From assembly GCF_038025025.1 (NCBI RefSeq), contig NW_027117341.1, positions 1,984,001 through 2,048,000 of the forward strand: a stretch of 64,000 nucleotides of DNA. The letters are read 5' to 3'. The translations under genes and the position numbers were made by a program. Shown here piece after piece: positions 1-64,000 of this stretch (positions within the stretch are counted from its first letter, which is position 1; each line of letters starts with the position of its first letter). This DNA comes from Phyllosticta citribraziliensis. Its lineage: Eukaryota. The notes beneath the pieces were generated by a model. The model made no database searches. It had not been told where the DNA came from and saw only the letters and a program-made list of their open reading frames with translations.

Positions 1-70
1 CTCTCCGTTCCTCCTTCTCTCGCTTTCTCCTGTGCGTCACTGGATCGAATGTTGAGCTAACGCGTCGCAG

Positions 71-604
71 ATCCAAGAGCTCAACTACAAAATCACCGTG
101 GCGCTCAACTCGGACGCGCGCTCCGACGTCGAGGGCCTGCGCTGGATCATCACGCGCCGCGCCGTCACGGCGCTCGTCATCGTCGCCGCCGCCATCCTGG
201 CCACCCTGCGCTACTCGTCCTACATGACGCACACGCAGGCCGCCGACCGCAGCGCCCTCTCGTCCTCATCCAAATCCAAATCCAAGCCCTCCAACGCCGG
301 CGGCAACGGCGGCTCTAACGCCTCGTCGTCGTCGTCGTCGTCTCCCGAGCACGCCGCATCGCAGTCGTCCGCGGGCGCCGCTGCCGCGCACGCGACCCAT
401 GGCGACGCCGCGGCCCAGGCCGCCCACCACCACGACGACGACGCGCACGGCAACAGTCCCATCGCGCCGGATGCGGGCGCTGGTGCCGTCTTCGCCGCTG
501 GCGGCGTGTATGGCGGCAGTGCGGCGATGCGCGCGCTGGACCAGCGCGATGGCGGCGCCGGCGACGGCGTCATCGTCAGCGAAGGCGGCGTCAGTCTGGG
601 ATGA
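71..604 (+). CDS. Last exon of a DUF1640/CCDC90-like coiled-coil membrane protein (5' part lies outside the window)
   Basis: Branch GCTAAC and CAG acceptor at 68-70, then IQELNYKITVALNSDARSDVEGLRWIITRRA plus a hydrophobic segment, resembling fungal DUF1640 C-termini. Confidence 0.65.
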   Translation: MQELNYKITVALNSDARSDVEGLRWIITRRAVTALVIVAAAILATLRYSSYMTHTQAADRSALSSSSKSKSKPSNAGGNGGSNASSSSSSSPEHAASQSSAGAAAAHATHGDAAAQAAHHHDDDAHGNSPIAPDAGAGAVFAAGGVYGGSAAMRALDQRDGGAGDGVIVSEGGVSLG

Positions 605-624
605 GCTGAGCTGAGCTGAGCTGA
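602..624 (+). repeat. (GAGCT)n pentanucleotide microsatellite
   Basis: tgagctgagctgagctgagctga starting at the stop codon. Confidence 0.8.
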
Positions 625-2828
625 GGAGGTGCGACTGAACTGGACTGAAAAGGGGGGGAGAGAGAGAGGGTGTGGGTTGTGTGGATATCTTAGCTACAGT
701 TTTAGAAGAGGAGCGGTCCGCGCGAGCGGCAAAAGTTCTTGGTTCACGCGGCGGCAGCAGAAGCAGCAGCAGCAGCGAGGGAGAGAGGGAGGGAGGTTGA
801 AGTGAGGATGGGAGCTGCAGGGCTTGGCTTGGCTTGCCTGGCTGGCTAGGGCTGGTTGGGGCGTCGTGAGTGAAGAAAGAAATGAGCCCTATCCCCCCTG
901 CATACATGCATGCTTTCTGCATGCTTTCTGCACCACCTCTACCACCACCGCTGCCGCCGCCTGCATATCTGCATCTGCATGCAGGGTGGGTGGGTGGGCA
1001 AGGGACTGACGGATGGTGGCAAAGGGACAGACCCGGGAATCGGGCACCTCATCTCATCTCATGTCATATCGTTTCTTCACTGGCGGTCTTGGCGGTGGTG
1101 GGGTGACGGGGAAGTGGGAGATGGGAGAAGTGAGTGAGGACGAGAGAGCGAGCGTGGGTGGGAGTGTGCTGTGTCTGGGCTGGGCGAGAGAGAGAGAGAG
1201 AGAGAGAAGGAAAGGAGGTCTGGAGTGACAAATAGAAAAGATACCCCCCTACCTACATATGTAGCAATCTACAATCTATACAATCTACAAACTTCATCAC
1301 TCTACCTTACTCTACTCTAGTCTTCTTTGTCAGGCCAATCATTGCCACTGCCATCACAGCAATTCAATCCCATGCCGACCTGAGCACTTTCAGGGCACGC
1401 GTGCACTTGCTTCTTCAGGCACGGGGCTTGAAGACGCGCAGGAAGGAACCAGCCTCCTTGCGTCGTCGTCGTCGTGTCGTGTGTAGGTGCAGAAAACATC
1501 GGCACGGCACGGCATGGCATGGGTGGATCGGCGCCGAGGGATGGGAAGTGTGCCTGGATGGGTAGTTGGGTGGGCGAGATGGTGCGTCCTCGCTTGACCT
1601 CTCTTCTCCTAACTTTGCAGATTCCTTGCGATGGGTGGACGCGTCGCGGCACCGCCGCCGTGTGGCATGCAATCACACAACACCCAGACCGTCGTTTCTG
1701 CAGTCTACTAGTCTTCCAGTCTTCCAGTCTTCCCTAAGAAACTAGGGACAGCCTCCACATACTGCATACTGCATGTTCCTTTAGCAGAACTGCCGGCTTT
1801 GTATTCGAGCAGCAGTGCCGAAGCGTAGGTGCGTAGAGGAGGGTTGGCGGGTTGGCGTGCGATGGTGGTGGAGCACTGCCTGTGGTTTTGAGGAAGGTGT
1901 TTTTGTAGATAGGGGGCATGGCATGACCGCATTCTACCGCCCTATGGGCCTTACGCTTCTGATCACTGATGACGGGGGCGAGGTATCAAGGTATGCAGCA
2001 CGGCGCTGGTGGTGGGAGCAGGCTACCTATCCTGTTCTGTTTGGCGGCGACTGGGGCTACGCGCTGTTTTCGGTGCGCGGGCGATCGTCGTCTTGGGTTA
2101 CAAGCCGCAGTATCGTTGGCTGTGCGGACGCGGGGTTGTTGATGCAGGATTAGTGCGAGCGACGGGAGAGCTGGTACTGCGCACTGGGCTGGGCATATAC
2201 TTGAGCTGATGCATGTGTCGTGATTTCTTGATTGTCTATCGTAAGGTGAGAGGAAAGGCAGGAAGGGGAACGGGGTTTGTTGGTGATTGTGAGTAGGACT
2301 ACTCAGTGCAGAAGCCGCAGTGTACATGTATTGTCGTGGTGAAGAAGGCCTATCCACTAAATCCCTCGCAACAAGTCCACCTCATGGCGCGCCCAAAGAG
2401 CAGGGGAAGCACCGGCCTTTTGTTCCGTAAAGCCCTTTCATAACCTCCTTCCCGTTGAGCTTTCTCGATGTCCGATTGTGCCGCGTCTTTTGTCGACGGA
2501 AGAGGTGTCTATGCCGTGTGTTGTCCGGATATCGCGAAGGGTGAATTAAACGTGGTAGAGAGGGTAGCTGGAGATTGGTCAGTTAGGCACGTCAAATGTG
2601 GAAGGGATGTTGAGGGGACTGACCGGCGGGGGGTAGGTGAACTGACCACTGTATGGATTGCGGCCGTCACTTGTCGCTGTACGCCCCTAGCTTGCCGACG
2701 TCGTGATCTGACTGATGGCTGGCGTTTGTGACGGCTTTGGCTGCGCAATTGCTTTGCAAGGCTGCTGGAATGGACGCTCTTTCTGATTGCTTGTGTCCGT
2801 CACTGAGTTGAGAAGTGTACGTGCTGTG

Positions 2829-3290
2829 TCAACGCCTGGCCAAAAGTCTCGCTCCACTGGTCGCCAATCGACCGAAAAGACTCAACACCCGGGTAATGAA
2901 GAACTCGGCTAGAAGACGCACGACCTCCTCCTGTTCTGCAACGTAAGCCTGCCCGCGGTGCTGGATAGTATCATCCTGCCAGAAATAATCGAAATGCTCC
3001 ATCTCAAGGAACTCCTCCAGAGCCTCAGTGAAAACTTCCGGCTCAAGACATTCATCATCGCCCTCGAATGGCTGCCTGCCCCGGTTGGTGAACAGACTGG
3101 CGTAGTGCTCTCTGTCTGGGTCGAAGGTCTCGATGAAGAGGCGCAGTTTGGCCGCCTCGTGAGGGAAGGATTGGGTGAACTTGAGCATGTCGTAGATGTG
3201 GTGGAGCCGATATGCTTTGCGGAGGTGGCGGCACAGATCTTTTTCACCGCTGCGGTAGGCTCTGCGGAGATCGTTCAGAGAAGACGCCAT
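2829..3290 (-). CDS. Orphan family A, copy 1 (153 aa)
   Basis: Intact ORF sharing HLRxAYRLHxIY..FI..FD..PF..DxCL..F..FW with two neighbouring ORFs. Confidence 0.7.
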   Translation of the reverse strand: MASSLNDLRRAYRSGEKDLCRHLRKAYRLHHIYDMLKFTQSFPHEAAKLRLFIETFDPDREHYASLFTNRGRQPFEGDDECLEPEVFTEALEEFLEMEHFDYFWQDDTIQHRGQAYVAEQEEVVRLLAEFFITRVLSLFGRLATSGARLLARR

Positions 3291-3504
3291 GATGGTATTG
3301 GGAGCGTTGGGTTCTCATGATCTGTTGTTGGGGCATTGTTGCATATTTAAGAGGGTCGGGGGTTTGCACGGCTTGCTTGACGGCTTCGTGGAAGCATGGT
3401 TGCGTTTGCTGGAATGAATTGTACAGTCGCTTGGGTTGGTTGTGTTTGTCACTGAGTTGAGATGTGTTGGCGCTGTATGGCCGATTGTCTCGCTCAGCGC
3501 GTCA

Positions 3505-4041
3505 TCAACCGCGGCGCGAGCGGTGGCGTCTGCGACCACGGCTGTGGCCAACGCTGCGGCTACGGCTGCGGCTAGGGCTGCTGCTCCTGAGACCCTGAAA
3601 GGACTGAAAGAGCTTGAGGACGAAGCTGAAGCCAGTGCGGAGAACGCGGGCCGCCAAAAGCTTCGCATGCCTCTCCTGGCGCCCAACGCAAAGCCGCTTG
3701 CGATGCCGAACATTATCATGACGCCAGAAGTCCTCGAAGTCCTCGAGGTTCAGGAAGGCGTCCAGGGCCGCGCGGAACTTGTCCGGGTCCAGGCACTCGT
3801 CATCCCAGTAGAAGGGAAACCAGCCGCGTCGGTTGGTGAAGAGATGGTCGTAAAATTCCTCGTTTGGATCGAAGGAGTGGATGAAGAGATCCAGAGCGGC
3901 GGCGTTGGCAGGGAAAGTTTGAGTGAACTTGAGCATGTCGTAGATGCCGTGGAGACGGTACGCTCGGCGGATGTGATGCTGCAGGTCTTCTCCCTTGCCG
4001 GAGTAGTAGCTTCGGAAGTCGATGGGAGGAGAGGACGACAT
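3505..4041 (-). CDS. Orphan family A, copy 2
   Basis: MSSSPPIDFRSYYSGKGEDLQHHIRRAYRLHGIYDMLKFTQTFP, closely similar to copy 1, including upstream non-coding motifs. Confidence 0.7.
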   Translation of the reverse strand: MSSSPPIDFRSYYSGKGEDLQHHIRRAYRLHGIYDMLKFTQTFPANAAALDLFIHSFDPNEEFYDHLFTNRRGWFPFYWDDECLDPDKFRAALDAFLNLEDFEDFWRHDNVRHRKRLCVGRQERHAKLLAARVLRTGFSFVLKLFQSFQGLRSSSPSRSRSRSVGHSRGRRRHRSRRG

Positions 4042-5434
4042 GAGGATGGGAGGAGACGGAGAAGAAGAGGAGGAAGAAGAAAAGAAACACATGGTGGTGG
4101 TGGGAGCGTGGGTTCTCGTGATGTGATCTGTTGAGGAGTTGTTGAATCTTCGCGAGGGTCTGGATTTTGCTTTTGCACGGGTTGCTTGACGCCGTCGTAT
4201 GTATTATGTCGTCGCCGAGCATGGTCGACGCTCACCGAATAAAGCAATCATCTTGGGATGGCGGCGCTCTCGCACTTTCATCCCTGACAGAGATCCTGTG
4301 TGCTGCCAAAATCCAGCTACTATTTAGATGTCACCCCCTGAGTGAGAATCTGTGACAAACATCTCTGAAAAAACAAGGAGTTTTGCCCATTCTCAATATT
4401 TTTGCACAATTTTGGAGATCTTCTTTTGAGTCTGGAGTGCGAAATAGGATGTTTTGGCTAAAAGATGCTGGTTGCCGAAGAAGTGTGGCATCTGCAACAG
4501 AAAGCTCACCTCCTGATATCCCACAGCTAGTAGTTTGGTGGCCGAAAGGCGGTGCGGCGCTGGCACTTGCGTGAGTGATTCTTTTCTTCATGTCGTGTTG
4601 AAATGTTTGGTTGAGAGCGGGTGTGTCGTAGAAACATGGCGTGGCTTTTTCTCAATCGTCAAGCGATGTGATGGATACACGGCAGAGCATTCCGCTTCGG
4701 ATGAGCTGGGGTATGGAGAATGTGGCAGTAGAAGCGTCTTATGCGGCGGGAGGGCGGGTGGAAGGAACCGGGACTGCTGGTGGAGGAGATTGAAGATATC
4801 GTTGTCGTGGTGGCCGTAAGATGGAGCCGGAAATTTTGATGTCAGGACTGGATCTCGAATGCCCCTGAGCACCGTTGTCGGCCCGGGACATCTCGGATTA
4901 CTGTAGAAGCGTGTGAAAGCTCCTCATGTGCCGAAATCCTCGCTTTTCCAGTTGCTGCTGAGCTAGCCTCAGAAGTATCCATGCCCGGATTGTGTCTGTC
5001 CCCGCCGGCGGGCGTCGTGGGCGGCGGGACGTCATCAGTGTTATTTCCTCCGGTCGTCTTTTGGGCGCGTCTCCAGTTGCGTCCTCTCCCAGACAAAACA
5101 ACATACGTCCTGGGCTTCCCTGAGCTCTGGGAACTCTTTCACAATTGAATCTCGCCGGATTTGAGCACTCCATCATCGCCAAATCATTTGCGACGGTCAA
5201 GTCACTGGGCTGCTCGCCGCTCGCCTTCGCCGGCGCCCGCACGCGCTCTTCACTTCCACCATTTTCAACGAGCTCGACTCTTTGCGACCGCAAATTTTGG
5301 TATAGCCTTGAAACATCCATCACCAATTGTAACCTCCAGACAGCACATGAAGCTGACGGTCGAAACACCTTAGATGATCAAGTGTGCCTCGCGTCGAGAC
5401 AACTTCCCCCACCACACCGGACCACCCGCCCACG

Positions 5435-6037
5435 ATGGCTTCGCTGTTTCTTTTTGCTCCTGAGCTCGAGGCCCACTACCGCGGCCATGATCTCACGCCG
5501 CACCTGCGCGAGGCATATCGACTTCACTACATCTACGAATTCTTCAAGCCAATCAAAGCAATGTCGATCGTGGCCAAGCAGTTGGAGATCTTCATCGATT
5601 TCTTCGACTTCGACGGTGCCGTTTTCCACAAGCTCTTCAACAAGTCGATTCTCGGCTGCTTCACGTACAAGAAATCTCCATTTAGCGTGACCGACCCCTG
5701 CCTCGGCCGCGAGATGTTTACAAAGGCCGTCGACGCTTTCATGGCCTTGCCGTTCTTTGCGCCCTTCTGGCAGCACCCGACGATTGAGCAGCGCGCGAAG
5801 GTTGTCATGCGCCATGAGCAGCGCCTTGAGCCGATGCGCGCTCGCTATGCTGCGCGCGTCATTGCCATGTCGTTGACTCATCGTCCCCACGCTGGCGGTC
5901 TGACCAGTTTCGCGCCTTTCCGGATTGCGCGCGTGATGGCTTGGCTGGTCAGTGGCGAGATCTACTCACAGATGTTTGACATTCTGCTAATGCATTCAAT
6001 CAGGATCTTGCTGGCGACGAGTTGCGCACTTGATTGA
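5435..6037 (+). CDS. Orphan family A, copy 3 (inverted, more diverged; 3' end uncertain)
   Basis: MASLFLFAPELEAHYRGHDLTPHLREAYRLHYIYEFFK..LEIFIDFFD..PFSVTDPCL..FAPFWQH. Confidence 0.65.
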   Translation: MASLFLFAPELEAHYRGHDLTPHLREAYRLHYIYEFFKPIKAMSIVAKQLEIFIDFFDFDGAVFHKLFNKSILGCFTYKKSPFSVTDPCLGREMFTKAVDAFMALPFFAPFWQHPTIEQRAKVVMRHEQRLEPMRARYAARVIAMSLTHRPHAGGLTSFAPFRIARVMAWLVSGEIYSQMFDILLMHSIRILLATSCALD

Positions 6038-6375
6038 CGGTTGCTTGGTCGCTAATCTGCCCATACCATTGGCGATGAGCACTCACAGATGATACGAAGG
6101 GAAATTGGGATGATTGCGTTATGAAAGGGAAGGACATTTGGGGTTTTTGTCCCCAGCAGTCGATACGGTAAGCTGAACATGGTTCTTCTCCCTGCGAGTA
6201 CATGAGACTGACGGCAAAACAGGCGTGGATACTACGGCCCACTTTTCCCCACTCATTGGCTTACACAGTGCAAGTAGAAAATGGAGAAGTGACTTACGAA
6301 ATGGAGTTCTCCCACCCGTGGATGATTGATTGGCGACCATGAAGCAATAACGCGTCCAGAATCCCGTCCCAACTC

Positions 6376-8338
6376 TCACACCTGCACCATCAGCGCTCCC
6401 CTCTCCGTCAAGAACCCCATGTACCTCACCTTACACATCCTCCTCCACCTCTTCCCCCAGAATCCCAACGCCACACCTCCCACCAAACTCCCCATAACAA
6501 GCGCCCCAAACACCGTAAAAGCAACGCCATACCCCGCCGCCTCAATAAACGGCTGCACGGCATAACTAACAGCGAAATTAACACAACTGGAGCAAATCGC
6601 CAACACAACGACCAACTCGCCACCGACGTCGGCAAAGCAGTCCATCGCATAAGCCGTCGCCACGCCGCTGGCGCCCACCTGCTGCGCAATCATGCCGCCT
6701 AGTCCGACCGCGACGACGGCCCAGTGCAGCCCGCGCGCCGCGCCCCACCCGTACAGCAGGTAGCCGGCGCCGCCGTACACGGAGCACGGCGCCAGCGCCC
6801 ACAGCCGCATCTCGGGCTCTTTGACGCCGCCGTTGCGGCGCGCGAGGCGCAGCACCAGCGCGTCGGAGAGCGGCCCGCTGGTCGTGTAGCCCATGATGGC
6901 GCCGACGAGAGCGGCGAGGCAGAGGAGCCCGGTCGAGGTTGTGCTCCAGTTGTAGGGCGGCGCGGTGAGGATTTCGGAGACTGTTTGGTGAGCGTTAAGG
7001 GTGTGCTTATGGAGGTGGTGGCGCGGATGGGTGGATCAGGGGGAGCGGGAAGGACCTTACCTGTGTTGAACGACACAATGCCTGCAGTGCACGCGAACGC
7101 AAAGATGAATCCTGGGATTACGATGTTGGGGAAGGTGAAGAGGTAAAAAGGCAGCTTGAAGTAGTGCCAGTACGACGTGCGGTCCTGCTCGTAGTACGTC
7201 CACAGCTTCAGCCGCTGCGGCCAAGTTCGCGCAGGGATGTCAGGCACGATGGCGCCAACATCAACATCTGAGACGGAGACGTCTGAATTACGCGGTTTCT
7301 TGCCCTCCATGTCAAGGTGTCCGGCCTCGTCGTTGTTGGTTTCCGCAGGGAGCGCAGGCGCCGTAGTTGTCGATGTGGCGATGTTTGCCCCATGACTAGT
7401 AAAGAGGAAGCGCGGAAACATCGTTTCCTCAAAAGTGAACAGCAGCAGGAGAAGCACGCCGCCATTGATAATGGCCGAGATGTACTGCGACCACCGCCAG
7501 CCAAGCGCATCGGCAACGCTGCCGCCAGCGACGAGACCAAGGCTGCAATCTCGCGTCAGCCCACGACAAACTCGATGCCCTTGGGTAGGTAGTAACTCAC
7601 ATAGACCCCAGCTGCTGGCCAAACAGATATACCGACAGCGCGCGGCCCCGCTGGTGTACGAAGAACATGTCGAACACGCACAGCTGGATGACGGCCTCGT
7701 AAGCGCTGGTCCCGAAGCCTCCCAACACCATGGAAAGCATCCACTGCACCGTGCCGTGGAAGAAACCTGTCCACAGTGCAGATGATAGAGTCAGAATGGT
7801 GGTTAATAGGAGCACGGGTCGACGCCCAATCTTCATGCATGCGGGGATCCAGAAGATGTTGACGAAGCCGAGAAGCAGGTAGTTGAGGGCGCTGCCACCG
7901 TTCATGTTGGTCAGCGAGACGCCCGTGTCTTGGCTGACGGTTGTCCATGCCGCTGGTCATTGTCAGATTTGCGTTTGCGTATGGTGATGGCTGTTCTACC
8001 CCCGAGAATGTTTTCGCCGTATGAAAAGGAACATGCGTACAGCGACAGCAGGAAGAGCTGATAGTACTTTTTGTATTTGCTCCAATTCTGGTATCTCGTC
8101 AGTCATGTAGTTGCAAGAGTAGTTTGTTCCACGCACCAACGGATCGCCGCCGCAAAGCGTGGGTTGTGGCAGCAAGACAATGTCCGAAGTCCCCGCCCCG
8201 GCGTGCGAGACGTCAAGGTTGTGGCTTACTACCCCCGACGATCAGCGATTGGCACGCACAAAGCACAATGTCCATACCATCAACCAGGTACTCGGTGCCT
8301 GGAACATCTTCGACGGTATCCATCGGGAGCACGGACAT
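6376..8338 (-). CDS. MFS transporter (HOL1/DHA1-like), multi-exon
   Basis: Exons encode LLPQPTLCGGDPL, KIGRRPVLL, DMFFVHQRGRALSVY, LGWRW, FEETMF and KEPEMRLW motifs, with many TM segments. Confidence 0.88.
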
Positions 8339-8708
8339 GGTCGAGTGGTTAACTGTTTCGATGTCAGGTCGTTTGGGCACAAGACCAGCCGGCCGCCAGA
8401 GCAGATGATATTTATCTATTCTGCCGCCACCACTATCGCAACCTACGCCGTCACGTATCTGATTTGATCCATATCCTCGGTCAAGATTGACGGGGGCCCT
8501 CGATAGATGATAGAATGGGCGAAGGAAGGAAAGATGGAGTGAAGGTCCAAGCGGGTCTCGCTGCAGGAGAGGCCCCCGCCGCTGCTGCTTATCACATCCA
8601 GCCAGCCAGCCAGCCGAGCAACCCACCCCACACTCGGCTCACTCAGTTGATCCTCGTCACCCCTGCCACAAAAAGTCAGAGACCATTTTTTCACAAGTGG
8701 GATTCGGT

Positions 8709-10570
8709 TCACGCCAGACTCATGTTGCGGCTGAAGGGAGCGACGAAGATTCCCCAGTCGTTCAGCTCGGATGCCCCGCTCGGCGTCGCCCCCGTCGTCG
8801 TCGGCGGCGGCGGCGACTTTGCTGGTTTGATCTCGCGCTCTTGCCACACGGCCGTTATCACCGACCGCGTCTTCAGCGCGTTGGCTACGCTCGTCTTGGA
8901 CATGTGGTCGAGCGCCTTGAGGATGAGTGGCCGCCCGTATACTGGCTGTTTGGTTTCCGGGTCCGTCCAAATTTCGTCTTGCAATGGGTCCAGCTCCGCC
9001 GCTGCGACGAATACGGGCCATGTCAGGGCTGCTGTAATGTCCCGGTCGACGCAGTAGGCCACGTGCTTGAGGATTTGCCGGACGTGATCGACGACAAGGG
9101 GTGTCGTTGGCGACGCTCCATACAGAGCACAGTAGAGGTACACTACTGTCGCCAAACGCTTCATCTCGGCAGATCGCCATAGGAGCTCGTCGCCAGGGTC
9201 GCGCATTGTTTGTACGAGGCTAGCAAGTCGCCGCTCGAGCTTTTCCGCCTCGATTGCAAACTTGTCCTTGGACGCCGCTTCTGGATCCACGCGCTGCAGA
9301 CGACAAAGATCGGTAATGGAAAATACAATCGAAATCAACTCCGGACTCCCGCCAAGCCAAGCGTCGACTTCTTGGTCATCCGACTTCCAGTAGTCGCGGC
9401 CAAAAATGGGAACCTCGCCGCATGCTGTGCGTCCAATGACATCCTGATATGCAAAGAAGCGCTCGGAAAAATGGAGAAGAGAGTCGGGAGTGGCTCCCGC
9501 GAGGAGTTTCTTTCGCGTGACAAACAGGTCCCGCGCGCCTTTGAGATGTATCACCCACCGCTCGTCGCACTTGTTGATGATCTCGTACATGCAGAGCATC
9601 ATCATGATGATCGGCACCTCTGGGTCCAGCGCGACTTTGGAGGGATCTTCCGATATCAAACGCTTTCTCAAGGTGTGCAACACTTTTCCTTCGAGTTGCA
9701 TGGCCACTGGCTTCCACGAGCGATTTGCTTTGGCAAGATGCCGTGCAGCCAAGGCCAGGACTGAGTCGAGAGCGTTTGGAGAAGCTGATAAAATGAAGGG
9801 CACGACCAAAGATGCAAAAGGAGACTTGGAGCGAACGCTGGGTGTCGTTAGAGGGCATAGTCGGTCCAGGTAGTAGTTTAACAGCGAGGCGAGCGAGCGA
9901 TCTTCGAGCTGAGGAAATGCTTTTGGAGAGTAGAGTATCGAGTCCATGGGCGACGTAAATGACCCGCGAGGACTTGTCACGTAGGGAAGGGAGAAAAATT
10001 GGCCTGATGTTTCGAGTCCCGAAGCGGAGGAACATGGAGATCCGGGACTCTCCGGCATCGTGATGAGAGCGCCATAATGACCAGACAACGCGCTCAGCTC
10101 TTCTTGCTCGGCCAGGTTGTCTTCAAATCCATCGACGGTGCTGTTTACGAAATGGTAGGGCTGGATCTGAGGCAGAGGGAGCCACCGCAGAGCCTCCGGG
10201 TCAGCGTTCGGCGGTTCATCTGAGGAACTTCCGTTCTTGTTCCAAACCTGTCCGAGGTCAGATGTACTCTGTCAATGTCTTTTCCGCTTGTCATACTCCA
10301 CATCTGCCAAACGCAAGCCCTCGACTGGCGTACTCTTGCTCCCATTTCAAGGCGACGCCGCGCTGGCACTCTAGGTTCTTGGACTGGCAGTTGGAGCACG
10401 TCGGCTTGCCTTCATCGCAGCCTGTACAAGGCACGTCAGTCGGAGGATAAAAAGCCAAGGCGTAGTACAGCGTAGCACGTACGAATCTTCCTCTTGCGGC
10501 AGGTTAAGCAACCGGACCGCGAGCGGGACTTTGGGGGCTGGTTCCCATTGGTGGCCTTACGACGCGGCAT
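8709..10570 (-). CDS. Zn2Cys6 transcription factor with fungal-specific TF domain (acr-2-like)
   Basis: RSRSGCLTCRKRKI|CDEGKPTCSNCQSKNLEC across intron 10422-10482; C-terminal WVIHLKGA, YQDVIGR, LTWPVFVAA. Confidence 0.9.
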
Positions 10571-10838
10571 CTGTTTTGGAACCGCAGAGTATCGATTTCG
10601 TCGTGGAACTGGGCTGAGTCTTGCCGGTAAACAATGCGGCGGTTGCCGATATCTTTGTGTGATTGAGGCGTTGGGTGTAAACGGAGAGGTGTGGAAGGTC
10701 CACGCGCAGCGTAACGCCATGTGCCCCGCATCGCCAGCGGCCCGTGCCCGTCGACCCATGTGGCTTCTCGACCACCAACGTCGGCCTACATAAGACATGG
10801 CGCCGAAATGAATTCGAGGGCGAGCAAAGCCCTCGCTC

Positions 10839-12267
10839 ATGGCCTCTCAGCTAAATCATTCCAGTTCCGTCCTCATTGTAGGCTGCGGCACGTGGGGCAG
10901 CTCCACGGCGCTGCACTTGGCACGGCGTGGCTACAAAGACGTCACTGTCCTCGATCCGTACCCTGTCCCATCGGCCATTTCCGCAGGCAACGATGTGAAC
11001 AAGATCGTAGAGCAAGGTATGCCTTGACTCGTTCGGCATGGGTTGTTGAAGCCTGACGGAACGACAGGCTCCTTTTCAGGCCGCGACAACGACGAAGAAT
11101 ACGCCAACAACAAACTGCTGGACGACGCGACTGAAGCCTGGCGGACGGATCCAGTCTTCAAGCCCTTTTACCATGATACGGGCTACATCATTGCAGGAAC
11201 ACGGCCCGAAACGATCGAGTGGCTGCTCGTCCGCGAGCAACCTACTCCAGAGAATGGCTTTCGAGAAGTCAACACCCCTGAAGAGTTTCGAAAAACGATG
11301 CCGGACGGCGTTTTGACTGGCAGCTTTCCCGGCTGGAAAGGCTGGTACAAGTCCACTGGTGCCGGCTGGGTCCATGCGAGAAAGGCGCTAGTGTCGGCGG
11401 CCATGGAAGCGCAGCGGCTCGGTGTCAGGCTAGTCACTGGCAGTCCGCAGGGTCAAGTGACAAGCTTGATCTTTGAAAATGGCGATGTGAGAGGTGCAAA
11501 GACTGCCGATGGAAAGGAGTGGCGTGCCGTCCGAACTATCCTCTGCGCCGGAGCGACTGCTCCCCAATTGGTCGACATGAAGGACCAGCTAAGACCGACA
11601 GCCTGGACGCTGTCGCACATTAAAATGACTCCAGAAGAAGCAAAGCTGTACCGCAACCTGCCAGTGCTCTTCAATGTAGAGCGGTCAGTTTCTCCATTCC
11701 CAAAATAATCGTCACTGACACAAAAACAGAGGCTTCTTCATGGAGCCAGACGAAGACAACCACGAGCTGAAGATATGCGACGAGCATCCGGGGTACCTGA
11801 ATCTGCTCACCGACCCAGCAACAGGAAAGACTTCATCCGTCCCTTTTGCCAAGCACCAAGTTCCCCTTGAAGCCGAGCAGCGCGCGCGGCATTTCCTGCG
11901 CGAGGCCATGCCGCATCTCGCCGAGCGTCCCTTTAGCTTTGCGCGGATATGCTGGTGCGCAGATACGCCCAACCGTGCCTTTCTCATCACGCCGCACCCC
12001 GACCACAAGAGCCTGATTCTCGGCGTCGGAGCCAGCGGACATGGCTTCATGCACATTCCCATCATCGGCCGCTACATTGCCGACTGCATGGAGGGAAAGC
12101 TGGATGACCGCGTCAAGAGAAGTTGGAGGTGGAGGCCGGAGACTGCGGTGAATAGAGATTGGAAAGACACGCTGCACAGGTTCGGCGGTGGTGATCAAGT
12201 GATGGATTTCCAAGATGTCAAAGACGGTGAGTGGACGGCCATTCGTCCAAGGCCCGCGGCTCTGTGA
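10839..12267 (+). CDS. Fructosyl amino acid oxidase (amadoriase), FAD-dependent
   Basis: LIVGCGTWGSSTALHLARRGY, SAGNDVNKI, KICDEHPGY, ARICWCADTP, ASGHGF, WRWRPETA; two introns. Confidence 0.93.
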
Positions 12268-12312
12268 AGCAAGTTTTGGGTCGCTTCGGCCCTGTGGCCC
12301 ATGCCTGTTCAA

Positions 12313-13179
12313 TCACAAGCCATACTCGCTGAAAAGTTTGGAAACGTGCGTCGCCTGTGATTCCTGTGCCAATCTGGAGAAATCCTGCAGCTCCTCGTCA
12401 CTGAGCTTTCTCCCCGAGCTCATCCCGCAAAATGGTTGTCGTCGAGAATTGATCCACTGCATCGGTAGTTTGCCGTCGGCTTCCACTTCCATGGCCAAAT
12501 CCTCCAGTCTTCCAGCCATTTGAAGCCCGTTGTTGGAGCTTGCTTGAGCAGACGACGGCTTCAGTCCGAACGACAAGTTCAGTCGAATCCCGTCTAGGCA
12601 GTTGATGATTTGTTGGGTTTTCTCTTTGTCCAGTTCATAGCACTTCGTTTCGTCGTTGTCGAGCCCTGCAATTAGCATCTCGGATACGCCGAGGCATGCA
12701 ATCGCGTGAGAGAAGAGTTCAAGTTGACGCTTTTTCTTCCCCTCGACCAGCTCTTCTTTGTTCTCCCAGAGCCCGATGTCCAAATTGATCATGTCGGCGG
12801 CCATCCACGACGTGAGTCCCTCGTGTCTGATGCAGTAACCTTTGACGTAGGCTTTGGCTCGCGCCGTTTGCAATGACTTCGACAGCTCTGGTTTGGTCCC
12901 CCGGAGCTTTTCCATAATCTCGATCTCGTGGAAAATGGCTGTGTTTTTCAAGTGCATTCTCGCAAAGGTAAAGTCTTCTACGCCAGGGTTTAGGCGCAAT
13001 CCTATCCCAATTCCCACTTCAACTCCGAGCAGTGAGGAAACGCCGATGACAGCACCAATATGAGCGCTAAGAAACCTGCGGCCCGTTCTGAGAGTGGCGT
13101 CATTAGCATGCGGCCCGCAAATAGAGAGTTTTATCCGTCAGAGTAGTCACACGTACTGGAAGATACGTGAAGAAGTCAT
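12313..13179 (-). CDS. Orphan family B, copy 1; N-terminal hydrophobic segment
   Basis: MTSSRIFQ|TGRRFLSAHIGAVIGVSSLLGV.. with phase-2 intron 13088-13156 (GTACGT..GCTAAT..CAG). Confidence 0.6.
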
Positions 13180-13466
13180 GGTCGCGTGGAGGTGTGGTTG
13201 CGTGAAGAAAGAGAAGGAGGGGCGCGCCGAATTCTTGAACAAGTTCTTCACGTTGCACCTCCTGCAAGGTGCTGCTGTGCGAACTCTGCCTGCACCGTAG
13301 TGAGCTTGATAGTCCAATCAGAGCGAGCCTCTCCTGCCTGTTACACAGCATCCCTGGCGTTGACGTGACAATGAGAAAAAGTAAATACACATGCGTTCCG
13401 TGACAGGATTTCCCCCTTGCAATCTCTTTGTGTGTTTCAGCGTTGAGAAGAAATTTGACCCTGACT

Positions 13467-14292
13467 TCAAGTTGAATTCTCCTCTCGAGTCTTCTCCCAA
13501 GTCATTTTGTTCTCTGAAAAAGTGACCCAAATGAGCCCAGCATCATTTCTTTGATCAAGACACCCTTTGAAGAGATCGTCTGGCACTGACTTGAAGCCAA
13601 ACGAGCAGTACAATCGCAATCCATCCAGGTTGTTGGTCCATTTCCCAAAATTCTCTACTGGAGTATCGACGAACTCAAGGCCGGCAATACGCCCTTCGAG
13701 CGTCGCATCGGCCGTTTCAACTTTCAAGAGTCGGTAAAGACCTCCATGAAGAAGGTTACTCATTTCGTCGGTTTTCCTCGCGAAGTCTGGGTGATTTTCG
13801 CCAAGCAATTCTAGCTCTATGGAACGGAGTCGCGCCGCTTGTAACATCAAGATTGCTGCAGATCTAATTCTCATATTCGCGGAGGCCAGCGAAAACATGT
13901 CGACAGGTTGTTGGTCGTTGGGTGCTTTCGATTCCTTGGTAGGAGCGGAAGGATGTTCAAGCCTTTGCTCAATCAAATCGTCGAGATCAATTTGTGCTCT
14001 TCGGTACGCCCTGATGGCGTCGATGGTGTCCCTCTTGTATGAAGGTAGATGCTCTTGGTCCATTCCAAATTTTTTTGCTTTTTGAACCGTTTTATTGACT
14101 GGCGCGATTGTGACCTTGGTGCGATTCCGCTCAAGATGAATTCCTGCAACCACGCCAGCAATCATGGAACCGGATGCGGCGAGTAAAAAGCCGCGCCGGC
14201 CCATTCTGCAACACTGTCAGCAGGTAGCGCAGAGATGGAGATGGTACATACTTGTGGAACAGAGGGAACTGGGATCCTCCGAAGTAAGGCAT
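13467..14292 (-). CDS. Orphan family B, copy 2; N-terminal hydrophobic segment
   Basis: MPYFGGSQFPLFHK|MGRRGFLLAASGSMIAGVVAG.. with phase-2 intron 14206-14251 (GTATGT..GCTGAC..CAG); 245-aa second exon. Confidence 0.6.
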
Positions 14293-14897
14293 TTTGATTT
14301 TCGAGTTGTCGTTGCGTGGAAGAACGCGAGTGCGCGGGCTTTAAAAGTCGCGCTCGAAGTTGCGCGCAGATCTCTACCGGGGTTCCTCCTCCCCGGCGTC
14401 GACCTCCAAAACAAGCAATTGTTCCGCGTATCATCACCGCCCGTTGTTGAATGAATAGGCGCCATGATTGCATGAAGCCTTCGTTCCATTTCCGTGACCT
14501 CTGGGCCGATTGATATTTGTTCTATAGAGAATTGCGATCTGGGGCATGAGTTCCCTTGCAGTACTTCATGTCGCCGAGTTGACGGAACGCTGATTCCGCA
14601 CTCCCGCTCAGTCTGGCTTTCCTGGTGTATACTTCGGTAAGCAGCATCAGCACAAAAAGCTGTGAGAAAAATATCAAGTACCGTGGAAAAGGTAGGCGCG
14701 CAAAGATTCTGATCCGGCTCATTTGCATCCCTGTCGCCCCACTTTGGGGCACAGCGTCGACTGAACAAATCAGTGCTCGTCACAGGCGCCCAAAGTCCAC
14801 CATGCATCCTTCACCGCCATCTCGGCCAATAGATTTTGCAAAAGCATTTGGGAGCTGGCATTGCTGTTCAAGATGATCGACTGCCAACGGCGGTGAA

Positions 14898-15758
14898 TCA
14901 AGAGCTTGAAATCGATGCATCATCTCCATCTGAGCCGCTAACCTCACCGTTCGCCTGGCCTTCGCCCTGATCGCCTGCCGCAGCCTTCTTCGCCTTGTCT
15001 CTCTGCCTCTTCTTCAGCTTCTTGTCCCGGTTCCTCTTGGCCCTCTTTGCTCTCTCAGCCAACTCCTTTTCGGCCTGAGCTTTTGCTTGCGCTTCCTTGG
15101 CCTCTGCATTTTCCTTCAACTTCGTCCGTACGGCGATTCGCGCCTTCTTTCCCTTTCTCGTTCTCTTCGCAGTCACAGGCGACGTTGAGACGTTGTCAGA
15201 AAGACCAAGAGTTTCTCTCGCTTTTTTGTCCAGGGAAATGCTCGTGACTTTCCAGGGAAGCGCGCAGCCCGGCCACTTTTGCTGCGCCCAGCGCGTCACC
15301 TGATCACCCGTAACGGCGACCGACTCGTGTTGCCGCTGCAGCTCATCGCTCGGCACGCCTGCAAAGTAGTAGGAGTCTGGGCGCTTTGGATTGACAAAGC
15401 CACCCTCGGCATTCTCAAGATCTGGCGACTTAAGGCGGATTTTCTGCGGCGCAGGACCGTCGCCGCCTCTGGCAGGCGCGGCAAAAAGACGAAACTCTAG
15501 CTCTTCATCCTCCGAGCCCGCATCGTGGGCACCTTGAGCAGGCTGAATGACTCCTTGTGGCTGCGCTTCAACCAGCTCGATGCGCGACTGCAGCTTTGCG
15601 CGGAAGAGGTTTGTGAGGTCCGGGTCCGGCGATGAGCGGGTAGAAGATGCAGGCGAGTGGAGTTCATCACGGCGGACGCTACGAGCAACGTCATGAGTCA
15701 AAAGCCAGTTGCGCGACTGGTCAGCGACTTACCGCTTGGCGTTTGGCAGCTCGAACAT
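14898..15758 (-). CDS. Conserved fungal protein, DUF2011-like
   Basis: MFELPNAKR|VRRDEL, EELEFRLF, RPDSYYF, WPGCALPWKV and a Lys/Arg-rich tail. Confidence 0.8.
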
Positions 15759-16448
15759 GGCTGCTGTGGAGTTGGTTGTTGGGATGAGGTGAGATTAAAG
15801 TTTTGCACGGAAGCGGTCCGTCGCGTTGATCTTCCGAGTGGCGCACTAAGCCCTACGCCCGTGCATTACCCGGCGATGGTCCCTGACGCCATCACTTTGC
15901 GCGGAGAACCGCAACATGGACGATGGCGCTTCAAAAACTATTTCGAAACACGTCTGGAAACTCTCAGAAACAATGTCGCGTACAGGGCTAGAATGTGGAC
16001 CAAAAGAATTCGACACAAGACACCCTGAGTGGGCATACTCAACTTCGCAAGCACTTACAACGAAATGAAAATGGTGAACCGACGGTTTCATTTTTTGCAA
16101 GCCTACAGGGAGCCACTGCGGAAGACTGTCGTCAAAGAAATTGCGTGTTGTTGGCGGACAAGAGGCATTGTCGTTACTATTTAAAATTTTGCAACAGGCT
16201 CAGTTTTCATTCACAGCATTCACTTCGCTCTATTGCAGATGGGAGATAGTGGATGTGAGCCACAAATGCACAGAATTTGCTGGCAGGAATTTTCAATCCA
16301 ACCGTCTGCTTGACGCCTAGCAAAAACAACACAGCCCCAAGCTTTCAGCATTGCACCACCCAAAATCCACCAATCCGACCAAGCAGCTTTCCGCCCAAAC
16401 ATCAGTACGCCATTCAGCGCAAGCGCAAGACAACATCAAGCTGCAATA

Positions 16449-16902
16449 ATGTCCCGACCGTCCACACCATGCACGTAAGCATTTGTCCCTCGCAAGCAAG
16501 CGCCCAAAGCTAACCGACGGCAGGTCCTTCCTCGGCAACAACACGGACCGCATGATGGAGTACAACTTCATCAAAGAGCTAGTCCTCAGTCGGTCGCCCC
16601 ACTTCTCCCACAACCCCAACCCAAACCCACAACCAACTGAACCAAAACACGCAGACTCAGGCGCAGTCTTCTACCCCAACTTCGTCGACCAGAAGCTCGT
16701 CTTCAAGGTGCTCGACCCCGACGACGTCCGCGCGACAAAGTACGAGGCCGTCCTCATGGGCCGCTACCGCAACGACCGCGTCATCGCGGATTACTACACT
16801 GTGCTGGAGCGCTCGATGGGCGTCTGCGTCAATCGCCACATGGCGTTGGAGGAGCTGCTCGACGTTCTCGAGCGCAAGCTCCTTAGCCTTCCTAGCTTTT
16901 AG
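16449..16902 (+). CDS. Orphan family C, copy 1 (two introns)
   Basis: ATG 16449 with a GTAAGC..GCTAAC..CAG intron; product aligns with the 17376 gene. Confidence 0.6.
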
Positions 16903-17375
16903 GCTGTGAGTTGTGGGATCGGGATTGGCGGCGGGAACGCGGCGTTCTCGTGGAATGAAGGTTTTGTGCGCATAAATGCTCCTTGTCTACTTGCGGATAC
17001 CTGGTTTGTCTTGTCACTTGACAGCACGACAGCTGCTTTGTGGTCCGAGTGATTCTAAGAGCTTCGTTGGCATTTTGCGATGGAAAAATTCAGCGCATCG
17101 CTGCTACTACGGCCTGCAGTGTCTTAATAACACAATTGAAACCTTCCCATGTTGGAATTCCGTCTGAGCTCACTTTCGATTCCTGAGACATGTAAGCGTG
17201 ATGCCTGCTCACAAAGGCAGATTGGCAATCCAATAGCAAATTGCTGTCTTGAGGCAGCCGTACAAAACAACGGGACAAGTAAGAAGGCGAAAAAGCCAGC
17301 TTATAAGACCAACGCCAGCCCACTACCGCTCTGCTGAACGAGACCCACACATCAAGACATCACCCTACTCCCACA

Positions 17376-17766
17376 ATGCAAGCGCCTCAAAGCTCACCCA
17401 CCAACGCCGCCCTCATCCACACCTACCGCGACCAGATCCTAGGTTCGTTCGCACTCCATCCACCCCATCCACCCAACCCTCCTTTCTAACATCTCCACAG
17501 ACGTCGCAGCAGTCCGGTACCCCGAATACGCACGCCGCCACGTCGTCATGTACACCACGCACGACGCGCAAGCCGTGGCCGTCAAGCAGACGGCGCTTGT
17601 CATGTACCAAGAGACGTACCACCACCGGCCGGCGCGCATCATTTTCGCTCCGACGACGCATCCGGATGCCGCCGTTGCGCTGAGGGATCTGTTGTTTGAG
17701 GTTTCAAGGGATTTGGAGACGTATTTGGGGGCGTTTGTGGAGCAGGCGCAGAGGGCTGGGGCGTGA
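17376..17766 (+). CDS. Orphan family C, copy 2 (one intron)
   Basis: MQAPQSSPTNAALIHTYRDQILD|VAAVRYPEY..ALRDLLFEVSRDL; intron GTTCGT..CTAAC..CAG. Confidence 0.6.
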
Positions 17767-18077
17767 GGTGTTTGGAGTGCGTCGTGTTGGATGGTTGGCG
17801 TGTAGTGGTAGAGGATCTGGTTGCTGAGTGGAAATGTTGAGTTTGCGCTGTGTTGGATTCTTGAGCCGTGGCGTCGAGGTGGTAAAGTGATGGTGTGTGA
17901 ATCTGGAGACTCTCAGCGCCCGTGACCATGGCATCAAAGCCCGCCGGCGTCCTCGTCCGCTGACCCAGCTCTAAGCTTTGTCATAGACTTTTCGCTTCAG
18001 TGACTCCACACGACCATCCATCCATCCCACATCGCCCTTGTCCCAACACCAACAACGATCAACCCAAGCTCTTTCCA

Positions 18078-18785
18078 ATGCACTCACCAGCCGCAAGCAT
18101 GCTCAGCGCAAGCGACGACAGCGTACGTCGATCTCAAACATCTCCAAACCCAACGTCCTCCTAACCAGAACGCGAAACCAGAGCTCTTGCACCGACAGTT
18201 CGTGCACCGACAGCTCGTGCACCACCAGCATCAACAGCTCCAACTCGCAGCTAGAGCTCTGGGAAGGCCTAGCCCCCGCCTACGCCGCCATCGGCTGCCA
18301 AACGCGCCGCCGCCTGACGAGCGCAGCACTCGGCCAAGTCATGATCGACGTGCGCGTCTGGCAGAACCCAGACTACTACGCCGACTACGTGCGTGAGGCC
18401 CGCGTCCCACCCTCCCCTCAGCACCCAAAACCACACCACTAACGCTCCCAACCGCCAGCCGGCCTTCGTGGACCTGTACATCGGCCTGCGCACCACGACC
18501 GCCACCGCCGCCGCCGACGCGTTCCAACCCGTCGACTTGCGCGGCTCGTATCAGCAGGTGTACCCGCGCAGCGACTCGCGCAGTGGCGAGCTCATGTTTC
18601 GCATCTCGTATCGCATGTACGGCGTTTTGTGCGGCGCGGCGCCGTTGCGCTCGCCGGCGTATGTTTTGTTGCCTGTGGAGCTGGACGGCGAGAGATTGCG
18701 GCCTTGCTGCGTTTACGATCGCTGGGAGGATGGCGTCTTGGTGCGTACGACGTGGCATACGCCGTCTGCGCAGCCGTTTCGTTGA
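18078..18785 (+). CDS. Small hypothetical protein (two introns)
   Basis: GTACGT..CTAAC..CAG and GTGCGT..ACTAAC..CAG introns join three exons in frame; contains an SSCTD x3 repeat. Confidence 0.55.
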
Positions 18786-20235
18786 GTGCGGTGGTGAGAG
18801 GGAGTGGAGGGAGGGATGGGATGATGCGAGCGTTGGGCTTAAAGTCCATCGCGCCAACGCCAGCGTGGGCGAGGAATACGCATTCTCTCACGAACAAGGT
18901 CCAGGACCGTCCAGCCAGTCGCGCTGGGCGAAACTACCATGGCTCTATCGTGCCAGTCGATCGTCGCAATGGCATTCTCAACAGCAGTAGAAAAAAGAAA
19001 AAAACCCGAGTCTTGGAAGCGCAGCAGAATAGCACAAATAAAGCAACCCCTCTTCCAAACCCCTAGGCCTTCCTCACCACAAACGCGCAGCGCAGCGCGT
19101 CAGCGTCGACGCCGTCGCCGCCTGTCAGCTCCGGGTGGATCGATCTGACACGACGGGCGGAGCCGAGCGACCCAAGGAACGAAACGGAGATCGAGTTACG
19201 CTTTTGGGCAAAGACAGGCACAGCCGAACGTCTCGGCGGCAGCGAGGGGCGCCCCGCCATCTGGTCCGAGGGCTGCTCGGTGGCTGTCTGGCTCTACGTG
19301 GTTGGTTGAGCGCTGCTTTGTGGCTAAGGTGTATTTCTGTTGTGGCAAGACTGGTCATGACGGGGGATAGATGGGATTGGTCGGCACGCTGTGGTTGTGG
19401 AGAGATGTGGGAGGGGAGACGTGGGACTGGATGGGCGAGTTTTGTGTGTTCCTTTGCGGTGCGGGCAAGCGAACCTGCGGCAACGCGAGCCAGCGCGCGG
19501 TGGTGCGGTCATTCGCAGTGTCACACAACAAGCAGCTGTTGGAAAGGACAAGAGAAAGAGAGTCAGTATCAGCGCAAAAGATGGTCGTTCAAGAGGCAAA
19601 GACGAAGAGGAGACGATAAGCCAACAAACAAACGACAGGGTTCTCGACAGGGGGTCAGTCACGTGGAGACCATACCACCATCCATAAAAAGCTTATATTA
19701 ACCTCCTTAGACCCTGAACTCGCAGTAAACACTCCGTTTCGGCCATCTCAGTAAAGACTCGTCATCACGCAAGAAATTTGAGCAGCATCGCTTCATTTCA
19801 CGTGGGCCGCGCGTCCCCGTCGCGTCATGCACGATTCCCTGCCAGACGGCAGCTGCCCGGCACGCAAAATCCACAGCAAGAACTACAACACCATCACCTC
19901 GATGCAGCCCAGTCCGACTGCCAGAATCCTTGGTCGTCTCGACGTCATGCCGTGACGAACTTTGGCCGTCGCGGTAGCCTTCCTGGAACAGCACTCGAAA
20001 GAAGTCGACAGCGAGCAGCTCTCTCGTCGACTGCGCAACCCCACTTTTTGCTTCTCCCACCCATCACCGGCCGTCGTCGTCGTCTGCTTTAATCTCGCTG
20101 TGGCTGGGCTGGCGTAATCCCTTTCGTGGCCCCCGTCGCAGCAAGGGAAGAGGGAAAGAGATAACAAAACCATCATTCCACGCTGCTTGCTTCTTTGGCT
20201 TCGCGACGACACGTCCCGCCATCATCATCAACACC

Positions 20236-21873
20236 ATGCCTCGCCTGCGCGATCTGGGCGGCAGAGTGCTGACCGAACTCGGCATCCGCACCGTCCTGGC
20301 CTGCCCGCGCGACGTCTACATCATCTACACGACGCGCTTCCTGCGCATGGCGGCGTACGGCGGCGTCGCCCTGATTCTGGCCCTCTTCTTTGAGCGCCTC
20401 TCCATCCCGGACGCGCGCATCGGCCTCTTCATGACGCTCACGCTGCTCGGCGACGTGGCCATCAGCCTGCTGCTCACGCTCGTCGCCGACGCGCTGGGCC
20501 GCCGCCGCACGCTGCTGCTGGGCAGCGTCAGCATGGCGCTCGCCGGCATCTTCTTCTCCGTCTCGTCCAACTACTGGGTGCTGCTGGCGGGCGCCGTCGT
20601 CGGCGTCATCAGCGTCAGCGGCAACGAGATTGGGCCGTTCCGCGCCGTCGAGGAGAGCACCCTCGCCCAGCTGGTGCCGCCCGACGCCCGCGCCGACGTC
20701 TTCGTGTGGTACGTCGTCGTCGGCACGCTGGGCACGGCGCTGGGCGCGGCGGGCTGCGGCTTCTTCGTCGAGCACATCAAGAGCTTCAGCGGCTGGAACG
20801 AGCTGTCGGCCTTTCGCGCCGTGTTTAATCTGTACGGCGTCATTGGCCTGCTCAAGGGCGCCCTGACGCTGCTGCTGAGTGCAAAGTGCGAGGTCGACGC
20901 CGTCAAGCCGGCGCAAGCTGAAGAGGGCGAGGAGGCGGAGCAGGAAGGCTTCCTCATGCAAGACCGCGCCGACGACAACGACAACAACACCAACACCAAC
21001 GAGCACCCCCGTCCCAACACTCCCCCACGACCCCCACCACCCCCTCCCAAAAAAACCAACCCCATCACCTCCCTCTCCCCCTCAACACGCGCCACGCTCC
21101 TCAAACTCTGCTCCCTCTTCCTCATCGACTCCCTCGCCTCGGGCATGGTGCCCTACAGCCTGATAAACTTCTTCCTGGACCGCAAATTCCACACGCGCAA
21201 ATCGACGCTCGGCACCATCGCCTCGTGCGCCTGGTTCGCCAGCAGCATCGGCAACGCCTTCGCCTCGCCCCTCTCGCGCCGCATCGGCCTCGTCCGCACC
21301 ATGGCCTTCACGCACCTGCCCTCGGCCTTCTTCCTCGCGCTGTTCCCCGCCCCCCGCGGCTTGCGCGCCTCCGCGGCCTTGCTCGTCGCCCGCGCCCTGC
21401 TCGCCAGTATGGATCAGGCGCCGCGCTCGGCTTTCCTGAGCGCCGTCGTGCTGCCCACCGAGCGCACCGCCGTCATGGGCATTGTCAATGTCGTCAAGAC
21501 GCTGAGTCAGTCGGCCGGCCCCTCGTTCACCGGCTTGCTGGCCGGCGGCCGCAGGTTCTGGGTCGCGTTCGTCGTTGCGGGCGCGCTGAAGGCCGCGTAC
21601 GATGTCGGGTTGTTGGTCTTTTTTGTCAGGACGCGTTTGGAGGGCGATGGCGGACGCGATGGCGGGCGTGGACGCGACAGCGAGAGCGAGAGCGATAGCG
21701 ACGCAGACAGCCTCGCGAGCTTGGTCGAGGCGCCCGAGTTCGCGGCCGGCGCGCTGTCAGACGACGACGACGACGACGCTGACCGGCTTGTCGGCGCGGA
21801 TGATGGCCGGAAAGGGGCTGTGAGGACGGGTGGCGCAGCGGCGGCGAAAGGGGGGGTTGTAGGTGAGCGATGA
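20236..21873 (+). CDS. MFS transporter
   Basis: 545-aa intronless ORF; ADALGRRRTL, SGNEIGPFRAVEES, RIGLVRTMAFTHLPS, MDQAPRSAF. Confidence 0.92.
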   Translation: MPRLRDLGGRVLTELGIRTVLACPRDVYIIYTTRFLRMAAYGGVALILALFFERLSIPDARIGLFMTLTLLGDVAISLLLTLVADALGRRRTLLLGSVSMALAGIFFSVSSNYWVLLAGAVVGVISVSGNEIGPFRAVEESTLAQLVPPDARADVFVWYVVVGTLGTALGAAGCGFFVEHIKSFSGWNELSAFRAVFNLYGVIGLLKGALTLLLSAKCEVDAVKPAQAEEGEEAEQEGFLMQDRADDNDNNTNTNEHPRPNTPPRPPPPPPKKTNPITSLSPSTRATLLKLCSLFLIDSLASGMVPYSLINFFLDRKFHTRKSTLGTIASCAWFASSIGNAFASPLSRRIGLVRTMAFTHLPSAFFLALFPAPRGLRASAALLVARALLASMDQAPRSAFLSAVVLPTERTAVMGIVNVVKTLSQSAGPSFTGLLAGGRRFWVAFVVAGALKAAYDVGLLVFFVRTRLEGDGGRDGGRGRDSESESDSDADSLASLVEAPEFAAGALSDDDDDDADRLVGADDGRKGAVRTGGAAAAKGGVVGER

Positions 21874-22486
21874 GGGATGAGAAGACTACATAGGCGGGAG
21901 AGATGAGGGGGGAGAGAGAGAGGGGGGGGGGATGTACATCTGTTACTCATTCTTTTTCTTCAGTCTATTCTCCTCGTTTCCAACGCTTTTGACTGTCGTC
22001 CGTTTGAGCGTGCGCGCGCTTATGTAGACTTTCTTATATACCACTCAACGACCACCCATTCTTCCACTAATGTCATCGCCTTTTGTCCTGGTTGAGACTA
22101 CCGACCACTGACACCAACCACCCAGCAGCAAAGAGATCTACATCTACATGACAGACAAACAAACAAAGGACGATGCGATAAGTATACGTACAAGAAACGG
22201 CGGTAGACGCGCTAGGCTGGCTGGCCACAAGCCTCGACCTCGACCCTACCCTACTCAACTCTATTCTACTCTACACTACATACTTCGCATCCCAAGCACC
22301 TGGCAGCGGCCAATCCCATCACCATCTCCACGCGCGACAAAGATCAGACCAGCCGGCCAACACAACGCGGACGAACCGCGCACCGCCCGCCATAACCCAC
22401 CGCCCAACTCGGCGCCGCCTGCGCGCCACGACTCCTCCACCAGCAACAACGACCGCCGCCACCGCCCACGTCAAGCGCGGCAACCG

Positions 22487-25093
22487 TCAAAGCTCATCAT
22501 GCCTCGAATCGGCGTCCGCCCACTTCGCGACCTTGACCTCAGGCATCGCGGCAATTTTGGCAACGAGGCTGGTCCAGCCCGTGAAGTGCTGCGTGCGCTG
22601 GCCCTTGCCGGTATCCGGGTCGTACTGCTCCCAGGCGAAGCCCGTGTCCTGCCAAGAGTCGAAGACGGTGTCGACGAGGTTGCGGCGGAGGTCGTTGTAG
22701 AGGGCGGCGGCGCGGGCGGCGTGCGGGGAGGTCGCGTTGGTCGCCGTGCCGTGCAGCGCGGCGACGGCCAGGTAGTTGATGTTGAGCCAGACGGGCGAGC
22801 GCCAGTAGTTCTCGTCGGTGCCGTACAGCGCGTCGCGGCGCGACAGCGAGCGCAGCCCGTGGTCGCTCCACAGCTCGTCCGGGTCGGCCAGGAGGTCCAG
22901 CACGGCGCCCAGCTTGTCGTCGCTCGACACGAGGCCCAGCAGGTACGGGAACAGGCTGATGTAGCCCTTGTGGCACACCAGCGTGCTCTCCTCGTACGCG
23001 TCGACCGTCGCGTCGCAGTACGCCTGGTGCAGCGCCGACCAGTGCAGGTCGTCGATGTTGCGCACGATGGCCTCGTAGTACTTGGCGTACTCGTCCACGT
23101 CGTCGTCTTCGCCCAGGAAGCTGGCGATGTCCTTGATTGACCGCGTCATCATGCCGATCCAGCTGATCAGGTCGACGTGCAGCTCGCCCGGGTGCGGCGG
23201 CTGCGCCCGCGGGTAGTCGTCGAGGCCGGACGTGAGGATGTGTCGCGGAGTGCGGCCGCGCCAGCGGTAGCCCTCCTTGGACGAAAACGCCTCGCGGTCG
23301 TACGACTTGATGTCGCCCTGCTGCGTCTTGCGGAACCAGAAGTAGTGCTTCTTGAGCAGCGGGTACAGGTCCTTGAGGTACTGCACCGCAGCCGCGTGGT
23401 TCTGGAGGTACAGCGACCCGGCCTGCCCGGCGACGGTCTCCTGGTCGGTAGACAGCACCTCGGACTTGAGCTTCTCGGTAAAGGCGCAGAGAATGAAGAA
23501 GAGCGTAGGGGGGTTGGCGTAGTGCGGGTACTGGACTTGGAACTCGGCCGGCACCTTGCTGCGAGCCTCTGCTCCAAGAATCTGCTCGCGCGCAATCCAT
23601 CCGTCGTCGTCCATCAAGTTGAACCACGACTTGATGATTTGGAGCCTTGGTCTGTTAGCTACAACTAAAACGGTCACGGGCAACACTCACGTCAGATCAA
23701 TGTCCCAGTCCACGATTGGCAGGAGATGGAAACCCTCATCCCACAGAAATCCTCTGGGGAAGAACGGCCTCGAAGGGATACTCGTAAACAGCTCATAAGG
23801 GCCCTCAAGCTTGGGCTCGTTGCGCGCACGCGCCTCGGCGGCCTGCTCCCAGAAGCCCTCATCCTCATCCTCGTACGCAGGGTCGTATGACCGGTCAACG
23901 ACCTCGTCGCCGTAAAAGTAGCCGATGCCGCCGACAAGGTTGGAGAAGAGCGACTTGGAAAACTCTTCGTAGTGCTCGTCGTCAAACGGCGCCTGCGGCT
24001 TGAGGACCTCGTCGTAACGCTTGGAAAAGTCGCCCGTAATGGCCTTGATTTCCTCGGTGACCACCTCCGAAGTGACCTCCTTGGGCGCCGAGGCAGACGA
24101 GTATAGGACGTCGAATTCGAACGCGCCCTCAAAGACCTTCTGGACCAGATGCAGCGAGCCCAAGCCGGGCTTGTTGATGATGGTGTAAATCTGCTCCGGC
24201 GGCGGCATGTGCTCCTGGCCGTACTCTTCGACGCAAGCCTCGACATTCTGCTTGAGGTGCGCAAAGAGCACGTTCTTGACCTGCCAGATGGCCTGCTCCG
24301 GCACCTGGAAGCTGTGCACAAACGTGTGGTCCAGCGGCTTCTTCTGGTACTCAGGGTGCTCCTCGCCCGGATGCTCGCCCTTGCCCTTGGTCACCTTGAG
24401 CACGAACTTGCCCAGCTCCGGTGTCTGGCCCAAAAAGTTGACGTCGCCTTGGTAGCCCGGCTCCTCCGCGTTGTCGTCCTTGACGCCGACGTTGCCCAGC
24501 CCTTCGAGGCTCGCGTACGTGATGACGGTTGTCTTGAGGTTCTCGGGCGCGTCCGGGCGCGGCGTCCCCTTGACCCTGACAGCCCAGCTGCCGCCGTGCT
24601 CGCCGCCGGGGATTTTGACAAACTCGGTCGAAATGTCAATCTGGTTGCCGGCGTCGTGGATTGTTTGGCGACCGCCGCGGCGCGGGTCGAATGCGTCCCA
24701 GCCGTAGCCGGCCATGCCCTCGTGCTGCTCGCATGTGTGGCGGAAGTCTGATCATATATCCATCAGCGTTGCTGCTCCAAAATCCTCCGCTTCGAGCTCC
24801 GTACTGTGTTGCACCGAGGTGTAGTCCTCAACCTTGGCCCACATCAACCCCACAGCCAAGCTCTTGGGAATGCGTGGCCGGACTCCAAAGTATAGGTTCG
24901 GCTTGTAGGGGCCCCATAGCAAGCTTGCGTTGGTGGCTCTGTCGATTTCCTTGACGGCCGCGGAGGTGTCGGCGTTCGCAGCGACCAGCGGAGTCGTAAA
25001 GAGGGCTAGTGCGGCGAGGATGCAGGCCAGCAAGGCCATTGGCGAGCGTGCGGAGCTTCGATAAAAGCCCGACGACGCTCGTAAGGGTGTCAT
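22487..25093 (-). CDS. CWH41: Mannosyl-oligosaccharide glucosidase I (GH63)
   Basis: LLWGPYKPNLYFG, PSRPFFPRGFLWDEGFH, LTSGLDDYPRA, YWRSPVW, HFTGWTSL; signal peptide and C-terminal HDEL; start could instead be the ATG at 25039. Confidence 0.96.
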
Positions 25094-25472
25094 GATCGAA
25101 TTGGTGGAGGGGTGAGCTCCGGTCGGTGGTGAAGCAGCTCGAGCTCGACAGCTTCAAAGTAGCAGACGTGGCGCTCGGCGCGACCGGCCACCACTTTGAC
25201 CAAACAGCTTACGTCACGGCCGGAGCTCAAGAAGACGAAGCCATCGCATTGCAAGAGGAACTGCTCTATAAGTGCTTGGAAGTGCTGTTGAATTGGTATC
25301 TCGGTAGGGAGGCTCTCATTCTGAAGCCTCGCTTTGTGATGTACAAGAGGCCACTTTTTGTCCCAGTTTGCAAGCTCCGACGCCAAAGCCTATGCTTGTA
25401 AACACCCTTGCAATAATATTCTCCTTGCCCACTGATCTTGGATCAATCCATGCCTCGACCCCATAGCCACGC

Positions 25473-26168
25473 CTAGCCGGGACTGAGCGGCCTGTTGAAA
25501 CCTCCGGTACGATTCATGTACTGTCTGTACTGTGTGACCTTCTCCTTCTTAACCGCATAGTTGAACTCGTTCCCGGGCACTTTTTGTTCGTGCGTTGACC
25601 GGAACTTGCTGAAGCCCATGACTCTGTGCATCTCCGCTTCCTCAGGATCGACATCTTCCCTATCCACGTCCATGGCTTCGCCATTGGTGTTGCCATTGGC
25701 CTGGGGCGGTTGGTACTCCTTTTCCCATGGCCGCGCGCTGGGTTGTGTTGGCCCGCCGGCAAAAGGTAGAGAGCCTGCGCCTTTGCGCGGACGGCCAGCA
25801 CCACCCTTTTCGGCGGCAGGAGCGCGAGGTCCACGCGGTGGGCTTCGTCTTCGATCGCGGGAGTCGTGCGGGCGCGGCGAGCGGGACCTGTCGCGGTCGT
25901 CTGCTCTGGTTAGCAAAAGTCGCTATTCAGACGGGTTTGGCATACCTTGTCTCCGCCGGTCCCGACTGTCACTCCTATCCCCGCGCTTGTCGCCGCCCCG
26001 CCTGTTGTCGTGCCTGTCTCTTGACCGCGAGCGAAATCTGCCACCGTCCTTTCTTCCACCGTCTCTAGGCCCACGGGCTGGCGGTGGTCTGCTCGTGTCG
26101 TCGTTGTCCCACATTGATGCAGAGTCCGGCCTGCGCCCAGGTCTGCGCCTGAATCCCTGGTCGACCAT
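25473..26168 (-). CDS. SNRNP27: U4/U6.U5 tri-snRNP 27 kDa protein (DUF1777)
   Basis: RS-rich N-terminus; MGFSKFRST..KVPGN..YRQYMNRTGGFNRPLSP; one intron near 25901-25945. Confidence 0.9.
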
Positions 26169-26917
26169 AGTGATGTCTTTGCTTTTGTCGAAATCAGGCC
26201 TTGGCACAGTAAAGCCTGAGGGCAGGTGTTTGGAGGGAGAGCACAAGGAGACTTGTGTCCCGGAGTACTTCGTCCAAAGCCTTTTTCTCCAGGCGTGAAA
26301 GAGGTTCGCAGTCCGTCGGACCCAAAGGTTTGCCGCGGCTGGGACGTTTCCAAGCAATCCTGGTAAACAGCAGGAGGCGGAAGAAGCGAGCGACAGTGTC
26401 CTTGGGACTTCTAAAAGGCAGATGGAGACCAGGCCTTGCACTGGTATTGTTGCAGGATCTGGAGGCGGCGGCGGATCCCTCGTGCGCGGTCGAAGCTGTG
26501 CGGTAGAGCTTTTCCTGCAGCGATCGACGGTGAAGAGGTCGAGCGACGCGGGGTATTGGATCGCTCTCCTCGGACGGATGAAGAGCAGCAGGCGGCGGGG
26601 GAGAAACGCGTCGAGCGACGTCGTTGGTGGTGGTGGTGGATGAGATGGATGGCTTGCGGGTAGCGGAGGTGTAGGGCTGGCCGTCTAGCAGTAAGAAACG
26701 GAAGCTGGCCTTTGGAGGTCCGTGCGGAGTATCTCTCTGCCCTCACTGTTCGCAAAATGTACATCTTCTTCCGACTCAAATTTGAGTATTTATCCAAATA
26801 ATGATGGGAGGTGTATAGGTGGACACGGCTATATGCAATTCTGGGATTTTCCCCAGCATGTTAAACTGAAAAATGGTGCAGCACCCATGTCCACGGACAG
26901 CTTGCTCCACAGCAGAT

Positions 26918-28159
26918 TTATATCTCGTCCTCTTCCTCATCAAAATCGTCCTCTTCTCCCATGTCATACAGGATCCTACCTCCTTCACCCGGACCCTCTC
27001 CGCTCTGCGCATCGAAATACGGCAACACTACGCCCTCCCTATCCCTGCGCTGCTTCTCGGTCAACCCCAAGTTGAAAGTCGTATCAAAGTCTTCTCCCTC
27101 CTGGGCTCCCTCTCCCACAGCCGGCACGTGCCGATACAGCGGATGGTCATCCAGCAGCATGACCTGCGCCGTCTTTTGCTGCTCCTTGGACACGGCACCT
27201 TGCGGGCTGCGCGCGCTCGCCGGCTCCGGCAGGAAAAACCACTCGTGCACGCCCCTGCCGCTCTTCCGCCGGTACTCCATCTCGAGCACTACTCCTCGGC
27301 GCAGGTGCTCGGAATTCCCGCTCCGCTCGTCGGCTGCGGCGCCTGCGTTGCGGCCCAGCCCGCCCACGACGCCTTCGACTTCCTCGCTGAGCCCGAAGAC
27401 GGGGCTCGCCTGGCTCTTGTCGCGTGCGGCTTTCTCGGCCAGCACGTGGTGCAGAGAGTGCGGCCGCAGGATAGTGGTGACGAGGTACTTGAGGAGGGTG
27501 AGGGGGTGCGGAGCGTACGGGTCGTGTGGAGACGACAGCGGCACGTCGGCGTGGTAGGTGGCCAGGAGGGAAATGTTGGGGCCGAGGAAGGAAGAGAGGT
27601 ACTCGGGGAGATTGGAACTGGTGCTGGGGAGGTCGCAGAGGAAATTCAGATTGTCGATGACGAGTAGGACCTCTGGAAAAATGTCACCAGGGTATTCTTC
27701 GACCGCGAGACACAAGACAACGCAGAGAAGCAGAAATTGGAAAATGCAAACAAGTAGACCTACTCTGCTTCCCCTTGGCTTCAGCCAAAACATTCAGCAG
27801 CTCCCGCTGCATCACCGCCGGCGTCTGCTTGGTGCCATGGACGAGCACATCGACGACCCGAGGCTTCTTCAGCGTCTCAAAGCTGACCAGCACAATCTTG
27901 ATTTTTCCAGCCTGCGCACAGAGACCCGAACAAATCAGCAACACTAATCCCTCTTGCTCTTTTCAACAACGGCTTAGAATGAACAGAGCACTCGCACATT
28001 TGCTCGTCGCACAAATTCCCGCACCACGCCTTTGCCGCTCTTCTCCAGCGTGTCGATGATGAGCGTAAAGGGCGACATGTTGTCCCGGCAGCTCAGCAGC
28101 TTGGCCATGAGCAGCAGGTTGTGCGCTCGTCTGTGCTCGGCCTGTTTTGACGACGCCAT
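26918..28159 (-). CDS. ELP5: Elongator complex subunit 5 (Iki1)
   Basis: HNLLLMAKLLSCRDNMSPFTLIIDTLE; C-terminal TTFNLGLTEKQRRDREGVVLPYFDAQ..ILYDMGEEDDFDEEED. Confidence 0.88.
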
Positions 28160-28661
28160 CTTTTCTTTTATGGATGGTGATTTGGTGAAAGGTGAAGTTG
28201 TTTGGGCTGGGTTGCCAGTGACCTGCAGGCCTGAGGAAAGCTCGCGTAGATCCATGCCCGCACGGCCCTTTCTCGGCGAAATCCCGGCTTGTAACCACGA
28301 CTGAAAGAAGAAGTGCTGGGTGAAAGAGAATGCAAAGGTCTCGGCTTGAATTGATTATTTTAATCAAGTGTGGGTAAAGAAAGGCCATCAACCTGGAGAT
28401 CGATGTACGCATATAGCCTCATGATTGATTCGGCCATTGAAGGCTTCTACCTGCTATTCAACCTTGTCCCAGCCCTGAATTTTCCCTTCAACTCCTGCCT
28501 GTGACCACATCAGGTGGCTTTTGGGTCAAGCTCTTCGAATGAGAAGCTATAGTAATCACTCGAGTCCCCTTGCGCCTGTTCCAGTATTGCCCATTCGACC
28601 CCGAACTCCATACCGTGAAAACTCCCAGACTCGGTTACGCCCTTCAGTAAAATCCCGCCTC

Positions 28662-30380
28662 TTACTTGGTCTTTTGCTCCTCCGCCTTCCTGACCCAGTA
28701 CAGCTCACGGCGCTCCCAGAGGCTGCCAAAGTCGTTCTGGTTCCTGAAGCAGCGATACTCCTTCCACGCATTATTGTTGCGGTACGAGGGGACTCTGCCA
28801 TCCTCCTTGATAATGGCGTCGCCGAGCTGCTGCGGTCCGCTAACGGGCTCCGTGACAATGTCCTCTCCTGCATTGGGCGAGCTGAACTTGGCGGTGCCAG
28901 GCGGGAAACGGAACACCAACTTGTGGTCGTCGGTAATGGCAACGACCTGTGACGGGATTAGTACGTCGAAGCCATGGATGCGTCGAGAAAGGTCAAATGC
29001 TTACCGTGGCCTCCTTTTCCATAGAGAAGCTGCGTTTGCCACGACCAAACACCCGCTTGTACAGCCACACGTCGCCAACTTGGACTGTGCCTTCGCGGAC
29101 GAGCTCCTCTAGCTTGATCTTGCTCGATTCTCCAGCCAAGACATCGTACTGCAGCTTCTGCTTCTGGCCCCAAAAAGCCTCCATCTCCTGCACCTTCCAC
29201 TCGTCAAAGTCACCACGGGCACGCATCTCCATGGCAATCTGGCCATCGCGCTGCCAATCGGGGTCCAGTCGTCCTTCACGCAAGTCCTCGCCGAACATGG
29301 CAATGTCGGAAAGCAGAGCCGAGTTCTGGGTAAGCATCTGCTGCGGGATGTTGGGGAGAGAATCCTCTTGGGTATTTCCGGGGTCAATGACAGGAGCGTT
29401 CGGAAGCAGGCTGATCAGCTGCGACTGCTGCTCTTTGCTGAGCGACTCCCACGCGCGTGGGTCTTTCAAAATGGCCTATGCAGGTGAGACTTTTGGGCGG
29501 AGATACATTGGATTCGAGGACTTACCGTGACATTCACCTTGCCCAACCTCGACTTGGAGTCTTGCAATAGGTAGTCTGGTGTCCATGTGATGCCGCCGCG
29601 CTTGGGCTTCTCGCTGTCATTTGCCGTCTTCTTGGTCTTGGCGGGCGCAACAACTTCAAATTCGGCGTCACTATCCGGCTCGACGTAGCTCTGGGCTACT
29701 TTGCGTTGGCGGCGGGAGCGAGGCGCCCGAGTCTCAATAGCCTCTTCCGCTTCCATGATGGGTGATTCACGCTGTGAGTTGTTGTGGGGAGATTCAGCTG
29801 CGTTGGAGGAAATGTCTGGGTGGTCTCCAGCTGGAGAGGGAGTCTTGTCGCTGATTGCTTGGCGTTTTGCCTTTGCAGGGCGCGGAGGACTAGATTTGAC
29901 GTGCTCTTCGAATCGCGCGGGCACTTTCCTCTTTCGCGCCGGACGTCCCTGTGATTTCGCATGTTCGTCGTCATTGTCGTCCAGATTGTTCACATGGGAG
30001 TTGACGCTGGCTTGCTCCTCTTGCTCATCAACCTCAATCGGAGCCGCCTGGCTTCCGGATCGAGGCTTGTGATCGCCGGAGTCTTGCACACTGCATTTAC
30101 CTTGTTCGGTAGGACCGACCGTGTCGTCGACATCACTGGGCGTTTGCACAGGCGCGTCTCTTTCTCCAGAGGGAGACGCCATTTCGGAATGCCTGCAGGA
30201 TGGATCGGCTGTTGTTGCGTTGGGGCTCTGGGCCGAGCCTCCATGCTTGTGGACTTCAGCAACCTCCTCATCGTCTAGGTCTTCGAAGTCGTTAGGGACA
30301 TCCGACATTGCCGAGTACGTATACGTTGGCGTGTACGGAGACAATGGCGGCGACGACAGAAGCAGGTTTTGCTCCTCCAT
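28662..30380 (-). CDS. Asx homology (ASXH/DEUBAD) domain protein
   Basis: WTPDYLLQDSKSRL..PRAWESLSKEQQSQLISLLP..FGEDLREGRLDPDW; two introns. Confidence 0.8.
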
Positions 30381-31089
30381 GATTTGGTCCGATGCTTCAA
30401 CGCAGTCACGTGGTTCGTGTCGTTAGGTGTTTTCTGGTAAGCAAAGAGAGGTTGAGAGACCCTGGTGAAGCAGCGGGGCCCACAAACGTTGGCTCGCAGT
30501 TTTTGGTACGCGAGAGGGCTTTGCGACCGGTCAAAGGTGCCCTGTAATTGCAGTGGCCGAGTTTCAGGGGCTCCAAAGAAGAGTGATTTGACGTTCAGTA
30601 GAGTGATGCGACATCAGATGGTTGCAACGCTGAGGAGGGAGTGAGGTGTCAGTGTATCCAGCTCGAGAATGTTTCGGAAGCTGGCAGGCGCTGTGAGGCT
30701 GTTGGTGTGGAGAGACCAGCTTCACGGACCCTTGAAGCTCTTCCCCTGGCTTCCTGGCGAGTCGGACGCGTTCAAGACGTGTGGAATCGCGGTCGTACAG
30801 CTCGAGCCGTGGTGCGGATGGTCGGCGAGACGCGTCCGCGTTGAGCTTGAGTGAGCTCCCTGGACCCATGACGTTTCGCTTACTGGGATAGCAGAGCCAT
30901 CATGAGGGCCGAGCGCCTCATTCTGCCACCGCCGGCTGGTCGGAGCGCCAATCACCGATGTACCGGTCGTCACAGTGCTGTACCCTACAACAGTGTCCAC
31001 TGGACTTCCACTCGACCAGTTCTTCATCTTCCCTTTTGCCCACCCTCTCCGCTCGTTGACGCGCCTGCGAAGCGCTACCAAATATCGCA

Positions 31090-32020
31090 ATGATCAGGTC
31101 CACGCAAATCGCACGTCTGGACGGTACGTGGCCCCCTTTCTCAGCAAAGGTTCCAAGATCGCGTCCGCGGGTCTTCAACCGACTCTCGACGTCCAGCTCG
31201 GCGGCAGAGGCGCTGACAGGGGGTAGGCCTGATCCTGGCCGCTTCTGTCGACGATGAACAGGTAAGCAAAGTTCTGGCGAAGCATGCACAGTCGCAAGCA
31301 TCCTGACGATTTGTTACTGACCTCCGACGTTGCCGCAGTCTGAATCCGAGCTTGTCGACATGAAGAACAAGGTCAGGCAGATTCTCCGGCGCGTAAATCG
31401 AAACTCCGAGCCCCAGGCAAGCATCGAGGGTAGCCAATACACCATCCAGTAGGCCTTTCTTGGTTGTTGGGTTGTCTCACTGCTCATTCCAGCTCTGCAG
31501 CTACCTCATCGACGACGCCCTCGTCTTTCTCTGCATTTGCGATCGGTCGTACCCGCGGAAGCTGGCCTTTACATATCTCGCCGATCTCAAGGGGGAGTTC
31601 ACGACCACATACCAAAGCCAGCAGTACCTGGCGGCGACATGCCGGCCGTACGCATTTGTCGAGTTCGACACCTTCATTCAACGCACAAAGAAGACGTACC
31701 AGGATAGCCGTGCCACTCAGAATCTGGACAAGCTGAATGATGAGCTGAAGGATGTTACGAAGATCATGACCAAGAACATTGAGGATTTGCTTTACCGAGG
31801 CGATAGTCTCGAGCGCATGGGCGACATGAGCAGCAGGCTTCGGGAGGATAGCCGGAAATACCGCAAGGCTGCCGTGAGAATCAACTGGGAGCTGCTCATC
31901 AAGCAGGTTGGTCTCCTGGCTACGCATTCGTGTCTCTGAGTGCTGACGTTTCTGCAGTATGGTCCAGTCGGAGCTCTGGCTTTCATCATGATCGTCTTCA
32001 TCTGGTGGAGATTCTTCTAA
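31090..32020 (+). CDS. SEC22: ER-Golgi R-SNARE Sec22
   Basis: MIRSTQIARLD start; YPRKLAFTYL, RPYAFVEFDTFIQ, IMTKNIEDLLYRGDSL; C-terminal TM ending WWRFF*. Confidence 0.95.
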
Positions 32021-32199
32021 GGGCATAGCATGGCGTCGGTGGTCTTCTCTTCTTCGGCAACAATGTGTTCGTAATGCGTTTTCCCATGCGTGGGACTGAT
32101 CAACAATCAAGGTTGATGACGGCTGTAATCTGCTTGGACAGACTGTCGATCTGGACGTGGACATTCAACTCTTGCGTCGTGCCCCGTGAGTGCTTACGG

Positions 32200-34830
32200 C
32201 TCCAATTAGCGTTTCTTCTTGTCTTTCTTTTCTCCATTCTTACCTGCAAACGTGTCCAGCCTGCTTCACTTGAGTCTTTCGCGAGTCTTTTTCGTCTTTT
32301 TCATCTCAAACTTTGCGGCGATGGCACTTTCTCGTCTTCCTTTTTTGATACCAATCCTGCAGTCTTTAGCTCCTCAGGGGTGGTTGGTTTGGCAAATGCC
32401 CCTTTCAAGTCTCCTCGCTTTTCAGATTTTCTTTTTCCCCAACTGCTCTTCTCACGCGTCCGTTGCTTTTCCTTTCGTTCTCCTCGTTGCCGTCATTCGT
32501 TCGTCTCGATTGGCATGTCAACAGTGCTACTTGGTAGCACATCTTAGCCTGCGTCTTTTTCAGCTTGCTCTCCTTCCATTGTCTTTTCATCGTCAGCTTT
32601 CCTTGCGAGTCTTCTTGAAGCACTGCGTGGGTGGCTGGTTGGGCCAGTGCTTGATCCTCAACGTTTTCTTCCGATCCCTTCCGTCGTCTCTTTCTCGCGA
32701 GTATTCGGCCCTCACTGACTGAGTTTTGGTTAGTCCCGCCTCTTTAATCAGTCTCGGCGAAGATGCGCACTCAACGAGCGGTTTTGCTAGGCAACTTTCT
32801 TTGTTACTCCAGTCTCTTTTGACTCTTCCGTCTCGTACTCTTATCAAGCATCTTCCGTTTCTAGCGCTGCGTGGGTGGTCGGTTGGGCCAGCGCTTTTGT
32901 GTTTCCTTTACCAGTCTGGCTTTGCTCGACGTCTTCAAACGTTTCCGCTTCGATTTTGCTTTCCAGTTCCAGTCATCTCCTCGGTCAGCTTTGCATGGCT
33001 GGTCGGTTGTACCCCTGCTTTTGGTAATGCTTCTGCTTTTTGGTCAACTTTTTTACAGTCGATTCGATTTTTGCTTCTCCCTTACCCCAGCATGAGGGTA
33101 GTTGGTCCACTATTTTCTTCGAGTCTCTTCAAAACACAAGGCTGATTGGGTCGTCCGATACATCGGCAGTCTTCCGAGCCGTTTCTGCGTTCTGTTTGAG
33201 TCTCGCTTTCCGCACAATTCCTCGAGTCAGTCCCTACTCACCTCTCCTGCAGTGAAACTGGCGACAAAGTCTTCTCTCTTTTCCCGGTCCTTCCGTCTCA
33301 TTCACACCTCTTTGTCCAAGTCTTGTCTCCTTTTGAAGTGGCCGAGGTCGTCCCCCTGATCGCTGTTCGGGACTATGCTATCCGGGCATCGCCATTGGGG
33401 ACATCCTAGGAGGATTCTGGAAGACATTCCCCGAGCCGTCCAAAGGCGTCACTTTGGTGCCCGGCGGCCTCGTGTCTTGTTCTGTTTTCATTTTCTCTAA
33501 AAGTCTTATCAGCTCAATCGCTACCCGAGGGGACGTCTTACCGCTCCGTCCTTGTCCGAAATTCCCATCATTGTCAAGTCCAGGCCAAGCAAGACCTAGG
33601 ACCCCGAATCGGCAACGAAGGTACTTGTCCTGGGAAAAGGCACCGGCTCAGAATTGCTATGCTGCGCAACTCTCTCTTAAGATTGAAGGCCAAAGAATTC
33701 CACAGCACCTTGCAGCACTTACCTCCTCGTTGCTCGACCTGAATAAACCTGCCGGACCAGACAGGCTATTCCACCGGTATTCGAAACCCCGTCCTAAGCG
33801 TTGCAGGATACCTCTAGATTATGATCTCGATGTGGCCCGGTGGATTAAGGACCTTGCGCCTGCGGAAGTGCGTTGGCATCCGATATCTCCGTCATTTCCT
33901 GGAGAAACGAACGACCGTCAGCTTCGACTATCAACCAATGAGCGGGGAAGGACGAAAATGCTACCGTAGTGCCATTGCGCGCTTGTCTCTTCAGATGGTA
34001 TCTTCTGCAATATCAAGTTGCCTAGCGGAAACCAATCGCTCTGGCCTGGGCAAATGGCAACCCGTGAATGCGAGAGCTCGCCTAGAGATCATGTTGCATT
34101 TTCTTTTGGCCAAAACCAGCGTGACGAGAACTCGACGTGAGTCTCAAGCTGGGGAAAAGCTCCTTGGCCCTTCTAGCACCCTCGACACTCCGCTCGCGAA
34201 GCTGCCGGATTGTGTATCCACCCAGATCTTGCGCTGTCCACGCCCTCCTTTCAGGGCGAAAACCAGTATATGTCTCCAACGGCCATTCGAACATCGTCCA
34301 GTCTGGCTTGACGTACAGTGTCGCTTTCGATATCGAGGCGCTAGGAGCTTCGAGGAGTTTGCGACTGGCTTCTTCATCAGGTGAGACTGCGTTGATCCTG
34401 AGCTGGCAAGAACTACACAGTAGCACGCGGATCCTATCAGGCTTCGGGTCAGCGAATCGTCATTCTGAAGCGACCACCAGGTCTTCGCCTTGCATGCTCA
34501 TCACTCTTACCTCTCTGGCTCGGCATCTTCTCCAGCGGCCTCTTCTAGTCGCATCTGAGGCGACCACCTGGCGAGACCATACGCTGCGCTGCGCCTGTAC
34601 CTGCGCGCCCAAGCCTCGCCAGTTCTTGCCAGAGCGCGAAACGTACCGAATCGAGCGGTCCCCGCCGGAAAGCTGTCAGAGCAAAGCCAATCGCTTGACT
34701 CGTCGGGTGTAGCCTCTGGAACGCACTCGAAGTCGCTTCCTGCGATGAGGCCCAATCGTGCGAGCGGGTGTTGGAGGTGCTTGTAGTTGCTGCGCAGCAG
34801 ATTGAAGCTTGCTGCCGCACCACTTCTCAT
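32200..34830 (-). pseudogene. Probable decayed gene with a Lys/Glu/Arg-rich low-complexity tail
   Basis: ORFs 34507-34830 and 34082-34426 join in frame through intron 34434-34510, then hit TAG stops; downstream minus strand stays purine-rich but is broken by stops. Confidence 0.35.
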
Positions 34831-36188
34831 TCCTCGGCATCTCCGCCGACAGGAGGTCGTGCGTGAATGCCCAGGCTCGTCGGCTTGCTTTGTCGAAGGC
34901 GTGTTTGTTGGACGGGGGTTCTGGAAGATGCTCTGTACGGCAACATTACCTCACTCTCTTTGTCCCACGACTTGTCTTGGGGCTTTTGGGGTTTTCGTGT
35001 CGGTGTCACGCTTCCTTGTAGGACATGTTGCGCGTTGGTGCCACCTCTTCTTGCACCAGATGAATGCGTATATCCACCAAGGGGCAGGATCGAGATGCTG
35101 TTTGCCTGGCGTTTTTTCTTGAGGCTCTGTCTGGCCGCAAGGCTTCATGATATTGGATCACAGCGGCTCAATTGGCTCTACATCTCGATGAAGTGGACAC
35201 AGCTATCGGGCCTCGCATGAGCCCGTTGATTCCAACGTCTTTCCAAACATTCAAACACTCGAAAGGCTGCCTTCCCCTAGGATTCCGGCGAGGGTGATAA
35301 ACAGCGACCACACAAGAGAGCAAATGAACCCAAACAACCCAGCCAGGACCGCTCTTTGCCAAGGTCCAGCATAAAGCCAAAGCCCCAATGAAAAACAGTG
35401 CAACTCTTATGCAGAGCGCTTGAGAAAACCAAAGATTACCAGGCCGCCAGCCCCGGTGGGCCAGCGCCCAAATCGGGGCGATGCTCCGGGGAGCCAGCCA
35501 TTTAGCGCCCGAAGGCAAGATCCGAGTTCAAGTTCCTGTGATGAGTAGTCATTGCAGTTCATTGAACCGGGAGGGGCTTACCGTTCGACACGATGGAGAA
35601 GAGAAGAGGTGTGCGGGCGTTCAAGGCGATTTTACATTCGGACTCGACGCTTGGACCACGGCGTTGGCGAGACGGGCGCCCCTGTGTAGTACCGGTAGAG
35701 GTGTGCGCGATGGACGGTCCAGCATGCTGGCTTGCGCCCGCGGTGCCATTTGGGGATGAGGTGCTAGGCAGGGCATGCCCTGCGTGGCCCATTGCTGACC
35801 TGATGCTGAATGGGCTCCAGAACCGCTTGCGTAGGACCATCAAAGCAGAGGTGACTCCAAGCAGAGTAGGGCTACACAAAATCAGTATTGTCATGGAAAC
35901 ACTTTTTCGCTAGGATATCACGCTCCAACAGCCAGCCGATGCCGCCTCCAAACTCCAACCAATAGAGCTACCGAGATACGCATGCTGCAAGGATCTTTCT
36001 ATTGGAGTCTCGAATTTGAAGACTTCAAAGCCACAAGTAATCTGCAACCAGATGCTACCCATGGTCGTGTGCCGAGTACTCGATATGAGAAGAGCTTCGC
36101 TTGCAATTGAGTACAACGGGCAATTCAACGCATAGAAATTACGAAAGGGTCAAGAAACACGGCGTTCAAGTCAGTCTTCATTTGAATC

Positions 36189-36679
36189 TCAAGCCGCCTC
36201 TGGCCATCCCAGCGGCAATCCCCAATGTATACGGGCTCCCAAGGCCCAGCCCCCTCCCCTTGTTCTCCAGCTATTCGTCCCCCCAGGAAACGCCGTACTC
36301 TCAATGGACACTAGCACCCCTGTTAGCCAAAGCCGCCACCCAAAGCCGCGAAGGAGAACCAAACGCACAAACCCGGGCACGCGAGAAAAATCTCATTGAA
36401 CGTGGTTTCAAAGTTGCCCGTCTTGACGGCGGCGAGCGCGAGCGTGACGGCGGCGACGAAGTCGGCGTGGCGCCGGACGCGCATCTCGTCCTCTTCCTCG
36501 TCCCCGGCGGCGTGGATCTTGCGCCGCTGCATCCAGGCGGCGATCTCGGCTTGCCAGGCCATGATGTGCGGCACGCGCTGCGCCACGAGGTGGTTGAAGG
36601 CGGCGCGCACGCCGCGCTTGCTGATGATGGCTGGCTTGAGCGCCAGCGTGAGCGGCGTGACGGCGGCGAGGGCGTCCAT
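36189..36679 (-). CDS. Small hypothetical protein (one intron likely)
   Basis: GC3-rich ORF MDALAAVTPL..; GTTTGT..GCTAAC..TAG intron near the 3' end. Confidence 0.5.
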
Positions 36680-37207
36680 TGTAGTTGTGTTGGGTTGGGT
36701 TGGACTGGATTGGATGGGTTGGGTTGAGGTGCGGGTGTGAGGTTGGAGTCGCGAGATCGTGATGGTTTCGCGGGTGGTTCGTGGAGAAGAGTGGTCAAAA
36801 GATGAGCGGAAGAGACACCAAAGCCAACTGCAAGACGGCGCGACGACGACTAATGAGCAGGGAAATCGGCTCTGCTAACTGACGCATGATTTTCGCAAAG
36901 GTTTGTCTTTAAGGCAAATTCACGGAAGCATTCAAAATGTTGAAGCTCAAGAGAAGCACTTTTCGATTGAGAGGAGATGAGAAGAGAAGAGACCCGTAGG
37001 CCATGCAAACGCTGTCGACGAGGCAGCCTGAACCCCCAAGGAATACCAAAGAAGAACCAAAACCACCAAACACCAGGAAATGCTGCTGCCAACGGGACAG
37101 CCAACGACCCCCCGCAGACTCCAGACCAGGCCAGAAATGCGACACTCAAACGCCCGAAGTGCCATGGGCAGGCAATGCTCCTGATTTTCTAGAGACTGGG
37201 AGCGCGC

Positions 37208-37673
37208 CTAGTAGCCATGACGCAGCTTTTTCCATGCCCTACGCAACAGAAAGCGGCCGCGCTCTCTCAGGAAGACGTGGCGGGGAAGGGGTTGAACGAG
37301 GCCGGCTGCAATCAACGGGTCTTCAATATCTGTCGCCGGTGGTCAGCGTGTCTTTCTCGAGAGCTCCGGGACGAGGTTGCCCAAGGGCAAGCTTACCGAG
37401 AGAGGCCGTATGGATCAGGGGGCGTAGCACCTTGACGTGTGGGCACTCAGCGCAAAACAGCTCCGCAAGCTGCGCCATGAAGCAGAAGTCGGTCTCGTCG
37501 GTGACGCGCACGAAGCGCGGCTCGCGGCCCAAGTTGTATTTGAGCATTGTGGCCGTCACCTTGGCCTTCCACTCGCCGGAGAGCGACAGGATCCCCAGTA
37601 CTGCGCAGGCCATCTGGTGGAGCACCTCGCAATCAACGTACTTGGGCTTGTAGGGGCCTCCGGAGAGTGACAT
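37208..37673 (-). CDS. Small hypothetical protein (one intron)
   Basis: MSLSGGPYKPKYVDCEVLHQ..HTASL|DIEDPLIAAGLV..LRHGY*; GTAAGC..GCTGAC..CAG intron. Confidence 0.55.
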
Positions 37674-38749
37674 GGCGGCGGCCGCCGCGATGGTGGTTGT
37701 GGTGGCGATGCCGCAGAGGAGCCTGGGAAGGGCGAGTGGAGCCGAGAAACTGCTCCGAGAGAGCAAGAGGGCGGCGCCAGGGCGCGAGAGCGCGAGAGCG
37801 CGGGCGATGGCGAGGATGTGACGAGCAGACGGTGGTTTGCGGTGGTTGTCAAACGGTCACAAATATCGCGATGCAGACGTTGTGGGTGCGCTGCCCGGTT
37901 GCTACTCAAAATGGCAGCCACGATACTCCGGCGACGAGCGCCTCTATGCTGGGCATTTGAGCTTGCAAATCGGCCGCGCAGTCTTGCCAAAAGGGTCTCT
38001 GTAGTCATACTGCACTGTCCAAAATTCCTCGCCCGTGTGAGACTCGAAGGCAACTCTCAGTGCAATATCTGAGCCTCTTGAAAGCTACAAACCGTGCTTG
38101 AGGAATTTCAACGGCTACAAAAAGACGCGCATGGTATTTGTAACCAAGGCCTGCAATTGAGCATATCGCATTTCCTCAGACCCAAATCAAGCCCTCTTGG
38201 GCTGCCAGCGATCACAGGAAGAGCGGAGGGATTTGGGTGCCAGATCAGGAGCACCTTCATTCTGTGGGACCTCCCTGGAGCTCTTTTACGCTACCATTGT
38301 TGTCCAAAATTACCAGGAACCACGCGTCCAGGACATCTGCACAAGTCCAGAGTAGGAGACAAAACCATCAAGAGCACGTCCTTTTCAAGGAAGCTTCAAA
38401 TTACCCAGGACAGCATCGTTACAGGTGCGACAAGCATGGCCTTCCACATCGCCTTCGCATCTTGGCCGAATGGAGCCTATGCATCGATTCAATATGACAA
38501 AAGGGACTGGCTCTGCTGCCATGAGGTAGCCTGGACGAATAAAGCAGACGAGCAGTTCACGGAGACGAAGCGACTGCACAGCACACACGTCACGGGGGCA
38601 TATCACGGAAGCAAATTGATGGAATTCAGTCTTCATTCAAACTACTCTGAGCAAATAAGCTGGAGTGGAAAAAGCATGGACATGTCGCAAGTTCCGTTTT
38701 CCGAGCGCTTGATGGGAAGAGGGTAACGGTCGGACAAGATCGGGTCAAC

Positions 38750-39650
38750 AGAACTCGAGATGACCAAGAGATACGTTTGTCTTCGTACTCGTCGGGCCCG
38801 CATTCGCGAACAGAAATTCCACTCGTCGACCTTGTCAATCTCGGCAAAGGCAGTCCACTCGTCGCGACCGCATTCGCGAACAGAACTCCCACTCGTCGAC
38901 CTTGTCCATTTCTGCAAAGGCGGTCCACTCATCGCGACCGCATTCGCGAACAGAAATTCCACTCGTCAATCTTGTCCATCTCGGCGAAGGTATTAGATGG
39001 TGGGTGGGTAATAACGAGGGTGAAATGCCGGTCGATATGTTCCATCCAGCGGGGATTGAGGCGTTGGACGGCGGGGTGGGTAACAATGAGGGCAGTCCAC
39101 TCGTCCCTTGTCCATTTCTGCAAACGCGGTCCACTCATCGACCTTGTCCATTTCTGCAAAGACAGTCCACTCGTCGCGACCGCACTCACGAACAAAGCAG
39201 CCGCCATCATCGATAACCAATGTCGAGACCAGGGACGTGGGATAAGAGACGCACAAGCTCCTTGTTGCAGTGGATCAGCAACGGGTAGTTGGCCTTGTTG
39301 AGGACAACTCCCAAGGAGTCCCGCCTCTCATGGCAAAATTCGAAATGACCACGAGATACGTTTGTCTTCGGACTCGTCGAGCCCGCATTCACGAACGAAG
39401 CAGCCGTCCTCATCGATGATGCCGAGACCAGGGACGTGGGAGAAGAGACGCAAAAGCTCCTTGTTGCAGTGGATCAGCAACGGGTAGTTGGCCTTGTTGA
39501 GGACAACTCCCAAGGAGTGCGGCCACTCATGGCAAGATTCGAAATGACCACGCGATACGTTTGTTTTGCGCTTCGTCGCGGCCGCATTCGCGGACAAAGC
39601 AGCCGTTCTCAGCAACGATGCCGAGACCAGGGACGCAGGAGAAGAGACGC
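38750..39650. repeat. Nested tandem repeats derived from the TPS3-like fragment (about 198-bp and about 60-bp units)
   Basis: gagaccagggacg recurs near 39225, 39423 and 39623; ccactcgtcgcgaccgcattcgcgaacagaa recurs across 38800-39190. Confidence 0.85.
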
Positions 39651-39800
39651 TCGAGCTCCTCGGGAGTGCGACCACTCATCACGTAGACGATATTGTTCTT
39701 GTCCATCAGGACCTCGTTGAGCGTGTCAATGATACGCTGGGGACTGGTCAAGATGATGCTGGTTGGGGAGCCGTAGGATGCGAGCGTGCCTTCGCCGTCT
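39527..39800 (-). pseudogene. Fragment of trehalose-6-phosphate synthase regulatory subunit (TPS3/TslA-type phosphatase-like domain)
   Basis: EGTLASYGSPTSIILTSPQRIIDTLNEVLMDKNNIVYVMSGRTPEELERLFSCVPGLGIVAENGCFVRE; no GT20 domain upstream. Confidence 0.75.
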
Positions 39801-41089
39801 GTGGGGTGGTTGAAGAAGCGGTTCACCTTGTCGTAGTCGTAACGCGTGAATCCTCCCGGCTTGTTGTTGTCGCCCATCTGGTGGATGCTGGACATGTGCC
39901 AGTCACCCTGGCCGCAACACGCAGGGAGCAGTCGAGCGAGGAGAGACTCGTCGTGGGTGCAAGGAGCAGTCGACCGAGTGACGGTGCTCCATTGGCACTG
40001 GTTAGAATCTGTTAAGGCTGTCAGTACACAGATGGATCAAGAGCTTTGGGAGGCTGGTGACGAACTCTTAAATGAAGGCGCACACCGTAGGGGATGTCGA
40101 TAAAATCGACGCGCGTACCCGCACCCTCGGTGAGGAGGAGAAGGTGGTGAGCGCGGTCTGCAGACCTGCGGTGTTACTACATGGCCAAGTCAAGGTCATG
40201 AAGGAGGATCACATACCTTTGGGCGTAGCCCTTGCTGGGCATGGCCGACGATGATGAATTCTTTCGCGGTCGCAGGGTTGTTGCCTTCAACCGGAGGGAT
40301 GTCAGAACGAGTCTGCTGGGTGCTGAATCTGGAGCTTGACTTACCTGGACCTGAGGATCGGGATCGTATCCACCGTGCCAGCTCAAGCTGGCCTGCAGCC
40401 AGAAGAGCAGCGAGCTGGGGTTGGGGTTGGGGGATGAAGAGTTGAAGAGGGAGGGAGAGTCGCGGAGTCATGGAAGTGGGAAGAGGCAGCTGGACGTGGG
40501 TGGATCTGCTGACCCAGTCCCGCGCCCCTCCCCTCGGCAAGCGTCATTGGTCGACAGCTACAGATCACCCAGGCAATGACCTGCGCGCCGTTCACTTCCG
40601 TTACTGCAGGCAGTAGTCCCGAGTCAACCGGTTGGGGACATGCGTGAAGCGAAAGTGACGATATCACCGCGCACTGGGAGCATGCGAATGCAGGTGCTTG
40701 GAAGCATTTGGAGGATACATGAAAGCTTTTAGATGGGGTACTGGGCTCGCATCCGCAAGCAGGTGGATAGAGAATTTGTGGGATGTTCCGTGGGAGCCAG
40801 TCTGCAACGACTTTTGACCGCAGGGACCACTGCATGATTGTTGCATCCACTTACGACTATTGAAAGACCCTTTAACGGAAGAGAAGGGGAATTGGCATTT
40901 ACAGGACTGTAGAGCACAGCAAACTGGTGTTGTGCGCGCCACCCAGCGGAGAGTCGCGTCGTTGGGTAGACCCCTGGCGGGCCCTCCCACGCACCCTCAC
41001 AAACACTTCGCACCCTTCAACGCAGCACGACGACAGCACCATCCAAACCCCGATCCCACCTCCAACCAGACGCTTTGCAAGCTTTGTAA

Positions 41090-41672
41090 ATGTCTCCTCT
41101 CACGTTCCTGCTGCAATTGAGAGTCAATGAGCTAATGCGCTCGTCCAAAGCAGCCATCTCCAAACCTCCTCCCTCCAAACCCTCTCCCAAGACCAGACCT
41201 TCCCCCAATCGCACGAGAATGGTGAGTATACCTCTCCCTTGAGCCCTCCTGAGATCCCGTCAGTGCAGTAGCTAACCATTGATCTCCGCGCCAGCAGTCC
41301 TCCGCCAGCTCCGCCGCCAACCACCAGCCCGAAGAGGGCATGGAGCTCCAGGAGTTCCATCCTCCCACGCCTCCTCCTCGCCGCCGCCCCCTCCACCAGC
41401 CTCCCCCTCCCGACTGGGTCGGCGAGGGCTTCGCCGCGCCGCCTCGCAGCTCCTCCCCGCTCATCCACACGAGCTGGGGCATGACGTACACGCCTGACGG
41501 CCGCAGCTTCAACTACACGCTGCTGCCCCAGGAGGAGCAGGACGAGTGGCGCGGAAGGGTCCGCGTCGACAGGAAGCGCAGCTGCTTGGTCGTTGTCGTG
41601 TCGTTGCTCGTTGCGGGCTTGATCGTGGCGGCCGTTCTCCTCGTCGTCAGGGCCATGAAGAAGATGGGTTGA
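41090..41672 (+). CDS. Small Pro-rich protein with a C-terminal TM helix
   Basis: GTGAGT(41222)..GCTAAC..CAG intron in frame; ends KRSCLVVVVSLLVAGLIVAAVLLVVRAMKKMG*; start uncertain. Confidence 0.6.
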
Positions 41673-42109
41673 GCCGGGGCTCGAGCATTGCAGTCCGGAA
41701 AAGGCTGCTTGGGATCACAAAAGGCATAGAAATTTACAATGGGTAGCGCAATCAACGAGTTTGTGGCGCAATGGCTAGCTTTCCTGACCAAGTGAAACAA
41801 GGGGTGTCCGGGAAGCTTGGAGATTCGTCCAAATGGACTGAGGCGTGCTTGGACACGTGGTAAATCACAGTTGCAAACAGTATTGGAGGGTGACCATGAA
41901 TTAGGTTGTTATGCTAGCTGACCATTTGCCCCCACTGAGTTCCTCGAAGCGCGGTTAAGCAGCAGACCCATTTTAAGTTGCCTTGTACCTCCCAAGCCAG
42001 CGCAATACATTGAATCTTCGTACGAAGGATATTCAGCACATCGTTGATCGAGGTATTCTGCTCTTCAACAGGCTCAGAGTCGAAGGTGAAAGCGCTGGCA
42101 ACTTCAGTG

Positions 42110-43000
42110 TCAACGTCGTTGAGTGGCAGAGGGAATGTGTCTGGAGATCGTAAATGCCCGAAGGCAAGGTGTGGATGGCGCCGAAGAAGGCAGGTGAAAC
42201 TCGGGCTGGTGTCTGGCCACCAACATGGTGGGAGGGGTGTCGATGGCCGTGGATTCGACGGCATTGAGCGAGGACTCGGCTGGCCGCAGGGGGGCTTGGT
42301 GCAGGAGGGCCGCCGTAGGTGTTAATCCACGAGACCAATTCCCTGGCTGCGCCTCTTCTGTTCGGCGGAAGGACGAAGCAAGCCTCGCTGGATTTCGACC
42401 GCCCGACACCCAGTGGGTGGTCTGGGATTTGGTAGTGAAAGGCCCTGTCTCCCCGTCAGTATTCTGTTCAAATTTCAAAAAGAGCACAACTAAGACTCAC
42501 CCCAGACCCACTCCACTGGGAATTTGGAAGAACCCAGGTGTCGAGGGCTTCGACTAGAAGCTCGGCACTGGGCCTGTGATCCTCAAGTCAGCTTTATTCA
42601 TCAGCAAAGTGAATCAACAAGACTTACCAAGACAGAGATGATGCCACCAAGGCCTCCTGCGTCCCCCCGGGCAGAATTATGGGGGAGGAGCAGGAGGCGG
42701 CCCAGTGCAGTTGGTCCCATTGCCCGCCGGCCTCGGTCGGCGACAGGCCACGAAACGAGCTGGTTTCATCAAGTCAGTCCGATGCGTTGAGCTGAGCGTC
42801 TGCGGGGTTACTTACCATGTCGAAGAAGGGGAAGTGATCTGGCACTCCGGAGGAGCGCAAAGAAAGCACCAGAAGGAAAGCAGGCGCTCGCAAGGCAAGG
42901 CGCAGAGCGCGCGAATGCTCCAGAGGAACTGCGATTGGCCGTCAGTCTTCCGAATGTCGAAAGGGCATGCAGAAGAGAGACTTACCAAACAGTGCGATGA
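42110..43000 (-). other. Four-intron spliced transcription unit with a 180-codon orphan ORF (ATG 42818)
   Basis: Canonical 54-57-nt introns at 42929-42985, 42760-42815, 42574-42627 and 42445-42500. Confidence 0.5.
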
Positions 43001-44594
43001 TGCCAGCAAGGCCCCCCGCCCACCTTTTGTAACGAGTGGTGAGTCGGAGGGCCAGTCAACTCGTGCCGTGCTCTGGAAGGCCTCGGGCCCCAGTTCGACA
43101 CGCAGTCGCACGAGGAGCGTTCGATCGTTGAGGGGAAAAGGGTATCTCAAGAAGGAGGTTGAGTTGATGGATGTTGGTGATGAGGTTGTTGAGTGGGAAC
43201 GGAGCGGAAGGATGATGAAGAGGGGAGAGAAGAGGTGGGAGGGGGCCCTTCAAGTACCCATGCGGCGGCGCCAACCCAAGGCACTCCGACTCATCACGTC
43301 CATGAACGCACCAATGGAAGCAACCATGACGTGCGTCGACTGACCATCCACCAATCAGGCACTGTCTGTTCCAATTCCCGAGCTTCCACCTGCCGCAATT
43401 GCAGGCAGCAGGTGAAGAATCAGAAGTGAGCAGAAGCGAATCAGGCGATCAAGTGACTGCAGCGTCTATGGGAAGAGCTGAGCAGGTTACGGATGGGGTT
43501 ACAAATGGCATCGGGACGCCCCAGTCCGAGGCACACTTGTGCTGTAGAAGGCATCTCCGAGGTCCCCGACCAGTTCACACAACTTGCTCAGGTACATTTG
43601 ATGCTGTTCGAACTACTTGCATGGGCTAAAAAAGTACATTGATTATGTAACAAACTGATTGGAAGAATCTCGCGTGCGTCGCGTTGTCTCAAAGCTTCAG
43701 TTTTACGCAAGCGCGGCAGAGCGTTTGTTCGTCCACACAAAGCACCAGTCCATGCAATTAACTGTGCGAAGTATATTTGTCCAAGCCGTCGTTCGCTCCG
43801 CGCTGCCAGTATTGCTTGTAGATGCTTCCAAAAGCGCTCGATCGATGGGAGACGCTTCGCGGGAGTTGGAATCTTGGAAACCTCGAGAATACTTGGACAG
43901 AAAAGGTTCCAGGAGTCTCTGAGCGGACATTCACCGCAATCAGCCTTCTCGCAAAGTCTCGGAGGAGGGAGACGCTTGGAGAGAGACTCAGAGCGCCGTT
44001 GGACCGACGAGCCTCCCTGCCACTGTGACCGCAACCGCGCTGACTGTCTCCCCCTTGTGCAAGCCCTGAACACGATACCCCTCCAATATTTTTCTTAAAG
44101 GAGTGTTTGAGCGCATGTGGTTCGTCGCGAGCGCAGTTGACAAATGGGGCGAGTATTGCGCAGTCCCGTGGTCTGAAAGTCGGTCTTGGGCGTGAAGGAG
44201 GACGAACAGGATGTGTAGAGCATGGAAGGCGACGACTGCTGCTTCGAAGTACGACGTAACGAAAGGTTTCTGTGAGCGTTGTGTGCTGGGAATCTGAGAG
44301 CCGTGAGGAACAACCGAGTCATGCGTGGAGTAGCAGTGTTCCCGCCTGGCAGAATTGCGACCTCGCCAGATCATTCCATCCTCGTTTCCAATGTCTTCCT
44401 TCGCGATGCTTCTACAGGAGGATCTTCATTAATCCACAAAATCCATGCACGAGTCACTTTGCAAGAAGTAATTCCGATCTTTCAGTCCGTTGTCATTGAA
44501 GGGGCCCAGTTCCCCGATTGAATCTACCCTGGACTGGCCGCTAACATGTGTCAAAGCCGGCAGGGCCGGCAACGAATCCCCCGAAAAGGAATGC

Positions 44595-45245
44595 TCAGCG
44601 GGCCGAGCCCGAAGAGCGCACCTCCTGCTTGGGCTTGTCGCCCTCTTCGTCGTCGTTGTCGTCGTCGTCGTCGTCCTCATCGTCGTCCTCGTCCTCGTCC
44701 TCCTCTTCCTCTTCCTCCTCCTCCTCCTCCGACAAGGGCTCGTCCTCGTCCTCCGTGATCATGTTGTCGGGACCGGCGTGGTCCGACTGTCCGTCGTCGC
44801 AGACAGACTTGACAAGGTTGAGGAGGGCGCCCTCCTCGCCTTCGGTCAGCGCGCCCTGGGCGGCTCGGAGCACCAACTCCACGATGTCGGCGTTGGTGTG
44901 CTGGTCACACCGCTTAGCTGAGGGAATATTGGAGGGCTGGGGAGAGCTTACGTCGGGGAGAGCGGGAATGAGGCCAAGGGCCATGGCGCCCTCCTCGCTC
45001 AGGGCCATGCGGCGCTGGAGCCGCTCCCACGCGGGCCAGCGCTCCTTTTGAAATGTTAGCGAATGGCAATGGTATGGTTCAGGGAGGCAAGATCATACCA
45101 GATTGCGAGTGATGTCGGTGGAGAAGCCGACGAAGTGGCGCTGTTCCTCCGCCGTGAGAGGCGGGCTGCTCCTGATGACCTCGGAGAAGTTCGCGAATTG
45201 ACGCTGCTCCTCTTCGGTGAGACGGGGACCGGATGGGGAAGACAT
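44595..45245 (-). CDS. Small protein with a long acidic (D/E) tail
   Basis: MSSPSGPRLTEEEQRQFANF..RNL|ERWPAWERLQRRMAL..; GTATGA..GCTAAC..AAG intron; TATAAAA about 130 bp upstream. Confidence 0.65.
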
Positions 45246-45894
45246 GGTGGTTTTCGGTGGTCTTGGAGGAGAAGAAATGGCGGTCTCTGTGTTGGGATAG
45301 AGGCAGGTATGGAGGTTGAAGGTTGAGCGGTGGTGTCACTTTGTGATGGGTGTCGGCGAACTCTGTGAAATTTTATACCGGGTTTCGCAGCGCGGTCCGA
45401 GGAGGACAGTACTGTCCAGTGCATTTGATAGATGACCACTCCATAGCTTAAATCGCATCAATGATCCCAGCAAATCACACTAGATTTTACTTTGAATTCC
45501 TTGAATAAGAATGGGATCTTGGAGCGGTTTGTTCAGTTGACAGACGAGGTACGGTCCACGCGGCAGGTTCTTTGTTCGAGGGACTACGCGATTCAACCAA
45601 CGTCTATGTATTTGAGGTTGGAAAGTTACTCTGATGCTGATCTGACTGCCCCTGTATCTCTCTTTCGACCCAGGCGTGAGATGAGATGCGGTCAATGGCA
45701 CCACGACAACTTGCAACTTCAAAATGCGCAGGGATGAATTCTTTGCAGACGACTTAGTTGCCCGACCGGATCGTGTAAGTAGTAGAGCAGAAAATCCTCA
45801 TTCTCCTCCTCCTCCTCCTCCTCCTCCTCCTCTTCTGTGATTCCCTTAGATGTCCTGTTTTGCTCCACCTACTTGTCAGGAAAGAGGGCCAGGA

Positions 45895-46330
45895 CAAGGT
45901 GCTATCGACCACGAAGTTGCCGAGGCGCAAAGTCTTGACAGAGAAACTGTCTGATGGGACGCTGCTGGCGCGGACGGTGTTGCGCGCGTATGCCATGCTA
46001 AGATGGTCGAGATACTCGCCGTATCCGTGAACATGGTGCAACATGCCCTTTTCCACGTTGAGATGGTCCAGATACTCGCCATATCCACTCACATGGTGCA
46101 ATATGCCCTTACCGACAAGGTGCTGTCGACCACGGAGTTGCCGAGGCGCACAGTCTTGACAGAGAACTGTCTGATGGGACGCTGCTGGCGCGGATGGTGT
46201 TGCGCGCATATGCCATGCTAAGATGGTCGAGATACTCGCCGTATACGTGAACGCGGTGCAACATGCCCTTGTCCATGCTGAGGTGGTCGAGGTATTCACC
46301 AACGCCGTCAACATGGTGCAACATTCCCTT
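45895..46330. repeat. Two ~221-bp tandem units, each with two ~60-bp subunits
   Basis: caaggtgct(a/g)tcgaccacg near 45895 and 46116; agatggtcgagatactcgcc..atggtgcaacatgccctt occurs four times. Confidence 0.85.
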
Positions 46331-49300
46331 TCCTTCGACTGGCTTGAAGCCTGAAAAGTCAAGGGAGTCTGTATTGTGGCCAAGTTAGTAGCAGTTCTAG
46401 AAATCTGCGACACAGCACTCCTTACCCGAAATCTGTTGTAGTAGCCATTGGCCCCGTCGTTGTGGAGCAGAGTTGGCTGCATCATGGAGCATATTGAGAT
46501 GCGCATTGTATTCCTCCTTCAGCCAGGCCTTCAAAGCACCAATCGCTTCATCAGAAGCCCCGAGACTGGGCCAGCCATACCATTGGAAGACGGTGGTTTC
46601 TGCAAGACCGCTCAGACCACCGAAGGGACAGGTAGATGGTTCTTGGGGCTTGACGTCAAATGTGACTGCGTTATGTCGTTGGGAAAAGAGGGCGGCCGTG
46701 CTATGCTGGCGTTGCTGTCAGCAAAATGTGCCTTCTGGGAATGCACGAAGGACTCACCTGGAACGGTTTGACAGGGGACGAGGTACTGGCCCTCCACCAT
46801 GTACGTCTTGCCGCCATCAAGCAAAGAGCGCAAAGTGGGATCTGGTGCAGCATCGCTCATGCCAGGATGATGGAATCCCAGCTAGTCAGATCGGAACAGC
46901 TCTGCACCGTACGATCCGTGCTTCTCAGAGTTGAAGTTGTCGGCCGCGTACTTTTGCTCGGGTGTAAGACCGCCCAGGCTGGCGAGCGTCACAGCTTTGA
47001 CGAGGCCTTTGCCGTTGGGAGCAAAGAGGCAGCTTTGGGATCAGTCAGCTTGGGTGGTCTGTCTCAAGATGGAGCTCAACTTACGCGAGCCAGATGTAGG
47101 CGTTGGGTGCGAGTTTCACAATGTCCTTTACTGATCCCAAGTCGAAGTGGCTTGTGAGAGCTTCGAGTCCTCTTGCGAAGACCGGCCCTGCAGTTCTGGC
47201 GCTCCAGCAGCACAACTTGGACTTGATCGATCCGACTGGACCAACGGAAGAGATGGTGTAGATTCTGAACGAGAGTGGGCAAAAGTAAAGATGACGGGTA
47301 GAGGATGACAGATCGACGAGGTGGTTGTGGGAGTTGAGTCGGGGGGGCGGCCGGGGGTCAGCGATGGGAACGACAGCTGGCAGGCCCTTGCGCACCTAAC
47401 CCAATTGGGACTCTCTCCATCTTTGGGCAGCTTCATTCAAGGACGAAAAGATCCGGCGCATCCTTTACGCGCTGAATTTGAGCAGGAATCCTTCGCCATC
47501 TTCGTGCGAGGTCGACTTTCTTCACAATTCTTGACTTCCCACGGACTTCTCCAGCAAGGACTCTTAAAGGGTACATCGCCATAGCAGGCTTGCTGGCAAG
47601 CATCCAAGGTCCCTTTCAAACGCTCTGAGCTTGCTTCAGGGAGACAGTGACTAACACGCTTCAGCCTGCCAATTTACTGGACGATTCCAGAAAAGTCCAC
47701 CAAGAACGACGCAATCCAATGCACGAAATCCGTTGAACCAAAGACGAGGGCACGCACAAGGACACACTACAGCACTACTGTTACTGGCGGAGCGGCGATC
47801 AAGCCTCCCGAGGCTCTGAAGAGCTGCACATTGATATGGGACACGATGGGTGGCTGGGGAAGGATTCGGAGAACAAAGCGACCTGCAAGGAAACAACCAG
47901 AGTTACCTCCAGCCGTTTGCCTCCAGCTACTGCTGTTCGAGAAATCCCACAACGGCTGCAGTATATGCCTGCGACGAGCCTTTACTTCTAGAGAATCTCC
48001 CGGGTGCTCTGGCCGTGGAATTCACTACTGCTACCGAACGGAAATCTCTCAGACAGGCCCTAGCGTCTAAATCGCTGTAGAACAACCATTTCGGATACCA
48101 CGGAGCGAAGCTAACAAAACAACGTGAAAGAATTGCCCCTGGCCATCCTTGCCCGTCCTCGTAGTCCGCAGGTCTTGAGCTACGCCCCATCGCGTTTGCT
48201 CCAGCTTTCAAAGTATTCTGGCCCATCCTTATGCGCACCTATCGCTCATCGGTCTCCATATTCAGGCGGAATGGTTGTAACAAGACTGTAGTCGATATCT
48301 TGGATGTTTCGTAGGGATGCGCAGAGCGATCAGCAAGCAGGGGAGCGAGGGAGCCGTCTGGGCCGCCAGCTGTTGACGACGACCAGATCCACATCCTCTG
48401 GAGTTGCGAGGGGACCGCTTGGAATGGGGATGGTCCCATATCCGAATATCGTCCATGCGGGGCTGCATTTCTTTGTTTGGTCATTCGATCGAGCTGGAAC
48501 TTTGCTTTGGGGGGCGTTCTTTTCTTGGGCAACAGCCCGGCCAGCTCCTACGTGTTAGGAGCGAGTCCTGAGAGTCCAGAGTGCGCGTAATAATATGATG
48601 CCAATCGATTCTCGAAGGAAACGCCGTCCTCGTTGCAAAGTTGTTCTGCAAATATCCCTGTCTTGAGACGACGTACCGTACTCTCTAGTATGCTTCAACA
48701 AGGCGCTCGGTCCCCGCTGCTGCAGAGCAACGGACGATGTTTCGTTGGCAGGGCATGGCGGGTGGCGTGAGCCTGGAAGATTCCAAAGAAGTGACGGGAT
48801 TCCGTAAGGCGCTGAAGAAAGTACCTGTTTCCCATCGGCTTCAGGAGGTGACTACTCCTGCTGTTTCCTTCCCTTGTGATCAAGATGGTTCCGGCCTGTT
48901 CGACGTAGACCTAAATGCTTGTGTAGTCTTGTGGTAGCCATCGACAGGGTCGGGCGTTGTGTTTTGAGTCGGTGGCTCGAGTCGGTGGCTGCGCTGTTGG
49001 CTGTGATCTTGGAGATTGGATTCACTTGCGAAGAGGAGACGCAAGAAGATGACCTGCACAAATGGAACGCCCCCCAGGAGTGGAGGAGATTCCTGTCAAC
49101 GTACGGTAGATAGGGTCTGGAGGGGCGACGAGATTTGACGTGGAGAGGAATTCAGGGTCCAAAAAAGAGTGCCCGCGGACATCGCACGCAGCGACATGAC
49201 TCAGGTTTCTTGCAGCCTCGCTGGATCAAAATCCACCAGCGATCCCAGAAGACCACCGCGCGTTTTGTCGCGAACCATTCTTGCATCTCAGTGCGACAGA

Positions 49301-51080
49301 TTTCTGCCCCGTTGCACTCGGGAGTACAGTTTGGCTGCGCACAGAGCAGCCTACGTCAAATTTGGATCCTCTTCGACCCTCGGAGCACCACGAGCTCCTC
49401 CAAGTCCCCTGACGGTTTGCGCTCGCTCCAACATCGACCAAATGGCCCGTGGTAAGTGGATGTCCTACTGAGAGAACATATTATTGACGGTCTTCAGTTT
49501 TCCACTCAGCAGACGCAGCGCGCGCGGCCTCAAAGGTCAAGGATCCACCCACTGCCTTCACCTGACCCTCCACACCGCAGTCGAGCGAGTGCCGGACACA
49601 AGCACTTCTGGCGTATTGACCGCGTCAGAATACACATCTGGGCCCGAAATTCGAGGATACGACGGCTGCCGACACTCCTCCGCTCCTCTTTGGACTGCGC
49701 TTGGATTTCGACCCCTGGAGACGAGACATGGCGCCGATCACACAATTTGGGGGTACCAGGACGCGGAAAGGTCGACAGCATCCATCGAAGGCCCTTGGAG
49801 ACATCGAGGATCGACAGTGTTGGGGAAGAAACAGGTTGACAGGATCCATCAACCGTCGCGGGAAACGCCATGGGTCTCAGCATTTCGACGAGTTCGAGCG
49901 AGCCGGTGTGCCGACGCATGTCCCTATCCGAATGGTTCTTCAAGGTTTGGGACTGCATGTACCCATTAGAGCATTGCACTAGGACCCTTCCACGATCCTT
50001 TACCTCTATCGACTTTCTCCGTCACTGCTTGTCCCGCACAACTGTCAACGCACGGGCCCTTGAACGCGCGGACCGTGCGTTTTGGTTTAAACCGAATAGG
50101 CAGTTTTGGGCCTGGGACTTCGCTAGCGCGGTAGCAAGCTCTGGTGACCAAAGGAAGAGGTATTTCGGCTTTCTGAGAGGCTCCATGACTTCCTGGAAGG
50201 ATTTGGAGCCTGCCAGCCCAGAATCACCCGATCAAGGGCAGGGAACGGGAGGCTATTCGGCAGCACATTGCGTGAGGCCATTCCTTCGCTGGATCTTTCG
50301 AATCTGGGCAGCTGTGGTACACCAAGCTGACAAAAAAACAGCAGTGCACATCCGAATTGAGTCTGGAGGGCGTGAGACCCTTGATCTGGCCCCGGGCTGA
50401 CCTATCTTCAAATGCTTGTCCAAGCATGAACCCGTCGTCGCGGCCCACTCCGTACTACTCTTTCTTTCCTTGTTGGAGGTATTCCACTCAGTTAGAGGCT
50501 CCACACACACTGAGCTGCCGTTTCTCTAGCCACACTCTCCATCACAAGCGCGTTCTGGAATCAATCGGAACAAGCCAATTGCCAGCAATCGGTGGAGCTG
50601 GGACCCCCTGGATTTCGTCAGCCAGGCGCAAGAACACGGAGCCCAATGACCAGTCATCTTGGTTCGATGTGTCGCTCCCCAGCTCCACGAATGGTGGGTG
50701 GTGCTTTTCTTGAAAAGAATGAGGTTGGAGAGGGCGGTGAACATTTCGGCTAAAGCCCTGCTCTACCGGCAGACCCCAGCTCCACTCGAGCCCCTTGAGG
50801 AAAAGCGTGCGATAGCGCCGACGGCTTAAATCCAACGTCGCCGACGACCTCGCTCCTGCAAAAGCTTAGATAAAGCCGACGCATATGCATGACAGCGCGA
50901 TTTCAGAGCGGGGCGGATACGCCCTACGCCCTGTCTTGGCTACAAGACAACTTTCCCGCTATATAAGCTTAGCTGGCCTCAATTGACGTCCGTTTCCGAA
51001 ACCTCCGTTTGCTGCAACAGATCCAAAGCTCGTCGCTATTCCTCTTGAAATTTTACAGCTCCGTCTACTCCATAGTCATC

Positions 51081-51653
51081 ATGCCGGCCAAGGTTGCGAT
51101 TCTCACCAAAAACGCTCCCCCGCCGTTGCCCGGCGTCCTGTCTCAGGGCATCGTTGCCAATGGCACCGTCTTCTGCTCCGGCCAGGTCGCCGTAGACCCC
51201 GCCACTGGCAAGATGGTTGAGGGCGACATCGCAGCACGCACGGTATGTCTCCGTCTTCTCTCCGCCGCATTCCGCGCTTCTGACTGAGCCGCACCGTAAA
51301 ACGCGCGGGAACAAACGCAGGAGTAATCACGGGGACGCTCGCTAACTACTCCTGCAGCACCGAGTCATCAAGAACCTGCAAGCGGTCTTGGAGGCTGCGG
51401 GCACCACCATCGAAAATGTCGTCAAGGTCAACGTCTTCATTGACAACATGGACAACTTTGCCAAAATGAACGAGGTCTATATGCAGTACTGGGGTGACGT
51501 CAAGCCGTGCCGGACGTACGTATCCCCCAGCCATTTCCTCCATATTTTGCCCCTTTCGAACCGACGCTTATTTTGTATCCCAGATGTGTTGCCGTCAAGA
51601 CTCTCCCGCTCGGCACCGACGTCGAGATTGAGTGCACCGCGGTCCTGCCGTAG
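51081..51653 (+). CDS. RidA/YjgF/YER057c/UK114 family protein (Mmf1/Hmf1-like)
   Basis: SQGIVANGTVFCSGQ, VVKVNVFIDNMDNFAKMNEVY, KPCRT|CVAVKTLPLGTDVEIEC; two introns. Confidence 0.93.
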
Positions 51654-53740
51654 GTAAATATCTCGCATGCCATCGGAACCCGCCATTTTCTTACTGGGAG
51701 CTGTAGGTCTGCTTCGCCGAAGCTGTAGAGCGTGCCGTTCGTTCTTTTCGTTCAAGACTAGGGCTTTTGTCAGTCTATTGAGCTTCTTCTGCAGGAATGG
51801 AAGCCCTGAAATTGTGCGCCTGGGAAGCACCGGGACCTTAGGCGTCGAAAATTGCGTCGGTCGCTGTTTGCGCTGATAGTTGCCTCGCGTTCTCGGGCTC
51901 GTCCTTGGTATGGACTGCGATGGAAATGGCTCCTTCATGATAGAAAAGACACGAAAATGAATTCTTTCCTTTCTGCAGCGCTTCCTGAATGCTCTTGGCC
52001 CACGGTTTGACAATGCCTTGCGCAGCCGCTTGTTTGCAATGGAGGTTCGATGAGAATCCATTTGCTTGTCCGGCCTGGAAAGATCCCGAGGACCCTTTTG
52101 TTCCTCCTTGATTTCCCAGCGCGTCATGCGCTATCTTTTCCCGTTCACTGAAAAATCCGTGTGCCCCTCCGCCTGTCTCCTTTTGCCAGTGTCCGAGAAG
52201 AAGTGCTTGTGTCCCACAACTTGGAAGGAAGGTTTCCGGGGCGCTTGGGAAATGCGGGGGCCGAGATGGACGGTTCCTGATTTACTTGATCAGCTCGGAA
52301 AGTAGCGGCGGGATGAAAGGGAATCACAGTCCAACAGGACCGCCAGACTGGTTGGAAACGTGGAGGGGCTATTCCGGATGCATAATTCAGGCGCCTGGGT
52401 CATCTCAATTGCGCCAGCGGGCGGCATCTCTGCGTCTGGACTAGTGCGAAGCCAGTTCGACTCTGGATATAAAAAGGGCCTTTGCTTCGCCGGTCTTCCA
52501 GCACCCACCTTATTTCTGCCCTACGGAAGAACAATAGTGGCTTTTACGATTTGCACATTGAAACCCCTCTTGAGAGTGGTCGCATGCAGCCTTGCCCATC
52601 ACCAAACCCTCCGAGTCTCTACGGCGTTTGGTGGTGATTCATGGGTACGAAGTTGGCAGCGCAAAGTGACGGAACCGTCTTGTGTACTTGCTACCTTTGC
52701 CCTCCAATGGCACTGGTGGCTTGCGAAAGTTCCTACATTCAAGTGACGTAAACTCCCAGGCGCAAGGAGGCCTTTCAAATGCGCCCACATGGCGGTTGTT
52801 TGCGCCCGTTGGGCCCCTCTATGCCGAAACCCACTAGTACAAATCGAGTCCTGCTACGGGTATAAATACCTCACCCGCTTCTCAACTACCGACGCCATCC
52901 CACTTCCACCTCGAAAAAGATAGAATACGCAGTTGAGCGACCCTTGTTACGGCTTATGTTTATGAAAGCCTTGGATCATCACCAAGTGCCTTGGTCTCTA
53001 CAGCCCTTGGTGGTGATCCAGCGGGCGGCACAAATCAACAGAAACTTGCCTTGTTTTCATTTTGGCCCTGTCCGTGGCCTTGGTGACTCGCGGCGATTCC
53101 CACACGTACCTAAGCGGATGAGATTTTTCCGCGTAGGCGCCTCCACGCAGGCGACCCTTCCAGATACTCCAAGCGCCTTTGCCTTCTCCGACTGCGCCCG
53201 CAATTCGGCTAAGCGAGTCCTGCTGCGGGTATAAATTCGGCCTTCGCCCTCCCAAAACCATCCCTTTGATCCTACAAGCCGGGCACAACGACATCCTGTC
53301 TTACGTGATTCAGCCTTGATACTTGGCGCCTCTCTCATCGCTGAGTGCTTCAACTCTCTACTGCACTTGGTGGTAGTCCGGCGAGCGTCGTAAAACAACG
53401 GACTCTAATAACCGCTACCTGAGCCTGCCCAATGGTCTGGTGGTAACAACAGTTCCGACATACGCACTTTTTCATTGAGTCATTGGCCTTGTGTTGGTGC
53501 TCGGGGAAAAAGCTACTGTGGTTTTGCAAAATGCTGTTCTATCCTCTATGCTACGAAAACGTGCCAAACCGCGGCGGACTTTTCATCACGTTGCGGAGGC
53601 TTCAAGATGAGGGAGTGTACTTTGGAGCTCCAGTCTATTTTGTGAACTTTCAATGAAGTTGCATTTTGGCTTGTGTACCCGGCCACACGAGAAACAGCCG
53701 GCCCTCCTTGTCGCCATCGTAGCCCTTGTCCTCATGCCGT

Positions 53741-54298
53741 TCAGACCTTGGGAGAAGTCTTGCCGGTCAGCCATCCGGCCGCCTTCTTGACCCAGGCCTT
53801 CAACCTGCTGCGCCTTTGGCCCTTGCCCTTGCCCTTGTTCTTGTCCTCCCTGGTTCCTCCAGCCATTCCGTTCTCTGCCGGCACGCGAGTGGCGGAGACC
53901 AAGCCTGTGCCATTGTGGGGAGCATCTTGAGGGGCCACGCCGGCAGTCGAGGTGGGAGAGTTGCGGGGAACCCTCATGACGTTGGAGTCCTCGCTGGCTC
54001 CGCGGAATCCTAGTTTCCGGTCAATTTCAGGACGACAATCGTGAGGAAGGTCTCGCTTACTTGGCTCGTAGCTGTCCAGAGAGTCAAGGACAGTGATGTG
54101 CCTGCCAGGAGTAGGCGTCGCATACCCGTCTGTCAAATCTGTTAGTGATAATGTGCGTAGAGGATATGAAACTGGACAGTAAGACTCCATACCAGGAAAC
54201 GAATCGAGTCGCAGGCAAATGCCGAAGGTTCCCTCGACTCCCGGAGGGATCTCGTTGAAAGGATGGGGGGCTCTTCTCTGGAGATGATAGGTCGGCAT
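53741..54298 (-). CDS. Hypothetical protein
   Basis: 185-aa ATG ORF with no recognised motif; divergent from the snoRNA host. Confidence 0.35.
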   Translation of the reverse strand: MPTYHLQRRAPHPFNEIPPGVEGTFGICLRLDSFPGMESYCPVSYPLRTLSLTDLTDGYATPTPGRHITVLDSLDSYEPSKRDLPHDCRPEIDRKLGFRGASEDSNVMRVPRNSPTSTAGVAPQDAPHNGTGLVSATRVPAENGMAGGTREDKNKGKGKGQRRSRLKAWVKKAAGWLTGKTSPKV

Positions 54299-54902
54299 GA
54301 TGGTAAAGTGGGATGCGGAACTTGCGTGCGTGTAGCTGAGAGAGAAGATCTTGCCTTTGGTGTTGCGGAACTTCTCTAAGGATTAGTCGTTTCTCGGCAC
54401 TGCTGGAGATTCTGGGTCGACAGGTCCAATCGAACCAAGTACATTCAGCTGGTGAGCGACAGAGAACCATTGTAAAAATTCAGGGCAAATTTCGACTGGA
54501 TTTCGAACGCATGATCGCAATATTCCATAGCTCTTGAATCATGAATGCAGCTTTGATTCAATCTTGGAATGCTTCTTGTGGGCTGGGTGTGCTTGTATCG
54601 GCGTTTGCTTACATCGTCGTGGAGATATCTAGAAGTAAGTCGGCCTGTCCTCCCACCTCCAACACGAAACACGCACCACAAACGCACCTCTCCCCTCCCA
54701 TCCCAATTCAAGCCCCATCAATCCATCTTGTCTCAGCTCGATCTACTTCAAGCTTCCTCTTCCTGTCATTCGAGTCGTGCCTTCGCGCTCTGTCGTTTCC
54801 GTCGCCGTTTCGGCGCACGGGATCTGGCGCTCGCAGACCAAACCGGTGAGTCAACTCCAAGTTTGCGACCAAGCCGCGTCGCACTCTCTCTTCCCTTTCC
54901 CC

Positions 54903-55055
54903 ATGACGAGACCTTGGCAGAACAGAATCGAGTCCTTCTCTCGGTCCTGCGATTGCGCATCGCTGAAGCCGCCTCGTGCTGGTTTCACGGTCGCGCAATC
55001 GCCAGTTCAACCAGAGATTGCGACGCTGCGAACAACCCAAGCTACAACCATCTGA
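54903..55055 (+). ncRNA. Box C/D RNA, intron 1 (long, internal hairpin)
   Basis: Intron 54846-55135; C ATGACGA 54903, D' CAGA 54923, D CTGA 55052, branch 55112. Confidence 0.65.
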
Positions 55056-55279
55056 GCCTTTCATCCTTACATGGCCGTCCAGTATGTCATTTTTCCTTCA
55101 AGTTCCCCTTTGCTGACTTGTTTCCTCCCGAGCAGACTTAGCGGCGCGCGTTTCTTCCGTGTGCGGCGGCTTTTGGCTTGGTGACTCTCACCTCCCAGCC
55201 AGACTTTTGGCACGCCCTGCATCTTACAATCCCATCTCAGTAAGTTTGTCCCCATCTCAACACTCTTCCCTTTACGGGC

Positions 55280-55343
55280 GTGATGACCACATTTAAATTT
55301 GCACGACCGTGAGGGTGCACCCAATGATCGTCGATCCTCCTGA
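55280..55343 (+). ncRNA. Box C/D RNA, intron 2
   Basis: Intron 55240-55415; C GTGATGA 55280, D 55340, branch 55391. Confidence 0.75.
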
Positions 55344-55589
55344 TCCCCTTGCCTTTCCTCGCCGAACTCTCCCACCTTCACCGTACCAACGCTAACCTTT
55401 TCAATATCCCAAAAGGTTCATGTGCCGAAGCCTTTGTATTTCGCGTCGCATCGCCTGTTGGCAGAGATCCTCTGGGCCCTTTCGAGGCCGCACACAATAT
55501 GGACAAGACATTCCCTGGAGCAACATCGAGCAATTTCCGGTCTCCCTTTGAAAGGCTTTGTAAGTCCTTGTCGCTTTGCCGACCTCCAC

Positions 55590-55647
55590 ATGATGACCGT
55601 ACTATTTTCAAGAGCGGCGTTGCCGCGTGGCTACACACAATCTCTGA
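55590..55647 (+). ncRNA. Box C/D RNA, intron 3
   Basis: Intron 55560-55706; C ATGATGA 55590, D 55644, branch 55695. Confidence 0.75.
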
Positions 55648-55793
55648 GCCATCACATCTCGTCTTCCGCACTCGTCCCACATCTTAAACACCGCGCTGAT
55701 TCTCAGACAGATTTCGATACTCGAGCAACGCCCACGCAGGCAGCACCAGTAAGTCCGCACTGTCGCTCCGCGATCAACCGCAACGACCTTTGC

Positions 55794-55858
55794 ATGATGA
55801 AGCCACAGAAGTTCATGGACATGAGCAGTTTTGCCACTGATTCAACCAACCTTACTGA
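55794..55858 (+). ncRNA. Box C/D RNA, intron 4
   Basis: Intron 55749-55924; C 55794, D 55855 (alternative CTGA at 55837). Confidence 0.7.
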
Positions 55859-56046
55859 TTTCCGCCCTCTCGTTTGTTTTTCCTCGAGCTTTAGCGCACA
55901 TGCTTAACTTTTGTGATTTGGTAGACACCGTATCTCGAAGCAGGCATCAGAGCGCAATGCATCTTGGCCTCCACCTCTACCTGCTTTCATTCAATGCAGC
56001 AAAGATAACCCAAATAAGTTTTGTTCCCTTTTTCCATTTCAGATAC

Positions 56047-56112
56047 CTGATGACGCAGAAAGCAAGAATTTGAGAGGTCCCGCCGGCCGAATGTAAAAAG
56101 CACCACGTCTGA
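56047..56112 (+). ncRNA. Box C/D RNA, intron 5 (donor reads ATAAGT)
   Basis: C TGATGA 56048, D 56109, branch GCTAAC 56159, CAG 56183. Confidence 0.6.
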
Positions 56113-56267
56113 TCCACCTCCCCTATTCCACTGTCTTGTTATGAATACAAGAAAAATGGCTAACACAAACCGTACGTCGACAGGGCTGCCTTCAACGGAA
56201 GGCTTCTGACAAGTCACCAGACAATCAGTGAGTGCACTGATTCCCCGCTTTCCCCTTTCCATCGATC

Positions 56268-56318
56268 GTGACGACAGCTTTGGGTTGATACACGTGATTC
56301 TCCTCTTCCTTCTTCTGA
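56268..56318 (+). ncRNA. Box C/D RNA, intron 6 (short)
   Basis: Intron 56228-56386; C GTGACGA 56268, D 56315, branch 56365. Confidence 0.65.
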
Positions 56319-56563
56319 CATCTACACTTCGCTTTTCATTTCGAAGCCCATGGTACAAACTTCCGCTGATTCATTGTGCCCTGCAGAACTGCACCGCCGG
56401 TCAGTCACTCCCCTCCTATCTCAGCCCCGACTAGCCGACCATGGCGCATGATTTCGTCTTGGATATCTCGGCCATCCTGAACGGACACAATTTCCTCTAA
56501 GGCGCGCCTGGTAAATCCATGCGACAGGTAAGTCCATACACATACCACATCCACCAGTATCCT

Positions 56564-56629
56564 GTGATGAACCAATCAAGCATGCAAATGAGTGGCTTGA
56601 ACGAGCACATGACTTTACAAAACATCTGA
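56564..56629 (+). ncRNA. Box C/D RNA, intron 8
   Basis: Donor 56528; C GTGATGA 56564, D 56626, branch 56676. Confidence 0.78.
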
Positions 56630-56773
56630 CATACTCCTCCTCCCGTCTTGGTCCTCTTGCACCTTGAAAGCAATGGCTGACATTCCTCGTGTAAGGACAG
56701 CACACTTTTCAGGCTCTCATTCGGACGAATTCGGTACGTCATCCCAGCGTTTTACTTTTTTTTTCCCTTGCAA

Positions 56774-56843
56774 ATGATGAACGACTTTTCGGTGTGGAGC
56801 GCAAGTTATTTGCTGCGTGAACACACACAGTTTCCTTTTCTGA
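56774..56843 (+). ncRNA. Box C/D RNA, intron 9
   Basis: Intron 56734-56921; C 56774, D 56840, branch 56900. Confidence 0.75.
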
Positions 56844-56981
56844 TTCGCAGGATCGATTGCTGTCTATCTACATGGTTGCTTTTTGAGCACATTCCGGTCG
56901 CTGACTTCTCCCATTGAACAGGAAGATCATGCTCCTCCGTGTCCGTAAGTTCCTGCACCCTTCTCTTCCCTGCCGTACACC

Positions 56982-57065
56982 ATGATGATCAAATCTCTAA
57001 CGAGAAGTGGGCACTGTCCGCTCCAAGACTGATTACACATGTTTTTATCTATTTTGCCGAACTGA
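56982..57065 (+). ncRNA. Box C/D snoRNA, intron 10; candidate 25S rRNA guide
   Basis: Intron 56945-57127; ATCTATTTTGCCGA before box D is antisense to 25S UCGGCAAAAUAGAU. Confidence 0.88.
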
Positions 57066-57194
57066 TTGATCCAACCCAATTCACCTTGTTTGATTTTCAG
57101 AAATTTGCGGACGCTGACTTCTCACAGTTGATACTGCGAACTCCCTTTCGTGCAACAGTAAGTTTCCTACCCTTCCTACTCCCTGCCCTACTCC

Positions 57195-57280
57195 ATGATG
57201 ATCCAAATCTATCTTACATGAAGTGGACGCTGTCCGCTACAAGATCGATTAGATGCGTTTTATCTATTTTGCCGAACTGA
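57195..57280 (+). ncRNA. Box C/D snoRNA, intron 11; paralog of intron 10 RNA
   Basis: Intron 57158-57340; same 14-nt antisense element at 57262-57275. Confidence 0.88.
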
Positions 57281-57593
57281 TTCATTCTACCCTCTGTCTA
57301 TTCTGGCTCGCTGTTGCGCATTGCCGACGCTAACTCCCAGTCGACAGGATTACTCTTTCATATTCGCATACTTAACACGCAGGGATGGTGCTTCCCTCAA
57401 AACTCCAACGCGCCGGTAAGCTCTCTTCCCCGTATACTCGCGAGTATCCTCGCTAGTCCTTACATTTTAAAGCACCCGACGCTTCACAGGCTTCCGCAGC
57501 GCTTCTTTTGCACCACCGCCACGAAAGTGCCTCCAAATATGGCTGATATCAACGCAAGTAAGTGGCAACTCCCCCCACACACTTCCCCTTTGA

Positions 57594-57667
57594 ATGATGA
57601 GCCGTGTCGTCATGCTTTTGAGGTCGGGCTTTTCTACTCGATCGACGAGATTCCCACACACTTCTGA
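57594..57667 (+). ncRNA. Box C/D RNA, intron 13
   Basis: Intron 57558-57729; C 57594, D 57664, branch 57717. Confidence 0.78.
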
Positions 57668-57810
57668 TTTCATCAATTGCTTTCTTTACCTTTCTACACA
57701 CATGTTTTTTGCAGGAGCTGACATTCCAGACTGAGGCAGTGCTTGCTTGGCCCACACAATACGATTCCCGCATGTGAGTGACCAATCCCCTCCTCGCGCC
57801 ATTATTGCAA

Positions 57811-57882
57811 GTGATGAGTCCCTGATGTTGTTCTGAGGTCGAGGTTTGCTTCCTGATCGAAGATGTCATCTAACCGTTCTGA
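57811..57882 (+). ncRNA. Box C/D RNA, intron 14
   Basis: Intron 57774-57951; C 57811, D' 57833, D 57879, branch 57931. Confidence 0.8.
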
Positions 57883-58024
57883 CTGTTTTTGCAACCCTCC
57901 CGTTTCTTTGCATTTAGGTTCCTGGCGATAGCTAACATTCTGTTGAACTAGAGAGCCCCTCGTACAATCCTGAGAATCAACGCAGGTAAGCTGTGCTCCT
58001 CACCTGCTTCCCTTTGCCCGGTAC

Positions 58025-58073
58025 ATGATGATTGAAACTCGCGGAGAGAATGACGACATTTTCGGCCTTCTGA
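58025..58073 (+). ncRNA. Box C/D RNA, intron 15 (49 nt)
   Basis: Intron 57986-58141; C 58025, C' ATGACGA, D 58070, branch 58121. Confidence 0.72.
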
Positions 58074-58201
58074 TTGCCTTTCCTCCTGCTCTATTTGTTT
58101 CAGCTACTTCATTCTGACCCGCTGACGCTGTTTTGTTCTAGGAATCGTTTGTAGCGAAGCGCGTAAGTATTTCCCTCCCCAGTTCCCTATCTACCCTTCC
58201 T

Positions 58202-58290
58202 GTGATGTCAAATTCTTGCAGAAGTCGACGTTGTGGGCTTAACGGCCTGCCCTGTCGACGCATGATCTGGACTACACTCATTCCATCTGA
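58202..58290 (+). ncRNA. Box C/D RNA, intron 16
   Basis: Intron 58163-58355; C GTGATGT, D' CAGA, GTCGAC stem, C' ATGATCT, D 58287; 10 nt (ACTCATTCCA) antisense to 18S UGGAAUGAGU. Confidence 0.72.
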
Positions 58291-58432
58291 TGCTCTTTGC
58301 CACTACTCGATTCATCTCGAACGTTGCTTCCATCCCGAGGTAACGGAAAATTCAGATCACGTTACGATTGACGCGAATTCGAGTTCCCACCGGTAAGTCT
58401 CCCCTGTCTTCATCTCTGTTTCCCACCCTCGT

Positions 58433-58498
58433 ATGATGATCCAATCTCTTTGACTGCCGATTTTGTCGGCTGTATGACTACTTAGAATGATTTTCTGA
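58433..58498 (+). ncRNA. Box C/D RNA, intron 17
   Basis: Intron 58393-58574; C 58433, GCCGA/TCGGC hairpin, D 58495. Confidence 0.8.
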
Positions 58499-58644
58499 TT
58501 CCTTTCCGTCTTTTTCGAATCTTGCTGTTCTCCGGCTTTCGCGAAGAATCCAAGCTGATGTTGCGCCACCGCAGATACTGTCATCGATCGGTACTCGCGA
58601 AACACAACAAAGGTCAGTCTTGCCACTCTTTTGTTCGCCCTGAC

Positions 58645-58709
58645 ATGACGAGAAAATATATATGGAGGCCGACACGCGCGGCCACGTGACGCTTTAGTAG
58701 TTTTTCTGA
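58645..58709 (+). ncRNA. Box C/D RNA, intron 18
   Basis: Intron 58613-58783; C ATGACGA 58645, C' GTGACG, D 58706. Confidence 0.72.
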
Positions 58710-58851
58710 CACGCCTTCTGTTTCCTCTGGATTGAGTGCATGTCCAGACCTTCCTTTGACTGACTTCGATCTCTGGTGGACAGCACCGTCTTCAACTCAA
58801 TGCATTCCATGCTGGTGAGTCTTCCGCTACTCCTTCTCCATTCTCCCTGAC

Positions 58852-58925
58852 ATGATGAACAAACTTTTCCGACTGTTGACACCGTCGGCTGTGTGGACAC
58901 ACAACTATTGCATATGACTATCTGA
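58852..58925 (+). ncRNA. Box C/D snoRNA, intron 19; candidate 18S 5'-end guide
   Basis: Intron 58815-58995; GCATATGACTA before box D is antisense to 18S UAGUCAUAUGC. Confidence 0.85.
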
Positions 58926-59063
58926 GTTCTCTTTCCTTCGCTTGCAATCCGCTCTGAACATCTAGAAAATTCTTACTAAGCCCGTGCATATCCAGGAAGC
59001 AACTTTCATGGTCGTTCGTCCAAGTAAGTCCTCCATTCTCCCCCTTCTTGCCTTTTTCCTCAG

Positions 59064-59129
59064 ATGATGACCATGACCAAGTCGAGGCCGACTTCGTCGG
59101 TCCATGGAGCACTTGGATGCGGCATCTGA
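59064..59129 (+). ncRNA. Box C/D RNA, intron 20
   Basis: Intron 59024-59196; C 59064, GGCCGAC/GTCGGTC hairpin, D 59126. Confidence 0.8.
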
Positions 59130-59263
59130 TCCGTCTAAATTCTTCTCCACTCCTCCGAAGACCGCATGGGCACCGGCTGACGACCGGCATACTTAGTTCA
59201 AGTCACCCTCACTGTGATCACATTCAAGTAAGATTAGCGCCCAAATCTTCCTGTCGCTCCTTA

Positions 59264-59354
59264 ATGATTACAACCTACCACTTCTGAGTTCGACGATGTC
59301 TATCCATGAAAAACACTTTGTTACCTAACATTGTGTTCCCTTGCACGTCACTGA
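59264..59354 (+). ncRNA. Box C/D RNA, intron 21; candidate 25S guide
   Basis: Intron 59228-59424; C ATGATTA, D' 59284, D 59351; TTGCACGTCA antisense to 25S UGACGUGCAA. Confidence 0.72.
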
Positions 59355-59533
59355 TTCAAGCAACACCGAGATATTCAGTCAGCCCCGCGGGAGTAGGACT
59401 ACTGCTAACATTTGGTGCTACCAGGCAGGTCTGCTCCATTCCTTTGCTCAGCCAAGAAACTTGATGAAGCCGTTGCCGAAATGAGTAAGTTACTTCGTCC
59501 CCTCATCCTTCCAATGCCTTCCACAACATATTC

Positions 59534-59604
59534 CTGATGATGTCAGATTGGAAGAGAACTGAACGACTGGCTCGACCAGCTGTTGATGCACACACTTTTT
59601 CTGA
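59534..59604 (+). ncRNA. Box C/D RNA, intron 22 (shared-scaffold subfamily)
   Basis: Intron 59485-59674; C 59535, D' 59559, D 59601. Confidence 0.82.
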
Positions 59605-59732
59605 TCCCGTTTTATCCTTACACTACCACCAATGAATCTTCCACCTTGACAACTGCTAACAATTTGATGAATAGATGCGGCAAGCAGCTTTTTACGTACG
59701 TTGTTCGGCCCGTCCATTCCTTTCCCCTCCGC

Positions 59733-59807
59733 ATGATGGATACATACATTGGGAAAAAGTTCTGAACGACTGGACTGCAGCCGTTGACGTATACCTTTCA
59801 TTTCTGA
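59733..59807 (+). ncRNA. Box C/D RNA, intron 23 (shared-scaffold subfamily)
   Basis: Intron 59696-59867; C ATGATGG, D' 59762, D 59804. Confidence 0.8.
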
Positions 59808-59986
59808 CACTAGCCACATTTTCCCACCTCCAAATCCGTGAAATTCATTGCCGCTGACGCATGACAGGACCAGAATAGCTTCAGTTGCCCTCAAATCGCA
59901 TTTTCGGCGAACAAACAGCCTTTCAAGTAAGTTGTTATGGCCTTCCGCCAACAAAGCTCTCAACCATTAATTACCACAACCCTCGA

Positions 59987-60063
59987 ATGATGATGATATA
60001 TTAAGCTCAGGAAACTGAACGACTGGCTTGACCAGCCGTTGACGTACATACGCACACTTCTGA
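59987..60063 (+). ncRNA. Box C/D RNA, intron 24 (shared-scaffold subfamily)
   Basis: Intron 59927-60128; C 59987, D' 60015, D 60060. Confidence 0.83.
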
Positions 60064-60260
60064 GCCCCATTGCTTCTGCCCCTACCTCACTCCCGAGTCT
60101 TCTGTATTGCACTGGCTGACGCAAATAGCCAACCATGTACAGATGCTCCGCAAAAACTGTCCTCTTGTCCATTCGGACGCTTCCATGCCAGGAGTTGTGC
60201 GGAAGACAGCCTTGCAACCGTAGTAAGTCGCCCTGCCCCCTTGTTCTCTTTCACCCCTTC

Positions 60261-60335
60261 ATGACGATACTCCCAAACAGTTCAGTGATCTGAACGACTG
60301 GCCTGACCAGCCGTTGACGCCAAACCCATATCTGA
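60261..60335 (+). ncRNA. Box C/D RNA, intron 25 (shared-scaffold subfamily)
   Basis: Intron 60223-60404; C ATGACGA, D' 60290, D 60332. Confidence 0.8.
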
Positions 60336-60765
60336 CCCCGCGCACCGCTCTTCTATCCATCGCAAGGTGCCGAGTTGAAGACGGCTGACGCGCAATACAT
60401 CTAGACGTGCCCTCTCAACCCCTGAGCAAGCCGGCCCAACCCCATTTTCTGCAACTACTTGTCCAGCAGGGGAAAGAGTAGCCGCTCCCATCTGCAGGTC
60501 AGTCTGCACGAAGCCGTCATCGCCAGAGCAGCCGACTGAGCCCTGATTGTCGAGACGCGCGAAGCCGACCGGCGCGGCCTGCTGCTTGGTGTTGTTACAC
60601 AGAAAAGCCGATATCTCTCCAGCCCGTCGAGCTGCGAAGCAGATACGCGCTCTGTTAACAACAACCACGCAGTAAAGAAAAGGGTTGGGCATTCCGTCTG
60701 TTTGCACATTTCGTTTTGACAGGTACGCCGCCTCTCCTCCGTCTCCTCTGCTCCAGAGCGCGCAC

Positions 60766-60844
60766 ATGATGGAAAACTCGAACCCATGGCTTGCATGAGT
60801 ACCGAATCTGACTGTCCGGTCATGACTACACAACTCGCGTCTGA
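60766..60844 (+). ncRNA. Box C/D RNA, intron 27
   Basis: Intron 60723-60924; C ATGATGG, D' ATGA 60795, C' ATGACTA, D 60841. Confidence 0.77.
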
Positions 60845-61007
60845 GCGCTCTCTCCTTTCCTTTCTCCATCATCTGGGACTCCCCCTCGCGGAACCGATCG
60901 CTAACGCACAAAACGCACGTATAGGCTACACTCCGCGCGGGAGAAGCCATTTCGTTGTAAGTGTGTCCACACCCTACCCTCCTATCCTTCGCTCCCTGGG
61001 CGCATGC

Positions 61008-61084
61008 ATGATGAGACACGCACGCATGGCTTACATGAGTCCTGGATTTGACCGTCCAGTGGTGACTAAGATATTAGCGTCTGA
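61008..61084 (+). ncRNA. Box C/D RNA, intron 28; paralog of intron 27 RNA
   Basis: Intron 60957-61161; C 61008, D' ATGA 61035, D 61081; GCATGGCTTA antisense to 18S UAAGCCAUGC. Confidence 0.82.
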
Positions 61085-61463
61085 GCTTTTTGCGCCCCGA
61101 ATCTTCTTTCGCTTGAGTCTCGTTTGTTGCGCGTTGGCTAATTCATGGAACTGGTGGGCAGGTCGGCGGTGGGTGTCGGGCTAGGGCGTCAGGGCGGTGC
61201 CGCGGTGCTGTGTTGGATGAATCAAACTGCCGTGTTTTTCAGGGTTGCGTGGCGTTGTGGTGACTTTGGATAGGCAGGATACGTTGAGGCGTGGAACAAG
61301 TGTGCGATAGCACTGAACGACGAAAGAAAATGGTTGACAGGCAGAGAAAACTCCACCCGGGTCCTGATTTCTCAAATGATGGCCCGAAAGATGCAAACCC
61401 AGACCCTCGTATCCCAAACGCCTTGAAACGCCTCAAATACAAATCGAGCCCGAGCACAGCGCC

Positions 61464-62064
61464 TCAATCCTCGCTGCGGTCCCTCCGATAACGGTCGTCC
61501 CTGGTGGCCTCCTCTCCGACCTCCTTCTTCATGGCGTCTCTCAATCTCTCCTCCTGTTTTCTCCAGTGGCTGCCCTCCTCGTAGTCTGCGCTAATGCCGA
61601 GGGCTTTCCGCAGCTTCTCGCTCTCCTCGATCTTAGCGGCGGCGAGCTCGTGCACTTGGTGCGACTTGAGCTTCTGCGCCTTGGACTTGTCCATCCGGTC
61701 ATTCGAAGACTCGGCCTCCTTCTGCAGCTTTTTGCGCAGGGCGTCGCATTGGTCGTCAATGTCGTCCTCGTCGACGCTGGGGCGCGTGTTAGCAAGGTTC
61801 GTCTGGTGGTTGCGGCGGTGGTCATGCGCACCCTTCGTCCTCCAGCCGGTCTCTCAGCTCAAACACCTTGACTTCGATGGCGCGCTTGCGGTCGTGCTCG
61901 AGGATCTCGCGGTCGGGTTGGCGCTGGCGGTGCTGCTTGATTTGGTCGTAGTCCTTGGTGTAGGGCGCAGCGTTGTCGCGCGGCCTGAGGAGCGAGAGGT
62001 TGCGCTGGACGTAGCCGGATGTGCCACTGCCGCGCGGCGTCGAGAGGCCGACGTTGGAGGACAT
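61464..62064 (-). CDS. CWC21: Pre-mRNA splicing factor Cwc21
   Basis: MSSNVGLSTPRGSGTSGYVQRN, ILEHDRKRAIEVKVFELRDRLED, YEEGSHW; intron 61777-61831. Confidence 0.95.
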
Positions 62065-62277
62065 GTTGGTTGAGGTTGTTGACGGAATAATGAGTGTCGT
62101 CGGCTCGGAGGTTTGAGGTTCGCCGCAGCAGGCCGTGGCCAGTGAATTCGTAGCCGCAGCTCCGCAGTGGACGCAGGTAAAGTGCGGCAACAACCTTTTT
62201 GCTAGACTCATGCCCCTCCATGACGAACTGTCGCACTCTCTCTTCGACGCTTCTGTTCCTTCGCACTCATCCAGAAA

Positions 62278-63702
62278 ATGGCAGGCTTTGATGACTCTTC
62301 GATATCGCAATCGGCGGAACCGTATACCTCTCTTCCTTTTTCTCCGGTAACCAAGCAGCATATTCTGAATTGCTCGTACCATTCCTGGCATCCACGGTAA
62401 AGACTCTTCGCAATTGCGCAAACAACGACGGCAGCTTACCATTTTGACAGCTACCGCAAGGTCACCCCAAAAGCCCGCCTGATCCCTTTGACCGCGCCCT
62501 TCCTCTCATACCTACGCGCAGACGGCATTCTTCTGCCCGACGACGACGCCTCTCCGCCGCGCGACTGGTCCGACGACGACAGCGGCATCTTTTCTTCGTC
62601 CGAGAATCCAGACGCTGGGGAGGAGAGCGACGATGAAGACCCGTCGGCAGAATGGCGCCACTTGCACTTGCAAATCAAAAACACCATCGAAGAGCTGGGG
62701 GGCAAGGTGGTGCCCAAATTGAATTGGAGCGCGCCAAAAGACGCGACATGGATGAATGCTAATAGCATGGACTGCCGCACGCCGAGCGATATCTACCTGC
62801 TGCTGAAGAGCAGCGACTTCATCACACACGACCTGGAGCATGCGTTTGACGACACGGAGGAGCCTGCGCAGTCGAATGCAGCAGACGAAGCGCAGGCCGA
62901 CCCCGAGATACCCTACCATCTCGTTTTGCGCAAGCACTTTTTGATCAACCCGTCGCTCGAGTTCCGTTGCTTTGTGCGGCGGCGCAATGTTTTGGCCATC
63001 TCTCAACGCGACCTGAACCACTTTGAATTCCTCTTTTCCATGTCCGGCACTCTCCGCTCCCGCATCGCATCTTTCTTCGACGACAATCTGAGAGACACCT
63101 TTCCCGACGAAAACTTCGTCTTCGACGTCTACGTCCCCCCGCCTCACGACAAGGTCTGGCTGATAGACATCAATCCGTGGGCGCAAAGGACGGATCCGCT
63201 GCTGTTTAGCTGGCTGGAGCTCCTCACCATGGACGGGCCCGATTCGGAAGAATGGGTACAGAAGCAAGAGGAGCAAGAGGCCAGAGCAGCAGCGAACGTC
63301 GTGTCCATTCCCATAGCACCAGCTCAGCCAACCGACTCCAGCCCGCCTTCATCCACGGCTGCCCCGGCTTCCAGCAGCCATCAACGCCAAGACGCGGACC
63401 ACGACGACAACGCCTCCGAAGCCTCCACCATTACGCCATCCGACTCGGAGGAGGAGGACGACGACGACGCAGACGAAGAAATCTGGACCCCCGAGATCCG
63501 CCTCGTTAAAAAGGACGACCCCGAAGCCTACAGCTTCGCATCGCCGCAATACAGCGCGCACAAGCTGCCGCGGGACGTTGTCGACGCCAGCCGCGGCGGC
63601 GAGGGCGCCATGCGCGAGTTCGCCGAGCAATGGAAGGAGGTGCTAGCCAGAGCCGAGCGGGGCGACCAGCAGGCCAGCGACAGCGACGGCGATGACGAGT
63701 GA
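62278..63702 (+). CDS. CDC123: Cell division cycle protein 123 (D123 family)
   Basis: [74 protein letters not shown]. Confidence 0.95.
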
Positions 63703-64000
63703 GGAGGGACCTAGGGACATGAGGGAGGTTGAGCGGGGCGCCGCCAAACATCTGATGCCGTCGCTGTCGCTGTCGGTGCTCTCCACGGCGCAGCTCGCTG
63801 TGACTTGCCCCACACCGCGTTGCGGCAATTTTGAGAGCAACGTCAAACGTCGCAATCGCCGTCGATTTCCCCTCGCTGCGTGGTCGTTGGGCAGGCGTCT
63901 GCGAACAATGCTGTGAGTTTATTGTGCTCTCCTCAGAAGCTCTCGGGCGAAGGCGAGACTAAGCTACCGTCGAGTGCGGGCAAAGCGGACCCACACCTGT

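Follow-up and report, generated by a model that had tools for sequence, protein, structure and literature searches.

A predicted non-coding host gene with 25 intronic box C/D snoRNA units in Phyllosticta citribraziliensis

Vertebrate snoRNA hosts such as GAS5 and UHG/SNHG1 have spliced, poorly conserved non-coding exons, and GAS5 carries about ten snoRNAs with known rRNA targets. SNORD115 and SNORD116 consist of near-identical copies with a common antisense element, and in Euglena snoRNA clusters local duplication was followed by antisense-element change. Local duplication with subsequent change of the antisense element, yielding new specificities, is likewise reported for plant and trypanosomatid clusters in the accessible part of PMC2780460, on whose citations the comparison with vertebrate hosts partly draws. 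SNORD115 and SNORD116 form large tandem, intron-borne box C/D arrays in a non-coding host and have no rRNA targets (PMC3413130, accessible part). UHG-like hosts are also described in fungi, among them clusters I–VI of N. crassa and snR72-78, snR57-55-61, and snR41-70-51; in the accessible parts of these papers the clusters contain 2–7 snoRNAs, each of which has an assigned rRNA target and is conserved in Ascomycota (PMC2780460, PMC3596301, PMC5824354).

Here we describe a locus in a 64,000-nt stretch of the P. citribraziliensis genome (the window) that is, with good confidence, a predicted GAS5/UHG-type snoRNA host, a gene with many introns and no protein product. The analysis establishes its motif architecture, its tight spacing, and the splicing of four to five consecutive introns.

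Architecture of the intron array

The array extends over positions 54846–61161 of the window's + strand, from first donor to last acceptor; all units below lie on this strand. Both boxes are present in 25 short introns (151–287 nt each). Perfect RTGATGA C boxes occur in 15 of them and one-mismatch versions in the other 10, and the D box CTGA and the AG acceptor are intact in all 25. A GT donor is found in 24, the exception being unit 5 (56013–56183; C CTGATGA 56047, D 56109), where AATAAG/ATAAGT stands at 56013; this unit may be exon-borne, or may form a compound intron together with unit 4. Lengths from C box through D box range from 49 to 153 nt (median 72), with short RNAs of 51 nt in unit 6 (56228–56386; C GTGACGA 56268, D 56315) and 49 nt in unit 14 (57986–58141; C 58025, D 58070), and a long one of 153 nt in unit 1, as given by the motif model (54846–55132; C ATGACGA 54903, internal CTGA 54962, D 55052).

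Three further GT-started, intron-like segments lack usable boxes, and in each the acceptor adjoins or overlaps the donor downstream. The first (56400–56527) has a GTCAGT donor, an acceptor adjoining the next donor, and a degenerate ATGATTT and CTGA about 35 nt apart, which suggests a decayed unit. The second (57416–57557) has a GTAAGC donor, a branch-like GCTGAT at 57542, and an AG that overlaps the next donor. The third (60498–60722), with no C box, runs from a GTCAGT donor to a ...GACAG acceptor adjoining the next donor; its fold is unremarkable (z = -1.5), and a contig from run X2 continues unspliced through 60498. Together with the 25 boxed introns, these segments bear out the roughly 28 units over 54846–61161 proposed in an earlier, sequence-only reading of the window, which had also correctly counted 25 introns with both boxes and described box C as RTGATGA or a one-base variant of it.

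Spacing is narrow throughout the 25 introns: 30–60 nt from donor to C box (median 39) and 60–80 nt from the end of the D box to the acceptor (median 69). Hirose and Steitz reportedly found in 2001 that mammalian intronic box C/D snoRNAs are best processed when ~70–80 nt separate them from the 3' splice site downstream. Intronic snoRNAs of N. crassa lie 41–60 nt from the 5' splice site according to the accessible part of PMC2780460. A composite regular expression (donor, C box, D box, branch, and AG, with spacings) matched 21 times on the + strand, every time within the array and never in the remaining 57.7 kb of that strand; a lone - strand match at 7892–8136 looks like a false positive. In 200 shuffles of the array, the same pattern averaged 0.04 matches, with a maximum of 1, and the unit structure is thus far above chance level. 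Tandem Repeats Finder reported two short unrelated rows but no array with a period near 200 nt, which indicates that the units are too diverged to register as a repeat, as had been claimed from the sequence. Terminal stems beside the boxes are close to those of shuffles (mean 2.48 vs 2.19 bp); five of the 25 units reach at least 4 bp, and unit 7 (56528–56695; C GTGATGA 56564, D 56626) could form a flanking stem of 5 bp.

Guide segments and divergence of the units

Guides were compared with rRNA of other fungi as stand-ins, which may differ from the host's own rRNA: 7–10 Pezizomycotina-like sequences for 18S ~400–1800 and 25S 1 to ~2060, several fungal sequences for the 3' part of 25S, and a single, rather divergent one (L153) for 18S 1–400 and 25S ~2060–2250. 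In the accessible part of PMC2780460, canonical N. crassa guides form 10–17 pairs, with 0 mismatches in all Match entries of Table 1 but one (12/1), and a 10-nt criterion is therefore fair. Perfect complements of at least 10 nt, starting 1–3 nt from the box, occur in 5 of the 25 D guides, compared with a mean of 1.26 in 300 shuffles, 0.3% of which reach five; complements of at least 11 nt number three, vs 0.42 in shuffles. Among the stand-ins, the other 20 D guides show no perfect in-register 10-mer, just two more contain, internally, a 10-mer or 11-mer able to serve a D' box, and about 18 units have no rRNA match.

The longest match belongs to units 9 (56945–57127; C 56982, internal CTGA 57029, D 57062) and 10 (57158–57347; C 57195, D 57277), paralogues with an identical D guide, ATCTATTTTGCCGAA. 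At positions 2–15 upstream of the D box it is perfectly paired (14/14) with 25S TCGGCAAAATAGAT in seven stand-ins, all Pezizomycotina-like rDNA; in L153 the match shrinks to 9 nt, which implies that stand-ins are able to mask real matches. Perfect pairing was also found for the D guides of unit 15 (58163–58355; C GTGATGT 58202, D 58287), over 10 nt of 18S TGGAATGAGT; of unit 18 (58815–58995; C 58852, D 58922), over 11 nt, 18S 21–31 of L153; and of unit 20 (59228–59424; C ATGATTA 59264, internal CTGA 59278, D 59351), whose guide TTGCACGTCA pairs over 10 nt with 25S TGACGTGCAA, a site present in 10 of 10 stand-ins. On the C-box side, unit 2 (55240–55415; C GTGATGA 55280, D 55340) has a 9-nt 25S complement (ATTTGCACG, 55297) with ACC and next GTGA behind it, and the fifth guide position of units 2 and 20 falls on one common 25S G. 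Unit 1 contains an 11-nt 25S complement (ATCGCCAGTTC, 54998) with no clear D' box after it, and unit 27 (60957–61161; C 61008, D 61081) a 10-nt complement to 18S 45–54 of L153 (GCATGGCTTA), followed by C and then ATGA. By the same stand-ins, unit 3 (55560–55710; C ATGATGA 55590, D 55644) shows no complement of at least 10 nt beside its D box, the best run of the unit 4 D guide (55749–55924; C 55794, CTGA 55837 and 55855) is 9 nt, and the best duplex of unit 8 (56734–56921; C 56774, D 56840), 12 bp including 2 G-U pairs, is at shuffle level. With G-U pairs and one mismatch permitted, guide–rRNA scores equal those of shuffles except for units 9/10, and 10-mer rRNA complements are not enriched in the array as a whole relative to control segments.

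To our knowledge, none of the predicted rRNA sites, in yeast numbering, is a known methylation site of yeast or N. crassa; the 18S 21–31 complement lies near methylated A28, and the 25S TGACGTGCAA complement near methylated A876. Rfam assigned no unit at gathering scores (the best permissive hit was snR56, 22.8 bits, E = 8.5), in keeping with the sequence-only reading, which had recognised no canonical yeast snoRNA; nor was a canonical target set or order recovered in the array. All or most of the units might nonetheless be ordinary rRNA guides, lineage versions of canonical families gathered in an unusually large merger, with targets missed through the use of other fungi's rRNA and degenerate D' boxes. 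The enrichment of in-register matches, the complements adjoining A28 and A876, and the masking seen in L153 favor such a merger, but most of 18S and 25S was covered by the stand-ins, methylated sites sit in conserved rRNA cores (PMC2780460, accessible part), and the 20 unmatched D guides, relieved by internal matches in only two more units, together with the Rfam result make it unlikely.

Neighboring units form four paralogue groups—9/10, 12/13, 21–24, and 26/27—comprising 10 of the 25 units. Pairs 9-10, 26-27, and 12-13 and all six pairs within 21–24 score 30–100, against a null maximum of 23 in 600 shuffles, the lowest (30) being that of units 12 (57558–57729; C 57594, D 57664) and 13 (57774–57951; C GTGATGA 57811, D 57879); unit 16 is weakly related to units 9/10. 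Local duplication, as proposed earlier, is thus shown for these groups but not for the other 14–15 units, whose surrounding sequence is beyond alignment. No RIP signature that might account for fast divergence was found.

In three of the four groups, boxes and internal hairpin are kept and guides differ. Units 9/10 instead share an identical 25-nt block over D guide and D box, with diverged 3' trailers. In units 21 (59485–59674; C CTGATGA/ATGATGT 59534/59537, D 59601), 22 (59696–59867; C ATGATGG 59733, D 59804), 23 (59927–60128; C 59987, D 60060), and 24 (60223–60404; C ATGACGA 60261, D 60332), the donor, C-box core, D box, branch site, and a ~30-nt block—a D' CTGA, a hairpin, and a C' box—are invariant, and both guide segments vary. 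Unit 26 (60723–60924; C ATGATGG 60766, internal CTGA 60808, D 60841) is the paralogue of unit 27.

Such free variation of guides among paralogues (units 21–24 and 26/27) would also be expected if most units were decaying duplicates, snoRNA pseudogenes drifting for want of any function in a host kept for a few working members such as units 9/10. Boxes already lost in the three box-less segments, the lost GT donor of unit 5, C-box mismatches in 10 of 25 units, and weak terminal stems point the same way. We nevertheless regard wholesale decay as improbable: all 25 D boxes are intact, distances to the 5' and 3' splice sites vary by no more than 30 and 20 nt, respectively, with 14–15 units otherwise unalignable, and the nearly invariant D'-hairpin-C' core of units 21–24, set in saturated flanks, suggests selection on a two-site, methylation-competent particle.

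Splicing and coding potential of the host transcript

The host transcript was placed at ~54640–61460 (+ strand) from the intron/exon model and a spliced contig, both ends being arbitrary. This 175-nt contig, from public run X1 (RNA type presumed), joins five micro-exons (58356–58391, 58574–58610, 58782–58813, 58995–59023, and 59197–59221) over four predicted GT..AG introns, with gaps of 182, 171, 181, and 173 nt. Splice joints are thereby seen for unit 18 and for three units with central hairpins—unit 16 (58393–58574; C 58433, D 58495; GCCGA...TCGGC), unit 17 (58613–58783; C ATGACGA 58645, D 58706; GGCCG...CGGCC), and unit 19 (59024–59196; C 59064, D 59126; GGCCGAC...GTCGGTC). The contig's 16-nt loose end is unique in the window and matches 58147–58162, directly before the donor at 58163, which implies that the unit 15 intron was removed. 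One box C/D unit per spliced intron is accordingly supported by four observed joints and a fifth implied by the loose end. The same run also contains an unspliced contig of 2089 nt over 59959–61600 and beyond, at ~130x the depth of the spliced one; because it spans units 23 (part) to 27, the observed splicing does not extend to the last introns. The unspliced part could represent another transcript, precursor RNA, or DNA.

The joined exons are without a convincing open reading frame, as the sequence-only reading had supposed in calling the host apparently non-coding with stops in all frames: the three frames contain 12, 10, and 23 stops, the longest ATG-started frame encodes 104 aa, and internal exons measure 21–318 nt, most not a multiple of three. 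A stop-free stretch of 239 codons, a length reached by 0.65% of shuffles, begins at the arbitrarily set 5' end of the model and has its first ATG no earlier than codon 229. That stretch would favor a micro-exon gene, coding or not, in which the motifs act in splicing or as intron signals of another kind, a view that we consider very improbable given its late ATG and arbitrary start, the exon lengths and stops in every frame, and the spaced RTGATGA/CTGA and D'-hairpin-C' cores, which define a box C/D layout and are not known splicing signals.

Proposed mechanism and relation to known systems

Under the snoRNA-host reading, RNA polymerase II would transcribe a host of ~6.5 kb, from which the spliceosome would excise some 25 short introns, leaving the spliced micro-exon RNA as a presumable by-product. 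A snoRNP would assemble on the C and D boxes of each intron, and, once the excised introns were debranched, exonucleases would trim them back to box C/D snoRNPs. A minority of units may guide 2'-O-methylation of rRNA: units 9/10 would target one 25S G, units 2 and 20 a second, and units 15 and 18 would target 18S, with units 1 and 27 as possible further members. The ~18 putative orphan guides may address tRNA, snRNA, pre-rRNA spacers, mRNA, or the like, unless they serve a non-guiding role. The array probably grew at least in part by duplication of intron–exon modules, after which boxes and D'-hairpin-C' core would have been retained and guide segments altered.

The suggestion of an undescribed guide-RNA system is not upheld: the units look like ordinary box C/D RNAs, and the UHG-like kind of host is known in Neurospora and other fungi (PMC2780460, PMC3596301, PMC5824354, accessible parts). 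New are the scale of the array and the absence, in most guides, of complementarity to rRNA.

Like the plant, trypanosomatid, and Euglena clusters, the locus combines local duplication with altered guides, but members of those clusters come from polycistronic precursors, mostly processed by nucleases, and mostly have predicted rRNA targets, whereas here one unit lies in each spliced intron and most lack a match. With SNORD115/SNORD116 it shares a large tandem, intron-borne box C/D array in a non-coding host, mostly without rRNA matches; unlike them, it is fungal, is flanked by ordinary housekeeping genes, and consists of diverged copies (14–15 units unalignable) whose guides differ, the D guide of units 9/10 excepted. 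As in GAS5 and UHG/SNHG1, spliced non-coding exons surround intronic snoRNAs whose spacing to the 3' splice site is fixed, but the 25 units exceed the roughly ten of GAS5, and most of their guides are without the rRNA match known there. The fungal UHG-like hosts differ in their assigned rRNA targets, whereas most units here are without an rRNA match, Rfam recognises none, and no canonical target set or order emerges. As far as the accessible descriptions of those hosts go, they resemble this locus in carrying a single box C/D snoRNA per short intron, with short ORFs only, canonical splice signals, similar splice-site distances, and even compound introns and lost exons; where they hold 2–7 snoRNAs, 25 units are found here in a single host.

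Layout of the array and its box motifs

Motif marking across window positions 54400-61600 revealed 25 introns of a single layout on the forward strand, between 54846 and 61161, each carrying one candidate box C/D snoRNA (units numbered 5' to 3', numbers 11 and 25 being box-less). The donor begins with GT in 24 of the 25—mostly as GTAAGT—and a pyrimidine-rich leader follows; the C box lies 30-60 nt 3' of the donor (median 39) and is a perfect RTGATGA in 15 units, with one mismatch in the other 10, and the D box is CTGA throughout. A CTRAY branch motif and an AG acceptor complete each intron, with 60-80 nt from D box to acceptor (median 69), intron lengths of 151-287 nt (median 181), and internal exons of 21-318 nt, the majority 21-60 nt. 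The narrow D-box-to-acceptor distance is especially telling for a host with one snoRNA per intron; splicing-dependent assembly of mammalian intronic box C/D snoRNPs has its optimum at about 70-80 nt.

A composite pattern with the observed spacings matched 21 times, every time within the array and nowhere else on the forward strand, as against a mean of 0.04 matches (maximum 1) in 200 shuffled arrays, which bears out the unit structure described in the sequence-only reading, with both boxes in 25 introns. The lone match on the reverse strand (7892-8136) was a false positive on inspection. Three further intron-like, GT-started segments on the forward strand (56400-56527, 57416-57557, and 60498-60722) have no usable C/D boxes and, added to the 25 boxed introns, make up the "about 28" units of that reading. 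In each of these segments, the acceptor AG runs up to or into the next donor, which leaves exons of zero length that resemble the juxtaposed "complex introns" of fungal snoRNA clusters (PMC3596301). An H/ACA snoRNA in 60498-60722 is not supported (fold z = -1.5, no clear H or ACA layout seen). Tandem Repeats Finder detected no array with a period of ~200 nt, in keeping with the claim that the units are too diverged to read as a simple repeat.

Unit 5 has ATAAGT (56013-56018) in place of the GTAAGT of other units, and the only GT near its start is the weak donor GTTTTG; its snoRNA may be borne on an exon, or in a compound intron common with unit 4. The array showed no enrichment of terminal stems: the best flanking helix of a unit was 2.48 bp on average, compared with 2.19 bp in shuffles, and reached at least 4 bp in five of the 25 units. 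Rfam models gave no match in the whole window at gathering thresholds and only chance-level matches in 54400-61600 at permissive ones (best snoRNA snR56, 22.8 bits, E = 8.5); no unit was thus assigned to a known snoRNA family.

Host transcript and neighboring genes

Expression was sought in two public sequencing runs of one organism (X1 and X2), neither recorded as RNA and both of guessed RNA type; stretches of the array that no contig covers weigh neither for nor against expression. A 175-nt X1 contig joins 58356-58391, 58574-58610, 58782-58813, 58995-59023, and 59197-59221 across gaps of 182, 171, 181, and 173 nt with GT..AG ends—exactly the modelled introns 16-19—and its 16-nt loose end has a single match in the window, at 58147-58162, the exon immediately before the intron 15 donor. 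This contig, from a run whose type is guessed, provides direct evidence that micro-exons are spliced together into one RNA, and its four joints and loose end uphold the proposal of one box C/D unit per intron of a spliced transcript; the remaining 20 introns are predicted.

The 3' part of the array fared differently. X1 also contains an unspliced 2089-nt contig, covering 59959-61600 and continuing to about 62047, that spans units 23 (in part) to 27 and enters the convergent CWC21-like gene, at a depth of ~1525 versus 11.5 for the spliced host contig (~130 times); a 214-nt X2 contig likewise runs through 60498 unspliced. These contigs count against splicing being general to the whole array: of the splice junctions expected, those of introns 16-19 were recovered and that of intron 15 is implied by the loose end, and units 23 (in part) to 27 were covered by unspliced sequence. 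The unspliced contigs may represent precursor RNA, an antisense, neighboring, or 3'-UTR transcript, or DNA.

When joined, the model exons contain stops in every frame (12, 10, and 23), and their longest ATG ORF is 104 aa, as anticipated for a non-coding host. A stop-free stretch of 239 codons in frame 1 of the joined exons (54641-56477), rich in S, P, R, L, and A, is attained by 0.65% of 2000 shuffles; it begins at the arbitrary 5' end of the model and has no ATG before codon 229, and we treat it as a caveat to the non-coding reading, not as a gene. Downstream, a CWC21/cwf21-like ORF on the reverse strand (61464-62505), named by eye from its translation, converges on the 3' end of the host. 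It is followed on the forward strand by CDC123/D123 (62401-63702, with a single-exon ORF at 62488-63699; Pfam PF07065 on homologues), whose protein shows 93% identity with one of Phyllosticta citrichinensis, 81-83% with those of other Phyllosticta, and about 60% with proteins of other Botryosphaeriales and Dothideomycetes. These values place the window in a Phyllosticta-like Dothideomycete.

The 25-intron layout, the X1 joints, and the lack of a long ATG ORF support the description of a box C/D array encoded in the introns of a non-coding host, and we consider the locus probably to be an intronic box C/D snoRNA host gene, its candidate RNAs being predicted from sequence. As in other members of the family, splicing, debranching, and trimming by exonucleases would free the snoRNAs.

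Paralogy, rRNA complementarity, and predicted sites

All-against-all local alignment of the 25 RNAs, for which 600 shuffles gave a null maximum of 23, recovered four groups of neighbors: units 9/10 (score 100), 26/27 (61), 21-24 (35-60, all six pairs), and 12/13 (30). Unit 16 bears a weak resemblance to units 9/10 (25-29), and the remaining 14-15 units had no detectable paralogue in this comparison. Origin by local duplication, as had been proposed for the array, is therefore evident for 10 of the 25 units and not for the other 14-15. The alignment of introns 21-24 is invariant at the donor, at the C-box core, over a block of ~30 nt, at the D box, and at the branch site; the block is a clear internal D'/C' pair (CTGA, an 8-bp hairpin, and TGAYG, invariant in all four), and the flanks and both guide segments are unalignable. 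Units 26/27 and 12/13 follow the same pattern of kept scaffold and changed guides, units 9/10 being the exception, with an identical block of 25 nt across the rRNA-matching D guide (the segment just upstream of the D box) and the D box itself. Elsewhere, internal boxes are plausible but degenerate (units 12/13, 16-19, and 26/27) or cannot be assigned (several others), and units 16-19 have in common a central hairpin of the GCCGAC...GTCGGC type, noted by eye. RIP was rejected as the source of divergence, the indices of the array being the same as in the rest of the window (TpA/ApT 0.57 versus 0.55; (CpA+TpG)/(ApC+GpT) 1.28 versus 1.25). Conservation of a two-site scaffold among paralogues argues for assembly-competent, methylation-type particles, and guides that are free to change argue either for diversification of specificity or for guides under no constraint.

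Guides were compared with rRNA of other fungi as stand-ins for that of P. citribraziliensis. These came from 110 metagenome loci at the ITS4 primer site (34 with a Pezizomycotina-like 25S start, 6-10 of which were used), from 40 eukaryotic rDNA contaminants of prokaryote assemblies around the LR11 primer site, and from one complete rDNA unit, L153, on a contig of eukaryotic origin that contaminates a prokaryote assembly (G001:C4). An exact eukaryotic LSU primer site in contigs of at least 40 prokaryote assemblies (L111-L150) indicates eukaryotic rDNA contamination; the source contig of L153 belongs to an assembly labelled as a bacterial MAG and has a fungal-type rDNA repeat with a spacing of about 10.2 kb. 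Within L153, Rfam places the 18S at 528-2327, the 5.8S at 2534-2687, and the LSU at 2817-6613; the LSU contains a group I intron (5062-5508) that precedes the CTTAAGGTAGCC segment. Positions 1-400 of 18S and about 2060-2250 of 25S are covered by L153 alone, and this unit is divergent, retaining only 9 of the 14 nt matched by units 9/10. No ITS4 primer match was found in viral contigs, and the ITS4 site of one metagenome contig (L024) directly abuts vector-like sequence with a T7 promoter, which suggests an amplicon-clone artefact.

Canonical N. crassa guides form 10-17 pairs in Table 1 of PMC2780460, where a single entry (12/1) includes a mismatch, and we therefore set a perfect complement of at least 10 nt as the criterion. 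Five of the 25 D guides have such a complement beginning 1-3 nt upstream of the D box and in fifth-position register (units 9, 10, 15, 18, and 20), as compared with a mean of 1.26 in shuffles, five being reached in 0.3% of 300. At 11 nt or more, three units qualify against 0.42 in shuffles; at 9 nt or more, the excess is not significant (7 versus 4.4), and 6.9% of the 392 CTGA sites elsewhere in the window attain 10 nt. The only unambiguous case is that of units 9/10, whose D guide forms a perfect 14-nt duplex with 25S TCGGCAAAATAGAT in seven stand-ins; when G-U pairs and a single mismatch are tolerated, the scores of all other units are distributed as in shuffles. Complementary 10-mers are no commoner in the whole array than in control segments (128 versus 85-156, and 60 versus 26-59), and number 13 within the RNA bodies, versus about 7 expected.

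Possible additional antisense elements occur in units 1, 2, and 27. Two of the 13 internal complements could serve a D' box and measure 11 nt in unit 1, with no clear box after it, and 10 nt in unit 27, where C and then ATGA follow; on the C-box side of unit 2, a 9-nt complement is followed by ACC and GTGA, and its fifth guide position falls on the same 25S G as the D guide of unit 20. About 18 of the 25 units thus had no rRNA match by the standard criterion in this comparison, which used stand-ins from other fungi and had no canonical snoRNA of the same genome as a positive control. The hairpin of unit 19 contains a 9-mer complement adjoining the 25S target of units 9/10, and complements to 18S 19-31 are present in units 16 and 18. 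Perfect 12-nt complements to conserved 25S also lie outside the C/D units, at 55094-55105 (the tail of intron 1) and 60591-60602 (a box-less segment); we estimate that 6.3 kb should contain about two such 12-mers by chance. In unit 12, ACGAGATTCCCAC (57640-57652) presumably matches a conserved 25S segment in sense, not antisense, and is probably a coincidence. No tRNA genes were found in the window, and a U6 search of genome G001 gave no match but is uninformative, control genomes being likewise silent.

The matching guides predict four extra methylation sites: a 25S G in GUCG[G]CAAAAUAGAU, opposite guide position 5 (units 9/10); a 25S G in UGAC[G]UGCAA (units 2 and 20); an 18S U in AG[U]CAUAUGC (unit 18); and an 18S A in UUGG[A]AUGAGU (unit 15). 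In yeast numbering, we take these to be 25S G about 1904, 25S G about 878, 18S U24, and, some 10 or more nt ahead of A541, an 18S A. To our knowledge, none coincides with a methylation site known in yeast or N. crassa, although in two cases such a site is only 2-4 nt distant. The guides of ascomycete snoRNA cluster I target 25S U2421, 18S U578, 25S C2197, 25S G2288, 18S A28, 25S C2959, and 25S A876, and the fifth guide position of none of the 25 units falls on these sites in the stand-in rRNA; units 18 and 20 presumably pair near A28 and A876, offset by 4 and 2 nt. The cluster has the family order snR78-77-76-75-74-73-72 (PMC3596301 and PMC5824354), and the Rfam models of snR72-78 had no match on the array.

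Possible orphan status and comparison with known systems

Given a host gene, we lean towards most of its units being orphan with respect to rRNA, and regard as rather unlikely the further step that about 18 of them are functional orphan guides for other substrates. Were that so, the array would be a box C/D RNA family, specific to its lineage and diversifying, produced from a single spliced non-coding transcript, in which a conserved scaffold of two box pairs bears fast-changing guide cassettes; the guides might direct 2'-O-methylation, or another snoRNP activity, beyond the conserved rRNA core, on substrates such as tRNAs, snRNAs, pre-rRNA spacers, or mRNAs. If most units are instead decaying copies, the locus still records the multiplication and death of host intron-exon modules. 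Paralogue groups with a kept scaffold and changed guides make it a compact natural system for the origin of guide specificities, suited also to asking what orphan box C/D RNAs do.

Non-coding snoRNA hosts are a known fungal kind, and the suggestion of an undescribed guide-RNA system was accordingly overstated. Introns house 45 of the 55 box C/D genes of N. crassa, which has six clusters; yeast conserves five of these, and the hosts have short ORFs only (PMC2780460). Clusters I-III, with 7, 3, and 3 snoRNAs, are intronic across filamentous fungi, and fungal snoRNA clusters show compound introns and exon loss (PMC3596301). A fungal survey counts 68 box C/D families and a largest polycistronic or intronic cluster of seven, with few orphans—two in yeast, two in N. 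crassa, and nine in A. fumigatus, seven of which have since been assigned—and fungal catalogues have been built by homology from few model species (PMC5824354). In the open-access literature searched, neither a fungal host gene carrying more than seven snoRNAs nor an array rich in orphans came to light. The array is thus of the same kind as fungal UHG-like hosts and departs from them clearly in scale and target status, a combination that would surprise a snoRNA specialist: 25 box C/D genes at one locus, mostly with no rRNA target, would enlarge a typical fungal repertoire by roughly a third, and would mean that homology-based catalogues overlook lineage-specific snoRNAs.

Arrays of the SNORD115/116 type consist of many near-identical tandem copies with one common antisense element. 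In the Phyllosticta array, by contrast, no tandem repeat was detected, clear paralogues comprise only 10 of the 25 units, and guides differ among paralogues, units 9/10 excepted; unlike the mammalian orphan arrays, it also sits in a haploid organism. Should the orphan reading be true, the array would be a fungal counterpart of those arrays, with many different specificities.

Follow-up and report, generated by a model that had tools for sequence, protein, structure and literature searches.

Twenty-five predicted box C/D guides, one per intron, at a near-constant distance from the branch point in a non-coding host gene of Phyllosticta citribraziliensis

Several host genes carry more than one snoRNA: those of the GAS5 type have about ten different ones, and in the SNORD116/115 arrays a single snoRNA is repeated. 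In mammals, the assembly of intronic box C/D snoRNPs is reportedly position-dependent and coupled to splicing by IBP160/Aquarius, as described by Hirose and Steitz in 2001 and by Hirose et al. in 2003 and 2006. In yeast, Vincenti et al. 2007 (RNA 13:138) are said to have shown experimentally for U24 and U18 that the distance between the snoRNA's 3' end and the branch point affects the yield, and that misplacing the snoRNA also harms splicing. According to excerpts of a review that also mentions the placement of SNORD116, the optimum for mammalian intronic box C/D snoRNAs is about 50 nt upstream of the branch point and Aquarius/IBP160 aids assembly (PMC8162545). Excerpts of two other articles report that AQR binds about 40 nt from the branch point (PMC13736545) and place Aquarius(Cwf11) between the U2 snRNP and Syf1 in the spliceosome of S. 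pombe (PMC4830896). In Neurospora crassa, 45 of the 55 C/D snoRNAs are intronic, in UHG-like clusters, and their distances to the splice sites were charted in 2009, related to the mammalian work and found to resemble those of animals (excerpts of PMC2780460). Finally, snR72-78 is a polycistronic cluster conserved in ascomycetes (excerpts of Canzler et al. 2018, PMC5824354).

We analyzed a window of 64 kb, i.e., the whole stretch of DNA under study, and found an array of 25 introns of 151-287 nt at positions 54846-61161 of the plus strand (Table 1). This region forms a single fungal-type snoRNA host gene, which is non-coding and has one predicted box C/D guide in each of its many introns. A sequence-only reading had located 25 units between 55052, which is box D of unit 1, and 61142, where the branch motif of unit 25 ends, and all of them are present there. 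Every intron (25/25) has a box C resembling RTGATGA, a box D, a CTRAY-like branch motif and a YAG acceptor. Box C is exact in 15 introns and has one mismatch in the other 10; box D, which was itself searched for as CTGA, is that word in 25/25; 22 introns have a CTRAY branch motif and 14 a GTAAGT donor. The introns are separated by 24 non-coding exons of 21-318 nt, 15 of which measure at most 44 nt, and in much of the array successive donors are around 205-230 nt apart. We classed the host gene as non-coding because its spliced RNA (around 2.1 kb) has no ORF longer than 104 aa, the length of its longest ATG ORF. In contigs from one public run (X1), the exon-exon joints of units 15-18 are exactly at the predicted GT..AG ends. 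No Rfam family matched the window at the gathering score, the best match being a weak snR56-like one at 58848-58927 in unit 17 (22.8 bits vs a threshold of 54). A metagenome scan for related arrays returned one chance bacterial match only.

Table 1. Host transcript and intron units of the array, in window coordinates; the gap is the distance in nt between box D and the branch motif.
Feature	Span	Strand	Box C	Box D	Branch A	Gap	Remarks
Host transcript	~54700..61400 (approximate extent)	+					non-coding; four splice joints, ORF scan
Unit 1	54846..55132	+	54903	55052	55116	57	153-nt body with internal hairpin 54947-55004; acceptor alternatively 55135
Unit 2	55240..55415	+	55280	55340	55395	48	
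Unit 3	55560..55710	+	55590	55644	55699	48	
Unit 4	55749..55924	+	55794	55855	55907	45	TTAAC branch motif; additional CTGA at 55837
Unit 5	56018..56183	+	56047	56109	56163	47	box C CTGATGA; non-consensus donor GTTTTG
Unit 6	56228..56386	+	56268	56315	56369	47	
Unit 7	56528..56695	+	56564	56626	56680	47	acceptor alternatively 56700
Unit 8	56734..56921	+	56774	56840	56904	57	flank stem of 5 bp
Unit 9	56945..57127	+	56982	57062	57117	48	paralog of unit 10
Unit 10	57158..57347	+	57195	57277	57333	49	paralog of unit 9
Unit 11	57558..57729	+	57594	57664	57721	50	
Unit 12	57774..57951	+	57811	57879	57935	49	
Unit 13	57986..58141	+	58025	58070	58125	48	shortest body (49 nt)
Unit 14	58163..58355	+	58202	58287	58343	49	GTAAC branch motif
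Unit 15	58393..58574	+	58433	58495	58558	56	ends confirmed by spliced contig
Unit 16	58613..58783	+	58645	58706	58763	50	ends confirmed by spliced contig
Unit 17	58815..58995	+	58852	58922	58978	49	CTAAG branch motif; ends confirmed by spliced contig
Unit 18	59024..59196	+	59064	59126	59180	47	ends confirmed by spliced contig
Unit 19	59228..59424	+	59264	59351	59408	50	degenerate box C ATGATTA; donor GTAAGA
Unit 20	59485..59674	+	59537	59601	59659	51	paralog group 20-23
Unit 21	59696..59867	+	59733	59804	59857	46	paralog group 20-23
Unit 22	59927..60128	+	59987	60060	60119	52	paralog group 20-23
Unit 23	60223..60404	+	60261	60332	60388	49	paralog group 20-23
Unit 24	60723..60924	+	60766	60841	60904	56	7-bp external stem; paralog of unit 25
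Unit 25	60957..61161	+	61008	61081	61141	53	7-bp external stem; CTAAT branch motif

The array resembles mammalian intronic snoRNPs in having around 50 nt between snoRNA and branch point and around 70 nt to the 3' splice site, in mostly lacking extended terminal stems, and in the irrelevance of the spacer sequence. Yet, the mammalian system is experimental, whereas the array is known from its sequence and four splice joints. Its introns are also minimal, unlike those of mammals, so that the 5' side is constrained too. The mammalian UHG, GAS5 and SNORD116/115 hosts share with it a non-coding transcript, one snoRNA per intron and many tandem units, and yeast U24/U18 reportedly provide a fungal example of position dependence, but as single snoRNAs in long introns of protein-coding hosts. 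Like N. crassa, as described in excerpts of PMC2780460, the locus has one box C/D snoRNA per intron of the filamentous-fungus type, a host with short ORFs only, and splice-site distances, on both the 3' and 5' sides, of the kind noted there as animal-like. In the same excerpts, the clusters have two (CD16, CD37) or three (CD6, CD9, CD17) snoRNAs, vs 25 here, and the 5' distance is mainly 41-60 nt, vs mostly 36-40 nt from donor to box C here. That study measured to the splice sites and nowhere uses the word 'branch' (PMC2780460), whereas we used the branch point. The snR72-78 cluster also produces fungal box C/D snoRNAs from one transcript, but excerpts of PMC5824354 give up to seven snoRNAs in around 1.5 kb, vs 25 units here.

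To describe the spacing, we used a script and generic motifs to count the nucleotides that separate the end of CTGA from the start of the 5-nt branch motif. This gap ranges over 45-57 nt (mean 49.9, median 49, sd 3.43, n=25), with 16 of the 25 units at 47-50 and 17 at 47-51. The range given earlier, 44-57 and mostly 47-50, differs by 1 nt according to whether one includes the purine that precedes CTRAY. The last base of box D is 49-61 nt from the branch A (median 53, n=25) and 60-80 nt from the 3' splice site (median 69, sd 5.4). Box D is thus more tightly positioned when the branch point, rather than the 3' splice site, is taken as the reference (sd 3.4 vs 5.4, Brown-Forsythe p = 0.038). On the other side, the first base of box C is 29-60 nt from the donor G (median 39, sd 7.6), at 29-45 in 21/25 introns, in line with the earlier estimate of mostly 30-45 nt, and at 36-40 in 16/25. 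The box D-branch gap is also less variable than this 5' spacer (sd 3.4 vs 7.6, p = 0.047). For comparison, ordinary introns of the same organism measure 51-115 nt (6/6 contig joints outside the array) and are all shorter than any snoRNA intron. Hence, a 50-nt spacer is not the default intron architecture.

Both flanks are rich in pyrimidines, as had been noted from the sequence: 75% upstream and 66% downstream (76% in the first 25 nt), vs 51% in the snoRNA bodies. Beside the boxes, cognate flanks pair contiguously over a mean of 2.2 bp and non-cognate ones over 1.88 bp; such pairing reaches at least 4 bp in only 4/25 units. The duplex energy of the 25-nt flanks is at background in 22/25 units (-2.43 vs -2.58 kcal/mol). 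The earlier claim of no obvious terminal stems holds for these 22 units and fails for units 19, 24 and 25, because their duplex energies exceed background (-9.5, -13.5 and -15.7 kcal/mol, respectively). The external stem of unit 19 is interrupted, and those of units 24 and 25, of 7 bp each, differ in sequence. The downstream spacers are unrelated, as the sequence-only reading had proposed, with a median pairwise identity of 0.54 vs 0.52 for shuffles. The units nevertheless include three groups of paralogs: 9/10, 20-23 and 24/25. Within group 20-23, where bodies are 0.67-0.73 identical (background 0.55), the 5' spacers range over 37-60 nt, i.e., are up to 23 nt apart, whereas the 3' spacers span 46-52 nt and are at most 6 nt apart. 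This bears out the claim that spacing was retained despite divergence. That the constraint on the box D-branch spacer concerns its length only, not its sequence, is well supported.

The explanation we favor, with a probability of around 0.6, is that of a host gene for stem-less snoRNAs whose assembly depends on the spliceosome and whose spacer length is under selection. From this arrangement, we infer how the snoRNAs are processed, that their assembly is coupled to the spliceosome, and which factor is involved. The snoRNA would be released from the excised intron by debranching and then exonuclease trimming, during which core proteins on the C/D motif would protect it. As most units have no terminal stem joining boxes C and D, assembly would depend on the position relative to the spliceosome. 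With 53 +/- 3 nt between it and the branch A, the end of box D would be just upstream of the stretch taken by the U2 snRNP and Aquarius/Cwf11, around 40 nt from the branch point, and selection would hold the length of the spacer rather than its sequence. Some observations count against this explanation: the stem-bearing units 19, 24 and 25 keep the spacing too (gaps of 50, 56 and 53 nt), one X1 contig is unspliced over units 22-25 (59959-61776), and the 5' spacer is also clustered, which the mammalian model is not known to predict. No Aquarius ortholog is known in S. cerevisiae; since position dependence is reported there, the factor may differ.

One might argue that words as short as the boxes and branch motifs were chosen because they fit and that the units are not snoRNAs. 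CTGA and CTRAY are indeed short, the guides are predictions, and no Rfam family reached its threshold. However, the choice of box D was not cherry-picked: 13/25 introns have a single CTGA between box C and the branch motif, with gaps of 47-57, and an automatic rule taking the last CTGA that ends at least 20 nt before the branch motif returns all 25 gap values. A gap of 45-57 was found at 4.5% of 223 control branch-like motifs from the rest of the window (plus strand outside the array and whole minus strand), vs 25/25 in the array (binomial 2e-34). When snoRNAs were placed uniformly within their own introns, the simulated sd was 25 and the minimum 15 (10000 trials), vs an observed sd of 3.43. 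A composite regex for the whole unit gave 19 matches, all in the array on the plus strand, and 0 elsewhere on both strands of the 64 kb. Together with the four introns spliced exactly as predicted and with paralogs 9/10 (body identity 0.82-0.84), which share an identical stretch adjoining box D and differ in the remainder of the body, these results leave the artefact close to refuted. Tandem duplication of one intron-plus-exon unit, with the founder's spacing persisting without selection, would fit the regular donor-to-donor period and the evident paralog groups. We regard it as improbable: spacers have diverged to shuffle-level identity, each alignment of paralog spacers requires 2-9 gap events and the spacer lengths are nonetheless within a few nt, and neither the 5' spacers of the same paralogs nor the exons have kept their lengths.

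A steric floor combined with intron compaction, in the absence of any positive coupling, is rather unlikely, although less so than inheritance. The spacing would then protect the splicing of the host rather than act as an assembly ruler: a snoRNP less than around 45 nt away from the branch point would prevent the U2 snRNP from binding, one too near the donor would block U1/U6, and deletion bias in a genome of short introns would shrink spacers to the allowed minimum. The reported effect of misplaced yeast snoRNAs on splicing points in this direction, and compaction pressure is plausible because ordinary introns are very short. Clustering on both the 5' and 3' sides also fits, and both spacers show a right skew and a sharp lower edge (skew 0.94 and minimum 45 for the gap; skew 1.15 and minimum 29 from donor to box C), so that a floor explains the spacing as well as an optimum does. 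The idea of a mammalian-type ruler thus stands in part: 53 +/- 3 nt from box D to branch A fits the optimum of around 50 nt, but a steric minimum fits equally. Against the floor, four units at 56-57 nt have not collapsed to the minimum, and the mammalian experiments, in excerpts of PMC8162545, describe an optimum that aids assembly, beyond a floor. Sequence data alone do not separate this alternative from spliceosome-dependent assembly.

The placement rule has already been described in mammals, in Neurospora and, reportedly, in yeast. The array is thus a clean but largely expected example of it, and its unusual part is its size, with 25 guides within a single gene.

The array occupies 54846-61161 of the + strand and comprises 25 units, i.e., short introns with one predicted box C/D snoRNA each, which we numbered along the strand after reading the sequence of 54500-61700 and marking its motifs. 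The sequence-only reading had the same number of units; its interval starts at 55052, with box D of unit 1, and stops at 61142, where the branch motif of unit 25 ends. The elements follow one order: a GTAAGT-type donor, a box C 29-60 nt further on, the snoRNA body, a box D (CTGA), around 50 nt of spacer, a CTRAY branch motif, and an AG acceptor 8-20 nt past the branch adenosine. Box C (RTGATGA) is exact in 15 units and has one mismatch in 10. The bodies, from box C through box D, are 49-153 nt long (median 72). All 25 units thus have the layout of intron-encoded box C/D snoRNAs, in which box C lies near the 5' end and box D near the 3' end, 50-150 nt from each other. Donor, branch, and acceptor signals are present in 25/25 introns and can be called canonical, although the donor of unit 5 is non-consensus, as are the branch motifs of units 4, 14, and 17. 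There is one C/D pair per intron across the array, the introns are 151-287 nt long (median 181), and the non-coding exons measure 21-318 nt.

Some units and intervals deserve separate mention. At the donor position of unit 5 (56018) the sequence is GTTTTG, the consensus is absent, and an ATAAGT starts 4 nt upstream (56014-56023). This donor may have decayed, and the splicing of unit 5 is only predicted. Unit 1 has a body of 153 nt (54903-55055), twice as long as the median; a long hairpin inside it (54947-55004) gives rise to a spurious match to a miRNA family. Units 10 and 11 are separated by 210 nt, within which the sequence predicts a possible 73-nt intron without a snoRNA (57416-57488), with a GTAAGC donor and a CAG end.

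Introns of the array matched by contig joints, and stretches of the array free of units
Feature	Position	Strand	Basis or location
Unit 15 intron	58393-58574	+	X1 contig joint
Unit 16 intron	58613-58783	+	X1 contig joint
Unit 17 intron	58815-58995	+	X1 contig joint
Unit 18 intron	59024-59196	+	X1 contig joint
Unit-free stretch	56387-56527		within array
Unit-free stretch	57348-57557		within array
Unit-free stretch	60405-60722		within array

To assess splicing, we compared 44001-64000 with the contigs of two public sequencing runs, X1 and X2, whose RNA nature is a guess only and which, being contigs, do not give RNA ends or levels. In X1, there are contigs in which exons are joined over GT..AG gaps, both in the array and in neighbouring genes. 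Once shifted by the ambiguity that the tool states, the four joints in the array coincide to the base with the introns predicted for units 15-18 (see table). They confirm the rule by which we placed acceptors, i.e., the nearest AG that lies 7 nt or more beyond the branch adenosine, and the joint of unit 17 confirms the assignment of its non-consensus CTAAG branch motif. The predicted snoRNAs thus lie inside spliceosomal introns that are truly removed, as indicated by signals in 25/25 introns and by joints in 4/25; for the other 21, contigs are either absent or unspliced, from which we drew no inference. Contig cover is absent over 54673-58007, which is most of the array, and is exclusively unspliced over units 22-25. 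After removing the 25 introns in silico, the spliced transcript is around 2.1 kb long and contains no ATG-initiated ORF of more than 104 aa, so that the host is non-coding. Having short ORFs only and one snoRNA per intron, it resembles the UHG-like multi-snoRNA hosts; by its anatomy, the locus is a non-coding multi-snoRNA host gene.

The unspliced cover comes from an X1 contig that runs across units 22-25 (59959-61776; 59959-62079 for the feature overall) and is linked to the minus-strand gene beside the array by a joint spanning an intron on that strand (61777-61831). It is either antisense read-through of that gene into the end of the array or the product of retained host introns merged by the assembler. 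We dropped a minus-strand protein gene under units 23-25 as a candidate, its 245-aa ORF being without a Pfam match. The neighbouring convergent gene (61400-62442, minus strand) encodes a protein with the cwf21 splicing-factor domain (Pfam PF08312, E 1e-10) and is adjoined by a + strand gene for a D123 family protein (62488-63702, E 2e-103). The presence of a splicing-factor gene beside the array is probably a coincidence. Further upstream, both runs have very high contig depth at 45335-46001 (around 42000 and 2400), beside short repeats passed over by the tool.

The snoRNAs keep a nearly constant distance to the branch point. We define the gap as the number of nt between the last base of box D and the first base of the 5-nt branch motif, all distances being taken from coordinates and generic motifs. 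It is 45-57 nt (median 49, sd 3.43), and 47-50 in 16 of the 25 units. Box D ends 49-61 nt before the branch adenosine (median 53) and 60-80 nt before the 3' splice site (median 69, sd 5.4). The 5' spacer, from donor to box C, has a median of 39 nt and an sd of 7.6 within its range of 29-60 nt; it measures 29-45 nt in 21 units and 36-40 nt in 16. These values agree within 1 nt with the spacing figures obtained from the sequence alone. The choice of box D has little freedom, since in 13 of the 25 introns the interval from box C to the branch motif offers one CTGA only (their gaps are 47-57) and since an automatic rule, taking the last CTGA that ends at least 20 nt before the motif, gives the identical 25 values. 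The gap has a weak positive correlation with snoRNA length (rho 0.47, p = 0.018), to which we give no weight, as it was one of several tests.

For comparison, we took 223 branch-like motifs from the rest of the window; the last CTGA is 45-57 nt upstream in 4.5% of them, against 25/25 in the array. Random placement of each snoRNA within the intron that carries it gave gaps with an sd of around 25, and never below 15 in 10000 trials. A regular expression for the whole unit had 19 matches, all within the array, and none outside it on either strand of the 64 kb. The comparison set for ordinary introns is the window itself and six introns with contig joints. The position-dependent class of intronic box C/D snoRNAs lies around 50 nt upstream of the branch point and around 70-80 nt from the 3' splice site; the units described here agree with this, and the spacing of the array equals the published optimum for such snoRNAs.

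Members of this class have no extended external stem, and we analyzed whether the flanks of the units can pair. Contiguous pairing beside the boxes averages 2.2 bp for true pairs of flanks and 1.88 bp for mismatched pairs, and it reaches at least 4 bp in only 4 of the 25 units. In the 25-nt flanks, the cognate duplex energy exceeds that of permuted pairings (64 of 5000 permutations were as low). This excess is due entirely to units 19, 24, and 25 (-9.5, -13.5, and -15.7 kcal/mol, respectively); without them, the cognate mean is -2.43 kcal/mol versus -2.58 for non-cognate pairs. Hence, the absence of obvious terminal stems noted previously holds for 22 of the 25 units, which are at background, and fails for these three. 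The flanks are pyrimidine-rich on both sides, as had been noted: pyrimidines make up 75% of the upstream flanks and 66% of the downstream ones, where the share falls from 76% over the first 25 nt to 55% over the rest, versus 51% in the bodies. Units 24 and 25 (60723-61161) are paralogs and have a 7-bp external stem each, of different sequences. This is a compensatory change between the two and suggests that the stem is real for this family. Their gaps, 56 and 53 nt, are among the longer ones.

Spacers that are constant in length could simply have been inherited from a duplicated founder, and some units are indeed related: paralogs 9/10, 20-23, and 24/25 have body identities of 0.67-0.84 versus a background of 0.55, and 9/10 keep an identical stretch adjoining box D. 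Units 20-23 (59485-60404) have in common an internal hairpin, with a D'-like CTGA on one side and a C'-like box on the other, and differ in the flanking guide regions, which looks like duplication followed by guide replacement. Yet, the spacers of this group are near background identity on both sides and need several gap events to be aligned, with lengths of 52, 37, 60, and 38 nt on the 5' side and 51, 46, 52, and 49 nt on the 3' side. Across the array, the downstream spacers have a median identity of 0.54, against 0.52 for shuffles, as expected from the earlier description of their sequences as unrelated. Only the G that precedes the branch motif is conserved; a hidden conserved element was dropped from consideration, as no other column reaches 1 bit. 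In Brown-Forsythe tests, the gap varies significantly less than the length of the 5' spacer (p = 0.047) and less than the distance to the 3' splice site (p = 0.038). The latter indicates that the branch point is the better anchor. Since the length of the 3' spacer is held tighter than 5' spacers and exons that share the same history, pure inheritance from a founder is argued against. The proposal of a ruler of the Aquarius/IBP160 type is reasonable and partly supported: what the measurements support is a constraint on length only, anchored at the branch point.

The most likely origin of such a constraint can be outlined. The mostly stem-less snoRNAs would depend on their position beside the assembling spliceosome, and the length of the spacer would be held by selection. 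Splicing would be followed by debranching, exonuclease trimming, and protection by the core proteins, and the coupling factor may be Aquarius (Cwf11). AQR binds around 40 nt from the branch point, according to reports cited in the text of a 2026 structural paper (PMC13736545), and a description of the S. pombe spliceosome places Aquarius(Cwf11) between the U2 snRNP and Syf1 (PMC4830896). Given the 53 nt that separate the end of box D from the branch adenosine, the C/D motif would lie around 10-15 nt upstream of the AQR zone. The main rival explanation is a steric floor on both sides of the snoRNA together with intron compaction, with no positive coupling, which would give the same picture. Both the gap (skew 0.94; 56-57 nt in four units) and the 5' spacer (skew 1.15) have the sharp lower edge and the right tail that this predicts, and compaction is to be expected of this genome, given ordinary introns of 51-115 nt at the six contig joints outside the array. 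S. cerevisiae is not known to have an Aquarius ortholog. Misplaced snoRNAs reportedly harm splicing too in yeast, a result attributed to Vincenti et al. 2007.

Fungal snoRNA hosts have been described before. In the text on Neurospora crassa of Liu et al. 2009 (PMC2780460), 45 of 55 box C/D snoRNAs are intronic, and five of six snoRNA clusters are within UHG-like non-coding hosts. The distances to the 3' splice site are said there to resemble those of Drosophila, those on the 5' side are mainly 41-60 nt, and mammalian work is cited for the importance of the 3' distance. That text gives distances to splice sites and contains the word "branch" 0 times, whereas our distances are to the branch adenosine. 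It also counts 55 C/D snoRNAs genome-wide, whereas here 25 predicted C/D guides lie in one transcript. A conserved cluster of ascomycetes is described with up to seven snoRNAs (Canzler et al. 2018, PMC5824354), and the excerpts available of PMC4202332, PMC11028025, and PMC12309372 hold nothing on spacing in fungi. Our literature search, which did not extend to the supplement and figures of the Neurospora study, returned no fungal host gene with 25 snoRNAs; judged solely from this search, the size of the array is unusual.

Searches in databases added little. Rfam gave 0 matches at the gathering threshold in the whole window, and none of the 25 units reaches it; the best match, snR56, has 22.8 bits against a threshold of 54 (E 0.21 in a single-unit search). 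The E-value mode returned weak rows only for the window, and a search with unit 1 alone returned nothing relevant. A metagenome scan with the 21-nt stretch adjoining box D in units 9/10 gave a single locus, the contig L001 (4021 bases). This contig is densely coding, bacterial-looking, and without a snoRNA array, and we rejected it as a chance match.

In mammals, the position of intronic box C/D snoRNAs follows a textbook rule, which is founded on a small number of minigene experiments and on genomic histograms that are broad. The locus is of a kind already known and leaves the picture of how such snoRNAs are made unchanged. Its interest lies in the size of the array and in the sharpness of the measurement: since branch points can be read from the sequence and the introns are near-minimal, the 25 independent spacers give an unusually sharp one. 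The distance of around 53 nt to the branch adenosine, and the second preferred distance at the donor, are useful for calibration and offer a substrate for experiments. The array also indicates that a large share of the predicted methylation guides of a fungus can reside at a single locus. With a probability of around 0.3, it may be the largest diverse snoRNA host gene so far described in a fungus, with 25 different guides, whose 25 unrelated spacers would calibrate two rulers at nucleotide resolution. One would be anchored at the branch point, rather than at the 3' splice site, and act on length only, placing box D 53 +/- 3 nt before the branch adenosine with a hard lower edge at 49 nt; the other would be a looser one of 36-40 nt on the donor side. 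If the edges of these rulers mark where the U2 snRNP/Aquarius module, on one side, and the 5' splice-site complex, on the other, abut the assembling snoRNP, the array would be a natural test bed with 25 replicates for the coupling between splicing and snoRNP assembly in minimal introns.

What the first reader, a model, noticed from the sequence alone, without database searches (positions are those of the whole stretch)
55280..60335. Most array members look like orphan guides
Inference from comparing with remembered conserved 18S/5.8S/25S/U2/U6 sequence: most D and D' guides show only 9-nt or shorter, or gapped, complementarity. Some resemble rRNA-antisense guides with indels: aaaaagca-cc-acgt (56095-56108) versus 25S ACGUUGCUUUUU, and tgatcgtc---gatcc (55325-55337) versus 18S GGAUCGAAGACGAUCA. 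Several end in cacactt(ttt)CTGA (57664, 59601, 60060). Targets could be mRNA, tRNA, snRNA or variable rRNA segments, or the guides may be decaying.
Basis: inference. Interest (0 to 1): 0.72.

Follow-up and report, generated by a model that had tools for sequence, protein, structure and literature searches.

The report
Fungal intronic snoRNA array, mostly rRNA-orphan
A fungal non-coding gene carries about 24 small box C/D guide RNAs, one per intron, and only a handful of them match ribosomal RNA, so most have no evident target.

Summary
The array is real and larger than reported: 24 box C/D units (54903-61084, + strand), one per short GT-AG intron of a non-coding host gene. The window is fungal; a neighbouring protein is 93% identical to a Phyllosticta one. 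A contig from a public run joins five host exons exactly at the predicted borders.

I tested the guides against real fungal 18S, 5.8S and 25S. These came from other fungi, and 32 positions of the 25S model were missing.
- 5 of 24 D guides (s08, s09, s13, s16, s18) have a box-anchored perfect match of 10 nt or more. Chance gives 0.42 (0 of 300 shuffles reach 5).
- 2 of 24 D' regions have a 10-mer, which is the chance level.
- Overall complementarity is no higher than to reversed rRNA (71 versus 88 runs).

So 17 of 24 units have no perfect rRNA match of 10 nt or more. Own rRNA, snRNA, tRNA and mRNA could not be tested.

Paralogues (s08/s09, s19-s22) keep boxes and the internal hairpin. Guides differ, except the shared 25S guide of s08/s09. 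I read this as tandem duplication with guide turnover, not plain decay. Known kind, unusual size and orphan share.

The parts
54760..60700 (+). Non-coding multi-intron snoRNA host gene. The ends are approximate, and s23 further downstream may belong to it or to a second host.
   Evidence: 24 modelled introns, 23 of them GT-AG as set. The spliced model is 1743 nt and its longest ATG ORF is 86 aa. Five junctions are seen in a public contig.
54903..54966 (+). s00, a C/D unit (C ATGACGA, D CTGA) in an unusually long intron. No rRNA match.
55280..55343 (+). s01. The D guide gtcgatcctc pairs 9 bp (8 WC + 1 GU) with 18S GGGGAUCGA. The D' guide pairs 10 of 11 with 25S GACGUGCAAAU.
55590..55647 (+). 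s02, a C/D unit with an internal hairpin. No rRNA match.
55794..55858 (+). s03, a C/D unit with two CTGA motifs. No rRNA match.
56047..56112 (+). s04, a C/D unit (C CTGATGA). Its intron has ATAAGT where a 5' splice site is expected. Only an 8-nt match to 25S.
56268..56318 (+). s05, a short unit (51 nt, 56268-56318) with a pyrimidine-rich D guide. No rRNA match.
56564..56629 (+). s06. It has imperfect complementarity to 18S nt 22-35 that is not box-anchored.
56774..56843 (+). s07. The D guide pairs 9 WC + 1 GU with 25S AGAGGAAACU. Borderline.
56982..57065 (+). s08. The D guide is 14/14 Watson-Crick to 25S UCGGCAAAAUAGAU.
57195..57280 (+). s09, a paralogue of s08 with the identical D guide and a diverged D' region.
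57594..57667 (+). s10, a paralogue of s11. The D guide ends in cacactt. No rRNA match.
57811..57882 (+). s11. No rRNA match above the decoy.
58025..58073 (+). s12, a compact 49-nt unit (C ATGATGA, C' ATGACGA). The D guide pairs 9 WC + 2 GU with a variable part of 18S. Borderline.
58202..58290 (+). s13. The D guide is 10/10 to 18S UGGAAUGAGU (reference positions 505-514).
   Evidence: intron removal seen
58433..58498 (+). s14, a paralogue of s16. It has a 10-mer to 18S 19-28, but 12 nt away from box D.
   Evidence: intron removal seen
58645..58709 (+). s15. No rRNA match.
   Evidence: intron removal seen
58852..58925 (+). s16. The D guide pairs 11 WC + 1 GU with 18S GUAGUCAUAUGC (positions 20-31).
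   Evidence: intron removal seen
59064..59129 (+). s17. The D' region is 10/10 to the 18S 3' part ACUUGGUCAU, and the D' box is not consensus.
   Evidence: intron removal seen
59264..59354 (+). s18 (C ATGATTA). The D guide is 10/10 to 25S UGACGUGCAA.
59537..60335 (+). s19 (59537-59604), s20 (59733-59807), s21 (59990-60063) and s22 (60261-60335). This paralogue family shares the core CTGAACGACTGG..CAGCCGTTGAYG and has unlike guides.
61008..61084 (+). s23. The D' region is 10/10 to 18S UAAGCCAUGC (positions 45-54). The fifth paired nucleotide is C49 if D' is read as CATG.
58356..59221 (+). Exons seen joined in a public contig: 58356-58391, 58574-58610, 58782-58813, 58995-59023 and 59197-59221. 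The loose end before them equals 58147-58162.
   Evidence: (run X2, record 9, 0 other letters), checked

Best explanation
This is a long non-coding snoRNA host gene of a Dothideomycete, apparently a Phyllosticta. It has at least 24 short introns, and each carries one box C/D snoRNA unit.

Shown: the units, their one-per-intron layout and the splicing of five introns. Also shown: a minority of D guides is directed at conserved 18S/25S sequence, and most guides have no rRNA complement of 10 nt or more.

Inferred mechanism: after splicing and debranching, each intron is trimmed to the snoRNA. The snoRNA is protected by the core C/D proteins (Snu13, Nop56, Nop58 and the methylase Nop1/fibrillarin). 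The units with rRNA complementarity direct 2'-O-methylation of the nucleotide paired to the fifth guide position upstream of box D.

The array grew by tandem duplication of intron-exon modules. Selection keeps what is needed to make a snoRNP: boxes C and D, the D'-hairpin-C' core, and the spacing to the splice sites. Guide sequences are replaced freely unless they have acquired a useful target, as the shared 25S guide of s08/s09 has. Most members are therefore rRNA-orphans. They are either young guides without a fixed target or guides for RNAs I could not test.
For: Array and layout:
- 16 canonical C...D starts fall in 6.4 kb, against 4 in the rest of both strands.
- 24 of 24 units have CTGA.
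- The distance from the 5' splice site to box C is 30-63 nt.
- The distance from box D to the 3' splice site is 60-78 nt in 23 of 24 units. This is my count: three 3' splice sites (s01, s13, s16) come, not, and s15 and s19 use one search's CTRAC branch points.

Splicing: a 175-nt contig of run X2 lies in five pieces at exactly the GT-AG borders, with 0 other letters. Its loose end equals the preceding exon.

Non-coding host: the longest ORF of the spliced model is 86 aa.

rRNA guides: 5 of 24 D guides have an anchored perfect match of 10 nt or more, against a null mean of 0.42, and 0 of 300 shuffles reach 5.

Orphan majority: D' regions score 2 of 24 against about 2 expected. Runs number 71 real against 88 decoy.

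Duplication:
- s08/s09 score 53, s19-s22 score 23.5-35.5 and s10/s11 score 24.5. All exceed the null maximum of 17.5 (null 99th percentile 13.5).
- In s19-s22 the stretch from D' to C' is nearly invariant, while both guides and the flanks differ.
- In s08/s09 the stretch TTTTATCTATTTTGCCGAACTGATT is identical, while the D' region and the downstream intron diverge.

Relatives: a related organism (run X5) has contigs at roughly 87-96% identity across all 30 bins of the array.

Taxon: Fungal_trans_2 domain; the D123 protein is 93% identical to a Phyllosticta protein.
Against: The rRNA references come from other, unnamed fungi found as contaminant contigs. The 25S 3' part comes from a fungus with 5S in its spacer. 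Positions 2330-2361 of the LSU model are missing.

No accumulation of the mature snoRNAs was seen, and no run on record as RNA holds the stretch.

Terminal stems next to the boxes are no better than chance: 3 of 24 have 4 bp or more, P = 0.21. Eight C boxes depart from RTGATGA. Rfam matches nothing at gathering score, and only 4 weak C/D rows appear at E up to 10.

By the D+5 rule the best guides point at positions that I do not recall as methylated in yeast. Of these positions, only C49 appears in the N. crassa table, and it is predicted by s23, a D' region, not by any of the five D guides.

Strongly conserved cores could also come from recent gene conversion and need not reflect selection.
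Confidence: 0.6

Rival explanations
1. The orphan units are true guides whose targets lie outside mature rRNA. Candidates are spliceosomal snRNAs, tRNAs, pre-rRNA spacers (ETS/ITS) or mRNAs.
For: In N. crassa, 4 snRNA and 3 tRNA sites are predicted for C/D snoRNAs (abstract and Table 1). Boxes and cores are maintained here. None of these target classes could be searched. U6 was absent from everything within reach.
Against: Paralogues share no guide except s08/s09. A close variant and a relative differ from the window at two positions inside s07. In N. crassa only 7 of 71 predicted sites are non-rRNA, whereas 17 of 24 units would be needed here.
Confidence: 0.3
2. Most units do guide rRNA methylation, and the matches were missed. 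The reasons would be heterologous references, the 32-nt gap, or duplexes that are 8-9 bp, G:U-rich or bulged.
For: s01's D guide pairs 9 bp at GGGGA*UCGA. From recalled yeast sequence I take this for the snR54/U59 site; N. crassa has 18S-Am971 there. s07, s12 and s19 have 9 WC + 1-2 GU anchored at box D. s22 has 11 WC + 2 GU.
Against: With G:U allowed the excess over shuffles disappears: 8 real against a mean of 5.4, P = 0.18. Score distributions for rRNA and reversed rRNA are alike. Methylated rRNA cores are nearly invariant among fungi: the four 18S 5' references are identical at the sites checked, and the N. crassa guides match 10-17 nt, nearly all without mismatch.
Confidence: 0.15
3. The orphan units are decaying pseudo-snoRNAs: relics of duplication that no longer accumulate or act.
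For: Several features fit decay:
- No terminal stems above chance.
- Variant C boxes in 8 units.
- s04's intron lacks a GT donor.
- Two introns have only a remnant or no snoRNA at all.
- s14 keeps an 18S antisense 10-mer displaced from box D.
- Passages of PMC12309372 describe pseudogenes by mutated boxes and weak stems.
Against: D boxes are intact in 24 of 24 units. The D'-hairpin-C' core of s19-s22 is nearly invariant while the flanks are not. Intron geometry is kept. The clearly functional s08/s09 lack terminal stems too, so that criterion does not discriminate here.
Confidence: 0.2

Closest known systems
[quoted passage not shown] 2009, PMC2780460; abstract and sections 3 and 4 read)
   Same: One C/D snoRNA per intron, canonical splice signals, a host with only short ORFs, and similar distances to the splice sites.
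   Different: That paper reports six clusters, and the named ones are small. Only 2 of its 55 C/D snoRNAs are orphans, and most of its guides are D' guides of 10-17 nt. Here 24 units sit in one host, 17 lack any rRNA 10-mer, and the significant guides are all D guides.
Fungal clusters I-III: snR78-72, snR57-55-61 and snR41-70-51 (Luo et al. 2013, PMC3596301, section 5; Canzler et al. 2018, PMC5824354, passages)
   Same: Polycistronic, intronic in filamentous ascomycetes, with poorly conserved non-coding spliced RNA.
   Different: Those clusters have 3-7 members with conserved order and conserved rRNA targets across Ascomycota. None of their target sites was recognised among the matches here. 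That comparison relies on site numbers and on recalled yeast sites.
Mammalian snoRNA host genes UHG/GAS5 and the tandem orphan C/D arrays SNORD115/116 (recalled, no call)
   Same: A non-coding spliced host, tandemly duplicated intron-snoRNA modules, and members without rRNA complementarity.
   Different: SNORD115/116 copies are near-identical to one another, guide included. Here the paralogues keep the core and differ in the guides. This is a fungus, and no imprinting context applies.

Membership tests
Box C/D snoRNA | Box C (RUGAUGA) near the 5' end | tested here: met
   16 of 24 units have RTGATGA. The other 8 differ at one position: 4 ATGACGA/GTGACGA (s00, s05, s15, s22), 2 RTGATGT (s13, s19), ATGATTA (s18) and ATGATGG (s20). 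s04 (CTGATGA) keeps the UGAUGA core.
Box C/D snoRNA | Box D (CUGA) near the 3' end, 49-91 nt from the start of box C | tested here: met
   24 of 24 units.
Box C/D snoRNA | Internal D' and C' boxes | tested here: inconclusive
   Clear in s19-s22 (CTGA ... TGAYG), s11, s12 and s01. Degenerate or ambiguous in many others. The N. crassa paper also reports degenerate C'/D' boxes.
Box C/D snoRNA | Short terminal stem joining the two ends | tested here: not met
   3 of 24 units have 4 bp or more within 3 nt of the boxes. Permuted partners give a mean of 1.6, P = 0.21.
Box C/D snoRNA | A guide of 10-21 nt complementary to a target, ending at D or D' (the D+5 rule) | tested here: inconclusive
   Met for 5 of 24 D guides on rRNA and at chance level for D' regions. 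Other target classes were not testable.
Box C/D snoRNA | Match to a curated Rfam C/D family | tested here: not met
   0 matches at gathering score in the window. At E up to 10 there are 6 rows, 4 of them C/D families (13.9-24.1 bits), the best named one being snR56 at 22.8 bits against a cut-off of 54.
Box C/D snoRNA | Stable RNA bound by Snu13, Nop56, Nop58 and fibrillarin | not testable with these tools
   No small-RNA data. No listed holder is on record as RNA.
Non-coding snoRNA host gene (UHG/GAS5-like) | One snoRNA per spliceosomal intron, with the introns spliced out | tested here: met
   Splice signals flank the units. Five introns (s13-s17) are absent from a public contig.
Non-coding snoRNA host gene (UHG/GAS5-like) | The spliced RNA lacks a long ORF | tested here: met
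   The longest ATG ORF is 86 aa in a 1743-nt model whose ends and some borders are guesses.

The most novel reading that the evidence does not exclude
Phyllosticta and its relatives carry a fast-evolving 'nursery' of C/D snoRNPs. This is a 24-unit intronic array that keeps making assembly-competent snoRNAs with new guide sequences by tandem duplication. Most of them act on non-rRNA targets or on none yet. It would be a fungal counterpart of the mammalian orphan C/D arrays and a natural system in which to watch new methylation guides arise. The few rRNA-directed members would place 2'-O-methyl groups at lineage-specific positions, for example near the 18S 5' end and next to the snR62 site of 25S.
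Probability: 0.3. Interest if true: 0.75.

Novelty: new variant of a known kind. Interest (0 to 1): 0.55.

Why it matters
Fungal C/D snoRNAs are described as about 68 families, nearly all with conserved rRNA or snRNA targets, sitting in small conserved clusters (PMC5824354 passages, PMC2780460). A single host gene with 24 units, most without an rRNA target and with paralogues that keep the snoRNP core but swap guides, would do two things. It would show how new guide specificities are born and lost. It would also point to unrecognised targets or lineage-specific rRNA methylation in a plant-associated Dothideomycete. The question becomes directly testable with RiboMeth-seq and small-RNA sequencing.

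Tried and rejected
Own genome and rRNA:
- No genome is held, so own rRNA, snRNA, tRNA and mRNA could not be searched.
- Family searches with the LSU model on handles failed twice.
- Metagenome records could not be extended, so complete rDNA units from one organism were not obtained.

Searches for rRNA references:
- Viral-contig scans gave 0 loci, then 5 loci of which only one held a 25S fragment. That fragment was used only in the first listing.
- The NS1 and NS2 motif searches in contaminated assemblies gave only contig ends or nothing.
- U6 was sought in a handle and in 14 control genomes, with no hit anywhere.

Literature and earlier notes:
- The supplements of the N. crassa paper (snoRNA sequences and pairing diagrams) were closed. 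Homology to named N. crassa snoRNAs therefore rests on site numbers only.
- Earlier-findings look-ups returned nothing.

Sequencing runs:
- No RNA holder is listed for the stretch.
- The table of differences from the relative X5 was cut: 656 rows were not shown. Guide-versus-flank conservation could not be measured.

Analyses that gave no signal:
- Searching 119 oriented rDNA loci including spacers (127 kb) gave only noise beyond the conserved hits: 7 D-anchored 10-mers real against 3 decoy, and every unit hits something in both.
- Gapped alignment of guides gave no excess over the decoy except for s08 and s09, and slightly for s12, s20 and s22.

Reading rejected: the idea that 'tgatcgtc' in s01 is part of the guide. 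It fits a C' box (ATGATC).


Full report
**What is there.**
Reading 54800-60800 and scanning for box motifs gives 24 box C/D units on the + strand, s00 to s23, between 54903 and 61084. That is two more than the finding's span covers. Each has a C box: 16 have RTGATGA and 8 are single-position variants. All 24 have CTGA 49-91 nt downstream.

A strict RTGATGA...CTGA scan finds 16 starts in this 6.4 kb. It finds 2 elsewhere on the + strand and 2 on the - strand of the whole window.

Each unit sits in its own short intron:
- Box C lies 30-63 nt behind a GTRAGT-type donor.
- In 23 of 24 units, box D lies 60-78 nt before the acceptor, which follows a CTRAC branch site. This is my count. Three 3' splice sites come, and s15 and s19 use one search's CTRAC branch points.
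- Exons are mostly 13-144 nt.
- The modelled spliced RNA (1743 nt, with approximate ends) has no ATG ORF above 86 aa.

Two further introns hold only a remnant (about 56400-56501) or no snoRNA (from 57416). s04's intron has ATAAGT where the donor should be.

**Organism.**
The window is fungal: one ORF has a Fungal_trans_2 domain. The D123 protein encoded next to the array is 93% identical to a protein named from Phyllosticta citrichinensis. It is 81-83% identical to two other Phyllosticta species and about 60-64% to other Botryosphaeriales.

**Expression and relatives.**
No genome is held. Of the public runs that share words with the array, four were laid on it.

A 175-nt contig of run X2 lies in five pieces with no differing letter: 58356-58391, 58574-58610, 58782-58813, 58995-59023 and 59197-59221. 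Its loose end before 58356 (GTTTGTAGCGAAGCGC) equals 58147-58162, the exon ahead of s13's intron. This is what a spliced host transcript looks like. The introns of s13 to s17 are removed at the predicted GT-AG borders. The tool labels the run's kind (RNA) as a guess.

Run X5, a different organism label, covers all 30 bins with contigs at roughly 87-96% identity. A second contig matches only some units. So relatives have a collinear array with differences in content. The table of differing letters was cut (656 rows not shown), so I could not measure guide conservation from it.

**rRNA references.**
Rfam finds no rRNA or any other family in the window. I obtained real fungal rRNA from fungal rDNA contigs that contaminate bacterial assemblies and from metagenome contigs, placed by Rfam:
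- 18S positions 1-883, from four contigs.
- 18S positions 567-1831.
- 5.8S.
- 25S model positions 1-2329 and 2362-3401.

Thirty-two positions of the LSU model are missing. None of the references is from this species.

**Test of the observation.**
- Ungapped antisense runs of 10 pairs or more (at least 9 Watson-Crick) between the interior of the units and rRNA number 71. Against reversed rRNA they number 88. Permissive score distributions are alike.
- Anchoring to box D changes the picture for a few units. Five of 24 D guides have a perfect 10-mer ending 0-1 nt from box D (s08, s09, s13, s16, s18). Shuffled guides give a mean of 0.42 and a maximum of 3; 0 of 300 shuffles reach 5.
- With one G:U allowed the count is 7 against 2.3 (P = 0.003). 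With two G:U it is 8 against 5.4 (P = 0.18).
- For the D' side, 2 of 24 units (s17, s23) have any 10-mer within 22-26 nt of box C, against 1.8-2.2 expected.
- Gapped alignment gives no general excess.

Hence 17 of 24 units have no perfect rRNA match of 10 nt or more in either guide.

**The matching guides.**
- s08 and s09 pair 14/14 with 25S UCGGCAAAAUAGAU.
- s16 pairs 11 WC + 1 GU with 18S 20-31.
- s13 pairs 10/10 with 18S 505-514.
- s18 pairs 10/10 with 25S UGACGUGCAA.
- s17's D' region pairs 10/10 with ACUUGGUCAU near the 18S 3' end.
- s23's D' region pairs 10/10 with UAAGCCAUGC.

If s23's D' box is read as CATG, its fifth paired nucleotide is C49. That is the site listed for N. crassa CD4 (18S-Cm49).

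N. crassa CD22 (snR62/U34 family) has a 14/0 guide for 26S-Um1866. By my recalled placement of that U, the s08/s09 duplex covers the same stretch but puts the fifth position three nucleotides downstream.

s01's D guide pairs 9 bp with GGGGAUCGA. From recalled yeast sequence I take this for the snR54/U59 site.

The gapped s01 resemblance is real, but 'tgatc' is better read as a C' box. The s04 resemblance reduces to 8 nt distant from box D, and the recalled 25S string differs from the reference. The cacactt endings are present.

**How the array evolved.**
All-against-all alignment shows paralogues far above shuffled controls (null 99th percentile 13.5, maximum 17.5):
- s08/s09 score 53.
- s19-s22 score 23.5-35.5.
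- s10/s11 score 24.5.
- s14/s16 score 21.5.

In s19-s22 the stretch from D' (CTGA) through a hairpin to C' (TGAYG) is almost invariant. Both guide regions and the flanks are unlike. In s08/s09 the D guide plus box (TTTTATCTATTTTGCCGAACTGATT) is identical, while the D' region and the downstream intron have diverged.

This is the pattern expected if snoRNP-forming elements are under selection, a guide is conserved only where it has a target, and other guide positions turn over. Gene conversion of cores is an alternative I cannot exclude.

**Against function.**
- Terminal stems are at chance, although this is true of s08/s09 as well.
- No mature snoRNA was observed.
- Some units look damaged: s04's donor, the short s05, and s14's displaced antisense.

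**Comparison with what is known.**
Intronic C/D clusters in UHG-like hosts are established in N. crassa and across fungi. They have 3-7 members with conserved rRNA targets, and orphans are few (2 of 55 in N. crassa; 6 of 68 families in the fungal survey). Two full-text searches listed no paper describing a fungal array of this size or orphan share. I read those listings, and passages of the survey.

I therefore file this as a new variant of a known kind.

**Verdict.**
A minority of members are rRNA guides, and the nature of the rest is open. My preferred reading is duplication-driven guide turnover, at moderate confidence.

Noticed in passing
window 59959-61200 and beyond: A 2089-nt contig of run X2 with very high word depth (1525, against 11.5 for the spliced host contig) covers s21, s22, the long last exon and s23 without any splice. 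It runs on past 61200. It may merge an abundant RNA or the antisense gene's transcript with host pre-RNA.
   Followed up: partly
window 61464-62064, - strand: An ORF whose N-terminus reads ...GLSTPRGSGTSGYVQRNLS. From recall this looks like the cwf21/CWC21 splicing-factor motif. It converges on the end of the array. No family search was run on it.
   Followed up: no
window 56020-56030: The intron that should hold s04 starts with ATAAGT instead of GTAAGT. s04 may not be released by normal splicing in this genome.
   Followed up: partly
window 56400-56501 and 57416-57480: Two host introns lack a full snoRNA. The first holds a truncated C/D-like remnant (ATGATTT ... CTGA, about 25 nt apart). The second holds none. 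Both suggest unit loss.
   Followed up: partly
window 56601-56614, 58471-58482, 58910-58921: Three units (s06, s14, s16) carry antisense to the extreme 5' end of 18S (nt 19-35). Only s16's is next to a D box.
   Followed up: partly
window 56788 and 56822 (inside s07): A near-identical metagenome variant (X1) and the relative X5 both read C and G where the window has T and C. So s07 varies within or next to its guide regions.
   Followed up: no
L001-L013, L131: Fungal rDNA contigs sit in assemblies labelled as bacteria or bacterial MAGs. This is contamination. L131 also carries a 5S gene on the opposite strand behind the 25S.
   Followed up: partly
L021 (18S part): The 18S stretch spans 1704 nt for 1265 model positions, so this contaminant fungus probably has an insertion (an intron) in its 18S.
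   Followed up: no

What the first reader, a model, noticed from the sequence alone, without database searches (positions are those of the whole stretch)
56982..57280. Duplicated pair keeps a perfect 14-nt guide to 25S rRNA
Seen: both RNAs end TTTTATCTATTTTGCCGAA-CTGA while their other parts have diverged. Established (from memory): fungal 25S contains GAAGUCGGCAAAAUAGAUCC. The D+5 rule predicts methylation of the second G in UCGGC, about G1906 in S. cerevisiae numbering, which I do not know as a yeast Nm site. This is the best evidence that the array yields true methylation guides.
Basis: partly seen in the sequence, partly recalled or inferred. Interest (0 to 1): 0.7.

Follow-up and report, generated by a model that had tools for sequence, protein, structure and literature searches.

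The report
Duplicated fungal snoRNA pair targeting 25S
Two neighbouring intron-encoded box C/D small nucleolar RNA genes keep an identical guide that fits a highly conserved stretch of large-subunit ribosomal RNA, so they most likely direct a ribose methylation that is not in the yeast, human or plant catalogues; this is an ordinary kind of gene with a possibly new target.

Summary
Two 84- and 86-nt box C/D snoRNA-like units (56982-57065 and 57195-57280) lie in consecutive short introns. They arose by a tandem duplication of about 213 bp. Identity is 68% outside one block. That block, 23 nt of guide plus D box, is identical in both copies.

The 14-nt guide is perfectly complementary to UCGGCAAAAUAGAU. 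This sequence occurs in 31 of the 117 metagenome loci fetched with it, all in LSU rDNA context, and in a published Candida/Phialophora 25S primer. The duplex ends 1 nt from box D, so the D+5 rule selects the second G of UCGGC.

It is the only guide of 13 bp or more among 64 CTGA sites in the array. None of 220 control CTGA sites exceeded 12 bp.

No guide for this G appears in the N. crassa or A. fumigatus catalogue tables. No Nm is listed there in a plant/human/yeast/archaea table. Rfam has no match.

Expression, methylation and the species' own rRNA could not be tested. Verdict: a real, probably functional methylation guide. It is a new member of a known kind and of modest interest.

The parts
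55240..61140 (+). Host gene: long array of intron-encoded box C/D snoRNA-like units, probably non-coding. It contains the pair.
   Evidence: A regex for 5' splice site, C box, CTGA and branch site finds 18 distinct units on the + strand in this interval and 0 on the - strand of the whole window. Further units were seen by eye at 56049, 58025, 58852, 59735 and 60767. No unspliced ATG ORF on the + strand inside the array exceeds 132 aa; a 190-aa ORF at 54569..55141 ends upstream of it.
56945..57127 (+). Intron hosting copy 1: GTAAGT 5' splice site, CTGAC branch site at 57114-57118, CAG 3' splice site.
   Evidence: Read from the sequence. Box D ends 62 nt before the 3' splice site.
56982..57065 (+). 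Copy 1, box C/D snoRNA-like RNA, 84 nt from C box to D box.
56982..56988 (+). Box C of copy 1 (AUGAUGA).
   Evidence: Identical in both copies.
57002..57005 (+). Putative degenerate box D' of copy 1 (GAGA), directly 5' of the internal hairpin.
   Evidence: Inferred from the position of the hairpin and from the D'-hairpin-C' layout of other units in the array.
57006..57022 (+). Internal 7-bp hairpin of copy 1.
   Evidence: Present in both the MFE and the centroid structure. The same hairpin forms in copy 2.
57029..57035 (+). Putative box C' of copy 1 (CUGAUUA). Its first four bases could alternatively be read as a D' box CUGA.
   Evidence: Sequence. Which reading is right is inferred, not shown.
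57047..57060 (+). 14-nt antisense element of copy 1 (AUCUAUUUUGCCGA), complementary to LSU rRNA.
57062..57065 (+). Box D of copy 1 (CUGA).
57128..57157 (+). 30-nt exon between the two snoRNA introns.
   Evidence: Splice-site reading of the sequence. Not confirmed by RNA data.
57158..57347 (+). Intron hosting copy 2: GTAAGT 5' splice site, CTAAC branch site at 57330-57334, 3' AG at 57340 or 57347.
   Evidence: Read from the sequence. The choice of 3' splice site is ambiguous.
57195..57280 (+). Copy 2, box C/D snoRNA-like RNA, 86 nt. Features: C box 57195-57201; putative D' AUGA 57218-57221; hairpin 57222-57238; putative C' UCGAUUA 57245-57251; D box 57277-57280.
57262..57275 (+). 14-nt antisense element of copy 2, identical to that of copy 1.
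58433..58498 (+). Probable third, distant paralogue. It shares the C box plus the following 10 nt and the hairpin layout, but lacks the LSU guide.
   Evidence: Repeat family D5, 94% over 17 nt. Three-way alignment.

Best explanation
The two units are tandemly duplicated, intron-encoded box C/D snoRNA genes inside a long host transcript that is probably non-coding.

Inferred from the known biology of intronic snoRNAs: each RNA is released from its spliced intron, trimmed to the C/D core and assembled with the Snu13/Nop56/Nop58/fibrillarin proteins.

Shown from sequence: the 14 nt just upstream of box D pair with the LSU rRNA segment UCGGCAAAAUAGAU.

Inferred: this places the second G of UCGGC (about G1906 in yeast numbering, a recalled offset) in the methyltransferase site, so it becomes 2'-O-methylated. 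The segment lies in the H61-H62 area near the subunit interface. That placement is inferred from the C. thermophilum paper's remark on nucleotides around 1900.

Both copies keep the guide under purifying selection. The 5' antisense region has drifted and has no convincing target.
For: 1. Canonical boxes in both copies: AUGAUGA and CUGA, 84 and 86 nt apart.

2. Canonical intron placement: about 37 nt after a GTAAGT 5' splice site and 60-68 nt before the 3' splice site. The pair sits in an array of at least 18 such units on one strand, with 0 on the other strand.

3. The guide forms 14 perfect pairs with the three LSU references used (15 with L035). It ends 1 nt from box D, so D+5 falls inside the duplex on a G.

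4. Controls: 0 of 22 CTGA sites on the array's minus strand reached the scan threshold. In the rest of the window 6 hits at 5 of the 198 CTGA sites reached it, all of 11-12 bp. None reached 13 bp.

5. A 23-nt block identical between copies that are 68% identical elsewhere. P = 0.006 for such a run anywhere and 1.6e-4 at this exact place. The substitution spectrum, 17 transitions to 15 transversions plus indels, is not RIP-like.

6. The target is deeply conserved: it lies in LSU context in 31 of the 117 loci fetched with the 14-mer, and in C. albicans and Phialophora 25S/28S.

7. Both copies fold the same internal hairpin, and a G-to-A change keeps pairing (G-U becomes A-U). This gives a standard layout of C, guide, D', hairpin, C', guide, D.
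Against: 1. There is no canonical terminal stem. The 6 nt 5' of box C (TACACC / TACTCC) do not pair with the 6 nt 3' of box D (TTGATC / TTCATT). Whole-RNA folding is no better than for shuffles, with z-scores of -0.33 and -0.79.

2. The C' and D' boxes are degenerate and their assignment is inferred.

3. Under a looser ungapped score that tolerates mismatches, 7 of 390 shuffled snoRNA sequences reached a score of 14 or more somewhere against the three LSU references. The complementarity score alone is therefore not overwhelming. The case rests on the match being contiguous, next to the box and kept in both copies.

4. No guide for this G is listed in the N. crassa or A. fumigatus tables. No Nm is listed there for plants, human, yeast or archaea. 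The site therefore has no precedent that I could read.

5. The other units of the array show no match of 11 bp or more to my rRNA references, apart from one 12-bp background-level hit at 58922. Those references are incomplete. Part of the array may be decaying.

6. The LSU references are unnamed metagenome contigs, not this species' own rRNA.
Confidence: 0.7

Rival explanations
1. The RNAs are made and pair with LSU pre-rRNA, but act as folding or processing chaperones, or as accessory base-pairing partners, without methylating the G.
For: The site is absent from every Nm list I could read. Some box C/D snoRNAs are known to act without methylating, for example the pre-rRNA processing role of U14 listed as 'Cleavage' in N. 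crassa Table 1.
Against: The duplex has the exact geometry of a methylation guide: it is contiguous, has no mismatch around D+5 and ends 1 nt from box D. Nothing in the sequence points to a processing role.
Confidence: 0.08
2. One or both copies are unexpressed or decaying duplicates in a fast-duplicating array, and the guide is a relic of a recently lost function.
For: The array holds several paralogue families whose guides have diverged: 59534/59735/59987/60261 and 60767/61008. Apart from one background-level 12-bp hit at 58922, the other units lack a match of 11 bp or more to my references. The pair has no terminal stem. In copy 2 the internal CTGA has become TCGA.
Against: The guide plus box D is the one segment kept perfectly identical while the flanks fell to 34-80% identity. 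Both C boxes are also intact. That is the signature of selection on both copies.
Confidence: 0.12
3. The real target is another RNA (snRNA, tRNA, mRNA or a different rRNA site), and the LSU match is secondary.
For: The block conserved between copies extends 4-5 T beyond the 14 nt that pair with LSU. I had no snRNA, tRNA or fungal 18S sequences to scan.
Against: No match of 11 bp or more for the pair in six SSU references, most of them plant-like, or elsewhere in three LSU references. A perfect 14-bp box-adjacent match was not seen at any of 220 control sites.
Confidence: 0.05
4. Chance complementarity combined with a short gene-conversion tract that homogenised the 3' ends of two duplicated introns.
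For: A short AT-rich guide. Under loose scoring, 7 of 390 shuffles reached 14 or more.
Against: A perfect 14-mer twice in the window against 0.01 expected. The position is exactly at box D. A conversion tract of only about 25-35 nt would be unusually short, and the flanks on both sides are strongly diverged.
Confidence: 0.03

Closest known systems
Intron-encoded box C/D snoRNA clusters in non-coding 'UHG-like' host genes of Neurospora crassa (Liu et al. 2009, PMC2780460; Table 1 and Results read)
   Same: One snoRNA per short intron. The host has only short ORFs. snoRNA sizes are 70-125 nt. C and D boxes are canonical, while C' and D' are degenerate. Duplicated isoforms exist there too (CD46A/B).
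   Different: None of the 55 N. crassa snoRNAs is listed with a target at this G. Its neighbours are Am1845, Am1859, Um1866 and Gm1907. The array here is far longer, with 18 units by regex and about 23-25 by eye. Apart from the pair and one background-level 12-bp hit, none of its units matched my rRNA references at 11 bp or more.
snR62 / U34 / Nc CD22 (guide for LSU Um1888 in yeast, Um1866 in N. crassa)
   Same: A box C/D guide acting on the same LSU segment, about 18 nt upstream of the G predicted here (the offset is recalled).
   Different: Different nucleotide and different antisense element. The pair's duplex covers only UCGGCAAAAUAGAU (L015 positions 1879-1892 counted from the Rfam model start) and does not reach that U. 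No Rfam family matched the pair.
U50 / Nc CD16 (guide listed for N. crassa 26S Gm1907)
   Same: Guides a G methylation a few tens of nucleotides downstream in the same conserved LSU stretch.
   Different: The target lies about 21-23 nt further 3'. CD16 is 122 nt and also carries the snR190-type guide. No sequence relation was tested, because I had no CD16 sequence.
Lineage-specific box C/D targets catalogued in 'The fungal snoRNAome' (Canzler et al. 2018, PMC5824354; sections on target conservation read)
   Same: The same phenomenon: Pezizomycotina snoRNAs with additional D- or D'-box targets on conserved rRNA that are unmodified in yeast.
   Different: The main text names no target near this position. 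The family-by-family tables are in supplements that could not be opened, so membership in one of its 68 C/D families is not excluded.

Membership tests
Box C/D methylation-guide snoRNA | Box C (RUGAUGA) near the 5' end and box D (CUGA) near the 3' end | tested here: met
   AUGAUGA at 56982 and 57195. CUGA at 57062 and 57277. Lengths 84 and 86 nt.
Box C/D methylation-guide snoRNA | Antisense element of 10 nt or more immediately upstream of box D or D', with the target nucleotide paired to the 5th position | tested here: met
   14 perfect pairs with LSU (15 with L035), ending 1 nt from box D. D+5 falls on the second G of UCGGC.
Box C/D methylation-guide snoRNA | Short 5'/3' terminal stem bringing boxes C and D together | tested here: not met
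   Flanks TACACC/TTGATC and TACTCC/TTCATT are not complementary. The MFE folds pair part of box C itself with the 3' flank instead. From general knowledge, this stem is weak or absent in many eukaryotic intronic snoRNAs, so the failure lowers confidence but does not exclude membership.
Box C/D methylation-guide snoRNA | Internal C'/D' pair | tested here: inconclusive
   Only degenerate candidates: GAGA/AUGA as D' and CUGAUUA/UCGAUUA as C'. They flank a hairpin shared by both copies.
Box C/D methylation-guide snoRNA | Stable expression as an RNA of about 85 nt bound by fibrillarin/Nop56/Nop58/Snu13 | not testable with these tools
   No RNA run was listed for this stretch, so no reads could be laid.
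Box C/D methylation-guide snoRNA | 2'-O-methylation present at the predicted nucleotide and dependent on the guide | not testable with these tools
   Needs RiboMeth-seq or primer extension. The C. thermophilum site list that might show it is in tables I could not read.
Intronic snoRNA (one per intron, exonucleolytic release) | Location in a spliceosomal intron at a suitable distance from the splice and branch sites | tested here: met
   GTAAGT lies 37 nt upstream of box C. Box D ends about 50 nt before the CTGAC/CTAAC branch motifs and 60-68 nt before the 3' AG. Splicing itself was not verified with RNA.
Any Rfam snoRNA family (release 15) | Covariance-model match at or near the gathering score | tested here: not met
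   0 matches in the window at gathering thresholds. At E up to 10 over 55700-58800 there were 2 weak hits, neither on the pair.
snR62/U34 family | Antisense element covering the U equivalent to yeast Um1888 | tested here: not met
   The only LSU duplex of 11 bp or more shared by both copies covers the 14-mer, 15-28 nt downstream of that U. A further 11-bp hit for copy 1 and an 11-bp hit with one G-U for copy 2 lie elsewhere in the LSU and are not shared. The position of Um1888 relative to the 14-mer is recalled.

The most novel reading that the evidence does not exclude
The pair defines an uncatalogued box C/D family. It installs a lineage-specific Gm in the H61-H62 region of LSU rRNA, at a G that is unmodified in yeast, human and Arabidopsis. 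It is the one selectively retained product of a 'nursery' of about 23-25 tandemly duplicating intronic snoRNA units, most of which have lost or are changing their guides. If so, the locus is a live example of birth-and-death evolution of rRNA modification guides.
Probability: 0.4. Interest if true: 0.5.

Novelty: new member of a known kind. Interest (0 to 1): 0.35.

Why it matters
If the G is methylated, this adds a new rRNA 2'-O-methylation site in a universally conserved LSU segment near the subunit interface, with its guide, to the fungal catalogue. It also gives a clean genetic handle, two small introns, for testing what that modification does.

The pair is also the best anchor for judging whether the very long snoRNA array around it makes functional guides or mostly decaying duplicates.

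It does not change how box C/D guides are understood. Lineage-specific sites and duplicated guides are well documented in fungi (PMC5824354, PMC2780460).

Tried and rejected
1. Own genome or rRNA. No whole genome is held for this window, and the records behind loci L035 and L015 are not held. The species' own 25S and 18S could therefore not be read.

2. Expression. No RNA holder was listed for 55700-58800, so no reads could be laid.

3. Rfam. Nothing at gathering thresholds. At E up to 10 there were only two irrelevant weak hits.

4. Homologous snoRNAs elsewhere. 0 of the 117 metagenome loci containing the 14-mer have snoRNA-like context. Earlier-findings look-ups returned nothing.

5. RIP as the cause of divergence, which would spare an AT-rich block. 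Rejected: 15 of the 32 substitutions are transversions, and there are indels.

6. The conserved internal CTGTCCGCT read as a D' guide. Copy 1's TGTCCGCTCCA matches TGGAGCGGACA in L073 and L017. The ascomycete-like L015 and L105 have TGGTACGGACA, which gives two mismatches, and copy 2 has a further mismatch. The block is better explained as one strand of the hairpin shared by both copies.

7. The 5' antisense region. Copy 2 pairs over 11 bp (one G-U) with L015 748-758, but copy 1 does not keep this. No target is assigned.

8. Targets for the other units. These were scanned against three LSU references and up to six SSU references obtained as eukaryotic rDNA contigs inside prokaryote assemblies. 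Only 10-12-bp hits appeared, at background frequency. The SSU references are mostly plant-like, and the ascomycete-like LSU covers only its first 2225 nt, so absence of a match is weak evidence.

9. Literature.
- Sequence-string search: 18 papers hold the rRNA-sense string (mostly the CA-INT-L primer); none holds the guide-sense string.
- 'Gm1905-1908 / Gm1884 / Gm1886' search: 3 papers, none relevant to this site.
- 'G1906 + snoRNA' search: 14 papers, 10 listed, none relevant by title.
- 'RiboMeth-seq + filamentous fung' search: 0 papers.
- Two searches for Thermomyces/Neurospora ribosome modifications gave nothing usable.
The family tables of PMC5824354 and the site tables of PMC12723226, which may bear directly on novelty, were therefore not seen.

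Full report
**What is there**

Window 56982-57280 holds two box C/D snoRNA-like units.
- Copy 1 runs from AUGAUGA at 56982 to CUGA at 57062-57065 (84 nt).
- Copy 2 runs from AUGAUGA at 57195 to CUGA at 57277-57280 (86 nt).

Each sits in its own short intron.
- Copy 1: GTAAGT at 56945, CTGAC branch motif at 57114-57118, CAG ending at 57127.
- Copy 2: GTAAGT at 57158, CTAAC at 57330-57334, AG at 57340 or 57347.

The introns are separated by a 30-nt exon (57128-57157). Box D ends 60-68 nt before the 3' splice site. These splice sites are read from the sequence only and are not confirmed by RNA.

**The duplication**

The repeat finder gives four collinear repeat families spaced 213-216 bp apart. 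They include the 3' tail of the preceding intron (56870-56913 against 57083-57126, 73% identity). The event was therefore a tandem duplication of a unit of about 213 bp: intron tail, exon, intron head and snoRNA.

A pairwise alignment shows 78% mean column identity. By segment:
- 5' intron part: 70%.
- Box C: 100%.
- Box C to hairpin region: 80%.
- Spacer before the block: 50%.
- The 23-nt block TTTTATCTATTTTGCCGAACTGA: 100%.
- After box D: 34%.

Outside the block the copies are 68% identical, with 17 transitions, 15 transversions and 6 gap columns. This mixed spectrum rules out RIP-type mutation, which might have spared an AT-rich stretch by default.

Simulation gives P = 0.006 for an identical run of 23 or more anywhere in the alignment, and 1.6e-4 for this particular place.

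**The target**

The reverse complement of the 14-nt core (57047-57060 and 57262-57275) occurs twice in the window, against 0.01 expected.

- 31 have LSU rRNA context (GGAA[G/T] before the 14-mer).
- 0 look like a snoRNA gene.

Four of these loci were checked with Rfam, and all are RF02543, eukaryotic LSU rRNA.

Independently, the published C. albicans 25S primer CA-INT-L contains the sequence. The same primer is used on the 28S of the Pezizomycotina fungus Phialophora verrucosa (PMC3112068, primer-table passage seen). In that paper's numbering the predicted G is 1894.

The species' own 25S could not be read, because no genome is held and no sequencing runs were listed. Given this conservation its presence is very likely, but it is inferred.

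**Geometry**

The duplex uses guide positions -2 to -15 upstream of box D. With locus L035, which has U instead of G before UCGGC, it uses -1 to -15. Position -5 is a C paired with the second G of UCGGC. This is what the D+5 rule requires.

The yeast number 'about G1906' rests on my recollection that yeast Um1888 lies 18 nt upstream. A U does sit at -18 in L015, but no tool result verifies the number.

**Specificity**

I scanned every CTGA in the array (64 sites, 55200-61200) for a box-adjacent duplex against three LSU and three SSU references, the latter with about 700 nt of downstream sequence each. Only the pair (14-15 perfect pairs) and one other site passed: 58922, with 12 bp including one G-U, to the 5' end of SSU.

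Controls:
- 22 CTGA sites on the array's minus strand gave 0 hits.
- The 198 CTGA sites in the rest of the window gave 6 hits at 5 sites, all of 11-12 bp.

A result against my reading: with a looser ungapped score that tolerates mismatches, 7 of 390 shuffled snoRNA sequences reached 14 or more somewhere along their length. The argument therefore rests on the match being contiguous, next to the box and preserved in both copies, not on the score alone.

**Internal anatomy**

Both copies fold the same 7-bp hairpin (57006-57022 and 57222-57238). One G-to-A difference turns a G-U pair into an A-U pair.

Other units of the array show a clear layout of D', hairpin, C'. By analogy I read the pair as follows:
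- box C
- 5' antisense region
- degenerate D' (GAGA / AUGA)
- hairpin
- degenerate C' (CUGAUUA / UCGAUUA)
- 26-nt spacer including the guide
- box D

This explains the conserved CTGTCCGCT as hairpin. I had first considered it a D' guide, because of an 11-nt match to TGGAGCGGACA in L073 and L017. The ascomycete-like L015 and L105 have two mismatches there.

The 5' antisense region differs between the copies and has no convincing target.

There is no canonical terminal stem, and overall folding is no better than for shuffles. These are the main anatomical weaknesses.

**Surroundings**

The pair is part of a much longer array.
- A regex for 5' splice site, C box, CTGA and branch site finds 18 distinct units on the + strand between 55240 and 61140.
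- It finds none on the - strand of the whole window.
- More units are visible by eye, giving about 23-25 in all.
- No + strand ORF inside the array exceeds 132 aa unspliced; a 190-aa ORF at 54569..55141 ends just upstream of it. This fits a non-coding host.

Further paralogue families exist: 59534/59735/59987/60261 and 60767/61008. The unit at 58433 aligns as a distant third relative of the pair that lacks the LSU guide.

None of the other units matched my references at 11 bp or more, except the background-level hit above. The references are imperfect. There is no fungal 18S, since the SSU references are mostly plant-like contigs found inside prokaryote assemblies. The ascomycete-like LSU covers only its first 2225 nt.

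**Comparison with what is known**

- Rfam 15 has no match.
- N. crassa Table 1 lists LSU sites Am1845, Am1859, Um1866 (equivalent to yeast Um1888) and Gm1907 in this region. It lists none at the predicted G, which is about 1884 by the recalled offset (PMC2780460, table read).
- A. fumigatus Table 1 lists none either (PMC2377427, passage seen).
- The cross-species Nm table in PMC11542601 has no entry between Arabidopsis Um1892 (human Um2837, yeast Um1888) and Arabidopsis Um2114 (passage seen).
- The main text of 'The fungal snoRNAome' names no target here (sections read and searched).
- No paper in the searchable library contains the guide-sense 14-mer.

The closest relevant data set is the C. 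thermophilum rRNA modification map, which reports 53 LSU Nm from RiboMethSeq and 2.4 A cryo-EM. [quoted passage not shown] Its site list is only in a table and supplements that I could not see.

**Verdict**

The pair is most likely (0.7) a redundant pair of genuine methylation guides for a G in a universally conserved LSU segment. It is a new member of a well-known kind. The predicted site is unprecedented in the catalogues I could read, but it may already be present in unread tables. Interest is modest. The larger array, with its many apparently orphan and duplicating units, is the more unusual feature.

Noticed in passing
window 55240-61140 (+): A very long array of intron-encoded box C/D snoRNA-like units: 18 by regex, about 23-25 by eye, all on one strand. 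[quoted passage not shown] Apart from the pair and one background-level 12-bp hit, none of the units matches my (imperfect) rRNA references at 11 bp or more.
   Followed up: partly
window 59534-59604, 59735-59807, 59987-60063, 60261-60335 (+): A four-member paralogue family sharing a CTGA-ACGACTGG...CCAGC-(C/T)GTTGA core (D', hairpin, C'). The antisense regions on both sides are completely different. This is the opposite pattern to the pair, where the guide is what is kept.
   Followed up: no
window 60767-60845 and 61008-61084 (+): Another duplicated pair of C/D-like units sharing CATGGCTT(G/A)CATGAGT after the 5' region and ending GCGTCTGA.
   Followed up: no
window 58433-58498 (+): This unit shares box C plus the next 10 nt with the pair (94% over 17 nt). 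Its hairpin contains a 12-nt stretch (2 G-U) complementary to the same LSU segment (AGTCGGCAAAAT), but it lies next to a C'-like motif, not a D box. It is probably a diverged paralogue, and the match may be a relic or chance.
   Followed up: partly
window 58852-58925 (+): The D-box guide GCATATGACTAT pairs over 12 bp (one G-U) with the extreme 5' end of SSU rRNA (GTAGTCATATGC) in all three SSU references, predicting Um at position 24. This is close to, but not at, the Am28-type site listed for N. crassa CD21. Hits of this length occur at background rate in the controls.
   Followed up: partly
window 56774-56843 (+): An internal GTGA-adjacent element pairs over 10 bp (one G-U) with GTAGCAAATA in all three LSU references. 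By recollection, the predicted C is the U24-type target (N. crassa Cm1418 / yeast Cm1437). The match is weak and unverified.
   Followed up: no
window 56049-56113 (+): A C/D-like unit (cTGATGA ... CTGA) with no recognisable GTAAGT 5' splice site upstream. It may be exon-encoded, as N. crassa CD6 is, or lie in an intron with a non-canonical 5' splice site.
   Followed up: no
loci L128, L152, L159, L163, L167 (genome contigs): Complete plant-like 18S-ITS-LSU rDNA contigs sit inside assemblies labelled as bacteria (Halostreptopolyspora, Chelativorans, Collinsella MAGs, Loigolactobacillus). This looks like eukaryotic contamination of prokaryote genome records.
   Followed up: no
locus L053: This metagenome contig carries LSU rRNA on the + strand (93-2566) joined to LSU on the - strand (2460-4014). 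It is probably an assembly chimera or inverted repeat, and it also has small deletions in conserved stretches.
   Followed up: no
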